A DNA stretch of 64,000 nt, taken from NCBI GenBank assembly GCA_963793265.1, contig CAWBZI010000001.1:352001-416000 (forward strand), given 5' to 3'. The notes beneath the pieces are model-generated. The model worked only from the letters and a program-made list of their open reading frames with translations. It was not told the DNA's origin and did not search any database. Positions 1 through 64,000 of this stretch are shown piece after piece. The position numbers and the translations under genes are program-made. The first letter of the stretch is position 1. The number at the start of each line of letters is the position of its first letter. This DNA is from an uncultured cyanobacterium (GTDB lineage Bacteria > Cyanobacteriota > Cyanobacteriia > Phormidesmidales > Phormidesmidaceae).

Positions 1-12
1 TCTACCTCAGCA

Positions 13-3000
13 ATGAGTGCGATGGCGCACGGCAATTCGGCATTGGTGCATTTAATTAAAGGGATCAGCCCAACCCACGTTGCGGTTAATAGCGGCTCGT
101 GGTTTGATCCGAATACCTGGCAGGGTAAGAGAGTGCCGAGTGATCGCGCCCGAGTGCTAATAGGCGAAGGCTTAACGGTGACCTATGACGGTGAAAGCGA
201 CCAGCGAATTGATACGGTCGCAATTGAGGGGCACTTGAAGTTTGCGACAGCCCAAAGCACGAAGCTGATAGTTGAGACTATGCTGAATGGGCCGAGCGGC
301 GTTTTGACAATTGGATCGCGATCGCAGCCAGTCATCTCCAATGAAACAGCTCAGATTGTATTTACGAGTGATCGCGCAGTCGGTGCGAACAAATCTTGGG
401 ATCCCAAGCAGCTCACGAAGGGGCTAGTAAGCCATGGCAAAGTTAATATCTACGGAACAGATAAGCTAGATGCGGTTGCTTTAGTCGGCGATGCTTTGGC
501 GGGCGATCGCACTCTCACCTTGAGCCAACGCCCCAAAGGCTGGCGCGTTGGCGACCAGATTGTTTTGGGCGGTACTCAGCGGTCAAAAAGCGGGACTCAT
601 GCCGACAACTCGCTTTTTCAAGACGAAGTGCTCACCATTACCAGCATTCGTGGCAACAAAGTCAGCTTTATCAACAAAGATATTGCTGGCGAAAGCAACA
701 ATGTTCTTAGGTATGACCACAAACGCCCAGACATAGCAGAAAAAGAGAGTCTGAGCCTATACGTTGCCAACACCACTCGCAACATCAGCTTTGCCACAGA
801 AGGCGGCAATCGGGTGCCTATTCAGCACAGAGCGCACGTTATGTTCATGCATAACGCCGATGTGCAAGTACACAATGCGGGCTTTTACAATCTGGGCCGA
901 ACCGATAAGTCAAAGCTAATCGATGATGTAGGCTCAAACGTAGACGGCTCGACCAGCAACGGCACCAATCCTAGAGGCCGCTACGCCCTTCACTTCCACC
1001 GCAACGGTGCAAATGACTTGAGCAGCACCGCCGCCGTTGCTAAAGGAAATGCGGTTGTTGGTAGCCCTGGCTGGGGAATTGTTCATCATGACAGCCACTT
1101 AAACGTTCGAGAGAATGTTGTTTTTGACGTAGCGGGGGCAGGTATTGCCGCAGAGTCAGGTAATGAAATTGGTATCTGGGAGAAAAATACCGTCATCAAA
1201 ACGACCGGTGCACCCACCTCGTTTGGACTACAGCATCCCTATCGCCGTCCGCTTTTTGACTTTGGTGTAGATGGTGATGCCTACTGGGTACAGGGAGCCG
1301 CTCAGGTTCGGATGCGAGATAATGTGGCTATTAGCTCAAATAAAACGGGGCTGACGTTATTTGGAGAGTCTTTAGATGGTGAGTTTTTTAAAGACGTAGA
1401 TACTATTGCAATTAGCAGCCTACCACCCAACATACAAAGACTATTTCCTGCCGATCAAACTGAGGTGGATGTAAATGACATTCCACTGCGAGAGCTGACA
1501 GGCTTTGAGAGCTACAACACCGAAACCGGGATGAACTTTTGGGCCCATATGACAAACCCGGATGCGACCGGTGAGTTTTTGGGTGGTGGCAGCGCGCGTA
1601 AAGGCGCTCATGACGGTCAGTCAAACGTTGAAGACTTCAAGCTGTGGGGAAACTACAGAGGGCTGCACGTTATTTACAGCGGTAATCTCAATTTTGAGAA
1701 CGGCCTGATTGTTAGCCATCGGCCAGACATACAGTCGGGCGTTGGCATTAAGCAAAATGGTGCGACGGTCAAGAGCCAGTACAACAACATCAATATTCAA
1801 GGGTTTGACCAGGGTATACACGTTGTATCACCTGCTGCTAAACGAGACATTGATCGTTCAGTAGCCACTATCAAAAACAGTCGATTTTCTAACAACAGAT
1901 ACCACTTAGCCAAAGTAGGACACAATCGGTCAGATGATTTTGATCGCTTTATGAAGCTAGAGAACAACAGCTTTGAAACAGACGGTCGCAACCAGGCTCC
2001 AGCGGCTCGGTTTGCCGCTCAGCCGATTGGTGGACTGGCAGTAGCCCTCTCTGGCGGTGAGTCTTCAGATGCCGATCCGATTGAGGGCCAGGTGGCGTAT
2101 CCGCTTGAAAGCAAGGGAATTGCAGCCTATGGTTGGGATTTTGACAGCGACGGGGTAATAGATAGCTTTGGTCGCCAGACGAAGCACTATTTTGAGCAGG
2201 CGGGCCAGCAAAACGTGACGCTTACCGTTTGGGATAATCAGGGCAAATCATCTACGCTGACCCAAACGATCGACGTGCAGCCGATGCCGTATGAAAATGC
2301 ATTCGTAAATGGAGACTTCAGCGTAAAAGCGCCGTCGTTTACGAGTCGGGGTGACGCGGAAGGCTGGGCAACTGAAGGCCGAGTAGCTCAGGGCGCGCTA
2401 AAGCTATCGTCGCCGGGCAAGTGGCATTCTTTTGCCAAGCAACAGGTTGATGATGAGCGGATGCGGCGAGGAAATCAAACGCTAAGCTTTGATCTAAAGA
2501 ACATTCAGGGCGCTGAGACAAACAATCCAAATCACTTCAATGAGGTAAGCGTTTTACTGTGGGGAATTAACGGTGAATTCGCAGATAATGTTCGCAGAAA
2601 AGACGGCATAGAACAGATTGGAACGCTGCCGCTAGAGAGCAATTTGCTTTTTAGAAGAGACTTTGGCGGGAAGTCGGGGGCGTTTTTTGACTGGAGAAGC
2701 TTTAGCGCTGAGGTTGATTTAAAGGAGGGTTACGACACTTTACTTTTCAAGGTAATGTCGCATAAAGCCTTTGGTGAAAACGATGTGGTTGCGATCGACA
2801 ATGTGTCTTTGGTGGATAGTGTGTCCTTGGTGGATAGTGTGTCTTTGGTGGATAGTGTGTCTTCGGTAAGTCGCGATCGCCTTGATAGCAATGGTACAAC
2901 TTCCTCACAGCCCATTGCCGCGCTGTCTTTTGATCGCGGCATCGGCAAAACGGCTGTAGATGACTCTGGCTTTAACAATGCCGGTAAGCTCTATGGCAAT

Positions 3001-3609
3001 GCGGCTCGGGTAGAGCACGAAGCGGGATATGCCGTTACGTTTGATGGGGAAGGCGATGGCATCACGCTCAACAGCTCAGCAGACATCAATCTAGGCATTC
3101 ACACTCAGCGAACGGTATCACTGTGGTTCAACCCCGGCGATCTCTCAGATCCGACTGCAAAAAACGCTGATCCGCAGGTACTCTACGAAGAAGGCGGTGC
3201 TGCTCGTGGCCTCAATGTGTATATCGATAAAGATAGGCTTTATGTCGGCGGCTGGAACCAACCTGCCAGTGAGAGTGCATGGGAAGGCACCTGGCTAAGC
3301 ACCGATCAGCTTGAGGCAAATAGCTGGCAGCATGTTGCTCTGGTGCTTGAGGGTGACACCACAACTCGCGAGAATGCTTTTAGCGCTTACTTCAACGGTC
3401 AACTGTTTGCAGCGGGCGAGGGGTCGCAGCTATGGGGGCACCCAGGAGGTATAGGCTTGGGAAGCATCCACAACACAACGCGCTTTCATGGCGATCGCGT
3501 GGCCAGAAGTGGTCATGAACTGACGGGCGCACTAGATGAGGTGAAAATCTTTAACGATGCGCTGAGTGCTAGTGAGATACAAACGTTGGCAACAGCGTTT
3601 TCACTTTAG
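13..3609 (+). CDS. Large extracellular-type protein: G8 domain, parallel beta-helix, PKD domain, C-terminal LamG-like domain (may begin upstream of window)
   Basis: G8-like SGSWFDPNTW..GKRVP..VLI; GRYALHFH beta-helix signature; PKD-like YGWDFDSDG...VTLTVWDNQG; LamG-like WQHVALV...GALDEVKIFNDALS. Frame is open back to base 1. Confidence 0.8.
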   Translation: MSAMAHGNSALVHLIKGISPTHVAVNSGSWFDPNTWQGKRVPSDRARVLIGEGLTVTYDGESDQRIDTVAIEGHLKFATAQSTKLIVETMLNGPSGVLTIGSRSQPVISNETAQIVFTSDRAVGANKSWDPKQLTKGLVSHGKVNIYGTDKLDAVALVGDALAGDRTLTLSQRPKGWRVGDQIVLGGTQRSKSGTHADNSLFQDEVLTITSIRGNKVSFINKDIAGESNNVLRYDHKRPDIAEKESLSLYVANTTRNISFATEGGNRVPIQHRAHVMFMHNADVQVHNAGFYNLGRTDKSKLIDDVGSNVDGSTSNGTNPRGRYALHFHRNGANDLSSTAAVAKGNAVVGSPGWGIVHHDSHLNVRENVVFDVAGAGIAAESGNEIGIWEKNTVIKTTGAPTSFGLQHPYRRPLFDFGVDGDAYWVQGAAQVRMRDNVAISSNKTGLTLFGESLDGEFFKDVDTIAISSLPPNIQRLFPADQTEVDVNDIPLRELTGFESYNTETGMNFWAHMTNPDATGEFLGGGSARKGAHDGQSNVEDFKLWGNYRGLHVIYSGNLNFENGLIVSHRPDIQSGVGIKQNGATVKSQYNNINIQGFDQGIHVVSPAAKRDIDRSVATIKNSRFSNNRYHLAKVGHNRSDDFDRFMKLENNSFETDGRNQAPAARFAAQPIGGLAVALSGGESSDADPIEGQVAYPLESKGIAAYGWDFDSDGVIDSFGRQTKHYFEQAGQQNVTLTVWDNQGKSSTLTQTIDVQPMPYENAFVNGDFSVKAPSFTSRGDAEGWATEGRVAQGALKLSSPGKWHSFAKQQVDDERMRRGNQTLSFDLKNIQGAETNNPNHFNEVSVLLWGINGEFADNVRRKDGIEQIGTLPLESNLLFRRDFGGKSGAFFDWRSFSAEVDLKEGYDTLLFKVMSHKAFGENDVVAIDNVSLVDSVSLVDSVSLVDSVSSVSRDRLDSNGTTSSQPIAALSFDRGIGKTAVDDSGFNNAGKLYGNAARVEHEAGYAVTFDGEGDGITLNSSADINLGIHTQRTVSLWFNPGDLSDPTAKNADPQVLYEEGGAARGLNVYIDKDRLYVGGWNQPASESAWEGTWLSTDQLEANSWQHVALVLEGDTTTRENAFSAYFNGQLFAAGEGSQLWGHPGGIGLGSIHNTTRFHGDRVARSGHELTGALDEVKIFNDALSASEIQTLATAFSL
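2803..2867 (+). repeat. 18-bp in-frame tandem repeat (GTGTCYTTGGTGGATAGT x3.6) encoding VSLVDS
   Basis: Units at 2803, 2821, 2839 and partial at 2857. Confidence 0.9.
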
Positions 3610-3631
3610 CGCCAAAAGTCATCGGGCGTTG

Positions 3632-4738
3632 TCAGAAGTCATTTACTGAAAGTTGCTTTTTTGAAAGCCGCTCAGCTTTGTTGATCATTTCATCAACAAA
3701 GTCGCTGGCGAGCATCTGTGTAAACCTCTCTGCGCCCGCTTCGATCATATGATCTTTGTTAAACCTTTGATCTACATCATAGAGCCATTTAAAGCGGTTA
3801 GGGTCTTTGTAAGTCAGTACCGTATCAACAATATTGAGCTGTTGGGCGATCGTGTAGGGTTTGTCTAAAACGGTATCGCACGCCTCTATATAGACAGGCG
3901 AGGCCCCGGCTGCTTGGACTATTTCATTAATGCGCTCTAAGAGTTTTACCTTGTGAGGACTCAAAAGGGGCTGACCCGTTTCCGGGTCTATCTCAGGTTC
4001 CCATGTTCTAAGCGCGGCTACGCTCTGCATATAGCTTGGGATGCTTTGCAAAAAGAGGGCTCGGGCCGCTTGGAGTTCGGCATCGTAGGGCGGGGCAATG
4101 GCTGAATAGCCCTGGGTTTTGATCAGTTTGGAGCGATCGCGCTGAACCAAGTCGCTCGGTACCATAACGTCTGCAAGCCGACCTAGATTGAGCTGATTGT
4201 AAAAGCAGGATAGTAAATGGGGCCGTAGCAGCACGACTTTCTTATGCCATCTTCGGTTGGCTCCAAGCACATATTCAGCGGCCCTACGAGTATTTTTCAA
4301 GCTGTGCCAATACACCGAACGGGGCGTTTTAACGCCAGCTTTTAGCTCACCGTCGTACAGGTCATAGTTAATAAAAACCCATCTCAGGTTCTTAGGCGGA
4401 TTGGCGAGCACCCTTTCTAAGAACAGTTCACCTTCAATATCGAACATAGCAGGGATGCCGAAGTTGTAGCTGGTTGTAGAGAGATTTGAGGAATGGGCGA
4501 TCGCATCAAACTGCTGAGGATCGATATGATTATAGGTTTGACTAGAGCCAAAGAACAACACATTATAATTGTCTTTACGCGCCTGGTAGTATTCGTATTT
4601 AGCGCTAATAAAGTCAATATTTGAGGGCAGTTTTGTATTGGGAATGAGCTGACCTAAAAGAACAACAGCGATTAAAAAAGAAAGCAGCGCCATCAGGCCA
4701 TACTTAACCTGCGAATAGAAAGAGATTTGCTTGCTCAT
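3632..4738 (-). CDS. Membrane-anchored SGNH/DltD-like protein
   Basis: N-terminal TM helix, LFFGSSQT, YNFGIP and C-terminal KDH motifs; ATG 4738 preferred over 4798. Confidence 0.6.
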   Translation of the reverse strand: MSKQISFYSQVKYGLMALLSFLIAVVLLGQLIPNTKLPSNIDFISAKYEYYQARKDNYNVLFFGSSQTYNHIDPQQFDAIAHSSNLSTTSYNFGIPAMFDIEGELFLERVLANPPKNLRWVFINYDLYDGELKAGVKTPRSVYWHSLKNTRRAAEYVLGANRRWHKKVVLLRPHLLSCFYNQLNLGRLADVMVPSDLVQRDRSKLIKTQGYSAIAPPYDAELQAARALFLQSIPSYMQSVAALRTWEPEIDPETGQPLLSPHKVKLLERINEIVQAAGASPVYIEACDTVLDKPYTIAQQLNIVDTVLTYKDPNRFKWLYDVDQRFNKDHMIEAGAERFTQMLASDFVDEMINKAERLSKKQLSVNDF

Positions 4739-4893
4739 GAGCCTGTAGACTGCTTGTTTTAGACAAATGTAGCTACCCCCTTCCACATAATCGCACATGA
4801 CAGATAAATAGCTGTATCTTCATATTGCCGTTGTAGCGACAAACAGCCGTATATATCTCATTTATCGGCTAACTCGTGAATTGACTTCAAGCT

Positions 4894-4921
4894 CATCCTT
4901 TGGACGTATGTCCAAAGGATG
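4894..4921. promoter_or_regulatory. Perfect 12-bp inverted repeat between divergent genes
   Basis: CATCCTTTGGAC-gtat-GTCCAAAGGATG. Confidence 0.5.
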
Positions 4922-5074
4922 CTATCTCCATAAATTACAGCATTGTAATCTAAACGCTCTCAATCACTATTTTTTCGCTACTAAGATAAAAGAAATGAAT
5001 CTTTGTTTTGTTGAAAAAACAAGTTTCATTCCTACCTATTGTTCAACAACCTAATACAAGGTCAAAAATAGTTT

Positions 5075-5671
5075 ATGCGTTTCCCCAACCCCCTTAAGCC
5101 CTTCAACAAAATTGCCGGTATAGCGGCTGCGTTGATGATTTTGCCAGTCGCCATAGCCTGCGATAGCACCACTACCGAGACGGTAGATCCGGCGGCTGAT
5201 ACAGTGACTGAAGTGCCCGCAGCCACCGAGCCAGTCGCCACTGGCGAGACAATCGTCGATGTGGCCGCTAGCAACGGTTCGTTCGATACTTTAGTCGCTG
5301 CCATCCAAGCGGCTGGCTTAGCAGAAACCCTCAGTGGTGAAGGCCCCTACACTGTTTTTGCACCGACAGACGAGGCTTTTGCAGCTCTCCCTGAAGGCAC
5401 CTTGGAGCAGCTACTCCTGCCTGAAAACCAAGAAGCCCTCACGCAGATATTGACCTACCACGTGGTTGCTGGCGAAGTGCCTTCTAGCGATGTCACAACT
5501 GGCATGGTGCCTACTGTTGAAGGCGATGACCTAGATGTTGTTGCCGATGCAGGCAGCGTTACGGTTAACGGTGCAAATGTTACTCAGCCTGACATAGCAG
5601 CTAGCAACGGTGTCATCCACGTTATTGATACTGTGCTGGTGCCGTCTTCTGTTGATATTGCCGCACTCTAA
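5075..5671 (+). CDS. Fasciclin (FAS1) domain lipoprotein
   Basis: Lipobox-like [22 protein letters not shown] and [11 protein letters not shown] motifs. Confidence 0.93.
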
Positions 5672-5689
5672 TACCGTGCTTTAACAGAA

Positions 5690-5721
5690 AAGCCCATTGT
5701 CTTTCAGCAGATGATGGGCTT
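5690..5721 (+). terminator. Stem-loop after the fasciclin gene
   Basis: AAGCCCATTGTCT...AGATGATGGGCTT (G:U pairs). Confidence 0.55.
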
Positions 5722-5796
5722 GGAGCTTTGCCACTTCCCGTATCCCTTTGCTATACAATACAAGGCATTCATCAGGCAAAATACTATGGGATAGTA

Positions 5797-6423
5797 ATGG
5801 CCACTATCAACTTCAACACCTCTAATACGACCTTCCGTCAGCTACTAGGCAACGGTCTTACTTATCGTTTACTGACTTCCGAGCAAGAGAGAATATATAA
5901 CGATATTGCGCGTAATATCTCTAACAATGTGTACACAGATCACTCTCAAGTAGAGGAAGCACTGCGCAGCCTTTATCCTGACGACGGACTGTTTAAAGGA
6001 GCATTTGCCGAAAAAGAGCTAAAAACTACTAGCAGCCGAAATAAAAAAGTCGTTCGCTATCTGCTGTTTGAGATTGAGAAGCAGCGTTCTGGGAAAAAGT
6101 TTGATGCTGAGAGTGCAACCTACAATCTGGAGCATATTCTACCGGAGAATCCTTCTGAAGCGTGGAACTATATTGACGAAGCTAAGCAAAATCGCCTGAT
6201 CTACCGATTGGGTAATATGACGCCGCTCGAAACTAAGCTGGATTGGAATATTGGCAATGCCAGCTATGCCGATAAAAGGGCGGTGTTTGAGAGCAGTGAT
6301 TTTCAGATCACGCGGGCGATCACAGAGCACTACGATATTTGGGACGAACAGAAGATAGAGAGCAGACAAAAGCAGCTTGCGAATATTGCTGCTGGAATCT
6401 GGCGAATTGATTTTGGTAAGTGA
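5797..6423 (+). pseudogene. Internally deleted DUF262/DUF1524 (GmrSD-like) nuclease
   Basis: DUF262-like start ([15 protein letters not shown]) joined directly to an HNH-like DUF1524 C-terminus ([16 protein letters not shown]); the QR..W and DGQQR core is absent. Confidence 0.7.
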
Positions 6424-6543
6424 AGCAAAAGTCAACTTAATTGTGTGAACATAGCTGCTTCAGCAGTACGTGTTGAAACAAAACAATACCCGCAAAGACT
6501 GTAAGCCTAGCGAGGATCGTAAAATCAATGATTTACTTATCGA

Positions 6544-6591
6544 AGCTGGTGATCCGACTCGAACGGACGACCGGCTGATCACAAATCAGTT
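6544..6591 (-). tRNA. tRNA-Thr(UGU) 3' fragment (truncated, att-site-like, not a functional tRNA)
   Basis: Minus strand AACTGATTTGTGATCAGCCGGTCGTCCGTTCGAGTCGGATCACCAGCT has the anticodon arm (TGT), T arm (GTTCGAG) and 3' acceptor strand. No D arm or 5' acceptor strand precedes it. Confidence 0.8.
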
Positions 6592-6658
6592 AGTCTAGTT
6601 CCCGAAAACCCTTACGGCATATGGGTTTAGAGAGGTGCAAGTTTTTGATTTTTAGTCC

Positions 6659-6680
6659 GTACCCCAATCTGTACCCCAAT
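6659..6680. repeat. Direct repeat GTACCCCAAT x2 (integrase arm-type-site-like)
   Basis: Copies at 6659-6668 and 6671-6680, about 70 bp from the tRNA fragment; AAACCC...GGGTTT dyad in between. Confidence 0.6.
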
Positions 6681-7190
6681 AATGAATCTTGATAGTCCTG
6701 TGCGCTCAGCTGCTCTACATCTTTGTATGCTTTCTCTAAGCAATGTTGGGCTGTATAGTTCAAACGTGGTTGCTTAGGTGGACTCGTAGAAGATCAGCAG
6801 CGAGAAGCTTTCGACACCCCGCTTGATAAGCAATGTAAGAGCAAGTTGGCCGAAGCAGATACACAGGAACTAAAATCTTTAATGCAGCTCTACCGTCGCG
6901 GTATACTTCACGGAGCAAAGACTTCTCAAGTCGCTGTTCAGCGCAGCTTTGTGGCTCCTTTAAATGTACGTGAGCCAATTATCTGTAGAAGTATATAGTG
7001 CAGTTGAGTAAAGCAGCGACATGTCCTCGAAAGCCTGCCAGTGAAAGAGTGGAATGGCAATCACCATGCCTCGATAAATGCCCTGCAGTTCCTCAACGAC
7101 ATAGAAATTAAGGGTGTTTGCTTTCCCAGCAGCCTGTCGCGCGTACTCTACGAGAAGGCAAAGCCTACGAATCGCGTTACCCGCTTCTCT
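6680..7190 (-). pseudogene. Possible heavily degraded tyrosine recombinase
   Basis: Fragments in shifting frames (GKANTL..ELQ..DMSLLYSTALYT; LLRPTC..YQAG; ATTFELYS) loosely follow integrase motif order; catalytic residues are not intact. Confidence 0.3.
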
Positions 7191-8800
7191 TAACACCGAA
7201 TGTTCAACACTTCTCGCAATCGCATCTGGTCGTCACCTTTGATTTTGAAGCGACCTCTTTCTACGTCTCGAATCCAACTCTGGCTTTTACCTAGTCGCTC
7301 GGCTAGGGCTCGCTGACTCAGTTTTTGCTGCTGGCGCGCAGCATTAATCTCATGTCCCGAAAGTTCTTGCTTCTCCTTTGCTACGGCCCAGCGTTTAGAC
7401 TTCTGACGACTTTTTTTCGGCTTGCGCCGCCGAACATTTCCCTGCCATTCATCGGAGAGTTCAAAGCCCAAAATACGCGCATTGAGCAGGCGCTGCCACT
7501 TATCTCTGGGGGCACTATCGGTAAGGCCGTTGTCTCGGGTGGCATCTTCAATCCAAAAATCAAGCGCATCATCAACATCATCAGGAATTTCGGTTACTTT
7601 AAACCAAAACGGCTGAATATCGGCGGGATAGGTGACGGGATCAAACAGTGGTTTGAGTCCGTAGTGATAGAGCGTTTCGAGATCGCTCTCGAATGTTTTG
7701 AGCAGCCGTTTATGAGCGCCTCGCACGGTTCTCGCTTGTTGCAGCCGAGCTTTCCCATAAGCAATTTCCAGGAGCGTGCTCACTTTCAAGCGCTGGTCGC
7801 CTCCAAGCCTAAGCTTAAACAAATTCCATAACAACAACCGAATGGCTCCCTCATGTTGTTGCCAGTTATTCATGACTTCTTTGATCAGCGATTGGGGTAG
7901 GACACCGTACTGATAAAAGGCCGTTTGGGCGCGATATTCATGCTTGTTGAGAAAGTGCTTGGCCCACAGACCCGATTGAATAGTGAAGCCTAGACCAATT
8001 AGATGTTGAGTCCCTTGAGCGCCTTCGTCAAAGTAGTATTGCGTGTCGAGTAGCTGCCAAACAGGATGTTCGTCTAAGCTAAACGCATTGACTTTTCCCT
8101 GTCTGGGCCAGTCCAGAGAAACCAGGATTTGGCAGGATTGGTAAACCAGATTTTTGATCAGCGTAAGCTTCTCTAATTTGCTTAGGTCTTTGCGCTTATC
8201 GAGCCCTAAATATTTTTCAATGTGCTGATCGTTAATTACAAAAGATTGTTGCCAGGGGTGCTCAAGGGTCATCGCATGCGCTGCAAAGATGAGATGAACG
8301 CAGGCGGCGCGAATATCGAACTGGGCGATCGCCTTACTTGCCTGATCTACCGGCATGGGGACATCCTCATCGGCTTCAGGATCTGCTGCTAATCGAAACC
8401 GTATTTCACCTCTATTGCGATTTACAGACCGTCGATAACAGAGCTGACCGTCAGCATCAGGTTGCCAGGGTAGCGCTTCTCGCTGGGACAGAACGTTACA
8501 GGTCTCCCACATCACCATGCAAGAGGCAAAAGGGGAGGTTTTTTGATTGATGAAGATACTAGGAATGGCGACCGGTAGCAGCGTGCTTTTACAGCGACCT
8601 TTTTTGGGCTGTAGGGGCACCAGTGCATCGACCTCACAAGTCTGTATGCACAGGGGTACTGCTAGATCTGGGCAACCATCGCACAGCGTCGGATCGATCC
8701 AGTAAGTACCTTGCTTTTCGTCAGGCTTAATAGCTCCATTGGGGCATTGAGCCTGACAAACATTGCAGGAAATACAGTTATCCTTAACGGTGTAAGTCAT
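7190..8800 (-). CDS. cnfR: CnfR/PatB nif transcriptional activator (copy A)
   Basis: N-terminal 2x[4Fe-4S] motif (CISCNVCQAQCP..CDGC..CIQTC) and C-terminal XRE HTH (SQRALAERLGKSQSWIRDVE). Confidence 0.9.
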   Translation of the reverse strand: MTYTVKDNCISCNVCQAQCPNGAIKPDEKQGTYWIDPTLCDGCPDLAVPLCIQTCEVDALVPLQPKKGRCKSTLLPVAIPSIFINQKTSPFASCMVMWETCNVLSQREALPWQPDADGQLCYRRSVNRNRGEIRFRLAADPEADEDVPMPVDQASKAIAQFDIRAACVHLIFAAHAMTLEHPWQQSFVINDQHIEKYLGLDKRKDLSKLEKLTLIKNLVYQSCQILVSLDWPRQGKVNAFSLDEHPVWQLLDTQYYFDEGAQGTQHLIGLGFTIQSGLWAKHFLNKHEYRAQTAFYQYGVLPQSLIKEVMNNWQQHEGAIRLLLWNLFKLRLGGDQRLKVSTLLEIAYGKARLQQARTVRGAHKRLLKTFESDLETLYHYGLKPLFDPVTYPADIQPFWFKVTEIPDDVDDALDFWIEDATRDNGLTDSAPRDKWQRLLNARILGFELSDEWQGNVRRRKPKKSRQKSKRWAVAKEKQELSGHEINAARQQQKLSQRALAERLGKSQSWIRDVERGRFKIKGDDQMRLREVLNIRC

Positions 8801-9166
8801 GGTGGAAGTAGCCTGCTAATAAACAAAGCAGGTAGGTGGTGTTCTCTTTGGCATTCTCCTCAAACTCTCTTTAAAACTTTTCTCTACGCCGCAAGTTTCT
8901 CTAAATTCGCAACACATAGTGCTCTAACTTTATGTGCGCTAACTTTACTAATTGAAGCAGTTGATTTAATTGACTTTTCAAATTCTAGGCTATTAAGATT
9001 AGCCGCTTGTTCTCGGCTAGATTCACTTATGTACCTTGAAACATAAAAGAACCTACTTGAACCTACTATGTTATAAACTGATGAAAAAGAAAGAGATTAG
9101 ACGGAAAGAGATTAGACAGATTTCTTCTTGCTTTTGCATTTGTCTATTCATTCTCACTTGTTGATA

Positions 9167-9229
9167 TAGGTATAACAACTCAGCATTTTCTATTCTATCT
9201 AATTCGATACAGTTTAATATTTTCTTTAT
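9167..9229 (-). promoter_or_regulatory. Conserved cnfR promoter element, copy A (degenerate NtcA-type layout)
   Basis: Same blocks and spacing as 12916-12978; minus strand GTA-N8-GAT-N22-TATACC. Confidence 0.65.
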
Positions 9230-9300
9230 CAATAGTTCAAAGCCTGTTTGAAGCGATTTGAATGTATTAAGATATGAAAGATAGTAGGCCGCTAAAAGAT

Positions 9301-9324
9301 TCTGAGAATTCTAGAATTCTCAGA
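9301..9324. promoter_or_regulatory. Perfect 24-bp palindrome upstream of the cupin gene
   Basis: TCTGAGAATTCTAGAATTCTCAGA. Confidence 0.5.
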
Positions 9325-9407
9325 GATAAGAGAGTAGATCAATAGGCAAATTATCTATCGTTTGGATTAGCTAATTCTTGTTTAACTAACGTTTTTGTGA
9401 ATTAGAA

Positions 9408-10082
9408 GTGGGTAAAGATTGGATCGTTATAGAAGAAGGGGAATGCCAGCCGTGCGTTACGTCTAAAGAGTGGAGCCTGCTCGAAACGCCTTATCACTTC
9501 TATCGCTTTTTAACAGAGGTAGAAGACGTGTTAAAAGTAGCTAAGACTGCGCGGCAGTGTGAGTGCTTGCCTGCATTGCGTCGTCTAGTTCGAAAGCTTT
9601 TAGTCAATGCCTATTGGTTGCGATCCTTCTCAGAAGGCTCTCAGCCATCACAACCCTCAAACTTTAACTTTCCATCTACACTGTCTGTCGAACGGTCTTT
9701 TGGGCAGTCTCAAGAAACTAATTTCATCAACCTTTATGATGAAATTGGCTATCCTTTAACTGTCCAAATGGAAATGCATTTGCCTGGTGAAGTCTCTCCT
9801 ATTCACTCTCACGGCACCTGGGGGATTATTGCGATACTTCAGGGACGGGAAAAGAACACTTTGTGGAAAAGACAACCCGCATTAGCATTGCCTGATAAAA
9901 TTGTCTGTGTCGGTGAGAAAGTTTTGAAGTACGGAGATATTATTAGCTTTGTGCCTGCCGCTATTCACAGCATAGAATCAGTTGGCGCAGACCCATTGGT
10001 TACGCTTAACCTCTACGGAGAGACGGAGCGAAAGCAGCGGTTTGAGTTTAATCCTATGACGCATCAAGCCAAGCGCTACTAG
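9408..10082 (+). CDS. Cupin, cysteine-dioxygenase-like
   Basis: SPIHSHGTWG...GREKN...AIHSI...TLNLYG (three-His cupin site). Confidence 0.8.
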   Translation: MGKDWIVIEEGECQPCVTSKEWSLLETPYHFYRFLTEVEDVLKVAKTARQCECLPALRRLVRKLLVNAYWLRSFSEGSQPSQPSNFNFPSTLSVERSFGQSQETNFINLYDEIGYPLTVQMEMHLPGEVSPIHSHGTWGIIAILQGREKNTLWKRQPALALPDKIVCVGEKVLKYGDIISFVPAAIHSIESVGADPLVTLNLYGETERKQRFEFNPMTHQAKRY

Positions 10083-10110
10083 ATGGACGTAGAGATTTTA
10101 TAGGAGATTC

Positions 10111-11152
10111 ATGCATGACAGCAATCCTTTCTTTGAGTTGCCTTATGTGTCTGCTTTAGCCTCTCTAGGCGATGATTTTTACGATTATGTTCAACCGGCT
10201 TATTTTCCTCAGTCGCTACTTCGCTTTCGTAATGACAATCTGCTACTTCTGTTGGGATTAGTGCCAGAAAGAGTGAGCGATCGCCACTTTTCAGAAGCCT
10301 TTGGTCAATTCATCCAGCGCCCTCGCGCTGAGCCAGTAGATCAGGATCAAAGCCAACGTCATCCCTCGCAACGACAAACGGGCATGGCGCTGCGCTATCA
10401 CGGCTATCAATTTGGCCAATACAATCCTTACCTGGGCGATGGACGCGGTTTTCTCTATGGACAAGTGCGCATAGCCATCGACCGCATCGTAGATTTGGGC
10501 ACTAAAGGATCGGGCCGAACGCCCTACTCGCAAGGACTCGATGGCAGGATGACGCTACGGGGCGGCATTCGAGAAGTGCTCGCAGCAGAGGCGCTACAGG
10601 CGCTGGGCATACCGACCTCCCGGGTACTCAGTTTGATAGAGACCGGCGAGGCGATCGCTAGGACGGATGCCCATTCAGCTAGCCGTTCAGCGGTGATGGT
10701 GCGCCTGAGTCATTCGCATATCCGCTTCGGCACTTTCGAGCGGCTAGAGTACTTTGACCGCCCCGATCTCATTCGGCGGCTGCTCGATCATGTCATCACT
10801 TATTACTACAGTCACCTGCAAACATCGCCCGATAGAGATAGTTTGTTCTACGTTGAACTGGTGGAGCGCACGGCCTATTTAGTCGCTCGGTGGATGGCAG
10901 CGGGATTTTGCCATGGCGTAATGAATACCGAGTTTTTCTGGTAGCAGTTTGGCCGATGCGTTTAACCCCTGGAGGCGTCTCTATCACAAACTACTGCGCC
11001 AGCAGCCAGCCTCCGAAATGGACGCTGCCAGTCAGCGATTGAAGCGATACAACCTGGCAACACCCCTTTCGCAACCGGCGATCGCCTCCATTTGGCAGGC
11101 CATTGAGCAGGCTGATGACTGGCAGCTTTTTTTGAGGCGATCGCCAGCTTAA
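10111..11152 (+). pseudogene. selO: SelO/YdiU protein adenylyltransferase, deleted and frameshifted
   Basis: [31 protein letters not shown], then GFCHGVMNT breaks before the expected DN..DYGP; the C-terminal piece is in another frame (10949-11152). Confidence 0.85.
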
Positions 11153-11174
11153 AACAATTTTGTTAACTCTCTTG

Positions 11175-12800
11175 TTAAATGTTCAATGCCTGCTGTATGA
11201 GCTGACAATCTTTAGCGTTCAGGCTAAACCTTTCCTTCTCGACATCGCGAATCCAGCTTTGGCTTTTACCGATACGATTGGCTAAGGCACGTTGACTCAG
11301 CTTGTTTTGCTGACGCGCTGCTTTAATGGTATCGCCAGAGAGTAAAGGGGACGATGCTCTGGTAGGAGAAGAAGATCTTTTGGTACGAGACTTCGTGCTA
11401 GCCTGGCTGCTGCGGCGCTTAGAACCGCTACGATGCATCACCTGCTGCCAATCTGCGGAAAGTTCGAACCCTTGCAACCGGGCATTGAGCAAGCGCTGCC
11501 ATTTATCTCTAGGTGCATTGTCCATCAGCGATCGGTTCGCCTGGTCAGACCAAAAGTCTATTGCTTCATCAACATCATCTGGAATTAGACAAGCCTTGGC
11601 CCATAGCGGCTGAATATCGAGTGGGTATGTTTCAGGATCGAAGATGGGTTTTAGACCATGATGGTAGATAGCTTCTAGATCGCCTTCAAATGTTTTGAGC
11701 AGTCGCTTGTGTGCGCCTCTTACCGTTGTCGCTTCTAACAACCGAGCCTCGCCGTAAGCAACGCGCAGTAGGGTACGTATCGTCAGACGATGATCGCCGC
11801 CTAGCCGCAGCTTGAACAGCAGCCAGAGGAGAAGCCGAGCAGCGCCTTCATGCTGTTGCCAGTTGCTCATGACTTCTGCGATTAGCGCATGCGGCAAGCT
11901 GCCATATTGAAAAAAGGCGGTTTGATGGCGGTAGTCTTGTCGATTGAGAAAGTGCTTTGCCCACTGACCCGGTCGCAGGGTGAAGCTCATGCCAATCAGG
12001 TGCTGACAGCCCTGCGCGTCTTCTTCAAAATAGTATTGTGTATGTAGCAGATTCCAAATGGGTTGTTCTTCTAGCGCGAATTCTCGAACCTTTCCTTGGC
12101 GGGGCCAATCGAGCGATACCAGGAGCCGAGTGCACTGATACACTAGCGACTTTACTAAGGTAAGCTTCTGTAGTTTGGTGAGATCTTTGCGCTTGTCGAG
12201 ACCCAGATACTTTTCGATATGCTGATCGTTTATTTCAAAGGGGTCTTCCCACGGGCATTCCAACGTTATTGCATAGGCGGCGAAAATGAGATGGACGCAG
12301 GCCGCGCGAATGTCGAACTGGGCGATCGCCTCGCGAGCTGCTTCTGCTGACATGGGCATAAGCGCATTCAATTCGGGATCGGTGGCCAGGCGAAACCGCA
12401 TTTCTCCCCGGTTGTGGTTGACGGAGCGACGGTAGCAAAGCTTACCTGTAGCATCACTTTTCCAGGGCAGTAGGTGTCGCTGAGATAGCACCGTACAAGC
12501 TTCCCAAATCACCATTGAGGAGGCGAAAGGCGTTGTTTTACCATTGATAAAGATACTGGGAATTGCAGGCGGAAGAAGCGTACTTTTGCAGCGTCCTTTC
12601 TTCGCCTGGAGCGGCGTTAAATTGTCTCTATCGTCACAGACTGCCACGCATCGGGGAACGTCTACATCGGGGCAGCTATTGCAAAGGGTCGGATCGATCC
12701 AATACCCTTCGCGCTCGTTCGAAGGCTTAATAGCACCGCTTAAGCACTGAGGGTGACAGCTATCGCAGTCATGGCAACCCTCCTTGATGGTGTAAACCAT
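11175..12800 (-). CDS. cnfR: CnfR/PatB nif transcriptional activator (copy B)
   Basis: CHDCDSCHPQC..CNSC..CVAVC ferredoxin motif and XRE HTH (KSQSWIRDVE); colinear with copy A. Confidence 0.9.
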   Translation of the reverse strand: MVYTIKEGCHDCDSCHPQCLSGAIKPSNEREGYWIDPTLCNSCPDVDVPRCVAVCDDRDNLTPLQAKKGRCKSTLLPPAIPSIFINGKTTPFASSMVIWEACTVLSQRHLLPWKSDATGKLCYRRSVNHNRGEMRFRLATDPELNALMPMSAEAAREAIAQFDIRAACVHLIFAAYAITLECPWEDPFEINDQHIEKYLGLDKRKDLTKLQKLTLVKSLVYQCTRLLVSLDWPRQGKVREFALEEQPIWNLLHTQYYFEEDAQGCQHLIGMSFTLRPGQWAKHFLNRQDYRHQTAFFQYGSLPHALIAEVMSNWQQHEGAARLLLWLLFKLRLGGDHRLTIRTLLRVAYGEARLLEATTVRGAHKRLLKTFEGDLEAIYHHGLKPIFDPETYPLDIQPLWAKACLIPDDVDEAIDFWSDQANRSLMDNAPRDKWQRLLNARLQGFELSADWQQVMHRSGSKRRSSQASTKSRTKRSSSPTRASSPLLSGDTIKAARQQNKLSQRALANRIGKSQSWIRDVEKERFSLNAKDCQLIQQALNI

Positions 12801-12915
12801 GGGTCAACATCGATTGAATACCCATTGGAGCATATTCGTATGCTATGAGACGTTGTTGTTAAAAATGTCGTAAGAAAGGTCTTTAAAATCAGTGTGAAAA
12901 TTGTCTCCAATGTAT

Positions 12916-12978
12916 TAGGTATAACAATCTGATATGGGGCGTTCTATGCCGTGCGATACGGTTTAATGTTTTCTTTAT
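12916..12978 (-). promoter_or_regulatory. Conserved cnfR promoter element, copy B
   Basis: TAGGTATAACAA-N14-TTCTAT-N6-CGATAC-N-GTTTAAT-N-TTTTCTTTAT, as at 9167. Confidence 0.65.
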
Positions 12979-13063
12979 TATTTTGTTCAGGGTTTCTTGA
13001 AATTTGCGATCTGATTAGCGATCTTCGTTTAAGATCAAAGTGTTGTCTAATGTCTAGATATCT

Positions 13064-13121
13064 TGATTGAATGTATCTGATTGAATGTATCTGATTGAAT
13101 GTATCTGATTGAACATATCTG
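13064..13121 (+). repeat. 14-bp tandem repeat TGATTGAATGTATC x4
   Basis: Units at 13064, 13078, 13092 and 13106 (last has 2 mismatches). Confidence 0.9.
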
Positions 13122-13147
13122 GCTTGGATGTTTTAGTGAGGTCACCG

Positions 13148-13462
13148 ATGAACGTATCGACGACTGAGGCCGAACGGTTAGCCATCGACTTTTTAGTAGA
13201 AGATTTAGAGGTTCCTGAAGCAGACCGAGATTTTTTCTCTGTTATAACTGCGCGACAAACGGAGAATGACTGGTGCGTTGTGGAGATTGGTGTGGCAGGT
13301 TTGCCCGATAAGTGGGTGCTACAAGTTTTTGATACGGGGATATGCGATCCCTGCTATACCTTTATTTCTCCGATGCCGAAAGGAGAGGATGCAGACCTAG
13401 CAGAATTTCCAGACCGGATTGCTCAAGTCGTGGCCATAGAACGATCAGGCAAGTCGCCTTAA
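13148..13462 (+). CDS. Hypothetical acidic protein with CDPC motif
   Basis: Clean ORF; ATG 13148 follows GAGG. Confidence 0.7.
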   Translation: MNVSTTEAERLAIDFLVEDLEVPEADRDFFSVITARQTENDWCVVEIGVAGLPDKWVLQVFDTGICDPCYTFISPMPKGEDADLAEFPDRIAQVVAIERSGKSP

Positions 13463-13693
13463 GTGCGGCTTTGGTCTAACGAGGTTCGGGCTATATGCTA
13501 TCGAATCCGTGTTTTGTAGTCTGCGCTACCGGACACATGCAAGAACCGTAGGCAAAATAGTGAAAGTAAGCATTATGAAGTTAACATGGCTAAGCGCTGT
13601 GGCGATCGCTAAGGGACGTCCTTAGGATGAAGTAGATTAGGCCGGGCCGTTTGGACAGGGCCGTTTAAACAGGGTGGTTTGGACAAGATAGCT

Positions 13694-14425
13694 TTAGAGA
13701 GTCGTTTGAGAAAAGTGTTTTGCCAGTAAAGCAGGCACATCTCTAGGGTTAATTCCGTTGTAGCGATGCCCTCCGGGCATGATGGTTAGCCCAGGGGCTT
13801 TTGAACATTGTTTTTGACAGCCAGTATATTGAATCTCAACGGCGTTTTCTAACTGCTGCGCTCGTAGCGTTCTCTCTAAAGCTTCTACCAACTGCCTGCC
13901 GCCTCGTTTTTTACAGCCAGACTTGTGACAAACCATAACTTTGCCTTTGGGTTTGTCTGTTAGCCTATCTGTTAGCCTAATGGGCTCGATTAAAGCATGA
14001 GCATGCGTAAAGAGACAGTAGGCTTTGAGCTGAATGACGCCTGCCGAGAAATCGAGCTGACTGCGACCGATACATCGCACGCGATCGCCTAGCTGCAAAG
14101 TTCGCCGCCGCACCGCTTGCTTGATCGCGTTGCTCAAGTTATTAGGAAGCTCTATGGCCATCTTCTCTCGATCGATCTCTAAGACAATGGCACTTACGTT
14201 TTCTGGTGGTTCGCCGAGTAGACCCAGAAAGACACCTTCCTCGTTAAATATCCAGGGCATGAGCGGCTTGTTGTTTAACTCAGCGTCTAATGCAATATCT
14301 GATACGACTTCTGGCAAAGCGTCTATGGTGCTGGGGGATGTCTTTAATTTCGCACTTGGGTTAATACTCTTCATGGGCTTGGCCCTCCTAGGGGTTCCTA
14401 ATGGCTGTAGAGCATGGGCTAACAA
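13694..14425 (-). CDS. Thioredoxin-like (2Fe-2S) ferredoxin domain protein
   Basis: C-terminal VCHKSGC...GCQKQCSKAP; alternative start 14374. Confidence 0.85.
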   Translation of the reverse strand: MLAHALQPLGTPRRAKPMKSINPSAKLKTSPSTIDALPEVVSDIALDAELNNKPLMPWIFNEEGVFLGLLGEPPENVSAIVLEIDREKMAIELPNNLSNAIKQAVRRRTLQLGDRVRCIGRSQLDFSAGVIQLKAYCLFTHAHALIEPIRLTDRLTDKPKGKVMVCHKSGCKKRGGRQLVEALERTLRAQQLENAVEIQYTGCQKQCSKAPGLTIMPGGHRYNGINPRDVPALLAKHFSQTTL

Positions 14426-14432
14426 AAGCTGG

Positions 14433-14636
14433 CTAGTTTACGCGTCTAGCTCGAATGGTTTGAGGGGTTTCGATTGGATCGGTTAAACCTTCCACGCGTA
14501 GATCCCAGCCGTTGTCTAACGTGAGAATTTGAGCACCTTCAGTATCGGTTTGTTTAATGACTTCTTGCTCTAAGTCTTTTTTGGCAACGTAAACCATTAG
14601 TTTTCCAGCGCGGTCGGTATGCAGCATAATTTTCAT
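14433..14636 (-). CDS. nifT: NifT/FixU
   Basis: MKIML...VYVAKKDLEQEV...LDNGW. Confidence 0.92.
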   Translation of the reverse strand: MKIMLHTDRAGKLMVYVAKKDLEQEVIKQTDTEGAQILTLDNGWDLRVEGLTDPIETPQTIRARRVN

Positions 14637-14678
14637 GGGGCGTTCCTTGTGAGGGTTTCTTTTCTGAGAGGCTTTCAC

Positions 14679-15812
14679 TCAAGATCTTTTGGCAGCGATC
14701 GCCAGTAGTTCATCTAACGTAAGGCTGCGCTTAAGCTGAGTGGCTAAGTCGCGCACTTCGTTCAGCACGGACTGACTATTAGCCCCTGCGGTCGCCAGTC
14801 CGTGACTGTTCAAAAACTGATCTACCGAATGACGACCCGAGTGTTTGCCCATGGGTAGCTGCCGCTGCCAGCCGACGTCTTCTGGGTCAAAAGGCTCATA
14901 AGTACTTGGGTTTGCCAGCACCCCATGAGCATGTATGCCAGACTCATGGGCAAAAGCGTTGTTGCCTACAATCGCTTTCCAGGGAGGAACCGGGCAGTTC
15001 ACAGCTTTGGCAACTGAGCGAGAGAGTTCTAACAAGTGCTGAGTTTGAATGCCCGTTTTAAGACTGTAGATTTGCTTGAGCGCCATGACGACTTCTTCTA
15101 AGGCGGCATTCCCAGCACGTTCTCCTAACCCGTTGACGGTCGTGTTAATAGACGTTGCACCCGCTCGCACGCCAGCGATCGCATTTGCTGTCGCTAGACC
15201 CAAATCGTTATGCGTGTGCATCTCTACCGGAATCTCTAATGCGGCGACCAGCTTTTTGACCTTTTCAAATGTCGTAAAGGGGTCGAGAATGCCCACCGTG
15301 TCACAAAAGCGAAAGCGAAACGCGCCCCACTCTTGAGCAAACTGGGCCGCATCGATCAAGAACTGTTCGTCAGCGCGAGCGCTATCTTCGCCGCCTACGC
15401 TGATCTCCAACCCGTGGTCAAGAGAGAAGTTTATACAGTCTCGCAGCTGTTGCAGCATGGCATGCCAGCGCCCCTGAAATTTGACCTGAATCTGGATCTC
15501 AGATAAGGGGATAGAGATATGTACCCGTTTTAGGCCGCAGTGAATAGACGCTTGAATATCCGAGATGACGGCCCGGTTCCATCCCAAGATGGAGGCATTG
15601 AGGCCAAGGTCGGCGATCGCTCGAATAGATTGGGCTTCTTCTTGTCCCATAGCAGGAATGCCCACTTCTAGTTCCTGTACGCCGATAGCGTCGAGAAATT
15701 TTGCGATCGCAACTTTCTCTTCTAGCCCAAAGGCGACGCCCGCAGCCTGTTCGCCATCTCGTAGGGTCGTATCGTTAATGTAAACGTTGTCAACAAACAT
15801 CTGGTCGGCCAT
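14679..15812 (-). CDS. nifV: Homocitrate synthase
   Basis: [32 protein letters not shown]; nif context. Confidence 0.95.
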
Positions 15813-15945
15813 CTGATGGGTTCCTAGTTGGGCGCGTCAACAATAAGAAAAACAAAGCTGAGAAGAACAAAGCTGAGAAAAACAAGACTCCCCTTTGAAT
15901 AAAAGGGGTGAATAAAAAGGGGAGCAAGTGAGGCAATCGGCTTAG

Positions 15946-16503
15946 CTACTTCAAGAAGGCAAAGGTGAGACTGTCTTCAGACAAAAAGTGATCTAGATGG
16001 AAGGCTCTATCTTCTGTCTCTAGCAGAATTTGCTCGTAGAGATAGCGAGTAGCGCGATCGCCCACGCTTTCTGCCTGCGTAGACAGCCGACGCAACAGAG
16101 AGATAACAGCCTGTTCAGCGACCAGATCGTTTTCAATCATCTGCCGACAAACGTAAGCGCCATCAGGCTCCATCTCAAAGCAGCATAGATCTGCTAGCGT
16201 TGCGAAAGACCCAGCCGGAATGCCCCCTAGCCCATTTAACCGTTCAGCCAGGTCATGGGCATGGCCTTGGGTTGTACCATAGCTCTCTTGAAAAAACTCG
16301 TGAATGGAATAAAATTCGGCCCCCTCAGTGACAAAGTGTTGCTTTTGATACTGTAGATATAGACCTTGAAAACTAGCGTAGGCCAGGTTTAGCCCTTCGC
16401 AGACGGGGATGGTGACGTCTCTTTCAAAGCCGACGGGGTTGGGGCCAACGTCGCCAAATGCGCGAACCAGCGTTTGAACAGATTGAACCGTTTGAGTAGT
16501 CAT
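15946..16503 (-). CDS. dpsA: Dps/ferritin-like protein
   Basis: [41 protein letters not shown]. Confidence 0.88.
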
Positions 16504-16694
16504 AGGGTTTATTTCTCGCAAGTAAAAGATGAGTAGCGTTAAAATGAACAGATTAAGGTAAGTGCTTTGAGATGAACTGTTTCAATGAACACTTTTCTAT
16601 GAAAAAATCTCTTAAAAAAGTGTTTTTAGCAGGCCATCTCAGGCGAACGATTTAAAGGAAACAAGCTGCAAAGAACACTATTTAAAGGCGAGAT

Positions 16695-16976
16695 TCAGGG
16701 TACGGCAGGAACCGCAGCCTGAGTTTCCCAGCAGCGCTCTAGCCAGGCGGCACTAGCCTGACGCGGTAGCGTGAATCTTCGTACCACGCTGTTGACCAGC
16801 AAGAGGGCAATCGCGTGGTTAACTTCGACTCTTAGGGTGCCATCGATTGGGCAGGCACAGGGCACATTGAGTTCTTGCAAGCGGAGATTGATCGACCAGC
16901 GATCGCTTCGCGAGACTGAGACAATTTTCCCCTCTGTAGAGACAGTCGAAGGAACGGCAGAGGTAGACTTATCCAT
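16695..16976 (-). CDS. Asr1405/Asl0597 family protein
   Basis: [16 protein letters not shown]...WLERCW. Confidence 0.8.
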
Positions 16977-17733
16977 AGGATTGATACTCCAAAGTTGATA
17001 GAGGTGGACGAGTAAACTTTTTGAGACTTTGTAGCTGGCCTTCTAGTCGTTCGATGCGAGACAGGAGGCGCTGTAGCGTGACGGCTTCAATATCAGGTAG
17101 GTGAGAGTGTTCTAGGGGATTAAGGGCCGTATTGCACTCGCAGACATTGCGACTGGGAATGCCAACGGCGGTGCAGTCAACGGGCACATTTTTTAAAACA
17201 ACAGAACCGGCACCAATGCGGGCGCGATCGCCAATATGAATGTTGCCGAGGACTTTTGCGCCCGAGCCGATGACCACTCGGCTGCCTACGGTAGGATGGC
17301 ATTTGCCACTCTCTTTGCCCGTGCCGCCTAGCGTTACACCCTGATAAATCAGCGTGTAGTCGCCCACGATAGCCGTTTCACCAATTACAACGCCCATACC
17401 ATGATCGATAAAAACGCCTGCGCCTAGCTGAGCGCTGGGATGAATTTCGATACCTGTGAAGCAGCGGGCGAGGTGAGAGATGAAGCGAGGGAAGAAGGGA
17501 ACGGCTTGGTGGTGAAGCCAGTGGGCTAGGCGATGAGCTGCGATCGCGTGGAGCCCTGGATAGCAAAGTAGGACTTCTAACCCACTTCGTGCAGCCGGGT
17601 CTCGCTCAAAGATAATTGAAAAGTCTTTCCAGAGAGGGCACTGCTGCACCCTGAGACATACCTGAAGGAGAAGCTGAGGACAGGGGTAGTGCCTGGGAAA
17701 TCTCTTAAGGATGCTTTGAAGAGAGAGTAACAT
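16969..17733 (-). CDS. cysE: Serine O-acetyltransferase (NifP/CysE)
   Basis: [40 protein letters not shown]. Confidence 0.95.
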
Positions 17734-17770
17734 GGCACGCGGTGGGGCTGGGGTGTCTTTGTTTGTCTGT

Positions 17771-18033
17771 TTATAGCAACCGCGTTTTGTAGGGGCGATC
17801 GCAACCGCCCAATCCAGATTTACTAGAACTATTAATCTTGTACTCAGAGCGTGAAGCGCCCCGTCTGTAGGAATCTTGGAAAACTTATAGGCTGGGGAAC
17901 GAGTATTTCGGCTTACAGGCGCAGGTATTTCAAACGGTAGGGACAGGTATTGTGTACTCAGGGCGAAAGCGGCTGCCTGCGGTGACTAGAGAGAGATTTG
18001 CCTGGGATGACAAAAGACGTCCAACTGTACTCA
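17771..18033 (-). promoter_or_regulatory. nifP promoter: TGAGTACA array and extended -10 (CnfR-type)
   Basis: TGTACTCA at 17839, 17953 and 18026; inverted CGAGTAT at 17900; TTGCTATAA on minus at 17779-17771. Confidence 0.75.
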
Positions 18034-18161
18034 CCGCTAAGCTTTTTGAGGGGCGCATCCATATTTCTGTTGAACAAACCGTAACAGAGGATGCAAAACG
18101 CTGGATGTTTTTTGAAAAAACTCAACAATATTCGCAGATTTCATGACATGAGACTTTTTAC

Positions 18162-19403
18162 TCATGGTTGCGGTAATGACTGCTCGCGTTTGAGCCAACA
18201 GCTCGCGGCGATGATGCCGAAAACTGCCAGGAGTGCCATGGGATAAAACGCATAGGTGTATGAGCCGAACCAGTCGCGAATTTGGCCTGTTGTTAGCGTC
18301 CCTAGCAAGGCCCCGGTTCCATAAGCTGTGAAGACCAGCCCATAGTTTTGCGCGTAGTGTTCGGGGTCGAAGAACTGGAGGGTGATGGTGGGGGCGATCG
18401 CTAGCCAGCCGCCTAAGCAAAACCAGAATAAACAAAAGGAGAATAGATAAGTGGTGACCTGGCCAGCCTGCGCATTGGCCATTAAGAGACTGGCAATCAG
18501 AATTAGCACGTAGGTAGAGATAGCGACGTATTGGGGTTTGAAGCGATCGCTCAGCCAGCCAAAGAGCGGGCGGCTAATGCCGTTGAATAGCGCAAAGAGG
18601 GAGACGCTGCTGGCAGCTAGTCCAGGGTTAATTTTGATAATCTCTTCTCCTACAGGACTCGAAATGCCGATGGCGCTTAGCCCAATTAGCGTACCGACTG
18701 CGTAGCATAGCCAGAGGCCGTAGAAAGAACGGCTAGAGAGCAGCTTTTTCGGATAGGGTTTAATCCGGGCGGCCTGCGCCTGGCGGGAGATCTTGCGTGG
18801 GGGCTGCCAGTCTTCGGGGGGGAACTTGAGCGTAAGGGCGATCGCCGGAATGATGAGTGCGAAGGCAATCCCTAAAATTCGCAGCGTTGTTCTGACACCA
18901 TAGGTACCCATAAGGCTGTTGGAGAGCGGCGCAGTGATTAAAGGGGAAAGCCCAAAGCCAACAATTGTGAGCCCTACCGCCAATCCTTTTTTGTCGGGGA
19001 ACCACTTGGCGACGACAGCCATAGGGACGCCGTAAGCGATGCCGACGCCAGTGCCAGCGACTACGCCATATGTGAGCATCAGCGTCAGAATATTCGTTGA
19101 GAAGCTAGCGAGAATATAGCCGAGTCCGACCAGGCTACCCCCAACAGCAGCCACTGTTCTAGGCCCGATTCGAGTAATGTAAAACCCTGCAATGGGCATC
19201 AGCGAGGCGTAAAAGAACAGTGAAAGCGTGTAGGGCAGTAAACTCTCTGTTGCACCGATACTCAGTTCGCTCTCCAGCGACTTTCTAAAAACACTCCAAG
19301 AATAAACGCTTCCCAAACAGAGAAGTACGCTCATGCCCAATAAAATCAACAGCCATCTTCCTTGAGCTGCTGGCAGTCCGAATACTTTGAGATCTGAAGA
19401 CAT
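18162..19403 (-). CDS. MFS transporter, OFA (oxalate/formate antiporter, monocarboxylate) family
   Basis: LGSVYSWSVF, KWFPDKKGLAVG, FNGISRPLFGWLSDR, QNYGLVFTAYG. Confidence 0.85.
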   Translation of the reverse strand: MSSDLKVFGLPAAQGRWLLILLGMSVLLCLGSVYSWSVFRKSLESELSIGATESLLPYTLSLFFYASLMPIAGFYITRIGPRTVAAVGGSLVGLGYILASFSTNILTLMLTYGVVAGTGVGIAYGVPMAVVAKWFPDKKGLAVGLTIVGFGLSPLITAPLSNSLMGTYGVRTTLRILGIAFALIIPAIALTLKFPPEDWQPPRKISRQAQAARIKPYPKKLLSSRSFYGLWLCYAVGTLIGLSAIGISSPVGEEIIKINPGLAASSVSLFALFNGISRPLFGWLSDRFKPQYVAISTYVLILIASLLMANAQAGQVTTYLFSFCLFWFCLGGWLAIAPTITLQFFDPEHYAQNYGLVFTAYGTGALLGTLTTGQIRDWFGSYTYAFYPMALLAVFGIIAASCWLKREQSLPQP

Positions 19404-19473
19404 CGTAAGTCCTAACGATAGAGCAACATCAAAAAAATCTAAGTCATAGCCATGTCGGTGCGACACCGCTGTT

Positions 19474-20022
19474 TTACAGGCCAAAATTCTCACGATAGAA
19501 AGGCACTTGCTTTAGTCGTTCGTAGTTTTGCGAAATAAACAACTCCATATCCGCTAGCATACGCCCCACCAAGTTCACCAGCGAATCGCTGGCCTGGTAA
19601 GGATAGACTTTTACAAATCGAGGCAGCATTTGACGAAAAACACTGTGATACGGAAAGTCGGCTTTAGGTAGCTCGCAAACTAAAGCTGCTCTGTCGCAAA
19701 CCGCAAGGGGCAGACGCTGAGCGCTTCTAACTTCAAATGAAATGGGAACAGCCGGTGCTATCCGTGGGCTGACGCTGAAAGGAGAGTCTTTGGGAAAGAT
19801 CAATCCGATTTCAAGACTATCAAAGTGAGCCACTATCTTTTGATCGTAAATCAACCAGCCTTGAGGTTGATATCTTCTTTGAGGAACCGTTACTGCCGCT
19901 GAGAATATCCATCGCTGGGCTTGTCTGCTTGTGGTCAACACCGCGATTTGAAACTGATTGAGGTCGGCGATCGCCACTTCATCAAACAGAGACTCTGGTT
20001 CTTGATCGGAAAAACTAACCAT
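19474..20022 (-). CDS. Hypothetical protein
   Basis: 182-aa ORF, ATG preceded by GAGG; family not recognised. Confidence 0.65.
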   Translation of the reverse strand: MVSFSDQEPESLFDEVAIADLNQFQIAVLTTSRQAQRWIFSAAVTVPQRRYQPQGWLIYDQKIVAHFDSLEIGLIFPKDSPFSVSPRIAPAVPISFEVRSAQRLPLAVCDRAALVCELPKADFPYHSVFRQMLPRFVKVYPYQASDSLVNLVGRMLADMELFISQNYERLKQVPFYRENFGL

Positions 20023-20134
20023 ACCGCAACCTCACTTTGTCTAATCCGTCGCTTCAGTGAGATGGTTTGGGGCAGAGGTTTTCACATTATTTAACGCAAA
20101 AAAGTAAATTCTGTCACCTAAAAAAACTCACTAT

Positions 20135-20148
20135 GTTATCGACGATAC
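20135..20148 (-). promoter_or_regulatory. NtcA-like site upstream of the hypothetical-OFA unit
   Basis: Minus strand tGTATCGTCGATAACa (GTA-N8-AAC), with CAGAAT 21 nt downstream. Confidence 0.5.
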
Positions 20149-20215
20149 AGACACCAACAACAGCTCGTTGGGTCACCTCTATATTATGTATCCAATTTAG
20201 CAAAATGAGCACTAT

Positions 20216-20478
20216 TGAGTACTCGCTAACAGCGCTCTATTGAACGGAGTAAATAGCCCATAACCCTCTCTGTGAGGGCAATTCAGTTGAGTACAGCAAT
20301 TATCGGACGGGGCCGTCAAAATGCTAGCGCTGATGGCATGAAATACTCGTACCCCGATCTCAAAGAAATATTTTTGCCTGAGTTTTCAAGGGTTACCGCT
20401 GCTGAGTACAGGGTTAATCATTCAATAAATCCTACCGGGCTAGCGTTTTGAACTCGTTTTTGGCCCCTTGCTATAACT
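20216..20478 (+). promoter_or_regulatory. nifB promoter: TGAGTAC array and extended -10 (CnfR-type)
   Basis: TGAGTACT 20216, TGAGTACA 20288 and 20403, inverted ATACTCG 20343, TTGCTATAACT 20468. Confidence 0.75.
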
Positions 20479-20996
20479 TTTTCATCGACGAACACCTAAG
20501 ACTTAAAGCCTTGAGACTTCAAGTTATTGAGCCAATCGGTGAAGTCAACCAAAAGCGCAACGTCAACCTTAGCTCAGTTAGAGCGTTTTCATCTTCTCGA
20601 CGCTTTGCCTTTTGTTTTCAACGATTGACCGATGCTAGTAGGTTCATGCGAGTCTAGTTCGATTTCAAGCGTACTCATCCTTGCCGGACTGCCCTGCCCG
20701 TTCTCTTTCTCTTGTATGGCAAATAAGCTAAGCAATGACGTTAGAGAAACCAAGCGCACCGCCGACCCTTGCGCTATCGAAACCGTTCCAAGACTCATTA
20801 GTTTTAGGCTGCTGCGCGATATCTCCTTAGTTCTTGCAACTCCCAAACGGTGTTGTATTACTAAATCCCTGGTAGTGCAACACCGCTTTCTCTCTTTTTG
20901 ACTTTTCGTTTCCACGCTCTCTTTTATCAAGCTTTCCCAAACGCCCTATAAGTTTCTCCTTTCTCTAGCCTTCAAAATCCTTTACCCCTTAAAACA

Positions 20997-22457
20997 ATGA
21001 CGCCTCCGCCAAACACCACCCTTACTGCTGCGCCTAAGACGACGCCCAACAAAAAGTCTGGCGGCTGCGGCTGTAGCTCTAAAAACGAAACTGCAGTTAG
21101 TGATACGCTCAAAGCTCGCATCGAAAACCATCCCTGCTACAGCGAGTCAGCACATCACCACTATGCTCGGATGCACGTTGCGGTGGCTCCGGCCTGCAAC
21201 ATTCAGTGCAACTTCTGCAATCGCAAATACGACTGCGCCAACGAAAGTCGCCCAGGCGTTGTCAGCGAACTGCTTACGCCCGAAGAAGCCGCTCATAAGG
21301 CTCTGGTAGTCGCGGGCAAGATTCCTCAAATGTCTGTTCTAGGCATCGCTGGCCCTGGCGACCCACTCGCAAACCCCGAGAAGACTTTTCGCACCTTTGA
21401 GCTGGTTGCCGAACAGGCCCCAGATATCAAGCTGTGCCTGTCTACGAATGGCCTAATGCTGCCCGACTATGTTGATCGCATTAAAGCGCTCAATGTCGAT
21501 CACGTCACTATCACCATTAATATGGTCGATCCGGCAATTGGCGAAAAAATCTACCCTTGGGTTCACTATCGCCGCAAGCGCTATCGCGGTATCGAAGGCG
21601 TCAAGATACTGCATCAGCGGCAGATGGAAGGTCTAGAGGCGCTGAGAGATGCCGATATCTTGTGCAAAGTGAATTCGGTACTGATTCCCGGCATTAATGA
21701 CGAACATATGCCAGAAGTGAATAAGGCAGTTCGAGAACGCGGCGCATTTTTGCACAATATTATGCCGCTAATTTCTAAGCCTGAGCACGGCACCTACTTT
21801 GGTCTAAACGGACAGCGTGGCCCGACGCCGAAAGAGCTTAAAACGGTTCAAGACGCCTGCGCTGGCAACATGAAGATTATGCGCCACTGCCGTCAGTGCC
21901 GGGCAGATGCGGTGGGCCTGTTGGGTGAAGATCGCAGCCAGGAATTCACCAAAGAGAAGTTTATGGCCATGCCAGTGGGCTACAACGCCGAAAAGCGCGA
22001 AGCCGTTCGCGAAGATATTAAACAGACTGAAGCGGCGATCGCCCAAAAGAAAGCAGCCCTCACCCAAAAAGTGGCGGCTAACCAAGCTGCTCAGACATCC
22101 GCTAGCTCTCCTAAAGTTTTAGTTGCTGTAGCTACAAAGGGTGGCGGCTTAGTCAATCAGCACTTCGGCCATGCCAAAGAGTTCATGATTTACGAAGTAG
22201 ACGCGGCTGAAGCGAAGTTTGTTGGCCATCGCAAAGTTGCCGACTACTGTCAGGGCGGCTATGGAGAAGAGGCTACGCTGACCGGCATTATCGAAACCAT
22301 TGCCGACTGCAAGGCCATTCTCGCATCTAAGGTAGGCCCTTGTCCTGCCAAGGCGCTGCAAAAAGCAGGGCTGTTTGTGGTAGAGGCTTACGACGTGATT
22401 GAAGCCGTCGCCCGAGCGTTCTATGACGAGCACGTTCTGGAGACCGTCTACGTGTAG
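20997..22457 (+). CDS. nifB: FeMo-co biosynthesis radical SAM protein NifB
   Basis: [30 protein letters not shown] and C-terminal NifX-like domain. Confidence 0.98.
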
Positions 22458-22501
22458 AAGCGACTCTATTTCCTCACTCTATATTCAGGGAGACTCAGGC
22501 C

Positions 22502-22909
22502 ATGACCTACGCTATCACCGAAAAATGCATCAGCTGTCAACGCTGCTTACCCGCTTGTCCAACCAACGCAATTGAGCGTGACGGTGACACCTTTCGGATA
22601 AACGCTGACTTATGCAACAACTGCCAGGGTGCTCACAGCGTTCCTCAGTGTTGGGCGGCCTGTCCCACCGATGGAGGCTGCGTGTCTCTATCTAATGCGG
22701 GTAGCTCGTTTACGCTAGGCAAAGCCCTAGAAAATACAACAGATTACTGGAAAGCCTGGCTAGCTGCCTACTCTCAAAGAGTTTCTCAACTGAGAAGCTC
22801 AGCCCAAGCCGACTACTGGCACGACTGGTTCGACAGCTATTCTCAAACGCTGCAACAGCTACAGGATAAAGCTCAAGAAGAGTCTAAAACGCTCCCGCTA
22901 GTCCCCTAA
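22502..22909 (+). CDS. fdxN: 4Fe-4S ferredoxin FdxN
   Basis: CISCQRCLPACP..CNNC..C...CP; lies between nifB and nifS. Confidence 0.9.
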   Translation: MTYAITEKCISCQRCLPACPTNAIERDGDTFRINADLCNNCQGAHSVPQCWAACPTDGGCVSLSNAGSSFTLGKALENTTDYWKAWLAAYSQRVSQLRSSAQADYWHDWFDSYSQTLQQLQDKAQEESKTLPLVP

Positions 22910-22952
22910 CTGCTTACTGTTCACTCTCTTCTCATTCCCTCGGAGACCCAAA

Positions 22953-24173
22953 ATGGTTACTTATTTAGACAACAACGCCACCACCCAAATAGACCCTGTT
23001 GTTTTAGAGGCTATGTTGCCCTATTTGAGTAACCTCTACGGCAACCCGTCTTCTATGCATAGCTTTGGCGGTCAGGTGGGCGCAGCCGTTCAAAATGCTA
23101 GGGCTCAAGTGGCTGAACTCTTAGGTGCAGAAAATACCGAGATTATCTTCAATAGCTGCGGCAGCGAAGGTAACAACACCGCGATTCATGCCGCCCTTGC
23201 CGCCCAGCCTGACAAGCGTCACATCGTTACCACAGCGGTGGAACATCCTGCCATTCTCAATGTGTGCAAGCATCTAGAGAAAAAAGGCTACACGGTGACG
23301 TATCTGTCGGTTGATGGCCGCGGACAGCTCGATCTGATGGAGGTCGAGGCAGCGGTCACGGGGGGCACCGCGTTAGTCACGACGATGTATGCCAACAATG
23401 AAACCGGGGTGATTTTTCCGGTAGAAGAGATTGGCGCGATCGCCAAAGAATGCGGCGCAACGTTCCATGTTGATGCGGTACAAGCGGTCGGCAAAATCCC
23501 CATTAACCTCAAAGACAGCACCATCGATTTACTCACGCTATCTGGTCACAAGCTTCATGCTCCCAAGGGCGTTGGCGCGCTGTATGCTCGTCGCGGCTTT
23601 CGCTTTCGCCCGTTTTTGCTAGGCGGGCACCAGGAGCGCGGCAGACGCGCAGGGACTTCTAATGTCGCTAGCATTGTCGCGCTTGGTAAGGCTGCCGAAA
23701 TTGCCGGACAACAGTTGCAGGCGATCACCCAACTAGGCAACCCCCTCGCCAGCAACCCAGAAGCGCAGCTACGAAACCAGCTAGAGCAACAGCTTTTAGC
23801 CCTCATCCCGGACTGCGAAGTGAACGGCGGCGGCACGACTCGACTGCCCAATACGACCAACATCGGCTTCAAATATATCGAAGGCGAGGCCATCTTATTC
23901 ATGCTCGACAAGCACGGCATCTGCGCCTCCTCTGGCTCTGCCTGCACGTCAGGATCGCTCGATCCTTCACACGTGCTCACCGCCATGGGCCTGCCTTATA
24001 CCATTCTCCACGGCTCCATTCGCTTTAGCCTCTCTCGTTTTACCACCGAGGCCGATATTCAGCAGGTCATTGACGTTATGCCGACGATTGTTGAAAAACT
24101 GCGGGCCATGTCTCCTTTCAACAACGACCAGTCCGACTGGCTCCAAAGCCGGGATTTGGTTCACACGACCTAA
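22953..24173 (+). CDS. nifS: Cysteine desulfurase NifS
   Basis: [22 protein letters not shown]. Confidence 0.97.
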
Positions 24174-24222
24174 GCTTTCTTCTTGCCTCTTTCTCCATTC
24201 TTCATTCACCCTTGTAACTGCC

Positions 24223-25101
24223 ATGTGGGACTATTCTGAAAAAGTACTCGACCTCTTTTATAACCCTGTCAATCAGGGCGCGATCGCAGACCCGAATGAA
24301 CCCGACGTGGCGGTGGTCTACGGTGAAGTGGGCAGCATTGCCTGCGGTGATGCCCTACGGCTCCATCTCAAAATTCAAGAATCGACTGAAACCATTCAAG
24401 ATGCTAGCTTTCAAACCTTTGGCTGCACCAGTGCGATCGCCTCTTCCTCAGCGTTAACTGAAATCATCAAGCAAAAGACGCTAGACGAAGCTCTAAACAT
24501 CAGCAACCATGATATTGCTGACTACTTATGTGGCTTGCCCGAAGCCAAAATGCACTGCTCGGTGATGGGGTAAGAAGCGCTAGAAGCAGCCATTTATAAG
24601 TATCGCGGCATAGAAATAGAACAGCATGACGACGACGATGGCACGCTGATTTGTTCCTGTTACGGCATTTCTGAGCCACGCATTCGCAGGGTGATTATTG
24701 AGAACGATCTCACATCAGTAGAGCAAGTTACCAACTATGTGAAAGCTGGTGGCGGCTGCGGTTCTTGTTTAGCGGGTATTGAAGATTTGCTCTTAGACGT
24801 GCAACAAGAAAAAGCGGCTCTCACAGAGAGAGTCGCCGCAGAAGTAGCTTCAACGTCAACACCGTTAACCCCTATTCAGAAGATTAATCTGATTCAACAG
24901 GTTTTGACCGAAGATGTGCGACCGATTTTACTGGCCGATGGCGGCGATATTGAACTCTATGACGTGAGCGGTGATGTGGTGACCGTATCGCTCAAAGGAG
25001 CCTGTGGCGGCTGCGCTAGTAGCCACGACACGCTGAAAAATTCGATAGAGACTCAGTTGCGATCGCGTATCTCTCCCACCCTCACCGTTGTAGAAGCCTA
25101 A
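24223..25101 (+). pseudogene. nifU: NifU with in-frame TAA at 24571-24573 (pseudogene or sequencing error)
   Basis: MWDYSEKV...[15 protein letters not shown]...ICSCYG...GGGCGSC...GACGGC, all in one frame. Confidence 0.93.
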
Positions 25102-25251
25102 ACGTAGAAGCCTAAACCCATTATCGAGGTATCAGCCCATGGACTTTCTCCATCCCACACCCACCGTTGAACGTTCTCCTCCGAACTCAAGAGAACTGTT
25201 CAATCCACCGTTTAATCCATTACTTTCGCTACCCACTTAGGAGCCTTTTAA

Positions 25252-26133
<882 letters not shown>

Positions 26134-26189
26134 AGCGGCTCTCTCTATCAGCTTTTAGGTCAGTTTTCTTAGCTGCTTTGCTGATTCGG

Positions 26190-26232
26190 ATTGAGATGTA
26201 GCAAACCTACCTTAGTTCTGTTGCATCTCAAT
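26190..26232 (+). terminator. Intercistronic stem-loop nifH-nifD
   Basis: ATTGAGATGTAGCA...TGTTGCATCTCAAT. Confidence 0.55.
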
Positions 26233-26276
26233 TCCACCCATATTTCACTATTCCCTACACTTATTGAGAGGGCATT

Positions 26277-27731
26277 ATGACTACTGTAGAAGACAGAAAA
26301 GACCTCATTAATGAGGTACTAGACGCGTATCCGGCGAAAGGTAAAAAAAGACGCTCCAAGCACCTTGGTGTTAAAGAAGCAGAAGCTTCTGACTGCGGCG
26401 TTAAGTCTAATAAAAAGTCCGTTCCCGGTGTGATGACGACTCGTGGCTGTGCCTATGCTGGCGCGAAAGGGGTAGTTTGGGGGCCGGTGAAAGACATGAT
26501 TCACATCAGCCATGGCCCGGTGGGCTGCGGCTACTATTCCTGGTCAGGGCGGCGTAACTATTACGTGGGTACAACGGGTGTAGATACCTTTGGTACTATG
26601 CAGTTTACCTCTGACTTTCAAGAGCGAGACATTGTTTTTGGTGGAGACAAAAAGCTCGCTAAGCTGATTGATGAGCTTGAAGAACTCTTTCCGCTGAGCC
26701 AAGGCACGACGATTGAATCGGAATGTCCAGTCGGCTTAATTGGAGACGATATTGAAGCCGTCGCTAGAGCGAAGGCTAAAGACACTGGCAAGCCAGTTGT
26801 GCCGGTTCGCTGTGAAGGTTTCCGAGGCGTGTCACAGTCGCTAGGTCACCATATTGCAAACGACACCGTGCGCGACTGGGTGCTGCCCAAAGCTGACGAA
26901 TATCGCAAGCTGCCAGAAGGCTTTGAGCCAGGGCCTTACGATGTCAACATTGTGGGTGACTACAACATTGGTGGTGACGCCTGGCCTAGCCGCAAGCTCA
27001 TGGAAGATATGGGCCTAAGAGTAATCTCTCAGTTCTCTGGAGACGGCTCGTTTAACGAGGTCGTGATGGCTCCTCTAGCCAAACTCAACCTCATTCACTG
27101 CTATCGCTCCATGAATTACATCTGTCGTTTTATGGAAGAGAAGTATGGTATTGGCTGGCTAGAGTACAACTTCTTTGGCCCCTCGCAGATTGCCAAGTCA
27201 CTGCGCAAAATTGCAGCGCAGTTTGACGAGACGATTCAAGCTCAAGCAGAAGAAGTGATTGCAGCTAACCAGGCTCGCATGGACAGCGTTATTGCCAAGT
27301 ATCGTCCTCGCCTAGAGGGCAAAACGGTGATGATGATGGTCGGTGGTTTGCGCCCTCGTCACGTTATCCCAGCCTTTACAGATTTGGGGATGAAAGTGAT
27401 TGGCACAGGCTACGAGTTTGGCCATGCAGATGACTATAAGCGAACGGCTGACTACGTTGAAGAAGGCACGCTAATCTATGACGACGTGAGTGGCTTTGAA
27501 TTTGAAGAGTTTGCTAAAAAGCTGAACCCTGACCTGATTGCGGCTGGCATTAAAGAGAAGTACGTCTTCCAAAAGATGGCACTGCCCTTCCGACAGATGC
27601 ACTCTTGGGATTATTCCGGCCCTTACCACGGCTACGAAGGCTTTGAAGTCTTTGCCCGCGATATGGACTTGGCTATCAACAATCCCACCTGGTCGTTGAT
27701 TAAGACGCCTTGGGAAACAGAAGCCGCTTGA
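26277..27731 (+). CDS. nifD: Nitrogenase MoFe protein alpha chain
   Basis: [28 protein letters not shown]. Confidence 0.99.
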
Positions 27732-27741
27732 AATCCGCAAA

Positions 27742-27771
27742 CAATATAGGGGAGTCTTTGACTCCCTATTG
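27742..27771 (+). terminator. Intercistronic stem-loop nifD-nifK
   Basis: GGGAGTC-TTT-GACTCCC core. Confidence 0.5.
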
Positions 27772-27851
27772 CATCCGCACGCTGCTACACCTGGGGGCTG
27801 AGCGTAGTCAAAGCCCTCTATCCAGAATTTTCTCTCAAAAAGGAGAGCATC

Positions 27852-29459
27852 ATGACTGACAACCTTGACAATACTCAAAACACGCCCCCCGCCTCAGCTC
27901 CAGAAAATAACGGAACCAATTCCCCGGCAACTGAGCCCGGAAAAATTCAAGACCATTTTGATCTCTTCGTTAATGACGAATACCAAGCGCTGTTTGCTGA
28001 TAAGCGGCAGTACGAAGGGGCACACTCTCACGAGAAAGTGGCTGAAGTCGCTGAATGGACAAAATCTTGGGAGTATCGCGAGAAGAACTTTGAGCGTACT
28101 TCACTCACTGTCAATCCGGCGAAAGCCTGCCAGCCTTTGGGCGCTTTATTTGTTGCTTCTGGCTTTGAAGGTACGCTGCCCTATAGCCATGGTTCCCAGG
28201 GCTGCGTCGCTTATTTTCGCACCCACCTCACTCGCAACTACAAAGAGCCTTTTCAAGCGGTTTCTTCTTCGATGACGGAAGATGCAGCCGTATTTGGTGG
28301 CCTAGCGAATATGAAACTGGGCCTAGAGAATGCCTACGAGCTGTACAAGCCTAAAATGATTGCTCTGTGCACTACCTGCATGGCAGAAGTCATTGGGGAT
28401 GACCTCGGTGCATTTGTGACAACGACTAAGCAAGAAGGTCATATCCCAACAGAGTTGCCGGTGCCCTTCGCTCATACACCTAGCTTTGTCGGCTCTCACA
28501 TCACCGGATACGACAACATGCTGAAGAGCATTTTGACCAATCTGACTAAAGATAAAAAAGCTGAAACGACCAACGGCAAGTTTAACTTTAACCTGGGCTT
28601 CGATCCATACATTGGCAACATCCGCGAGCTGAAGCGAATTTTGGGACTCTTTGGCATCGACTACACCATTCTCTCAGATAACTCGGATACGTTTGATTCT
28701 CCTAATACCGGTGAATTCAAAATGTACAACGGGTTGACCACACTGGAGGATGCTGCCGATTCAATTAACGCTGAAGGGACGTTCTTCTTCCAGAAGTACA
28801 CAACGCCTAAAACGCAGGAAACCATCTCAAAAGATTGGGAGCAAAAGACATACAACTTCCGTCCCTTTGGCATCAAAGGAACAGACGAGTTCTTGATGAA
28901 TCTTTCTGCTGTTACGGGCAAGCCCATTCCGCAAGAACTTCAGCAAGAACGCGGTCGCGCGGTTGACGCCCTGACAGATTCACAAGCTTGGATTCATGGC
29001 AAACGAGTTGCGCTCTACGGCGATCCTGACCACGTATTTAGTGTCACTCAGTTCTTGCTGGAGATGGGCGCTGAGCCAGTGCATATCGTGGTTTCAAACT
29101 CTAACGTAGACTTTGAAGCCGAACTGCGAGAAGTGCTAACCAACAGCCCCTACGGACAAGATGCCACTATCTGGGGCAAGAAGGATTTGTGGCACTTGCG
29201 ATCGCTCATGTTCACCGAGCCTGTAGACCTACTCATCGGTAACTCCTACGGCAAGTATCTATGGCGCGATACCGGCACACCGCTCGTCCGCATTGGCTAC
29301 CCAATCTTCGACCGGCACCACATGCACCGCTACGCCACCCTCGGCTACCAGGGCGCGATCAACCAGTTCAACTGGGCCGTGAACACGATTCTCGACGAGC
29401 TAGATCGCCAGACTATCGTTCCTGCGAAGACGGACATCTCCTTTGACCTGATTCGCTAA
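27852..29459 (+). CDS. nifK: Nitrogenase MoFe protein beta chain
   Basis: NPAKACQPLG, HGSQGC, TTCMAEVIGDD, C-terminal FDLIR. Confidence 0.99.
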   Translation: MTDNLDNTQNTPPASAPENNGTNSPATEPGKIQDHFDLFVNDEYQALFADKRQYEGAHSHEKVAEVAEWTKSWEYREKNFERTSLTVNPAKACQPLGALFVASGFEGTLPYSHGSQGCVAYFRTHLTRNYKEPFQAVSSSMTEDAAVFGGLANMKLGLENAYELYKPKMIALCTTCMAEVIGDDLGAFVTTTKQEGHIPTELPVPFAHTPSFVGSHITGYDNMLKSILTNLTKDKKAETTNGKFNFNLGFDPYIGNIRELKRILGLFGIDYTILSDNSDTFDSPNTGEFKMYNGLTTLEDAADSINAEGTFFFQKYTTPKTQETISKDWEQKTYNFRPFGIKGTDEFLMNLSAVTGKPIPQELQQERGRAVDALTDSQAWIHGKRVALYGDPDHVFSVTQFLLEMGAEPVHIVVSNSNVDFEAELREVLTNSPYGQDATIWGKKDLWHLRSLMFTEPVDLLIGNSYGKYLWRDTGTPLVRIGYPIFDRHHMHRYATLGYQGAINQFNWAVNTILDELDRQTIVPAKTDISFDLIR

Positions 29460-29469
29460 ACCGAAAAGA

Positions 29470-29514
29470 GATAGGGATGGGGAATAGGAAACTGTCTCAT
29501 TCCCCATCCCTATC
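29470..29514 (+). terminator. Perfect 16-bp stem-loop after nifK
   Basis: GATAGGGATGGGGAAT...ATTCCCCATCCCTATC. Confidence 0.7.
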
Positions 29515-29549
29515 CCCTACTTCCTTATTCCCCTCGCCCTCCTCTCCCC

Positions 29550-29843
29550 ATGCGTCTTAGTGAAGAAATTGAAATCGACTCCGCGCCTATCTTTGACTTA
29601 GGCAACCGCGTGAAAGTTCTCAAAAAGATCCGCAACGATGGTACCTTCCCTGGTAAAGACAAGGGCGCACTGCTCGCTGAACCCGGTGATATTGGCTTTA
29701 TTGTCAGCATTGGCACCTACTTACAAAGAGCATACATCTATTCTGTTCACTTCCTCGAATCCAATAAAGTTGTCGGCTGCTTGAGTCGAGAACTAGAACT
29801 CGCCGAAGATCGTCCGCCCCTAATCGGACAAGCCGATTATTGA
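29550..29843 (+). CDS. nifZ: NifZ
   Basis: IRNDGTFPG...GDIGFIVSIGTYLQ...VVGC...EL. Confidence 0.93.
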   Translation: MRLSEEIEIDSAPIFDLGNRVKVLKKIRNDGTFPGKDKGALLAEPGDIGFIVSIGTYLQRAYIYSVHFLESNKVVGCLSRELELAEDRPPLIGQADY

Positions 29844-29887
29844 ACGGCGCTTTTCTCTCTTTTCTCCTCACCTGTAGAGTTAGTCTC

Positions 29888-30166
29888 ATGAGCTTTCTAC
29901 CTTTATCCTTCAAATCATTCTCTCTATCGCTCCAGCCGCTATCTTCTGTGCGAGCGTGGCTAAATACTATCGAAGTTCGCAACGTTCGCACTGCCCAATG
30001 GATTTGTCGGCTGATTCCTAACACCTGTTCTCCCGGCTATGACCTGGCTCTGTTCGGTCGCACCTGGCTGCACTTACCCTCGCCTTGCGAGATAAATCCG
30101 CTTGCCGATGAACTGGTCGATCTTCGCTTTCGGGCGGCTGACTTTTTATACGAACAAGGTACGTAG
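29888..30166 (+). CDS. Mo-dependent nitrogenase C-terminal domain-like small protein
   Basis: WLNTIEV..ICRLIPNTC...CEINPL..LVDLRFRA. Confidence 0.8.
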   Translation: MSFLPLSFKSFSLSLQPLSSVRAWLNTIEVRNVRTAQWICRLIPNTCSPGYDLALFGRTWLHLPSPCEINPLADELVDLRFRAADFLYEQGT

Positions 30167-30168
30167 CC

Positions 30169-32979
30169 ATGAAACTAAGCGCTGGTAAAATCAACGAACT
30201 CCTGACCCAACCGGGCTGCGAGCACAACCATAAGAAAGACGGAAAAGGCAAGAACAAAGCTTGCCAACAAACGGCTCAGCCCGGTGCAGCTCAAGGCGGA
30301 TGTGCCTTTGATGGTGCGAGTATCGCGCTTGTCCCCATCACCGATGTCGCGCATTTGGTACATGGCCCAATCGCCTGCTCGGGCAACTCGTGGGGCAGCC
30401 GAGGCAGTTTGTCCTCTGGCCCGACGATTTACAAGATGGGCTTCACCACGAATTTGAGTGAGAACGACATCATCTTTGGCGGAGAGAAGAAGCTCTATAA
30501 GGCCATTCACGATGTTAAAGAGCGATACAGTCCAGCGGCTGTGTTTGTTTATCTCACCTGCGTGACGGCGCTGATAGGAGATGACATAGATGCCGTTTGT
30601 CAGGCGGCTAGCGAGAAGTTTGAGATTCCAGTGGTGCCGGTAACTTCTCCAGGATTTGTTGGCAGCAAAAACTTGGGAAACCGCATCGGTGGAGAGGCTC
30701 TGCTAGAGTATGTGGTGGGCACTCAAGAGCCTGACTATACGACGCCTTATGACATCAACTTGATTGGCGAATACAACATTGCTGGCGAGATGTGGGGCGT
30801 ATTACCGCTGCTAGAAAAGTTGGGCATTCGCGTTCTCTCTAAAATTACAGGCGACGCCCGCTATCAGGAAGTGGCTTACGCACATCGCGCTAAGCTCAAC
30901 GTGATGATCTGTTCTAAAGCGCTGATTAATATGGCGCACAAAATGGAAGCGCGCTATGGCATTCCCTATATTGAAGAATCGATCTACGGCGTAGAAGATG
31001 TGAACCGCCTGCTGCGAAATGTTGCCGCTAAGTTAGGCGATCGCAACCTACAGGCAAAAGTAGAAGACCTCATTAAGACTGAAACTGCCAAGCTCGATCT
31101 GGCACTTGCACCCTACCGACAGCGGCTGAAAGATAAGCGAATCGTACTTTATACTGGCGGCGTTAAGAGCTGGTCGATTATCTCTGCGGCCAAAGATTTG
31201 GGCATTAACGTTGTTGCAACCAGCTCGAAAAAGAGCACAGAAGAAGACAAAGCGCGAATCAGAAAGCTGCTAGGTAAAAATGGCATTATGATGGCCAAGG
31301 GCAACGCGAAGAAGCTGTTGGAGGTGATTGCCAAAACGAAAGCCGATATGCTGATTGCCGGTGGTCGCAACCAGTACACAGCCCTAAAAGCAAGAATTCC
31401 GTTTCTAGATATTAACCAGGAGCGCCATCATCCCTATGCAGGCTATGTCGGCATGGTGGAAATGGCCAAAGAGCTAGACGGTGCGCTGCATAGTCCCATT
31501 TGGGAGCAGGTGCGATCGCCCGCCCCCTGGCAGCCTACTGTGTCCAACACGGGGCCTACGCTCCGTCTAGGAGAGCATGCAGAAAGTGCGAGCCCGACAA
31601 AAGTCGTTGCTCGACGAAAATCGGTTACGGTCAATCCGCTCAAGCAAAGCCAGCCTCTCGGTGCAGCGCTTGCTTACTTGGGCATCAAAGGCATGATGCC
31701 GCTGATGCATGGCTCACAAGGCTGCACCGCTTTTGCCAAGGTCATGCTGGTGCGTCACTTCCGTGAGGCGATTCCCATTTCGACTACGGCCATGTCAGAA
31801 GTTACCACCATTCTGGGGGGCGAAGAGAATATAGAAACGGCGCTCCTTACCCTGCTAGAAAAGTCGAATCCAGCGATTGTTGGACTTTGCAGTACCGGGT
31901 TAACAGAGACTCGGGGTGACGATATGCGCGGGATTTTGAAAGAGTTGCGCGATCGCAATCCAAAAATTGCCGCACTCCCACTAGCCTACGCCTCAACCCC
32001 AGACTTTAAAGGCGCTTTGCAAGACGGCTATGCCACCGCTGTTGAAGCAATTGTTCGAGATATTCCAGGCAGCGACGCCGACCGTCAATTTGGCAGCGCA
32101 GAAGATACTTTTTACAGCTACGCAGCGCCAGGACTACCTTCTCAGGTCACGGTGCTCGCTGGCTCTGCGCTCGCTCCCGGCGACGTGCAGGCAGTTAAGG
32201 ATATGGTAAAAGCGTTCGGTCTCAATCCGGTTGTGCTGCCTGACTTGTCAGCGTCCCTCGATGGTCATCTCATTGACCAAAGCTATTCGGGCAACACCAG
32301 TGGCGGTACGCCGCTTAGCCAAATCAAAGCGCTTAGCGCCTCCGCCTTCACTTTTGCGGTTGGCCACAGTATGAAGCTCTCTGCCGAAATTTTGCAGCAG
32401 CGATTTGGCACTGAGTTCAAACTATTCGAAGATCTCACGGGTCTAGAAGCCGTCGATAGCTTCTTGCAGACACTCAGTGAAATTAGCAGCCGTCCTGTCC
32501 CTGAAGTATTCCGTCAGCAGCGACGTCAGCTACAAGATGCCATTCTCGACGCGCACTTCTTCTTTAATCGCAAGCGAGTGGCGCTAGCGCTAGAACCTGA
32601 TCTGTTACACAGCGTAGCCTGGTGGCTCGCCACTATGGGCGCAGAGATCCATACCGCTGTGACCACCACTAAGTCCACCGTGTTAAAAGACCTTCCGGTC
32701 GATAAGGTCACTCTTGGCGACTTAGAAGATTTTGAGGAATTCGCTCAGGGTGCGGACTTACTCATCGCCAACAGCAGTGCTAAGGCCCTGTCCAAGCGGC
32801 TAGGAATTCCGCTTTATCGAATGGGATTCCCCGTGTTCGACCGCTTGGGCAACGGCTCTCGCTGTAGCGTTGGCTACAACGGCACCAAGCAGCTTTTGTT
32901 CGATATCGGCAACATTTTTATGGAAGCTGATGAAACTCAGGCTCACGAGCAGGTTCACGCCTGGCGAGAGAATCTGTAG
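30169..32979 (+). CDS. nifEN: Fused NifEN FeMo-co scaffold
   Basis: NifE (GGCAFDGA, INQERHHPYAGY) continues in frame into NifN (VNPLKQSQPLGA, HGSQGC, PVFDRLG). Confidence 0.96.
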   Translation: MKLSAGKINELLTQPGCEHNHKKDGKGKNKACQQTAQPGAAQGGCAFDGASIALVPITDVAHLVHGPIACSGNSWGSRGSLSSGPTIYKMGFTTNLSENDIIFGGEKKLYKAIHDVKERYSPAAVFVYLTCVTALIGDDIDAVCQAASEKFEIPVVPVTSPGFVGSKNLGNRIGGEALLEYVVGTQEPDYTTPYDINLIGEYNIAGEMWGVLPLLEKLGIRVLSKITGDARYQEVAYAHRAKLNVMICSKALINMAHKMEARYGIPYIEESIYGVEDVNRLLRNVAAKLGDRNLQAKVEDLIKTETAKLDLALAPYRQRLKDKRIVLYTGGVKSWSIISAAKDLGINVVATSSKKSTEEDKARIRKLLGKNGIMMAKGNAKKLLEVIAKTKADMLIAGGRNQYTALKARIPFLDINQERHHPYAGYVGMVEMAKELDGALHSPIWEQVRSPAPWQPTVSNTGPTLRLGEHAESASPTKVVARRKSVTVNPLKQSQPLGAALAYLGIKGMMPLMHGSQGCTAFAKVMLVRHFREAIPISTTAMSEVTTILGGEENIETALLTLLEKSNPAIVGLCSTGLTETRGDDMRGILKELRDRNPKIAALPLAYASTPDFKGALQDGYATAVEAIVRDIPGSDADRQFGSAEDTFYSYAAPGLPSQVTVLAGSALAPGDVQAVKDMVKAFGLNPVVLPDLSASLDGHLIDQSYSGNTSGGTPLSQIKALSASAFTFAVGHSMKLSAEILQQRFGTEFKLFEDLTGLEAVDSFLQTLSEISSRPVPEVFRQQRRQLQDAILDAHFFFNRKRVALALEPDLLHSVAWWLATMGAEIHTAVTTTKSTVLKDLPVDKVTLGDLEDFEEFAQGADLLIANSSAKALSKRLGIPLYRMGFPVFDRLGNGSRCSVGYNGTKQLLFDIGNIFMEADETQAHEQVHAWRENL

Positions 32980-33041
32980 CGCCGCCCAAAAGACTGGCCG
33001 GAAGACTGGCCAAAAAACCTTTAGAAAAAGGAGACCCTCTG

Positions 33042-33485
33042 ATGAAAATTGCATTCACCACTAATGACTCTGTTCATATCAACGCTCACTTTGGCTCTGC
33101 CAAACAGATCGATGTCTATGAGGTCGATAACAACAGTTTTGTTTTCTTAGAGTCGCTGACCTTCGGCGGCAATCTCAATCAAGACGGCAACGAAGACAAG
33201 CTAGAGCCTAAGCTAAAAGCCCTTGCAGACTGCACGATTGTCTATGTGGTCGCTATCGGCGGCGGCGCAGCGGCGCGGCTGATCGGGCGCAATATTACGC
33301 CTATCAAGGCTCAGTCCGACACCGCCGAGATCCAAGATGTGCTAGCGCGCCTGGTACAAACGCTTAACGGTAGCCCGCCGCCTTGGTTGAGAAAGGCACT
33401 GTTGAAAAGTCAGCAGGCCCAATCCGTCTCTCTAGATAAGTTTGAAGATGAATTTGACACCGTTACGGAGGAAGTTTTGGTATGA
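33042..33485 (+). CDS. nifX: NifX
   Basis: MKIAFTT..INAHFGSA...PPPWLRKAL. Confidence 0.95.
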   Translation: MKIAFTTNDSVHINAHFGSAKQIDVYEVDNNSFVFLESLTFGGNLNQDGNEDKLEPKLKALADCTIVYVVAIGGGAAARLIGRNITPIKAQSDTAEIQDVLARLVQTLNGSPPPWLRKALLKSQQAQSVSLDKFEDEFDTVTEEVLV

Positions 33486-33958
33486 GTTCTGTTATTACGC
33501 CTGAATTAGAGGCCGCTCTGGTTATTGATCGCTCAGCCTTTCTCAAGGCTATTGTTCAGCAAATCCGTGCGAATGATGCCTATGGCACCTATCGCAACTG
33601 GGCTGACGAACTGTTGCTTAAGCCCTACATTCTCTCTAAAAAAGAGAAGCGGGCCATTTCAGTAGAAGGCGAGGTCGATCCGATTACGCTAGCTAGGATT
33701 TTGGCTTTTTACCGGGCGATCGCCATCTGCATTGAAACCGAAACTGGCCAGCTCTCCCAAGTCGTTGTCGATCTCAGTCACGAAGGCTTTGGCTGGGCGC
33801 TGGTCTTCTCGGGTCGTCTTATTCTTGTTTCCAAAACGCTAAGAGATGCCCAGCGCTTCGGCTTCACTTCCTTGGAAAAACTCAGCGCTGAAGGCGAAAA
33901 TCTGGTCAGTAAAGGCGTTGAGCTAGCTAAGCGTTTCCCTGAAGTTTGCGACGTTTAG
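33482..33958 (+). CDS. NifX-associated protein (DUF269)
   Basis: QIRANDAYG..., LSHEGFG, LRDAQRFGF. Confidence 0.9.
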   Translation: MSSVITPELEAALVIDRSAFLKAIVQQIRANDAYGTYRNWADELLLKPYILSKKEKRAISVEGEVDPITLARILAFYRAIAICIETETGQLSQVVVDLSHEGFGWALVFSGRLILVSKTLRDAQRFGFTSLEKLSAEGENLVSKGVELAKRFPEVCDV

Positions 33959-33963
33959 TGTAA

Positions 33964-34126
33964 GGATCAAGGATTTAATAAGCTCCACAACTTGCTGAGC
34001 CCTCATCCCCAACCCTTCTCCCAGTGGGAGAAGGGAGCCAGACTCAGAGCCCTCTCCCACTGGGAGAGGGACGGGGTGAGGGCAGCGGCGAACAAGCGAA
34101 TAGTCAAATTATTTAATTCCCGTTCC
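33964..34126. mobile_element. 163-bp MITE with ISAzo13-like ends, TAA target duplication and internal GC-rich hairpins
   Basis: taa[GGATCAAGGATTTAAT...ATTTAATTCCCGTTCC]taa; internal CCCTTCTCCCA.TGGGAGAAGGG and CCCTCTCCCA.TGGGAGAGGG. Confidence 0.8.
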
Positions 34127-34159
34127 TAAATGCCCATCGTGCTAATCACTTATAGTGCC

Positions 34160-34381
34160 ATGCTTCAAACTACCCAACCCACCGCTCTCGATACGCTCAA
34201 AAAGCAAGTAAGGCGTCTTAACAGCAAGGCAGGCCAGATGAAAATGGATCTCCATGACATTGCCGAAGGTCTGCCCACTGATTTAGAAAAGCTGCCCGAG
34301 GTAGCCGCTCAAACCTACGACATCTACTGCCAACTGCGCGATCTAAGACAACAGCTCAAAACACTGGAGGCCGCCCAATGA
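34160..34381 (+). CDS. CCE_0567/DUF683 family nif-associated protein
   Basis: LKKQVRRLNSKAGQMKMDLHDIAEGLP. Confidence 0.88.
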   Translation: MLQTTQPTALDTLKKQVRRLNSKAGQMKMDLHDIAEGLPTDLEKLPEVAAQTYDIYCQLRDLRQQLKTLEAAQ

Positions 34382-34698
34382 GTACACTACCCAAAACGCT
34401 ATCGCAGTTCAACCGACTCAAAGATGCTGAAGAATACTTTGCCTTCTTTGCACTGCCGTACGATCCCGAGGTTTTGAACATCAATCGTTTGCATATTCTC
34501 CAGAAGTTTTCTGAGATTGTTAAAAACGAAGAAAACACTCAGGATGAGGCGAAAACGCTGGCGGCCTACCGCCAAGCTCTACAAACCGCCTACGATCTGT
34601 TTACGACCTCTTCTTCGGTAGAGCAAAAGCTGTTCAAAGTCTTCAAAGACAGGCCCAAAAACGTTGTGATGGTATCCGATATCGCGGTGGAATCATGA
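34378..34698 (+). CDS. nifW: NifW
   Basis: DAEEYFAFFALPYDP..NINRLHILQKF...KLFKVF. Confidence 0.93.
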   Translation: MSTLPKTLSQFNRLKDAEEYFAFFALPYDPEVLNINRLHILQKFSEIVKNEENTQDEAKTLAAYRQALQTAYDLFTTSSSVEQKLFKVFKDRPKNVVMVSDIAVES

Positions 34699-35498
34699 CG
34701 TTATCTCCAGCCCCTTCTCTATCTCCTGATCTATCCCCCACCGAGGTCGAACGCTACCACCGACAGATGATGCTGCCAGGACTAGGCGAGGCCGGTCAAC
34801 AACACCTTAAAAATACGACGGCACTCGTCACGGGCGTCGGTGGGTTAGGTGGAACCGCAGCGCTCTATTTAGCCGTAGCAGGCGTTGGCCATCTCATCTT
34901 GGTGAGAGGCGGCGACCTTCAGCGGGACGATCTTAACCGACAGGTTTTGATGAGCGATGATTGGGTTGGTAAGCCCCGAGTGTTTAAAGCTCAAGACACG
35001 CTAAGGCGGATCAATCCCGATATTGAAGTCGAAGCCATCTGTGAATATGTCACTGACAACAACATCGATGCTCTTGTGCAGCGAGCCGATATCGCTCTAG
35101 ACTGCGCCTTTAATTTCAAAGAGAGAGATTTGCTCAACGCGGCTTGCGTACGGCATGGCAAGCCGATGATAGAGGCCGCCATGAATGGAATGGAAGCCTA
35201 TCTCACGACCATTGTCCCAGGAGAGACGCCTTGCCTGACCTGTCTCTTTCCCGAAAAGCCCGAATGGGATCGTTGGGGGTTTGGGGTGCTAGGAGCGGTG
35301 TCCGGTACGCTGGCCTGCCTCGCCGCTCTAGAGGCAATCAAGCTAATAACGGGTTTGGGCGACCCGCTGTTGGGTCAGCTCCTGACGATGGATCTCGCCC
35401 GCGCTGAATTTGCTAAGCGCCGTGCCTACCACGATCCTCACTGTGCCATCTGTGGTTCAGATAATAAATTCTCTCACTCACTGCTGAATTCCTTTTAA
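34695..35498 (+). CDS. hesA: HesA (MoeB/ThiF family)
   Basis: ERYHRQM, GVGGLGG, DDLNRQ, PCLTC, C-terminal CAIC. Confidence 0.93.
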   Translation: MTLSPAPSLSPDLSPTEVERYHRQMMLPGLGEAGQQHLKNTTALVTGVGGLGGTAALYLAVAGVGHLILVRGGDLQRDDLNRQVLMSDDWVGKPRVFKAQDTLRRINPDIEVEAICEYVTDNNIDALVQRADIALDCAFNFKERDLLNAACVRHGKPMIEAAMNGMEAYLTTIVPGETPCLTCLFPEKPEWDRWGFGVLGAVSGTLACLAALEAIKLITGLGDPLLGQLLTMDLARAEFAKRRAYHDPHCAICGSDNKFSHSLLNSF

Positions 35499-35502
35499 AC
35501 TT

Positions 35503-35838
35503 ATGTCCTTTACCACTTTCGCTCTTCTCAGTTTAGCCGTAGTTGCTTGGCGGTTTGCTCGCTCCCACAGCGACGTCGGCCGCATCCTGGCCAGTCTTTT
35601 AAGCGTGGTTTGTTTGGTCGTCGGCTTAGTCACGGCGTCCCCTTTAGTTAAAAGCTTAGTTCTGCTCAGCGTCCTTCTCTACCCTGTCGTTGTTGAAAAG
35701 CATCGACTGCTCTCACTGCCTGAACCTTGTTCGAAATATACCTGTCCCAAGTACGCTAGTTGTCCTCAAGATTTCGACTGTTCGCGCTACGTCCCCAAAT
35801 ATTCACTAGGAACTCTCCATGACCGTTACCATCACTGA
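35503..35838 (+). CDS. Hypothetical small membrane protein with Cys-rich tail
   Basis: Hydrophobic helices then CSKYTCPKYASCPQDFDC; fills the hesA-hesB gap. Confidence 0.65.
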   Translation: MSFTTFALLSLAVVAWRFARSHSDVGRILASLLSVVCLVVGLVTASPLVKSLVLLSVLLYPVVVEKHRLLSLPEPCSKYTCPKYASCPQDFDCSRYVPKYSLGTLHDRYHH

Positions 35839-36184
35839 ACTTGCTGAACTTCGGCTGCGCGCGTTTGTGCGCGGCACGCCAAACCCAACGCCTACCCGAG
35901 GCGTTCGCCTAGCTGTCAAAGACGGTGGCTGCAATGGCTACGAATACGATATCAAAATTGCTAACTCGCCTAATCCTGAGGACGAAGTGACCGAAGTTGG
36001 CAGCCTCAAAGTCTTTGTCGATCCCCAAAGCTCTCCTTTGCTAGAAGGCGTGGTGGTGGACTACATCGACAGTCTGCTAGAAAGTGGATTCAAATTTACG
36101 AATCCTAACGCGACCGATACCTGTGGCTGTGGGAAGTCTTTTCAGACAGAGGACTGCGGTTCACAAGGAGTGCCCTGTAGCTAA
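35819..36184 (+). CDS. hesB: HesB/IscA Fe-S carrier
   Basis: GGCNGYEY, NPNATDTCGCGKSF. Confidence 0.93.
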   Translation: MTVTITELAELRLRAFVRGTPNPTPTRGVRLAVKDGGCNGYEYDIKIANSPNPEDEVTEVGSLKVFVDPQSSPLLEGVVVDYIDSLLESGFKFTNPNATDTCGCGKSFQTEDCGSQGVPCS

Positions 36185-36237
36185 TCATTTTTGTCCGATA
36201 ATTTTTGTTCATCGTTAGAAAAACTAGGAGACTCATC

Positions 36238-36537
36238 ATGACGACTTACCAAGTTCGCCTAATCAACAAGAAGCGTAAAATTGATGTCACTATTCCGGTT
36301 GATGATGATGTGTATATCATCGACGCCGCAGAAGACAACGACATTGACCTACCCTATACCTGCCGGTCGGGTGCTTGCTCTAGCTGTGTTGGCAAAATAG
36401 TCGAAGGCGAAGTCGATCAAGAAGATCAGTCCTTTTTAGAGGACGAGCAAATTGCCAAAGGTTTTGCAGTTTTGTGCTCTAGCTATCCACGCTCAGATCT
36501 CACTATCAAAACGCACATGGAAGCGTATCTGATCTAG
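36238..36537 (+). CDS. fdxH: 2Fe-2S ferredoxin FdxH
   Basis: [33 protein letters not shown]. Confidence 0.9.
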
Positions 36538-36623
36538 GCGAACAAGCTTTCAATAGCTGACTGCTTAAACCGGTTAAATCATCGTCGTTTATCGTTCATA
36601 CCTAGCGAGGTTAAAGAGTTTTT

Positions 36624-36875
36624 GTGTTTACTGGATTCACGATATCTGGCGCTTCTCTTCAGCTACTCAACGTTGGAGAACGCGGCACCATTGCCCGAAT
36701 AAAAGATGCCGACCCTTCTGTTCAAGACAAAATCAGAAGGCTAGGACTATCACCTGGGGTGTCAATCACCATAGAACAGCGATTTCCTCGCTTTGTTGTG
36801 CGTACTTGCAACGGGTCTGCCGCACTTACTCAAGCGATGATTCGGGCCATTTACGTGCGCACCTACGCTACTTGA
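36624..36875 (+). CDS. feoA: FeoA domain protein
   Basis: LLNVGERGTI...LGLSPG..ITIEQRFP...IYV. Confidence 0.82.
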   Translation: MFTGFTISGASLQLLNVGERGTIARIKDADPSVQDKIRRLGLSPGVSITIEQRFPRFVVRTCNGSAALTQAMIRAIYVRTYAT

Positions 36876-36920
36876 ATTTGAGACAATAGAAGTAAAAAAG
36901 AAGTAAAAAGGAGAAAAATA

Positions 36921-37451
36921 ATGGCAAACATTGGCATTTTTTACGGCAGTACTTCTGGTGTTACAGAAGAGATTGCGGAGAAGATACGAGACGAAATAGG
37001 CGAAGACCTATGCGACCTGTACAGTATGGAAGAAGACTTTGACGATGTTGAAGATCTGCTGAAGTATGACTACTTACTACTCGGCTGCTCTACTTGGGGG
37101 GCTGGAGAAGTGCAAAACGACTGGCGCGAGCCTTTGTTTGATATGGAGATCGAGAAGCCTGACTTCTCGGGGAAAACGATCGCCTTATTCGGCGCTGGCG
37201 ACTGTACGGGGCATGGCAAACACTTTGTCGGTGCGCTAGGTACGCTCTACGAGCAGTTTAAGGCGTTAGGTGCCAAGCTAGTTGGTGCGGTTTCTGCCGA
37301 AGACTATTCCTTTGAAGCGTCCTCCTCAATTCGAGACGGTCAATTTGTTGGACTGCCGCTAGATGAGGTGAATGAAAGTGAAAAAACAGATCGGCGGATT
37401 GCCGATTGGCTAAACTTACTAAGCGCTGACTTTCCAGCGCTGGCCACCTAA
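36921..37451 (+). CDS. fldA: Long-chain flavodoxin
   Basis: IGIFYGSTSGVTE, STWGAGE, ALFGAGD, FVGLPLDE. Confidence 0.92.
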   Translation: MANIGIFYGSTSGVTEEIAEKIRDEIGEDLCDLYSMEEDFDDVEDLLKYDYLLLGCSTWGAGEVQNDWREPLFDMEIEKPDFSGKTIALFGAGDCTGHGKHFVGALGTLYEQFKALGAKLVGAVSAEDYSFEASSSIRDGQFVGLPLDEVNESEKTDRRIADWLNLLSADFPALAT

Positions 37452-37463
37452 CAGGACAGTCGC

Positions 37464-38123
37464 ATGACGCCTACGAATACTTCACCTGCTCAGACTAATC
37501 GGAGCCGCCCCCCGCACCATCCGTCATGGACAAACTACTACCAGGCGGTGGCAGGGCGTCCCCCGCGCGAAACGCTGATGGCAGCGCTTGAGGCTTTTGC
37601 CACAGAGCCGCTGCCATCGGCTACAGCTAGATTTGCGGTGGATTTGGGCTGCGGCAACGGGCGCGATACGGTGGAGCTACTTCGGCAAGGCTATCTGGTT
37701 CTGGCGATTGATGCAGAGCCTGAGGCGATCGCCCAGCTCAATCAGCGCTCAGATATTGATCCTGCTCGCTTAGAAACTCGAATACAATCCTTCGAGTCGT
37801 TGTCTTTACCGGTCAATGTCGATCTCATTAACGCCAGCTTCTGTCTTCCTTTTTGCCCACCAGAACAGTTTCCAACGCTGTGGCAAAAAATAGTCAGCGC
37901 ACTGCGACCCGGCGGACGATTTTGCGGACATTTGTTTGGCGATCGCGATACCTGGATAAAATATCCCAACCGCAGCCATCACACCCGAGCACAAGTTGAC
38001 GAACTGCTGAAGCCCTTTGATATAGAACTTCTAGATGAGGAAGAACATCCGGGTAAAACGGCGTTAGGAGAAGAAAAGTACTGGCATATTTTCAACATTG
38101 TGGCTCGGCGAAATGAAACCTAG
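37464..38123 (+). CDS. Class I SAM-dependent methyltransferase (TehB-like)
   Basis: VDLGCGNGRD, ALRPGG. Confidence 0.88.
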   Translation: MTPTNTSPAQTNRSRPPHHPSWTNYYQAVAGRPPRETLMAALEAFATEPLPSATARFAVDLGCGNGRDTVELLRQGYLVLAIDAEPEAIAQLNQRSDIDPARLETRIQSFESLSLPVNVDLINASFCLPFCPPEQFPTLWQKIVSALRPGGRFCGHLFGDRDTWIKYPNRSHHTRAQVDELLKPFDIELLDEEEHPGKTALGEEKYWHIFNIVARRNET

Positions 38124-38167
38124 CGAAATGAAACCTAGCGAAATAAAACCTAGCGAAACGAAACTTA
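38108..38167 (+). repeat. 15-bp tandem repeat GCGAAATGAAACCTA x4 over the MTase stop codon
   Basis: Units at 38108, 38123, 38138 and 38153. Confidence 0.88.
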
Positions 38168-38185
38168 AGAAGGAAGAGAGAGGCA

Positions 38186-39190
38186 ATGAAGGTTGCAAAA
38201 GACGTTACTCAACTCATTGGTCGTACCCCACTGGTGCAACTAAACCGAATTCCACAGTCGGAGGGCTGCCAATCTCAGATATTAGTCAAGTTAGAAGGCA
38301 TGAATCCTGCCGCGTCTGTAAAGGACAGAATCGGGGCTAATATGATTGACGCGGCAGAGCGCTCAGGTAGCCTAACCCCTGGCAAAACGGTCGTCGTAGA
38401 GCCGACTTCCGGCAACACTGGAATTGGCCTTGCCATGGTCGCAGCGGCAAAGGGCTATCGTCTCATTCTCACCATGCCCAAAACCATGAGCACCGAACGG
38501 CGAGCGATGCTCAAAGCCTACGGTGCGGAGCTGGTGCTAACGCCTGGGAATCAGGGTATGAAAGGGGCGATCGCCATGGCAGAAGAGATTGTCGCTCAAC
38601 TCCCCGATGCCTTTATGCCTCAACAGTTCAAAAATCCTGCAAACCCTCAAATTCATACGGAGACAACGGCAGAAGAGATTTGGGCCGACACCGATGGCGA
38701 AGTCGATATCCTGGTCGCAGGCGTGGGCACGGGCGGCACTATTACTGGAGTGGCCGAGCGGTTAAAGTCGCTGAAAGAGAGCTTTCAGGCCGTTGCCGTA
38801 GAACCTGAAAACAGCCCTGTTCTCTCGGGCGGCAGTTCAGGATCGCACAAGATTCAGGGCATTGGCGCGGGCTTTATTCCAGACATTCTAAATGTCGATC
38901 TGATTGATGAAGTCGTGCGCGTTACGGATGAAGCTGCCATCTCTTTCAGCCGCCGCCTGGCCCGAGAAGAAGGGCTTCTTTCTGGAATTTCTACGGGAGC
39001 AGCCCTTGCTGCCGCCATTCAAGTGGGCAAGCGGCCCGAAAACGCCGATAAACTCATTGTGATGATACAGCCTAGCTTTGGCGAGCGCTATCTCAGCACC
39101 GCCCTGTTTAAAGATCTTGAACCGGCGTCTCCTTCTTTGATACCCGACAGCTTACCACTCGACTATTTAGCCACTCATTCTGTTGTTTAG
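38186..39190 (+). CDS. cysK: Cysteine synthase A
   Basis: [39 protein letters not shown]. Confidence 0.97.
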
Positions 39191-39217
39191 TATCAGCCGC
39201 TACCCGCCTAAAATCCT

Positions 39218-39508
39218 ATGACAAACCAATCTAAGACTTCTGAACATAAGACTTCTCAAAAGGATTCGCTTCAGTTTCGGCATATGAGGTTAATCGATCG
39301 ACTGCTGCAATGCCCAAATGGAGAAGAACCTGAGATTCTAAACAGCGAGCCTGAACTGCTCGACGAGTCGTTCGTGCGGGCACTTATGAAAGCTGCTAGC
39401 TACTTCGCCCATCATGACAATCCTGACTCGGCTAAGTTTCTCATCTTTATCGCTCGCGAACTCAGCCGTCAGCTTGGGCTGCATCCTGTAGACAAAGCAC
39501 CCTCCTAA
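39218..39508 (+). CDS. Hypothetical protein
   Basis: 96-aa ORF in operon position (LIDRLLQCPNGEEPEIL). Confidence 0.7.
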   Translation: MTNQSKTSEHKTSQKDSLQFRHMRLIDRLLQCPNGEEPEILNSEPELLDESFVRALMKAASYFAHHDNPDSAKFLIFIARELSRQLGLHPVDKAPS

Positions 39509-39556
39509 CTGGATGTACCCTCCTCGCGTTTTCGCCCAACTCACCCCCGCAAGGCT

Positions 39557-40387
39557 ATGAAGCATCGCCAGCTCATTCCACCTTTTTTAGTTCCACCTTT
39601 TTTAGTAGGATTGATTGTCTCTTTTATCCTCAGTGCCTGCACCGGGGGGCCGCTGGCGGTGATGACAAATGTTTCGTCTGGCGATGCCTCACCAACGACA
39701 ACCCTTACGGTTTCAGCAGCGGCCAGTTTGCAAGCAGCGCTAGAGGCGATCGGGCCTCAGTTCAGCGCCGCCCACCCTAGCATCGCCATCCAATACAACT
39801 TCGGTGCTTCTGGGGCGCTACAGCAACAAATTCAGCAAGGCGCTCCCGCCGATGTCTTTTTCTCCGCAGCGTCTCAACAGATGGACGCGCTCGCCAAAGC
39901 GGAAATGATACTGCCGAACTCTCGGCGAGATATCGTCGCTAACGAGCTTGTCCTGATCGCTCCACCCAAAACGGACATCGCAATTACTGATTTAGCCCAG
40001 CTTAAAGATATCAACATCCAGCGCTTCGCCGTAGGAGAGTTTCGCAGCGTTCCCGCCGGACAATATGCCGAACAGGTCTTGAAGGAACTCGACCTACTGG
40101 CGGCTCTACAGTCCAAGTTTATCTTTGGCAACAACGTTCGCACAGTCCTCTCTGCGGTCGAAAGTGGTAACGCCGACCTGGGCATGGTCTACACTACCGA
40201 CGCAGCTCTCTCCGAACGAGTCACCGTACTCGCAACCGCGCCTGCTAGCGCTCACGAGCCTATCGACTATCCTGTTGCTATTGTAAAAGAGACTGCTGCG
40301 CCCGAAGCAGCACAAACCTTCATCCATTTTCTAACGACAGAGGCCGCCCAACAAACGTTCGAAGACTTCGGATTTAGCCGGAGCTAA
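39557..40387 (+). CDS. modA: Molybdate ABC transporter substrate-binding lipoprotein
   Basis: LSAC lipobox, VSAAASL, FGASGALQQQI, VPAGQYA, VYTTDA. Confidence 0.95.
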   Translation: MKHRQLIPPFLVPPFLVGLIVSFILSACTGGPLAVMTNVSSGDASPTTTLTVSAAASLQAALEAIGPQFSAAHPSIAIQYNFGASGALQQQIQQGAPADVFFSAASQQMDALAKAEMILPNSRRDIVANELVLIAPPKTDIAITDLAQLKDINIQRFAVGEFRSVPAGQYAEQVLKELDLLAALQSKFIFGNNVRTVLSAVESGNADLGMVYTTDAALSERVTVLATAPASAHEPIDYPVAIVKETAAPEAAQTFIHFLTTEAAQQTFEDFGFSRS

Positions 40388-40391
40388 CCCC

Positions 40392-42287
40392 ATGTTCGAC
40401 CTCTCTCCGCTGTGGATCTCTTTGCGTATTGCAGCGATCGCTACCTTCATCACCTTCTTCCTGGGCATCGCCGCTGCCCACAGCATGCAGCGCTATCGAG
40501 GCCGCTGGCGATCGCTCCTTGACGGTCTCTTTCTTGCCCCCCTCGTCCTGCCGCCAACTGTCCTTGGCTTCTTACTCCTGCTGCTGCTAGGCAAAAACGG
40601 GCCTTTAGGCAAATTGCTTGCAACCGTTGGTATCAGTGTCGTCTTCACGTGGTACGCCGCCGTCATCACCGCAACGGTTGTCGCCTTCCCGCTGATGTAC
40701 AAAACCACCTCAGGCGCGTTTGAACAAATCGACCGCAGCCTGCAACAGGCCGCCAGAACCCTGGGCGCGTCAGAATTCACCGTTTTCTGGCGTATCACAC
40801 TCCCCCTATCACTGCCCAGTCTGCTCGCCGGAACCACCCTCGCCTTCGCTCGTGCCCTCGGCGAATTTGGCGCGACTCTCATGCTGGCAGGCAACATTCC
40901 TGGCCGTACGCAAACCCTCCCGATGGCCATCTACTTCGCTGTCGAAGGTGGTGACTTTCGTGAAGCTGCCCTGTGGTCATCGGCCATTCTTATCCTCTCT
41001 CTAGGCGCAATTATTCTCGTCAATCAGTTCGCCCACCGCAAAACTTTCCTCAGACAAAGCTCTGCTTTTACCTTTATCTCCCCAAAGAACAACCTCCCCT
41101 CTCCCCTCTCTTCGACTACGCTCAGGGCATCGCCCCAAATCTCTCGTACGCTGAGCGTAGCCGAAGCACACGCCTTCCCGCTCTCTTCCCTGGAAGTCAA
41201 CATCCGCAAACAGCTACCCAAGTTCACACTCAGCGTCAATTTCACCACAGACAACCAGCATCCGCTAGGTCTTCTCGGCGCATCTGGCGCAGGAAAAAGT
41301 CTCATTCTCAGGTGCATTGCTGGCATAGAAACGCCTGATGAAGGACGTATTGTCCTCAACGGACGGGTGCTGTTCGATTCGCACTTGGGCATTAACGTGC
41401 CTGCTTGCGATCGCAAAGTCGGCATTCTGTTTCAAAACTACGCCCTGTTCCCCCACCTAAGCGTCGCAGATAATATAGCCTTTGGCCTTCAGCAACAGCG
41501 CTCCTCTCATCGACCCAAGCACTCAAGAAAAGCAATCGAAGCCATCATTACTCAGCAGCTCTTAGCCGTTCAGCTTGAGTCTTTATCCCATCGCTATCCC
41601 ACCGAACTTTCTGGCGGACAGCAACAGAGAGTCGCGCTAGCAAGAGCCCTATCCAGTCAGCCAGAAGTCCTGCTGCTCGACGAACCCTTTTCCGCCCTCG
41701 ACACGCATCTACGCAGCCAAATCGAACAACAGCTGATCGCCCGCTTGCAAACCTACAGCGGTATTACCCTCTTAGTCACTCACGACTTAGAAGAAGCCTA
41801 CCGCGTATGCGACGATTTGCTGGTTGTCGATAGCGGGACGCTGGCTGCCCACGCGCCCAAACATCAAATATTCGAGCAGCCTCGCACTGTCGCAATGGCT
41901 AAGCTAACCGGATGCAAAAACTTTTCACCGGCGATCGCCCGTGGCCCTCAGCAAGTAGAAGCTATGCACTGGAAATGTCTTTTACAAACGGTCGAACCGA
42001 TTCCTAAAAATCTCTCTCAGGTTGGCATTCGCGCTCATCAAGTGACCTTTCTAGAGGCTCACCATCCGCCTGTGCCGAACACCTTTCGCTGTTGGCTAGC
42101 CGCAACCAGCGAAACCCCGCACCGCATGACGTTATACCTAAAGATTCATTGTCCGCCCAACCACGAGCGCGACTATCATTTGCGCGTAGAAGTCTTTAAA
42201 GAAAAGTGGTCTTCGCTTAAGATGCGTCCGCTACCTTGGAAAGTCTGTTTAGATCCGCTGCGGCTGATTTTGTTAGAAGACTCCTGA
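40392..42287 (+). CDS. modB: Fused molybdate ABC permease/ATPase (ModBC)
   Basis: PLVLPPTVLG and FARALGEFGAT, then GASGAGKS, LSGGQQQR, LLLDEP. Confidence 0.93.
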   Translation: MFDLSPLWISLRIAAIATFITFFLGIAAAHSMQRYRGRWRSLLDGLFLAPLVLPPTVLGFLLLLLLGKNGPLGKLLATVGISVVFTWYAAVITATVVAFPLMYKTTSGAFEQIDRSLQQAARTLGASEFTVFWRITLPLSLPSLLAGTTLAFARALGEFGATLMLAGNIPGRTQTLPMAIYFAVEGGDFREAALWSSAILILSLGAIILVNQFAHRKTFLRQSSAFTFISPKNNLPSPLSSTTLRASPQISRTLSVAEAHAFPLSSLEVNIRKQLPKFTLSVNFTTDNQHPLGLLGASGAGKSLILRCIAGIETPDEGRIVLNGRVLFDSHLGINVPACDRKVGILFQNYALFPHLSVADNIAFGLQQQRSSHRPKHSRKAIEAIITQQLLAVQLESLSHRYPTELSGGQQQRVALARALSSQPEVLLLDEPFSALDTHLRSQIEQQLIARLQTYSGITLLVTHDLEEAYRVCDDLLVVDSGTLAAHAPKHQIFEQPRTVAMAKLTGCKNFSPAIARGPQQVEAMHWKCLLQTVEPIPKNLSQVGIRAHQVTFLEAHHPPVPNTFRCWLAATSETPHRMTLYLKIHCPPNHERDYHLRVEVFKEKWSSLKMRPLPWKVCLDPLRLILLEDS

Positions 42288-42347
42288 GTGAGAAGCGTCA
42301 AAATCTTTTTTAAGCGGAGCGGAGGTCGGGGTGGGTCAGCAACTCCC

Positions 42348-43112
42348 CTAGCTCGCCTTCACGCCCTGTAGAGCGAAAATATCTATCGCCTGTTGAACCT
42401 GCGCAGGCGTCGGCGTCGGCGTCTCTGAGAGCGGATAGTCATATCCCATCGCCTGCCACTTGTATTTACCCATCTGATGGAAAGGCAGTATCTCTACTTT
42501 CTCAACAGATTTTAGATTTGCAACAAATTTGGCGACGCCCGCAATGTTGTCTGGCGCGTCGGTGAGTCCTGGCACCAGAACAAAGCGAACCCAGGTAGGC
42601 TTGCCAATCGTACTCAGATAGTTGGCAAAGCGAAGAGTTGGTTCTATAGAGACGCTGGTGACTTGGTGATAGGTGTGCGGATCGAACGATTTGATGTCTA
42701 GAAGAACCAGATCGGTATGGTCTAGCACGGGTTGCGATCGCTCAAAATCAGGAAAGCCCGAAGTATCCAAAGTCGTATGAATTTCCAGCGCCTGACATTG
42801 CCGAAAAATCTCTCTAACAAACTCGGGCTGCAGCAGTGGCTCGCCGCCCGAGATTGTCACTCCGCCGCCGGAAGCTTGCATGTAAACGCGATATCTTCCA
42901 ATCTCTTCGACTAGCTCTTCTACCGTGACGAGCTTTCCGCCCGTTAGGTCGCGGGTATCTGGATTGTGACAGTACTGACAGCGCAGTAAGCACCCTTGGG
43001 TGAAAATCACAAACCGAATACCTGGCCCGTCTACGGTGCCGCAGGTCTCGACTGAGTGAATGCGGCCCTGGAGGGAAGTGGGGGAGAGATGGAAAGGGGG
43101 AGAGAGGGGCAT
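42348..43112 (-). CDS. pflA: Pyruvate formate-lyase activating enzyme
   Basis: VDGPGIRF, CLLRCQYCHNPDT, SGGEP. Confidence 0.96.
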   Translation of the reverse strand: MPLSPPFHLSPTSLQGRIHSVETCGTVDGPGIRFVIFTQGCLLRCQYCHNPDTRDLTGGKLVTVEELVEEIGRYRVYMQASGGGVTISGGEPLLQPEFVREIFRQCQALEIHTTLDTSGFPDFERSQPVLDHTDLVLLDIKSFDPHTYHQVTSVSIEPTLRFANYLSTIGKPTWVRFVLVPGLTDAPDNIAGVAKFVANLKSVEKVEILPFHQMGKYKWQAMGYDYPLSETPTPTPAQVQQAIDIFALQGVKAS

Positions 43113-43130
43113 GGATTGAAGAATCCCTGG

Positions 43131-45407
43131 TTAAAACCGATCGTGGAACGTCCGGTTAATGACGTCGAGCTGTTGTTCGCGCGTGAGCTTAATGAAGTTC
43201 ACTGCGTAGCCTGAGACTCGAATGGTGAGCTGGGGATATTCTTCGGGATGCTCCATGGCATCAAGGAGCGTCTCTCGGTTGAGGACGTTGATGTTGATGT
43301 GGTGGCCCGTGTTGTGGAAGTAGCCGTCGAGCAGTCCGACGAGATTGTTGATCTGGTCGTCAGTCTGTTTGCCGAGGGCTTGAGGAACAATTGAGAAGGT
43401 GAAAGAGATCCCGTCTTGAGCGTCATCGTAAGGGAGTTTGGCGACTGATTCGCAGGCAGCGATCGCCCCCTTAGTATCTCGACCATGCATAGGATTCGCC
43501 CCTGGGCCAAACGGCTCACCTGCCTTGCGTCCGTCTGGGGTATTCCCTGTCTTTTTGCCGTACACCACGTTAGAGGTGATGGTCAAAATAGACTGCGTGG
43601 GGGTCGCGTTGCGATAGGTAGGACACTGGCGAATCTTGTTCATAAAGCGGCTCACCAGATCGGCTGTAATCGAATCTACCCGGTCATCATTGTTGCCAAA
43701 CTGAGGATAGTCGCCCTCAATTTCATAATCGACCGCCAGGCCCTCTTCATTTCTCAACACTTTCACCGTGCTGTACTTAATCGCTGAGAGCGCGTCGCCA
43801 ACTACCGAGAGTCCGGCAATGCCGGAGGCCATGGTGCGGTAGACTTCGCGGTCGTGCAGCGCCATCTCTAAGCGCTCGTAGCAGTACTTGTCGTGCATGA
43901 AGTGAATCACGTTGAGCGTGTTCACATACAGCTTGGCTAGCCAGTCCAACGTGGGGTCGAATTTGGCCATCACCTCGTCATAGTCGAGCTGGTTAGCCGT
44001 AATAGGTTCGGTTTCCGGCCCTACCTGATGGCCAGATTTTTCGTCTTTACCGCCGTTGATGGCGTACAGTAGCGCTTTGGCGAGGTTGACCCTGGCTCCA
44101 AAGAACTGCATTTGCTTGCCGATTCGCATCGCTGAGACGCAGCAGGCAATACCGTAGTCGTCTCCGTAGAGCGGACGCATCAGGTCGTCGTTTTCGTATT
44201 GGATAGAGCTGGTGTCAACAGAGACTTTGGCACAGAACTGTTTAAATGCCTTGGGAAGCTGTTCAGACCAGAGCACTGTGAGGTTTGGCTCGGGCGCAGG
44301 CCCTAAGTTATAAAGCGTTTGCAGAAAGCGGAAGCTAGACTTGGTGACCAGCGCTCGGCCATCTTCACCCACACCGCCAATCGCTTCGGTGACCCAAACC
44401 GGATCGCCAGAGAACAACTCGTTGTAGGCAGGCGCACGTAAAAAGCGCACCATTCTGAGCTTGCTAACTAAATGGTCAATCAGCTCTTGAGCTTCGGACT
44501 CGTTGAGTACCCCGTTGTTCAGATCTCGCTCAATATAGATATCGAGAAAAGTAGACACACGCCCGAAGGACATCGCCGCGCCGTTTTGTTCTTTGATTGC
44601 GCCTAAGTAGCCGAAGTAAGTCCACTGAATCGCTTCTTTGGCGTTGGCCGCAGGCTGGCTAATGTCTAGCCCGTAGGTCGCTGCCATCTCTTGGAGTTCT
44701 TGGAGGGCGCGGATTTGTTCGCTGATTTCTTCGCGATCGCGAATCACCGTTTCAGACATTACCGCATTTTCGGTTTCGCTAAGCTGCGCCTTCTTATCGG
44801 CCACTAACCGCTCAATGCCGTAGAGCGCCACCCGTCGGTAGTCGCCAATAATCCGACCTCGACCGTAGGCATCGGGCAGGCCAGTGATAATGCCCGCATG
44901 ACGCGCCTGTCGCATTTCGGGCGTGTAGGCATCGAATACGCCGTCGTTGTGAGTTTTGCGATACTTGGTGAAAATCTCATGCAGGGCCGGATCAATGCTG
45001 TAGCCGTATGCTTCTAGAGACTTTTCGGCGACTCGAATGCCGCCCAGTGGCATGATAGAACGCTTCAAAGGCCGATCGGTTTGCAGCCCGACAATCTGTT
45101 CTAAACCCTCGTCTACATAGCCTGCATCGTGAGCGGTAATGCCCGCTGGCACCTGGGTATCTGCATCCAAAACGCCCTGCTCGCGCTCTTGCTTCATCAG
45201 CACGGCAATCTGTGCCCAGAGCTGTTGAGTGCGAGGGGTGGCTTCGGCGAGGAATGTGCGATCGCCCTCATACGGACGATAATTCTGTTGAATGAACTCG
45301 CGTACAGCGATTGTTTCCGTCCAACTGCCAGGGGTAAAGCCTTCCCAAGCATCCTTAGTCTTGGCTCTTGGCGTTGAGAGCGATGATTTGAGAGGAGTAG
45401 CAACCAT
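43131..45407 (-). CDS. pflB: Pyruvate formate-lyase
   Basis: IACCVS active site and [10 protein letters not shown] glycyl-radical loop. Confidence 0.98.
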
Positions 45408-45437
45408 AAAACACCTTCCTATCGATATAACGTGCAA

Positions 45438-48140
45438 TCAAAGAGAGTAATCAACAAACTTTTCAGCGGTCTCAGCATTTTCAGCGCCTTGCATGGCAGA
45501 AAGATCTTGCAGCCGCAGAGGAAGACCGCCAACCACTAACGGAGAATCTCCTCGGTAGGCTTGCAGCAACAGCTCGCGCAAGTCGCTAATTAGCGGATAG
45601 CGAGGATTGGCCGACGTACACTGATCGTCAAAAGCATGATCCGCAAGGCCATCTAACTGAGCGTAAAATTCAGACTCAGGAATGTCCAGCACCGCTGACA
45701 TGGCGGTGGGAATGTCCACTTGCGATTTCAGCTCTTCAATTGCGCCAATCAGCCGATTGACCTTTTCGTGGTCTGTGGTTCCGCCTAAATGGAGATAATC
45801 GGCCACTTGCGCATAGCGCCACTGAGCGTTGGGATACTTGTACTGAGAGAACGTGGCCTGCTTAAAGGGCGCATCGGTTGCGTTATAGCGAATCACGTGG
45901 GAGATCATCAGGGCGTTCGCCAGTCCGTGAGGAATGTGGAACGTTGCGCCTAGCTGATGCGCCATGGAGTGACAAATGCCCAGAAAGCTGTTGGCAAAGG
46001 CCATGCCTGCAATGGTCGAGGCGTAGTGCATTCTCTCTCTGGCTTCTGGGTCATTATGTCCAGCGCTATACGCTCTAGGGAGATACCTGAAGATCAGCCC
46101 AATGGCCTCTAGTGCCAGTCCGTTGGTAAAATCAGAGGCCATCACCGAGGCATAGGCTTCTAGCGCGTGGGTGAGTGCATCAATCCCGCCGAAAGCGGTT
46201 AAAGCCTTCGGCAAATTCAGTACTAGATCTGAATCTACAATGGCCATCGTTGGCGTTAAGGCGTAGTCGGCGAGCGGATACTTAATCCCATTCTTGCGGT
46301 CGGTAACCACGGCAAACGGCGTGACTTCTGACCCTGTTCCTGACGTTGTTGGAACCGCGACTAATATCGCTTTCTCTCCTAATGGCGGCAGCTCGTATAC
46401 TCGCTTGCGAATATCCATAAACCGCATAGCCAGTCCGTCAAAGGCAATATCGGGATGCTCGTACATCAGCCACATAATTTTGGCCGCATCCATGGGCGAG
46501 CCACCACCGATAGCCACAATCACATCGGGGTTAAACTGTTGCATCATCGCCACGCCCTTGTTGACCGTATCCAGGGAGGGGTCGGGCTCTACATCGTAGA
46601 AAATTTGGCTTTTGATCCCAAGGGTGTCTAACGTCTCTTCGACAACGCGGGTCATCCCCAAATCGTAGAGGGGTTTGTCTGTAACGATGAAAGCGCGTTG
46701 GCGATCGCTCAGTTCGCCTAGCGCAACGGGCAAAGACCCTGGCTTAAAGTAAACTTTTGGCGGTACCCGGAACCAGAGCATATTCTCTCGCCGTTCGGCC
46801 ACTGTTTTTACATTGAGTAAGTGGCGAGGCTCTACATTGGCGCTCAAGGAGTTGCCACCCCAGCTGCCGCAGCCCAGGGTCAAAGACGGATCGAGTCTAA
46901 AGTTGTACAAGTCACCAATGGCCCCTTGAGAGGCTGGCGTGTTAATGAGCACGCGGCTAGTTTCTATCAGCGACTCGAACTGTTGAATATGCTCGGTGTT
47001 GTCCGGTTTGGTATACAGCACCGCCGTATGCCCGCGACCAGCAAAGGTCACCAGCTCTTTTACTTTGTCTAGACCCTCGTCAAAGTCTGTCGCTCGATAC
47101 ATGGCCAAAATAGGCGTCAGCTTTTCATAGGACAGCGGCTCTGTTGGGCCAATCTCTTCGACTTCTGCAATCAAGACGCGGGTGTTTTTAGGAACATCAA
47201 TGCCAGCCATCTCAGCTAGATTCGCGACCGACTGACCGACAATCTCTGGATTTAACCGACCATTGAGCAAAATCTTATCGGCTAGTCGCTGCTGCTCCTT
47301 TGGGGTGGCAAAGTAAGCGCCCCGATTTAAAAACTCTTCTTTAACCGTCTCATATACGTCGTTTTCGACGATAACAGACTGCTCGCTGGCACAGATCATG
47401 CCATTGTCGAACGTTTTGCTGAGTAGAATAGAAGACACCGCCGTTTTAAGATCGGCGCTATTATCAATCAACGCTGGAGTGTTGCCAGCTCCCACACCCA
47501 AAGAGGGATGCCCTGAAGAGTAAGCGGCCTTTACCATGCTTGGCCCGCCAGTCGCGAGCACCAGACTTACCGATGAGTGACTCATCAGCGCCTGAGAGAG
47601 TTCGATAGAAGGCTGATCGATCCACCCAATAATCGAAGCGGGTGCGCCAGCTTTGACGGCAGCATCTAACACGGTGCGAGCTGCCGCAATTGTACAGAGC
47701 CTTGCTCTGGGGTGAGGCGACAATATAATCGCATTGCGCGTTTTAAGCGCAATCAATGTTTTGAATATTGCGGTTGACGTTGGGTTAGTAACAGGCACAA
47801 TGCCCGCCAATATGCCCATTGGCTCAGCAATTTTTTGAATACCAAAGGTTGGATCGGCTTCAATAATGCCGCAGGTTTTCTCGTGCTTATACTTGTTATA
47901 AATGATCTCGGAGGCAAAGTGGTTTTTAATCACTTTGTCCTCGACGACACCCATTCCTGTCTCGGCAACGGCTTGCTTAGCTAGCGGCAGCCTGGCGGTG
48001 TTTGCAGCTAAAGCAGCCATCTTAAAAATACGATCGACCTGCTCCTGCGAATAGGTAGCGTATTCAGATTGAGCTGCCTCGACTGATTCAATTAAGGCTT
48101 CTAATGTCTCAATAGAGTTTGTTTTTGGGTAGTCAACCAT
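45438..48140 (-). CDS. adhE: Bifunctional acetaldehyde-CoA/alcohol dehydrogenase
   Basis: FDNGMICASEQ, VAERRENM linker, GGGSPMDAAK, CHSMAH. Confidence 0.97.
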   Translation of the reverse strand: MVDYPKTNSIETLEALIESVEAAQSEYATYSQEQVDRIFKMAALAANTARLPLAKQAVAETGMGVVEDKVIKNHFASEIIYNKYKHEKTCGIIEADPTFGIQKIAEPMGILAGIVPVTNPTSTAIFKTLIALKTRNAIILSPHPRARLCTIAAARTVLDAAVKAGAPASIIGWIDQPSIELSQALMSHSSVSLVLATGGPSMVKAAYSSGHPSLGVGAGNTPALIDNSADLKTAVSSILLSKTFDNGMICASEQSVIVENDVYETVKEEFLNRGAYFATPKEQQRLADKILLNGRLNPEIVGQSVANLAEMAGIDVPKNTRVLIAEVEEIGPTEPLSYEKLTPILAMYRATDFDEGLDKVKELVTFAGRGHTAVLYTKPDNTEHIQQFESLIETSRVLINTPASQGAIGDLYNFRLDPSLTLGCGSWGGNSLSANVEPRHLLNVKTVAERRENMLWFRVPPKVYFKPGSLPVALGELSDRQRAFIVTDKPLYDLGMTRVVEETLDTLGIKSQIFYDVEPDPSLDTVNKGVAMMQQFNPDVIVAIGGGSPMDAAKIMWLMYEHPDIAFDGLAMRFMDIRKRVYELPPLGEKAILVAVPTTSGTGSEVTPFAVVTDRKNGIKYPLADYALTPTMAIVDSDLVLNLPKALTAFGGIDALTHALEAYASVMASDFTNGLALEAIGLIFRYLPRAYSAGHNDPEARERMHYASTIAGMAFANSFLGICHSMAHQLGATFHIPHGLANALMISHVIRYNATDAPFKQATFSQYKYPNAQWRYAQVADYLHLGGTTDHEKVNRLIGAIEELKSQVDIPTAMSAVLDIPESEFYAQLDGLADHAFDDQCTSANPRYPLISDLRELLLQAYRGDSPLVVGGLPLRLQDLSAMQGAENAETAEKFVDYSL

Positions 48141-48987
48141 ATCAATCAAAGGTCTCTCTTCTACAGTACTCTTTATCGCTTATCCGCAGGCAAAGATATG
48201 TTTGCAGATCTATCTTGCTCTTTCGTTAGGCTTCCAGATTCTGCTACTACGCACAACCTTAACGGGTGTAGCTGGGTTCTAAAGATGTATTAACTAATCT
48301 TGGTGATAGATTTGCCTCTATCATACCGTCAGCACAGGAAACTCTTTACAAAGAACAGCCATTGAGTAATATAAACAAGAGACAGTATTGTCGTAGATGG
48401 CTAGTAAAACTTGTTGGCAGGGTGGCGAAGGTCGGGGTGGGTAATAACCTGACGCTATAAGCCAATTTCAACCGCTAAACAAATACATGCTGCCTCTTGT
48501 TTATGCCTAAAGTTTTGTGCCTAAAGTTGTTTATGCCTAAAGGTTAGTAGGGACGGCTGGTAAAAGAATTTTCTAGTTAGGTGTTATTTAAAAACCTAGT
48601 CTCTGTGCAATTCCTGTTGCATCTGCTTAAGCGTAGTCTAATTTAGAGGGTTTGGATCGCAATGTCATCAAAAATAAATCTTACCGTTTTCCTTATACAA
48701 AGAGTATTCTGAGAATTCTCAAGCGGTTTCTGACTAGCTTTTACTTAAACGACTTTCAAATGGCTTTAATCGGCTGTAGAACAATTTTTGAGTAGTTTAT
48801 TGTTTGCTTTAAATTAACTCGATTTCAGTTGAGTTAGGTTCAAAAATGTTTATGTAGAACACATTTACAGAGAAAAATTAATTAAAAACGAGATGAATCA
48901 TAAGGAAAAGCTTTTTGAATCGCTTTTAGCTGTTTTTTTAACCTGTCTTTTATCTGCAAGAGTCCTGACCTACCAGAACGAACCCTT

Positions 48988-51759
48988 ATGACATCTGTAA
49001 TGCAACGCCGCTCCGACCCAGCGCATGATGTTCTTCGCACCCGTCGTCAGCCGCTAGACGCGTTCTTTAATCCTCAAACGGTTGCCCTCATCGGCGCAAC
49101 CGATAAGCCCACTAGCGTCGGTCGTCGCCTACTTTGGAATTTAATTCAAACGCCCTTTGGTGGCACAGTGTATCCGGTGAACCCGAAACGCTCTAGCGTA
49201 CTAGGCATTAAAGCTTATGCACAGCTAGACGATGTACCCGAACCCGTTGATTTAGCGATTATTGCGACACCAGCTCATACCGTTCCTCAAGTGCTGCGCG
49301 ATTGCGTGGCGGCTGGGGTGAAAGGGGCAATTGTGGTGTCGGCTGGATTTAAGGAAGTCGGGACAGCAGGGATCGCTTTGGAAGAAGAGATCTTGGCGAT
49401 ATTGAAAGCCTCGAACCTGCGACTAGTTGGCCCTAACTGTTTAGGCGTGATGAATTCTCATACTGGGTTTAATGGCACGTTTGCAGGTGCGATCGCCTCT
49501 CCAGGAAATGTGGGCTTCATCAGTCAAAGCGGCGCGCTCTGTACCTCCATGCTGGACTGGAGCTTTAGAGAGAATGTGGGCTTTAGCACTTTTGTCTCGG
49601 TTGGGTCGATGCTAGATGTTGGCTGGGGCGACTTAATCAACTACATGGGTGACGATCCTAATACCGAAAGTATCGTTATTTACATGGAGTCTATTGGTGA
49701 TGCCCGCGCGTTCTTATCGGCAGCGCGCGAAGTCGCACTGACCAAACCTATTATCGTCATCAAAGCCGGGCGTACCGAGGCAGCAGCGGCAGCAGCGGCT
49801 TCTCATACAGGCGCGCTAACCGGCAGCGATGAAGTGTTAGATGCCGCTTTTCGACGCTGCGGCGTCCTGCGAGTCGATAGCATTGACGATTTGTTTAATC
49901 TCTCTCAAATTTTGGCAAAGCAGCCTAGATCTAAAGGCAATCGCTTAACCATTTTGACCAATGCGGGGGGGCCAGGGGTCTTGGCAACAGATGCGCTAAT
50001 TCGCAACGGCGGCCAGCTCGCTAAGCTGTCGCCGCAAACCATCAGCGAGCTAGATGCTTGTATGCCAGCGCAGTGGAGCCGTCGGAATCCCATTGATATT
50101 TTGGGCGATGCTACCCCTGAGCGCTATCAGCAGGCGTTAGAGATTGTTAGAAAAGATCCTAACAGCGATGGGTTGTTGGTAATTTTGACGCCTCAGGCGA
50201 TGACCGATCCCCTGAACACGGCTGAGAAAATTCAGGCGCTGCGTCCAGCAGACGGCGGGCCGATGTTAGCGAGTTGGATGGGACAAAAGACCGTTCAACC
50301 CGGTGAAGATGTCCTGAATCGGGCCGGTATTTTTACGTTGCCCTATCCGGATACCGCTGCCAAAGTGTTTACTCAAATGTGGCGATATTCTCGCAATTTG
50401 CACAGCCTGTACGAGACGCCCGCATTTGCTGAAGAGATTGCACAAGCAGGCACCGCTAAAGTGCTTATCGATCGCGTTCGTCAAGAGAATCGAACGCTTA
50501 TGACTGAGTTGGAGTCGCAGATGGTGCTTTCTGCCTATGGGATTCCGACAGTTGTTAGTCAAACAGCAACCTCGGCGGAGGCAGCGGTTACTTGCGCTCA
50601 AACCATTGGCTATCCAGTGGTGCTGAAGCTGTGGTCGCAAACCATTACCCACAAAACGGATGTGGGTGGCGTGTACCTTAATTTATCGAGCGATCGCGCC
50701 GTGTGCGAAGCCTTCGACGCTATTCGAGCAGCGGTTGCAACGGTCAGTGCAGATCCGGCGGCTTTTCTGGGGGTCACCGTGCAGCCAATGGTGCCGCCAG
50801 ATGGGTATGAGCTTATTTTAGGCAGCGCCGTAGATCCTCAGTTCGGGCCAGTGTTGTTGTTTGGTCTGGGGGGCGAACTGGTCGAAGTCTTTCAAGATCG
50901 AGCGTTGGGACTGCCGCCGCTAAATACGACGCTGGCTCGGCGGATGATGGAGCGCACTCGTATTTATCAGGCACTCAAAGGCGTTAGAGGACGGGAGGCG
51001 GTTAACTTAGCCAATCTTGAAAAGCTTTTGGTCAGATTCAGTCGATTGGTGATTGAGCAGCCCTGGATTAAGGAAATAGACATTAATCCACTGAGGGTGA
51101 GTTCTAGCAGTGTGAGGACAAGTGAGGCTAAGAGTCACTCTGGGCATGAAGCTATCGCGCTAGATGCCCGTATCATTCTGCACCCGCCTAATCTCTCTAT
51201 AGAAGACTTACCCAAGCCCGCTATTCGTCCCTATCCCCATCAGTACGAGACTAGCTGGACGCTCAAAAATGGAGAGTCTGTACTGATTCGACCCATTGAG
51301 CCGGAAGATGAGCCTTTAGTGGTTGCTTTTCATCGAACGCTCTCTGATGAAAGTGTTTATCTTCGTTATTCTCACTTATTTAAGCTCAGTCGGAGAACGG
51401 CTCACGAGCGTTTGACGCGCATTTGCTTTATTGATTATGACCACGAGATCGCGCTGGTGGTAGAGGCTGGTAAAGGTGATAATCGGTCGATTTTGGGCGT
51501 GGGACGGCTCAGTCAATTTCCAGGAACGCAAACGGTTGAACTGTCCATGCTTGTGAGCGATCGCTATCAGCATCAGGGCATCGGCAATCAGCTCATGCAA
51601 ATGCTCATCGCAGTTGCCCAAGAAGAAAGAATTAGCCAAATCGTGGCCGAAATCCTACCTGAAAATAGGCCGATGCAAAAACTTTGCCGCAAGTATGGGT
51701 TCCAGATAGAGAGCCATCAATTGGGCGATATGGTAAAAGCCACGCTGCACTTGTCCTAA
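48988..51759 (+). CDS. Acetate-CoA ligase (ADP-forming) family protein with C-terminal GNAT
   Basis: [42 protein letters not shown], then IRPIEPED and QHQGIG. Confidence 0.93.
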
Positions 51760-51779
51760 GCAGTATTCTCCTGAGCAAT

Positions 51780-52605
51780 GGTAGTCCTAAAGCGGTAAGG
51801 ATGCGTTGTAGTGATGGATGAAGTACCAGATAGCGCCTATATGATTCTCCAACTTTTTAGAAAATGAGAGCGTTTTACGCACTAATCTAGAGATACGTTG
51901 ACGCAGGGTACAGTTGAGTCGTTCAATCCGATTGGTCAGTCCCGTTTCCTTCCCTACTGCTCGATGCCGTTTGCTTGGAATTACCTGTTCATAAGCTTCC
52001 CAGAAGTCAGTATAGGCCACAGCACACTGCCGATAGACGGGAGGCAGTGTGGCCCATAGCCCACGCGCACCGACTCGACTTCGACGACCGATGTAGAGCC
52101 CTACAACTTCTCGACTTTCAATATCTATCGCCAGCCATACCCACTGTTTGTTGCCTTTGTTGCCCACGAATGACCACATCTCATCGCATTGGAAGGTCAA
52201 TCGCCCCGGTTATGGCGCGCACGTTGACTTCGCGCGGTACCGATGCATATTTCTTATTCACGTAACCTTGTAGCCATACCTCAGAAACATCAGCCACTCT
52301 AGCCATCCCAGCCAGCGGTATTTTCTCTAGCAATAGTTTGTCTATCAACGCCTTCGTCTCATCGCTAATCACCTTATTCTGCGGGTCTTTGACGAATTGT
52401 CGTCCGCAGTCTTTACACAGATGATTTTGCTTGCCGTTGTGAATAAATCCATTCTTAACAACAGAATCAGAATGGCAATCAGGGCAGGTTGGAAGAGCGG
52501 AAGTCACTAGAAAAGTTAAGGTTGCAACGTTACTATTATCACCCAATCGTTTGTGCGATCGCATCGCCTAATCGATAGAATTATCCTTACACGTTAAGGA
52601 CTACC
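51780..52605 (-). mobile_element. IS1 family element
   Basis: 22-bp imperfect TIRs (GGTAGTCCT...GTAAGGA) and 8-bp TSD TGAGCAAT at 51772 and 52606. Confidence 0.93.
51787..52564 (-). CDS. IS1 transposase in two frames (InsA 52181-52564, InsB 51787-52200)
   Basis: CPDC..KNG..CKDCGRQF zinc ribbon; DEMWSFV, YTDFW, IERLNCTLR. Confidence 0.88.
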
Positions 52606-52636
52606 TGAGCAATATCTCCTAACCAGTATCTTGTTG

Positions 52637-52729
52637 ATGACCGCTGATATGAAACTGATTGTTCAACCGGGTGATAGTTTTCCTTTGGGCGCAACGCTGC
52701 GGGATGGAGGCGTCAACTTTTGTCTCTAT
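52637..52729 (+). pseudogene. glgX: 5' stump of glycogen debranching enzyme GlgX, cut by ISAzo13
   Basis: MTADMKLIVQPGDSFPLGATLRDGGVNFCLY matches the GlgX PG..PLGAT...GVNF..(Y/F)S N-terminus. Confidence 0.78.
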
Positions 52730-54051
52730 GGATCGAGGATTAAATAGTTGAGCCAATTTAAGTTGGGTTAGCCAAGGCTGTGTAATTCCATTTTGGTAAG
52801 ACGTCATCGAAGACGAGTTGGATGCTGGCTTTGAGTTCATCGGTCGCTTTCTTTCCAGTCTCGTAAACCTTATCAAGGACGGCGGTGAAGACAGTCAAGC
52901 CAGTGGCCGTGGTGGCCTTAGCCATTAAGTCTTTGACCGTGTCAACGGTGTCAGAAATAACCCCTTGCGTCGCTCGTGTCAGATGGGGAAACAATCGATG
53001 CTCGATAGGATTGTACTTGGAGGTATAAGGGGGATAGTGAGCGATTCGAATATCGATGCCTAGCTCAATGGCTAAGGCTTGCAAAGCCGCCTTGAATAGA
53101 TAGGACCGGGAGCTATTGCTCCCCCCGCCATCGCAGAGCAATAACCAGGAATCTGCGGTTCTGTACTGGTGGCTGCCATGATGTTGCCACCAATAACGTA
53201 GGGAATCAATCGCAAACTCATGGGTATCGCGAGAGGTGCCAATCTGGACATAGCCAATGTTCTCAGTCAGGTCATAAAGCCCGTGTGGAACCGCCTTGCC
53301 TGTCGCTAGCGAGACCCAATCATGGTCGTAAACCTCTATCGGTGCTTGATTATAGGTGTGACCGGCCCGATACAAAGAACCGATCAACTCCTTTTTTTGG
53401 TGTCCATGCTGATCACTGGCTCGCCTGCCGCTTGGTAGGTTTCGACCAACTCATGAATCTTCTCAAATTGCTGATTACGGTTAGGATTACTGCCAGTGGC
53501 CTTCCGTTTCAGCGCCTGACGGCGGCGAAACTGGTGCTTCTCTAACAGTTGATCCACCACCGTGACGCTAACACTGAGGGCTTCTTCTTCAGCTAATCGG
53601 TCGGCTATTTGCTGGCGCGTCAAATGCGTCCACTTAATCGATTCATCCATCGGAGAACCGGCTGTGTGACGTGAAACGACCCGAAGAAAGGCTTCATCCA
53701 GACCTGGTATCGTCTCAAAAGCGCTCTTTCGTCCGGCTCCTGGTGCTCGCTGTCCTGGTTCGCTCAGGGCCTCAGGATCTGATATTTCTGCTATCCCTAA
53801 GCGAATGCTCGGGCGACCACAACCTAGCAAACGATGGATGTAGCTGATGCCCCCATGCCCTAGTTTAACCGCCTCGACGGCCGCATACCGTCGCCGATCC
53901 TTCTCGCTCAGCGAGCCATAGTACTGCTGCATTTGCTGCTCTATCGCTGGTGGGTAGGGGCGAAGCTCACGCATCTTAAAAGACACTACAATGACGACCT
54001 ATCTATCTTACCGTGATAACTATTTTGATTCCCTAATTTAATCCTTGATCC
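52730..54051 (-). mobile_element. ISAzo13 family element
   Basis: 16-bp TIRs GGATC(G/A)AGGATTAAAT; flanks TAT and TTA do not match. Confidence 0.85.
52758..53986 (-). CDS. ISAzo13 transposase, -1 frameshift at A7G (53392-53398)
   Basis: VISMDTKK, CDGGGSN, HYPPYTSKYNPIEHRLF, KWNYT. Confidence 0.92.
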
Positions 54052-54863
54052 TTACAGGCAGCTGGCTGGCCTATCAGTCCATTACAGATAGCATCATCAC
54101 AAATTCAACGCTTTTCGGACTGGCCGCCGTGCTACTAGTACCTAGCTTTATTCTGAGTTCAGGATTCTTCGTCGTTCAGCCCAATCAGGCACAGGTTTTA
54201 ATTTTCCTGGGTAAATATATTGGCAGCGTCCGCGAACCAGGATTCTATTGGACATTGCCTATCGTTATCGTACGACAGGAGATTTCGTTAAGGGTACGAA
54301 ACTTTAACAGTGATTACCTCAAAGTAAACGATGAGCAAGGAAATCCGATTGAAATTTGAGCTGTTGTGGTATGGCGAGTTGTAGACTCTGCGAAGGCTGT
54401 TTTTGATGTTGAAAATTTTCAGCAGTTTGTTGCGATTCAAAGTGAAACAGCCATCCGCGCGCTGGCTGATCGCTATCCATATGATGTGTTTGAAACGGAT
54501 GCGCCTTCACTGCGTAGCCAACCGAACGACATGTCTGAAATTTTGAAGCAAGAAGCGCAGCAGCGACTGGAAGTTTCCGGTGTAGAGGTATTGGATGCTC
54601 GCCTGACTCATCTAGCTTATGCACCAGAGATTGCTCAGGCAATGCTGCATCGGCAGCAGGCGACTGCTGTCATCTCGGCTAAGGAGCGGATTGTAGAAGG
54701 TGCGATGGGCATGGTGGAGATGGCGCTGACTCGACTGAGCGAGCAGCAGGTGGTAGAGCTAGACGAAGAACGCAAGGCGGCAATGGTAAACAATCTGTTG
54801 GTTGCGCTTGTGTCTGAAAGTTCTATTCAGCCCATTGTTAATACAGGTACTCTCTACACATAA
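54052..54863 (+). pseudogene. SPFH/band-7 protein, 5'-truncated by the IS, with in-frame TGA at 54357
   Basis: GFFVVQPNQ...LKVNDEQGNPIEI*AVVVWRV...[12 protein letters not shown]...VNTGTLY. Confidence 0.88.
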
Positions 54864-54874
54864 TCTAGTTATAC

Positions 54875-55066
54875 GTGAGTAAAAAGAGATTTCTTCTGCG
54901 CATTGATCCTGAGCTATATAAAACGCTCGAAAAGTGGGCTGCTGGCGATTTGCGCAGCGTCAACGCCCAAATAGAATTTCTGCTGAAGCAGGCGACCAGG
55001 CAAGCGGGTAGAACTAAACCAGACCAACCTCAGCAAGGTTCTGATGAGTTGGATGGTAAAGCGTAA
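54875..55066 (+). CDS. Small Arc/ribbon-helix-helix DNA-binding protein
   Basis: KKRFLLRID...[17 protein letters not shown]. Confidence 0.8.
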
Positions 55067-56185
55067 TTAGGGCTTAAGTTCTTCAGGGGTAGGCAAGCGA
55101 TAGCTTGTACTGCGTCCGCCGGGCGCATTCTGGATGAGCAGTCCATGCATGAGTAAATATCGGATGTCTCGTAGTGCGGTATCTGTAGAGCACTTGGCGA
55201 TTTTTGCATACTTAGACGTGTTCATATGACCTTTGAACCCGTCTAGCAATCTATTCAAGATCAGTCGCTGACGTTCGTTGACTGACTGACGATTCGCGAT
55301 TTTCCAGAAAGCGGCTTTGTAGAGTACGGCTTCTGATGTAACTTCCGCAGCGTCGATAGCTCGTCCTAAGCAGTCGAGGAACCAGTTTATCCATCCGGTG
55401 ATGTCGGTTGAGTTACGTTGTTGTTGTTCGAGCTGGGCGTAGTAGGTCTTTCGTTCTTTCTCAATCTGAGCAGACATACTATAGAAACGTTCAGACGTGC
55501 TATCTGCGCGGGATAGCGCCATATCTGCGATTGTTCTAGCGATGCGACCGTTGCCGTCTTCGAAAGGGTGAATGGTGACGAACCATAGGTGGGCGATCGC
55601 CGCTCTAATAAATGGATCTATGTCCGCAGTGTCTTCGAACCAGTCTAGAAAAGCTTGCATTTCATCTTCAATCCGAAGCGCATCTGGAGCCTCAAAGTGA
55701 ATGCGTTCTCTTTCGATAGAGCCAGAGACGACTCGCATAGTCCCAGCAGATTCGGGTCTCCAATCGCCAACGGTAATTTTCCTCAGTCCGCTCCATCCAG
55801 TGGGAAATAAGGCAGCGTGCCAGCCGCACAGACGATCTTTTGTCAGCGGCTGGGAATAATTACGAATAGCATCCATCATGACTTCGACGATGCCTTCAAT
55901 GTTGCGGCTGATGGCTGTAGAGCTATCAAGATCGATCCCAAGCTTAAGGGCGATGGAGGAGCGCACTTCGTCGGAACTTAGCGTTTCTCCTTCGATAGCA
56001 GATGACTTGACGATATTTGCTGTAAGCGTTTTGATATTCGCCTCGGTGCGCAGCTCAAATCCTAATGATTCCATGCGACCGAGTAAGCGGCCTTGTCTGT
56101 GGCGGACATCAGCTAGCTTTTCTGACAAGGCAGCACGATCCCATGAAAAGGTGGGCCAGTCTGGGGTCTGATGAATCCAGGTCAT
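55067..56185 (-). CDS. Fic family protein (DUF4172-type N-terminus, C-terminal HTH)
   Basis: HPFEDGNGRIAR motif; WIHQTPDWPTFSW start; CSTDTALRDI..GGRSTSY. Confidence 0.93.
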   Translation of the reverse strand: MTWIHQTPDWPTFSWDRAALSEKLADVRHRQGRLLGRMESLGFELRTEANIKTLTANIVKSSAIEGETLSSDEVRSSIALKLGIDLDSSTAISRNIEGIVEVMMDAIRNYSQPLTKDRLCGWHAALFPTGWSGLRKITVGDWRPESAGTMRVVSGSIERERIHFEAPDALRIEDEMQAFLDWFEDTADIDPFIRAAIAHLWFVTIHPFEDGNGRIARTIADMALSRADSTSERFYSMSAQIEKERKTYYAQLEQQQRNSTDITGWINWFLDCLGRAIDAAEVTSEAVLYKAAFWKIANRQSVNERQRLILNRLLDGFKGHMNTSKYAKIAKCSTDTALRDIRYLLMHGLLIQNAPGGRSTSYRLPTPEELKP

Positions 56186-56229
56186 AATCGCTGCATATTG
56201 TGCGGTGATTAGAGTATACAATCACCGCA
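56186..56229. promoter_or_regulatory. Palindromic operator-like array at the fic start
   Basis: AATCGCTGCA-N5-TGCGGTGATT-N9-AATCACCGCA. Confidence 0.6.
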
Positions 56230-57631
56230 TGATTCGGCGCGATCACTAAAACGCAGATGGCTCGCCAGTAGGAGAAGCCTCTCCCATCTTCAAAACTTGC
56301 TTGGCCGCGTCGTAGGTATTGACCGTCCAGGTAAGGAGTCGTCCTTCGCGATCACCGCTGTACAATCGCTGCGCAGGTGCTTTCCCAAAGGCAACTGCCG
56401 TAACTGGCGCATTGTGCGCCAGTAGTTCGAAGACGATCTTGCCCTTGCCGCCTTCTGCTTGCAAATCGAAGATATAAACTTTGCTGTTGTGACAGCCGAC
56501 CGCGATATATCTCCCCGTAGGATTGAAGGCTAACGCCGTAATCTTTGTGGGGAAGCGATGGTTGGAGATCGCCAATCGCGGACTAGCATATATCTGTAGC
56601 AAAGGCCCCTGCCCAACCGCTAGTTTGTAACCATTCGGGCTAAAGCAAACAACGTGGGCTAATCTTGCAGAAGATAAGTTGACACCATCAGCGTTATCTT
56701 CGAGCGGTCTATTCCATAAGATAGCGCCTCCATTACTGCTCGCAGTAGCTAGCTGTTCTTTTCTGGGATTGAATACTACAGACTCAGCCTGACCGTTGTA
56801 GAGACTCTCTTCTGCGTTGAACAACTCCCGTAGCAGGTCGCCCTTAAAGTTGAAGATCCGTGCGGCATTGAGGCTAGTGGTCGCTGCGATGTATTGGCCA
56901 GTTGGTTCTATGGCGATGTCGGTGACGCCGCCGCCTCTGGCTGGGAAAACATGCCCTTGTTCAAATATAATTCCGATTGCATTCTTTCTGTCTTCGTAGT
57001 TCGCAACGCGGATAGTACCGCCGAAAGTCGCGCTGATTATCTGTTGCTTTGTCGGATGTATGGCAACGCTGCTAACGGCTCCGAAGTCGCCTCCGTAATT
57101 GTCATGAATAGGCGTTCCATCGGGTTCGGAGAAGCGAATGAACGTATCGCGACTAGCGGTAACGACGCGTCGCTCTCTTTGGGTACTGGAGGCTACCGCG
57201 ATGTCTGTAATCTCTTCAACATGGATCTTTTGGTTATTGTGAAGCGTGAAGGCTTGGATAGGTGCGAGCGGGTTTTCCAAGCGAACTTTGCTAAGGGCAT
57301 GCCAGGTACTGGGGCCGACAATGCCGTCGTCTTTTAGACCCATTTGTCTTTGAAATCCAGCTACCCCACTTTGGGTAACGCGGCCAAAGTAGCCGTCTAC
57401 TAGGCCAACTTCAAATCCGGCGAGGAGTAGGGTCTGTTGCAACTGTTCTACGGCTTCTCCAGAGGTTACTTTGCGTAGCACTGGCATATTTGTAGGCGCT
57501 CCGGTGTAGAGTGCCAGCCAGGTTTGGGTGCCGACTACGCCATCTTCTACTAAAAACATACGATGTTGAAAGAGACGCACAGCGTAATCGGTAAGACTAT
57601 CGAAGATGCCGCTAGAGACAATGGGTAGAAC

Positions 57632-58656
57632 AGAGCTGTTGCGAAATAACAGAGAATGTAGGGCAATGCTTTCCTTCCTTCCGCTTCAGTTTATGCAGCC
57701 GCTAGGTAGAAGTTCCATAGCCCTGCTGCGGTGAGCATCAACCGGTCATCGAAGTTCTCTTTGCGGTTACGGTAGATATCCGCTGCCGCTCGGTATCGCT
57801 TGGTACCCCCGAAGGCATGTTCGACTACGATCCGTTCTCCACTAAACGCTCGGTTCTCTTCTTTCTGCTTTGCGGTTAACTCACCGCCTCTCGGTTTCTT
57901 ATGCGGAATTTCTATATTCTCGTACTCTCTTTCCAATCCTTTGAACCCCAAGTCCACTTGAATCGGAATATCGACCGGAATATGTTCGGCTAGGACTAAG
58001 CCATCGAGCATCGACTTATCGTGATGGCTCCCGTCTTTGACAGGACTTAGCAGCAGAATACGCTTATCTTGGTCGCTCAATCCTAGATGCTTACGCGTGT
58101 TTCGCTTCTTTTTTCCGGTGTAGGTAAGCTTCTGACGCGTAGAGTCTTGCGGACGTTGGATAGGACGCTCTACCCCGTCGAGAATGACCCGCTCTGTCTC
58201 TGGGAAGCAGGCTATGAACTCGGCTAGAGAGCGCAGTTGACGCTTGGGCAGCATCATCTGGCGACCTAAGGCAGCTTCGAGCACCGGTTGCAGACGATGC
58301 AGCCAGCGATTAGCTTGTGACCGATTGAAGTCGAATAAAAGACCCGCCAAGTCGAAGGTGGGATAGCACTTGAAGTAGAACAGCACGAAAAACAGCTTGT
58401 CTTCTATCTCTAGTAGGTTGGACTTGCGACCCGCACCGGGTTTACGTTGGCGGGTAGGCGACGCTGGGTGAGCGGCTTGGTAAGCTGCATCGAAACTCGG
58501 TAGCAGTTGGTCGAAGGTTGCTAAGTTCATCCCCGTGAGCGAGCGCATCAGGCGGTCATCTTTGAACACACGGTTAAGATTCAGCATCGAAGGGGAGGGG
58601 GCTAACGAAGTTGCAAGCGTCACAGCTATTTTAGCAGCCTATTTCGCAACAGCTCT
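57632..58656 (-). mobile_element. IS5-family (ISL2-like) element
   Basis: Perfect 17-bp TIR AGAGCTGTTGCGAAATA and 3-bp TSD AAC. Confidence 0.92.
57691..58623 (-). CDS. DDE transposase with N-terminal HTH
   Basis: ILDGVERPIQRP, YTGKKK, VDLGFKG, RIVVEHAFGGTKRY. Confidence 0.93.
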   Translation of the reverse strand: MTLATSLAPSPSMLNLNRVFKDDRLMRSLTGMNLATFDQLLPSFDAAYQAAHPASPTRQRKPGAGRKSNLLEIEDKLFFVLFYFKCYPTFDLAGLLFDFNRSQANRWLHRLQPVLEAALGRQMMLPKRQLRSLAEFIACFPETERVILDGVERPIQRPQDSTRQKLTYTGKKKRNTRKHLGLSDQDKRILLLSPVKDGSHHDKSMLDGLVLAEHIPVDIPIQVDLGFKGLEREYENIEIPHKKPRGGELTAKQKEENRAFSGERIVVEHAFGGTKRYRAAADIYRNRKENFDDRLMLTAAGLWNFYLAAA

Positions 58657-59052
58657 AACGTAGCGGCTCAGGAGGTTTTGAAGTTCTGCTACGTCGGGAT
58701 GATGAGATCCTTGACGCAGGGTAGTCTTTTTAAGACGGCTAACCTGAATGTGAGATTGGCCGCTAACAGAATTTAGTGAGACATTACCTGTTGAGATAGC
58801 TTGCATGGATTGAACCTCTTAAAACTAAAAAGACTTGAGACGGGATACATCACGTGTTGTCTCATAGGTTCAACATAAGCAGAGAAAGAGAAGAAATCGG
58901 GAGAGGTGCTCAAAAGCTTATATCTGTTGTCATTCTCGATCTTCCCGCTATCTTCTCGATTGTTCAATAGAGTAATTTCATCAATCGAGAGGTTCCTCAC
59001 TATGAGACTTAATCGTAAAATCAAATGGATTGCTACGGCTGGTCTAATGCTA

Positions 59053-60478
59053 ATGGGTCATTTGTTATGCACATAGGCATTTCTGAAGAAGGGAGGGGCG
59101 GCTACGAACAGGTTGGTAAGTGCAAGCGCCCGAAGCCGGTAATTGATAGCGTTTTCTCAGGCGAGCCTGCTGCCTGCGCCTCGCTCGTTTTCCACCCCAT
59201 ACAAAGGCTGTAGGCGCTCGGTTCCAAGCTCTGGCGACTGCCTCAAAGTTATCGATAATCTGCTGAGGCTTAGTGGGGTGTTGGCCATCTAAGGCTCTAT
59301 GTTTGAGGATCTTCTGGATGGACTCAGCCATATTGAGCCAGCTTCCTCCCAACGGCGTATAAAGCGGCAGAATTCCATGGTCACACAACCACAGTACGAA
59401 AGCTGGTGTTTTGTGACCGGCTAGGTTATCACAGACTAATAGGAGTCGTAGCGGTGGCAGGGTTTCAGGCAATGTGAACTTGACCGTCAGGTCTTGTCGC
59501 CAACTCTCCCAAATTGCACGATTGTCTTCGGAATTGAGAGTAGTCGCAGGCGGCAAAGCGTCAACAATCTCAGAGAGAGTCTCTTCTAACCAAGCATGCA
59601 ATATCGGGTTAGCAGTAGACAGAGTGCCTTTAATACGAACATTGCCATCGCTGGGATGAAACAAGGTCATGATCTTGGCAGTTCCATTCGGAAAGTATTC
59701 ATGTGGTTGTTTGAGTGGCTCACCCTGCGGATACCAGTCTTTCCCCTGATAGGGTTGGGTTCGATAGGGGCCTGCCTCATCTTCTGTCCAAACAGCTAAC
59801 CCTGACTGTTCGCCCAAGCGATAGGCTCGTTCAATCAAGACTTTTTTGCTTCACTATCAGGGTCTACCGCCTCCACGATGCCGCTTTTGCGGCGGCGTTT
59901 GACGACTCCGGTACTACACCAGCTACGACTCAGTTGCCAACTCCAATTCGCTTCGTGCAACACCTGCCAAATGGTGTATGTGCTAATGCGAGAAAATTCA
60001 GGCTGCTGACGCAATCGACGCTGTAGCAGGCTCAAAGACCAGCTAAGTGCGCCGTCTTGTTCTACTTCCGGCAACTGACTAGCGATCTCCAAAATGTGTT
60101 GACGTTTCTCACTGTCATAAACAGTTTGGGCACCACCACCATGCATCGGTTCTAAGGCGGCTAGACCGACTTTATTGAAGCGGGCAACCAACTGTGAGAC
60201 CGCGTCACCTGAACGACGACCGACCGACTCGGCTGCGGCCCTGTAGCTTTTTCCTTCGGCTACCGCTAGCAGGATTTGAGCTCGAACCACATGAACAGCC
60301 GGTTCCTGGCTGGCGCGACTTAATCGCTCTAACAGTTCTTGTTCTTCATCACTGAGAGACCGAAGGGGGTCTTTTGGCCGACGAGTCATAGGACGACTGA
60401 TCCTGGGAAATAGGGTGCTGACTGCAATGCCTCTATTGTCGTCCATTTATATGCCTATGTGCATAACAAATGACCCAC
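59053..60478 (-). mobile_element. IS630 family element
   Basis: 27-bp perfect inverted repeat TGGGTCATTTGTTATGCACATAGGCAT, flanked by TA at 59051 and 60479. Confidence 0.93.
59065..60446 (-). CDS. IS630 transposase, two ORFs joined at A6G slippery site (59842-59847)
   Basis: HTH ORF (VRAQILLAVAEG, WSLSLL) plus DDE ORF (EDEAGP, CDNLAGH, SWLNMAE). Confidence 0.9.
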
Positions 60479-62121
60479 TAATACTGGCTCTAGTGACTCC
60501 GACTATTCTGTCTAGTTCGAGGCAGTCTAAAACTCCGGCAATGGCGGCTGCTTTGCAAGCACCTATTCTGAATGACTTAGGCAACTATACGTTTCCAATT
60601 TCTACCAACAGTAAGGAGGCACAACGCTACTTTAATCAGGGCATTATCTTCGCCTATGGCTTTAACCATGCTGAAGCGCTTCGTTCTCTCGAAGCGGCAG
60701 CAAAGCTCGACCCTAACTGCGCGATGTGTCACTGGGGAATGGCTTATGTGCTAGGCCCGAACATTAACGCGGCGATGGAGGCGGGCAGTGTGCCGACGGC
60801 TTATGAAGAGATGCAGCGGGCGATCGCGCTCAAACCCAACGCCACTCAAAGAGAGAAAGCCTACATTGACGCGCTTTCTACGCGATACAGCGCCGAACCT
60901 GTCGAAGATCGCAGTGCGTTAGATTTGGCCTATGCCGAAGCGATGGCCGATCTTTCATCTCAATATCCAGACGATACCGATGCGGCAACGCTATATGCAG
61001 AGGCGCTAATGGACACCATGCCCTGGGATTACTGGCGAGAGGATGGTAGCGCAAAGCCTGAGACTACAACTGTTCTCAATACGCTCAGATCGGTCATTGA
61101 GCGCTATCCTGACCATCCTGCGGCGCTTCACCTCTATATTCACGCGGTTGAAAAAGAACATCCTGAATTAGGGATTGAGGTGGCAGATCGTCTAAGAGAC
61201 CTGGTGCCGGAGGCGGGCCATCTGGTACATATGCCTTCTCATATCTATGTTCGAGTCGGTCGATATCACGATGCGGTTGTTGCAAATTTGAAGGTGATCG
61301 CGGCTGACCAAAGCTACGCAACTCAGTGCCATGCTCAAGGGCTATATCCTGTGGGCTACATGCCGCACAACCACCATTTTCTTTGGTTCTCGGCGATGCT
61401 CGCGGGACAAGAAGATATTGCTATAGAGGCGGCGGAGCATACTGCGAAAATGACAGATAAGTCGCTGATGCGAGAGTCTGGATATGGCACTTTGCAGCAC
61501 TATGCTGCTATTCCGCTGTATACGCTGGTGAAGTTTGAAGAGTGGGATAAGATCCTGGCGGAGCCTGCACCGGATGTTGATTTGGCTTATCCTACGGCAG
61601 TTTGGCACTATGCCAGAGGGATGGCATTTGCTGGGAAGCAACAGCTTGAGCAAGCTAAAGACGAGCTTCAGGCGCTAGCGCAGATTGTTGATTCCTCTGC
61701 GCTTGAGGGTGTCACGATTTGGAATATCAACACAACTCAGGATTTGTTGCAGATTGCCAGGTCTGTTCTTTCCGGAGAGATTGCGGTGGGCGCTGGAGAT
61801 TTTGAGGGGGCGATCGCTCACTTTCAACAAGGCGTAGAACAAGAAGACGCACTCAACTACGACGAGCCTTCTCCCTGGTATAGCCCCGTCCGCCAAAGGT
61901 TAGGTGCTGTCTTGCTTCAGGTCAATCGTCCTAGCGAAGCAGAAGCTACGTTTCGAGCAGATCTTGAGATTTATCCGCGCAACGGCTGGTCTTTGCACGG
62001 CCTGGTTCAAGCGTTGAACGCGCAAGGCAAAACCGAAGCGGCACAAAAGACTCAAGATGAGTTTGAGATTGTCTGGCAGTATGCAGATATTGAATTGAGC
62101 TAATGCTCAACTTCAAGTCCG

Positions 62122-62153
62122 ATAGCGCAGTACTCACATAGGTACTGCGCTAT
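62122..62153. terminator. 12-bp stem-loop between convergent genes
   Basis: ATAGCGCAGTAC-N8-GTACTGCGCTAT. Confidence 0.65.
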
Positions 62154-62249
62154 GCAAATAGCTTTTCTAAGGCGGCAACTATAAAAATAAACAACGACTT
62201 TACGATGCGGTGATCGCGTTTAATAAAAGGCCAAAAGCTAGGGTGGCTT

Positions 62250-62762
62250 TTAGTCTGTTTTTATGAAAGGAACTAAATGTCTCATGTAGTCTTGTTTCCC
62301 AATAGACATGCCTATCATACGAAGAATGTCGTAAGCTGTGACCAGATGAAAGTAAAAGTTTGGCATCAGAAATTCATCGACGTAGCGACTACTCGAAAGC
62401 TCTACGTAGACTCCCTCACCAATCTCAATGCGCGTAACTTCATCTAGCTCTATATTCTCAACACGAATACTCGACAGAAGTCTTTGCGTATTTGCTATGT
62501 GCTCGTATGCTTGTGAAAGGGATGTGACTTCTGGATCTAGGTTGTCCATTGGCTTACCGTCACACCACAGGGCAAAGTTGCGTGGCTGATTGCAGGTAAA
62601 AGCAATCTGAGTGCCAAGAGGAAGCATATCGTCTACAATTCGTTTCTGAAGGAACGACTCACTGCCGTTGAAATGAGTCTGGGCAGTCTTTAGAAGATGT
62701 TCAAGTGTTATTAGGCGGCTCTGGAAGATAGTTTGGTTCGGCTCTATATTTGGTGAGTACAT
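62250..62762 (-). CDS. DUF1993 family protein
   Basis: DMLPLGTQI, PNFYFHLVTAYDILR..G..IGKQDY. Confidence 0.9.
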   Translation of the reverse strand: MYSPNIEPNQTIFQSRLITLEHLLKTAQTHFNGSESFLQKRIVDDMLPLGTQIAFTCNQPRNFALWCDGKPMDNLDPEVTSLSQAYEHIANTQRLLSSIRVENIELDEVTRIEIGEGVYVELSSSRYVDEFLMPNFYFHLVTAYDILRMIGMSIGKQDYMRHLVPFIKTD

Positions 62763-62856
62763 TGTTTTAACCCTAAGAAATTTATTCTTTAGCTCTCAAC
62801 ATTATCTTGACTCTAGTCAAACACTCAATGAACGACGTGAAAACAAGCTGCCCTCT

Positions 62857-63231
62857 TCATTGCCAATCGAGCACTTTTCGAATTTCATCGGCTAGCGTTA
62901 GCGGACGGAAGGGTTTGGTAAATACAGCTGCAACATGTTCTGGAGCGATTCCAGTTTGTGCTAAAGGCTGAACTTTTGCGGTCATCAAGATGGTGGGAAT
63001 AGAGGCTGATGTTGGGTCTGCTTTTAGCTTTTGCAAGGTCGTCTTGCCATCCATTTCTGGCATCATCATATCTAGCAAGATGACGTCGGGTGTTTGGCTC
63101 TGAGCGATCGCAACCGCCTCTTTCCCAGAACTGGCCTGAAGCAGCGTCCAGTCAGTCTTCATCTGTAGCGCTAGAACAGCGATCGCCCGCGCATCATCTT
63201 CATCATCAACAATCAATACGGTTTTAGACAT
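62857..63231 (-). CDS. Single-domain response regulator
   Basis: LIVDDE, ILLDMMMPEMDG, MTAK, TKPF. Confidence 0.95.
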   Translation of the reverse strand: MSKTVLIVDDEDDARAIAVLALQMKTDWTLLQASSGKEAVAIAQSQTPDVILLDMMMPEMDGKTTLQKLKADPTSASIPTILMTAKVQPLAQTGIAPEHVAAVFTKPFRPLTLADEIRKVLDWQ

Positions 63232-63249
63232 GGCACCTTACCTGCTAAC

Positions 63250-63999
63250 TCAATGAGTAGGAAGAAGGACATGGAATGTGCTGCCCTTGTTCAATTTACT
63301 TTCTGCCCATATTTGTCCTCCATGTTGCTGAAGAATTTTACGACAAATGGCAAGCCCCAGTCCTGTGCCTCCCTTTTTTCGAGAGTCGGATGCGTCAACC
63401 TGTTGAAATCTCTCGAAAATGGTTTCTAGCTGAGCTTGCGGGATGCCTCTACCCTGGTCGCTAACGGTGATATGTAGAGTGGGGATAGCTGAGTCTGACT
63501 CTGAAGGTTCTAAGACTGCTGTCATCAAAACGGTTCCTCCGGCAGCAGAGAACTTGATAGCGTTGCTGAGTAGATTGGTCAGGGTTTGGAGGATGCGATC
63601 GCAATCTACATGCACCGGCACTGACTCGGCATTAACCTGCAAACTGACCTCCATCTTGTCTGCCATGGCCTGCATCGCTGCAACAGCTTGAGTGCAGAGC
63701 GTATTGATATTGCAGTTGGAGCGCTTAAGCTCAATTTCACCGATCTTGAGCCGCTCTAAATCGAGGATATCGTTGACTAACCGGATCAAACGCTCTGCGT
63801 TAGTTGTCGCCATCGAGAGAATTTGCTGGCCCTGATCGGAAAGATCGCCCAGTTCTCCAGAGCTGAGTAGATCGAGTGCGCCAACTAGCGAATGCATTGG
63901 CGTACGAAGTTCGTGACTTACCACAGAGATAAACTCATTTTCCAGACGTTTCCTTTCTGTGATGTCGTTGATGGTTGTCAGCGCACAAGATTTCTCGTT
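63250..63999 (-). CDS. Sensor histidine kinase (PAS/PAC-preceded), 5' end outside window
   Basis: DITERK..EFISVVSHELRTP, NLLSNAIKF, DQGRGIP, GGTGLGL. Confidence 0.95.
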   Translation of the reverse strand, partial: NEKSCALTTINDITERKRLENEFISVVSHELRTPMHSLVGALDLLSSGELGDLSDQGQQILSMATTNAERLIRLVNDILDLERLKIGEIELKRSNCNINTLCTQAVAAMQAMADKMEVSLQVNAESVPVHVDCDRILQTLTNLLSNAIKFSAAGGTVLMTAVLEPSESDSAIPTLHITVSDQGRGIPQAQLETIFERFQQVDASDSRKKGGTGLGLAICRKILQQHGGQIWAESKLNKGSTFHVLLPTH

Positions 64000-64000
64000 T

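Follow-up and report, generated by a model that had tools for sequence, protein, structure and literature searches.

A nif region in an uncultured Phormidesmidaceae cyanobacterium that most likely forms a decayed, immobilised island integrated at tRNA-Thr(UGU)

Rhizobial symbiosis islands integrate at tRNA genes, as in the case of Mesorhizobium ICEMlSym at tRNA-Phe. The integration sites that elements use within tRNA genes were reportedly grouped into sublocation classes by Williams in 2002, and Tsujimoto et al. are said to have described, in 2014, a CnfR-regulated nif cluster of the Leptolyngbya boryana type in non-heterocystous cyanobacteria.

According to the text available of PMC4174501, the nif island of Pseudomonas stutzeri, which is patchy in the genus, occupies a conserved site between cobS and a glutathione peroxidase gene. 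For cyanobacteria, the accessible parts of the respective sources report a laterally acquired nif cluster in Acaryochloris marina (PMC8949462), a case to which the original prediction for the locus studied here had pointed, a nif 'genomic island' in Vulcanococcus limneticus (PMC5902973), and a mosaic nif distribution (2026 preprint, 10.64898/2026.01.15.699626). The word tRNA is absent from the main text of all three, and 'integrase' is absent from that of the Vulcanococcus article and the preprint and occurs once in that of the Acaryochloris article, unrelated to nif. In the literature examined, as far as the main texts go, lateral transfer of the mosaic cyanobacterial nif genes is inferred from trees, with no vehicle or insertion site defined. 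A full-text search of the main texts of openly available papers did not turn up any cyanobacterial nif region described as flanked by att repeats of a tRNA, and such an island in cyanobacteria is apparently unreported.

Here we analysed a 64,000-nt stretch of DNA (G000:C1:352001-416000, referred to as the window) in the 5.68-Mb genome G000 of an uncultured cyanobacterium. The original prediction held that a degenerate 3' half of tRNA-Thr(UGU), with G37 and an A27-C43 mismatch, lies on the minus strand of the window, that the intact gene would be found on the same strand to the right of position 64000, and that the element to the right of the fragment would include cnfR, nif, mod, and pfl. The fragment, the place of its partner, and the gene content to the right were borne out, down to every difference listed for the fragment. 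Window positions 6544-6590 (-) represent nt 27-73 of tRNA-Thr(UGU), i.e., its 3' part, spanning the anticodon stem-loop with UGU, the variable loop, the T arm, and the 3' strand of the acceptor. Over nt 28-73 the fragment is identical to the intact gene at 45/46 bases (46/47 including the next base); its single mismatch is G37 for A37, and A27 stands in place of G27, opposite C43. ARAGORN predicted 43 tRNAs in the whole genome with a single tRNA-Thr(UGU), located at C1:423805-423877 (-), which is equivalent to window positions 71805-71877 and places it 65.2 kb from the fragment. Used as a BLASTN query against the genome, this intact tRNA matched itself and one long partial copy (358544-358589, E 2e-17), with no second long partial copy anywhere in the 5.68 Mb. 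The tRNA-Thr fragment is thus genuine, far beyond chance. ARAGORN found no tRNA in the window, and Rfam (E<=10) gave only three chance matches in 5500-8000 without reporting the half tRNA; the silence of both is expected because the feature is a half tRNA. The features around the fragment are:

6480..6543 (-), putative native-type 3' flank of tRNA-Thr(UGU) with a decayed terminator-like hairpin, B' side of attR (similarity to congener flanks)
6544..6590 (-), 3' fragment of tRNA-Thr(UGU), nt 27-73, att core and distal direct repeat (identity and E value as above)
6591..6690 (-), conserved element-side P arm of the att site (junction alignment)
6659..6668 (-), arm-type repeat 1, TTGGGGTAC on the tRNA-sense strand (6/6 junctions)
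6671..6680 (-), arm-type repeat 2 (6/6 junctions; the genome has no second tandem pair)
6786..6965 (+), C-terminal remnant of an element-linked hypothetical gene of 122-130 aa (homology to an ORF of locus L014)

In tRNA sense, the order is intact tRNA, 65.2 kb, fragment, and left part of the window, all on the same strand. The fragment being downstream of the intact tRNA in this sense, the bracketed 65.2 kb includes cnfR, nif, mod, and pfl, and nif is therefore located inside the att-bracketed island. As in genomic islands, a repeat of the tRNA 3' part lies in the same orientation at the distal border, downstream of the intact gene, and this order is the one that elements entering the 3' portion of tRNA genes typically produce. 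Further, the sequence at 6480..6543 is ~80-85% similar to that directly 3' of the intact tRNA-Thr(UGU) in the congeners G055, G039, G040, and G016, and likewise to the flank of the fragment found in G055, which indicates that a native-type 3' flank was displaced along with the fragment.

When 46 genomes of the genus were searched by pattern for the tRNA 3' half, four besides G000 turned out to carry additional copies on the same strand. The distance from fragment to intact gene is 17.7 kb in G055 and 6.7 kb in G056; G039 carries two fragments with 20.4 kb between them and its intact gene on a different contig, and in G048 the fragment is at a contig end. In the alignment of the resulting six junctions (G000, G055, G056, two from G039, and G048), tRNA identity begins at nt 28 in five, and in G048, where nt 28 differs, at nt 29. 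On the element side, conservation extends for ~100 nt in the six junctions, after which similarity ends. This P arm (6591..6690) is ~75-83% similar to the same position at the tRNA-Thr fragments of G055, G056, G039 (both copies), and G048, and a similar arm occurs in six metagenome contigs, with similarity again ending beyond it. The best-conserved block is a TTGGGGTAC-N3-TTGGGGTAC tandem, corresponding to the two copies of GTACCCCAAT at 6659-6668 and 6671-6680. A GTACCCCAAT repeat to the right of the fragment had been pointed out originally, and the pair is kept in 6/6 aligned junctions, at a constant distance from the core in all five genomes. The tandem pair occurs once in G000, and the 8-mer TTGGGGTA 104 times on both strands of the 5.68 Mb.

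At its other end, the G000 island differs in that the intact tRNA borders another arm type, common to G056, the inner G039 element, and G042. This P' arm is a 0.9-kb non-coding stretch, ~240 nt of which are 75% similar to the arm at the G056 tRNA; at the homologous place, the motif is present in the degenerate forms TGGGGTT and TGAGGTA. Five to seven copies of the TTGGGGTAC-type motif are present in the P' arms of G010, G039, and the metagenome contig L160. Repeated arm-type motifs in the att arms are another feature shared with genomic islands, and the TTGGGGTA repeats are predicted arm-type binding sites for the N-terminal domain of the integrase.

Besides the arms, the tRNA genes themselves carry a trace of integration. 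At one variable-loop position of G055 and G056, C is found in the intact tRNA and T in the displaced fragment, T being the allele of the sister species G047, G000, and G015. Such a difference is expected if an element copy took the place of the tRNA 3' half, and it would place the crossover 5' of that position, in the region of the anticodon stem-loop. Traces of an element (a fragment, arm repeats, an integrase, or its remnant) are found in 11 of the 21 genus genomes whose tRNA-Thr locus was inspected. Logan contigs of the metagenome runs X1-X4 showed no joints over window positions 5600-25500; the contigs break at the 47-nt repeat and have no bearing on excision.

A tyrosine integrase beside the att site, a further hallmark of such islands, is not found in G000 and is found in congeners. 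In G010, the terminator of the intact tRNA comes first, then five TTGGGGTA copies within 350 nt, then an ORF of 420 aa carrying Arm-DNA-bind_2 and Phage_integrase domains. Directly behind the same tRNA, G055, G040, and G004 retain pieces of this protein, frameshifted or truncated, and contig L160 encodes a 74%-identical integrase contiguous with a P arm, core, and P' arm, an arrangement that may represent either an attP-like layout or a tandem junction. The cognate integrase is absent from the entire G000 genome: PF00589 matched on contig C7 alone, in an unrelated TetR-fused ORF; TBLASTN with the G010 integrase (E<=10) gave chance matches only (E>=2); and no integrase remnant was recovered by TBLASTX against congener loci, including the G055 remnant, at positions 6700-7900 of L001, 3' of the intact tRNA. 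Pfam detected no integrase, excisionase, relaxase, or conjugation gene in the island.

The original prediction of integrase-like fragments at 6680-7190 did not hold. No family was assigned by Pfam (E<=10) to ten stop-to-stop frames in 6590-7290, the TBLASTN search was negative as well, and the only homology is to an ORF that is not an integrase: 6786..6965 (+) shares 52% identity over 60 aa (E 6e-19) with the C-terminal half of an ORF of 130 aa (L014:4125-4514, +) that adjoins the P arm of a G039 element. The identity of an 'integrase ghost' was therefore rejected for this segment. As ~68 N-terminal codons are missing in G000, 6786..6965 is a decayed piece of the element backbone. The 122-130-aa ORF, or part of it, lies beside the P arms of G039 and of 5/6 metagenome loci and, among the loci compared, was found only there. 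The protein has 71 database relatives of ~122 aa, all the named ones being hypothetical, and matches no Pfam or NCBIfam family. Its 122-aa form is predicted to fold helically (pLDDT 86); Foldseek of this model against the PDB returned nothing at E<=0.001, and the top rows, at E ~1, are ribbon-helix-helix repressors or antitoxins over ~40 N-terminal residues, so that a ribbon-helix-helix-like N-terminus is a lead only.

On the upstream side of the tRNA, the genes for a LuxR-type regulator, SAM hydroxide adenosyltransferase, dnaX, and pheT are syntenic in 12/12 relatives, and the downstream side is hypervariable, which is why no unoccupied site was found among these first 12 relatives. One was found in G047 after the genus was ranked by PheT identity. 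G055 and G047 are the closest congeners of G000 by this measure (88% each), and a PheT+DnaX tree places G000 as sister to both with 100% bootstrap. Neither has nifD (98-99% completeness). G047 has one copy of the tRNA, no TTGGGGTA arm motif, and two small ORFs before an ortholog (77% aa, 72% nt), 1.56 kb downstream of the tRNA, of the G000 gene at window -1226..-189, followed by orthologs of further genes of the G000 left flank. A close relative thus has an intact, unoccupied site, as expected for a genomic island, and the synteny comparison with non-diazotrophic relatives proposed at the outset came out in its favour. By this synteny, G000 has ~72 kb extra relative to G047, namely the 65.2 kb bracketed by att sites and 6.5 kb with a G8/PKD protein, a 388-aa protein, fasciclin, and GmrSD_C. 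The G8/PKD protein of the left flank was discarded as a synteny anchor, its family being multi-copy and its identities not exceeding 51%. Neither G047 nor G055 has orthologs of the two-component genes next to the tRNA (best matches 40-47%), and the cargo as a whole is missing from these nearest relatives.

The island contains the following genes, from the fragment towards the tRNA:

7190..8800 (-), cnfR copy A, the first cargo gene (Pfam Fer4_7/Fer4, a 4Fe-4S dicluster domain, and HTH_3)
11175..12800 (-), cnfR copy B (Pfam HTH_3; weak NCBIfam match of the N-terminus to 4Fe-4S ferredoxin)
13694..20930 (-), 2Fe-2S thioredoxin-like protein, nifV, Dps/ferritin, a small ORF, cysE-like gene, MFS, and two unknown genes (Pfam; colinear in G040)
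20997..36537 (+), nifB-fdxN-nifS-nifU-nifH-nifD-nifK, Mo-nitro_C, fused nifEN, nifX, DUF269, nifW, hesA, hesB, and fdxH (Pfam)
24571..24573 (+), in-frame TAA inside nifU (translation)
36921..42287 (+), flavodoxin, methyltransferase, PLP enzyme, modA, and modBC (Pfam)
42348..51759 (mixed), pflA, pflB, and adhE (-), and an ADP-forming acetyl-CoA synthetase-like gene (+) (Pfam)
51787..60446 (mixed), IS-rich part with IS1, split ISAZ013, split Band_7, Fic, WD40/PG-binding, IS5-like, and IS630-like genes (Pfam)
62250..64000 (-), DUF1993, response regulator, and histidine kinase (Pfam)
up to window-equivalent 71804, hybrid kinase, split SBP, and RR-GGDEF (Pfam), then the non-coding P' arm

The gene content is that of a CnfR-type Mo-nitrogenase cluster (cnfR, nifB/S/U/H/D/K/E/N/X/W, hesAB, fdxH, and mod), with the peculiarity of the in-frame TAA in nifU. 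At this position 21 of 22 relatives have Gln and one has Glu, and the metagenome contigs of X2 and X3 read C (CAA), while X1 reads T. A SelO fragment lies between the two cnfR copies, copy A is 81% identical to that of G040, and the genes at 20997..36537 share 74-99% aa identity with those of G039, G013, and G040. The pflA, pflB, adhE, and acetyl-CoA synthetase-like genes are also present in the nif regions of G013 and G039. The island further encodes a TPR protein and includes four IS families. Two other identities were considered and set aside. Pfam scans of the 61 window ORFs and 14 ORFs of L001 found no relaxase, coupling protein, or type IV secretion genes, as an ICE would have, and scans of the window and L001 ORFs found no capsid, portal, terminase, or tail genes, as a prophage would have.

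Among the 46 genus genomes, nifD is present in ten and absent from 36. Instead of the arrangement of G000, the distant congener G013 shows this gene set spread over no more than 85 kb downstream of its tRNA-Thr(UGU), in an order rearranged relative to G000 and with the nif region beginning 5.5 kb downstream of the tRNA; its 99.6 kb contain no degenerate fragment, P arm, or P' arm, and no integrase was detected among 25 ORFs scanned in the gaps between nif genes. The circular permutation between G000 and G013 was not accepted as evidence for a circular intermediate, since in the light of G039 the module is often inverted or translocated internally. In G039, the module lies in the interior of a 337-kb contig. 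The G040 region is colinear with G000 from cnfR-A onward, and its contig starts 166 nt after the cnfR-A stop, with the border beyond the contig. In none of the nine other nifD-positive genomes was nif found between att repeats, most of them being too fragmented to tell.

In the ten genomes that have nif, a concatenation of NifB, S, H, D, K, and EN was compared with PheT+DnaX, a comparison of nif with core-gene trees that had been proposed with the original prediction and that gave incongruent results. Each data set rejected the topology of the other, with AU p 5.5e-44 for the core topology under the nif data and p 2e-62 for the nif topology under the core data; the two best-supported core clades were rejected weakly by the nif data (AU p 0.031), and the best-supported nif clade by the core data (p 0.013). 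Since the core set consists of only two linked genes, this conflict between nif and core trees within the genus is indicative rather than final. The outcomes under which an island would have been doubted, i.e., an intact tRNA far away or on the opposite strand and relatives carrying nif at this locus with congruent trees, are not what we observed, although the distant G013 does have its nif region beside this tRNA, in another gene order and lacking att repeats.

The composition of the island is close to that of the genome. The GC content of the island is 50.2% vs. 50.6% for the genome, its HIP1 density is 0.94 per kb vs. 1.21 genome-wide (2nd percentile of 65-kb windows), with the lowest value (0.38 per kb) in the IS-rich part at 51787..60446, and its tetranucleotide distance is in the 88th-99th percentile. 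From the HIP1 sites, a cyanobacterial donor or an old acquisition had been suggested, and HIP1 density and GC would fit a cyanobacterial, probably congeneric, donor. Outside the compared genus genomes, the nearest NifD sequences are those of other non-heterocystous cyanobacteria (88-91% identity); together with the near-host composition, they would fit either transfer among relatives or an old event. Island genes other than nitrogenase genes are ~70-85% identical (aa) to those of congeners, similar to the divergence of core genes, and thus give no sign of recent transfer.

Taken together, the block is most likely a decayed, immobilised diazotrophy island integrated at tRNA-Thr(UGU). We give a probability of roughly 0.5 to the reading that the 47-nt fragment is the attR core of the 65.2-kb island and that a lambda-type tyrosine integrase, lost in the meantime, inserted the whole island together with nif in a single step. 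Integration would have occurred between attP and attB, with the crossover in the part from the anticodon stem-loop to the variable loop. The element copy would have completed the tRNA, displacing the host's own 3' half and terminator by 65 kb, and the cnfR-nif-mod-pfl/adhE/acs module would have been cargo at the time of integration. The element would now be fixed, with its integrase gone, its P' repeats degenerate, the P-arm-proximal gene truncated, and IS elements inside.

The most serious alternative, possible and to our judgement less probable, is that the att bracket stems from a small element, like the 6.7-kb one of G056, and that the 55-kb diazotrophy module was added inside it later by IS activity or by illegitimate or hot-spot homologous recombination; the repeat would then mark the site, not the vehicle of nif. 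Such a history is compatible with the three islands of the shared P' arm type that were read to both ends (G000, G056, and the inner one of G039), none of which has an integrase and whose cargoes are unrelated, with the four IS families inside the island, and with the presence of the nif module in G013 and G039 in contexts without these arms; also, only ~0.6 and ~0.9 kb remain of the G000 element backbone at its two ends. However, neither an IS nor a repeat is found at the outer borders of the module: cnfR-A directly adjoins what is left of the backbone, and the IS copies lie further in. The nearest relatives lack the non-nif genes next to the tRNA just as they lack nif, and two events are needed where one suffices.

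Several observations stand against integration as a single unit. These are the missing integrase, the unrelated cargoes of islands with the same arm, and the lack of bracketed nif in the other genomes, as well as a composition nearly like that of the host, no sign of recent transfer, and a core tree built from two linked genes.

It is quite improbable that the segment from tRNA to fragment was imported whole from a congener by homologous recombination in conserved flanks, with att sites inherited from the donor. On the upstream side, the stretch from the LuxR-type regulator to dnaX and pheT is indeed conserved in 12/12 relatives, the composition is host-like, and nif and core trees conflict within the genus; but the distal flank past the fragment is not conserved in congeners, so that a second crossover would find hardly any homology there, none of the 46 genomes has the arrangement that a donor would need, and the PheT/DnaX tree groups G000 with G047 and G055 for genes only 3-8 kb away. 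Least credible of all is that nif is ancestral at this tRNA-Thr locus of the genus, was inherited vertically and lost many times, and that the fragment is an unrelated relic, an explanation in line with the G013 nif region 5.5 kb downstream of the same tRNA and with the host-like composition of the island, but disfavoured because a tRNA-integrating element would then have left its fragment between the tRNA and nif rather than beyond nif, and facing also the clean empty site in G047, the 36/46 genomes without nifD (both sister species included), and the conflict of nif with core trees.

A wider and more speculative proposal is that the 55-65-kb module (two cnfR, nif, mod, and pfl/adhE/acs) is cargo of a family of tRNA-Thr(UGU)-specific elements that shuttles nif among marine filamentous cyanobacteria, and that the Arm-DNA-bind_2 integrase of congeners can act on it in trans, both cutting it out and inserting it anew; we consider this unlikely. 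If true, this family would be the first defined vehicle and att system for cyanobacterial nif transfer, and a tool to move a complete, oxygen-compatible nif regulon into a non-diazotrophic cyanobacterium. Both junctions of the nif island are resolved to the base in G000, with arms and motif defined by cross-genome comparison, and the cognate integrase in congeners and a naive attB in the sister species make the transfer hypothesis directly testable. For the engineering of diazotrophy, the island is also a naturally occurring cassette of 55-65 kb that brings along its regulators (cnfR), its metal supply (mod), and genes for fermentative support. Even if it is only a hot-spot fossil, it would be a clean example of accessory metabolism accumulating at one tRNA gene in a genus.

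Among known systems, the G000 island resembles lambda/P4-type (heterobivalent) tyrosine-integrase islands and prophages in the direct repeat of the tRNA 3' part from the anticodon stem, the displaced fragment that keeps its native flank, the arm-type motifs in both arms, the integrase adjoining the reconstituted tRNA in related elements, and the empty site in a sister species. It differs from them in having no integrase or excision function in G000 and in carrying a complete diazotrophy module instead of phage or virulence genes. With rhizobial symbiosis islands it shares a large nif block at the 3' end of a tRNA gene and a short bounding repeat; those islands are ICEs with integrase, relaxase, and type IV secretion, none of which is present in the G000 island, and here the host is a cyanobacterium. 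Its cluster is similar to the L. boryana type in cnfR (ferredoxin-like + HTH), nifB-fdxN-nifSU-nifHDK, nifEN, nifX, nifW, hesAB, fdxH, mod, and the adjoining pfl/adhE/acs genes, and unlike it in its two cnfR separated by a SelO fragment, its fused nifEN, the nonsense codon of its nifU, and its enclosure by att repeats. As far as the available text of the P. stutzeri article describes it, that nif island likewise has a conserved insertion site and a patchy distribution within its genus, with borders at cobS and the glutathione peroxidase gene, whereas in G000 the island is bordered by a tRNA gene and the 3' repeat of that gene, with arms of the integrase type. Similarly, the nif genes of Acaryochloris and Vulcanococcus are patchy within their lineage, conflict with species trees, and have been given the label 'genomic island'; the accessible parts of these articles describe no att sites or vehicle, whereas in G000 the junctions and the cognate integrase family are defined.

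The att site and an integrase lie together in L160, a locus on a 243.8-kb metagenome contig, where positions 3700-6320 contiguously hold the 122-aa hypothetical ORF linked to the P arm (the conserved element-side arm of the att site), the P arm itself, the tRNA 3' half, a terminator, motif copies, and an integrase. The motif copies number five (four of TTGGGGTA and one of ATGGGGTA), and no tRNA 5' half accompanies the 3' half in this interval; the arrangement is one of two things, an element in attP form or a tandem junction. The sole Phage_integrase match in the genome carrying the island falls in a 405-aa open frame on the minus strand of contig C7 (165500-168600), the N-terminus of which resembles a TetR-type HTH; it has no relationship to the tRNA-Thr integrase family (the 420-aa type of congener G010).

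Other tRNA-Thr fragments and gene copies occur in congeners. In G039 (contig C33), two tRNA-Thr fragments bound a 20.4-kb interval (L014 3850 to L015 10332) whose sugar-catabolism cargo consists of PGI, P5C reductase, phosphoketolase, glycogen phosphorylase, histidine phosphatase, pyruvate kinase, and TrkA, together with an ORF that was called PIN-like by eye from its translation only and matched no family in a Pfam scan. No integrase was found between these two fragments. This interval belongs to the same att family as the nif-bearing island and forms a metabolic island. A tandem pair of complete tRNA-Thr(UGU) genes is present in G012 (contig C89; L019 1657-1862), spaced 133 nt start to start with a 60-nt gap, one copy carrying 3 substitutions.

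On the left, 6.5 kb separates the tRNA fragment from the first gene shared with G047, the near relative with an unoccupied site:

Window 1-6543: genes for a G8/PKD/laminin-G protein, a 388-aa unknown protein, a fasciclin, and a GmrSD_C nuclease

The G047 locus also lacks this content, which may have accumulated earlier at the hot spot where the island lies.

The tRNA-proximal third of the island appears to be decaying, as suggested by several genes there that are split into two ORFs, namely an ISAZ013 transposase, a Band_7 protein, and a solute-binding protein (window 52758-54863; L001 3264-4678, right of the window). Within the nif genes, nifU contains an in-frame TAA (window 24571-24573), which may abolish or split NifU. 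This position encodes Gln in 21 of 22 relatives and Glu in the other, and among near-identical metagenome contigs it reads CAA in runs X2 and X3 and TAA in X1, which leaves two origins, a nonsense polymorphism between strains or a mistake in the assembly. The nifU-nifH spacer differs as well, with 28 additional bases (two 14-nt units) at window 25089 in the X1 and X2 contigs relative to the window; this difference upstream of nifH is one of tandem-repeat copy number.

Two further features of the island have counterparts in congeners:

Window 9408-10944: 277-aa ORF matching SelO and a preceding 224-aa ORF without a family, between the two cnfR copies
Window 30169-32979: fused nifE and nifN, a single 936-aa ORF

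The 277-aa ORF matches only positions 1-251 of the 466 in the SelO profile, and the same pair lies between the cnfR copies of G013. The nifEN fusion is likewise present in G039 and G013, with a full-length identity of 86-88%. In the nif region of G013 (contig C11; L029 5137-6234), a ParB_N-domain protein, a pyruvate kinase, and a split isoamylase are encoded between cnfR-A and an acs-like gene, an interval that corresponds in position to both ends of the island.
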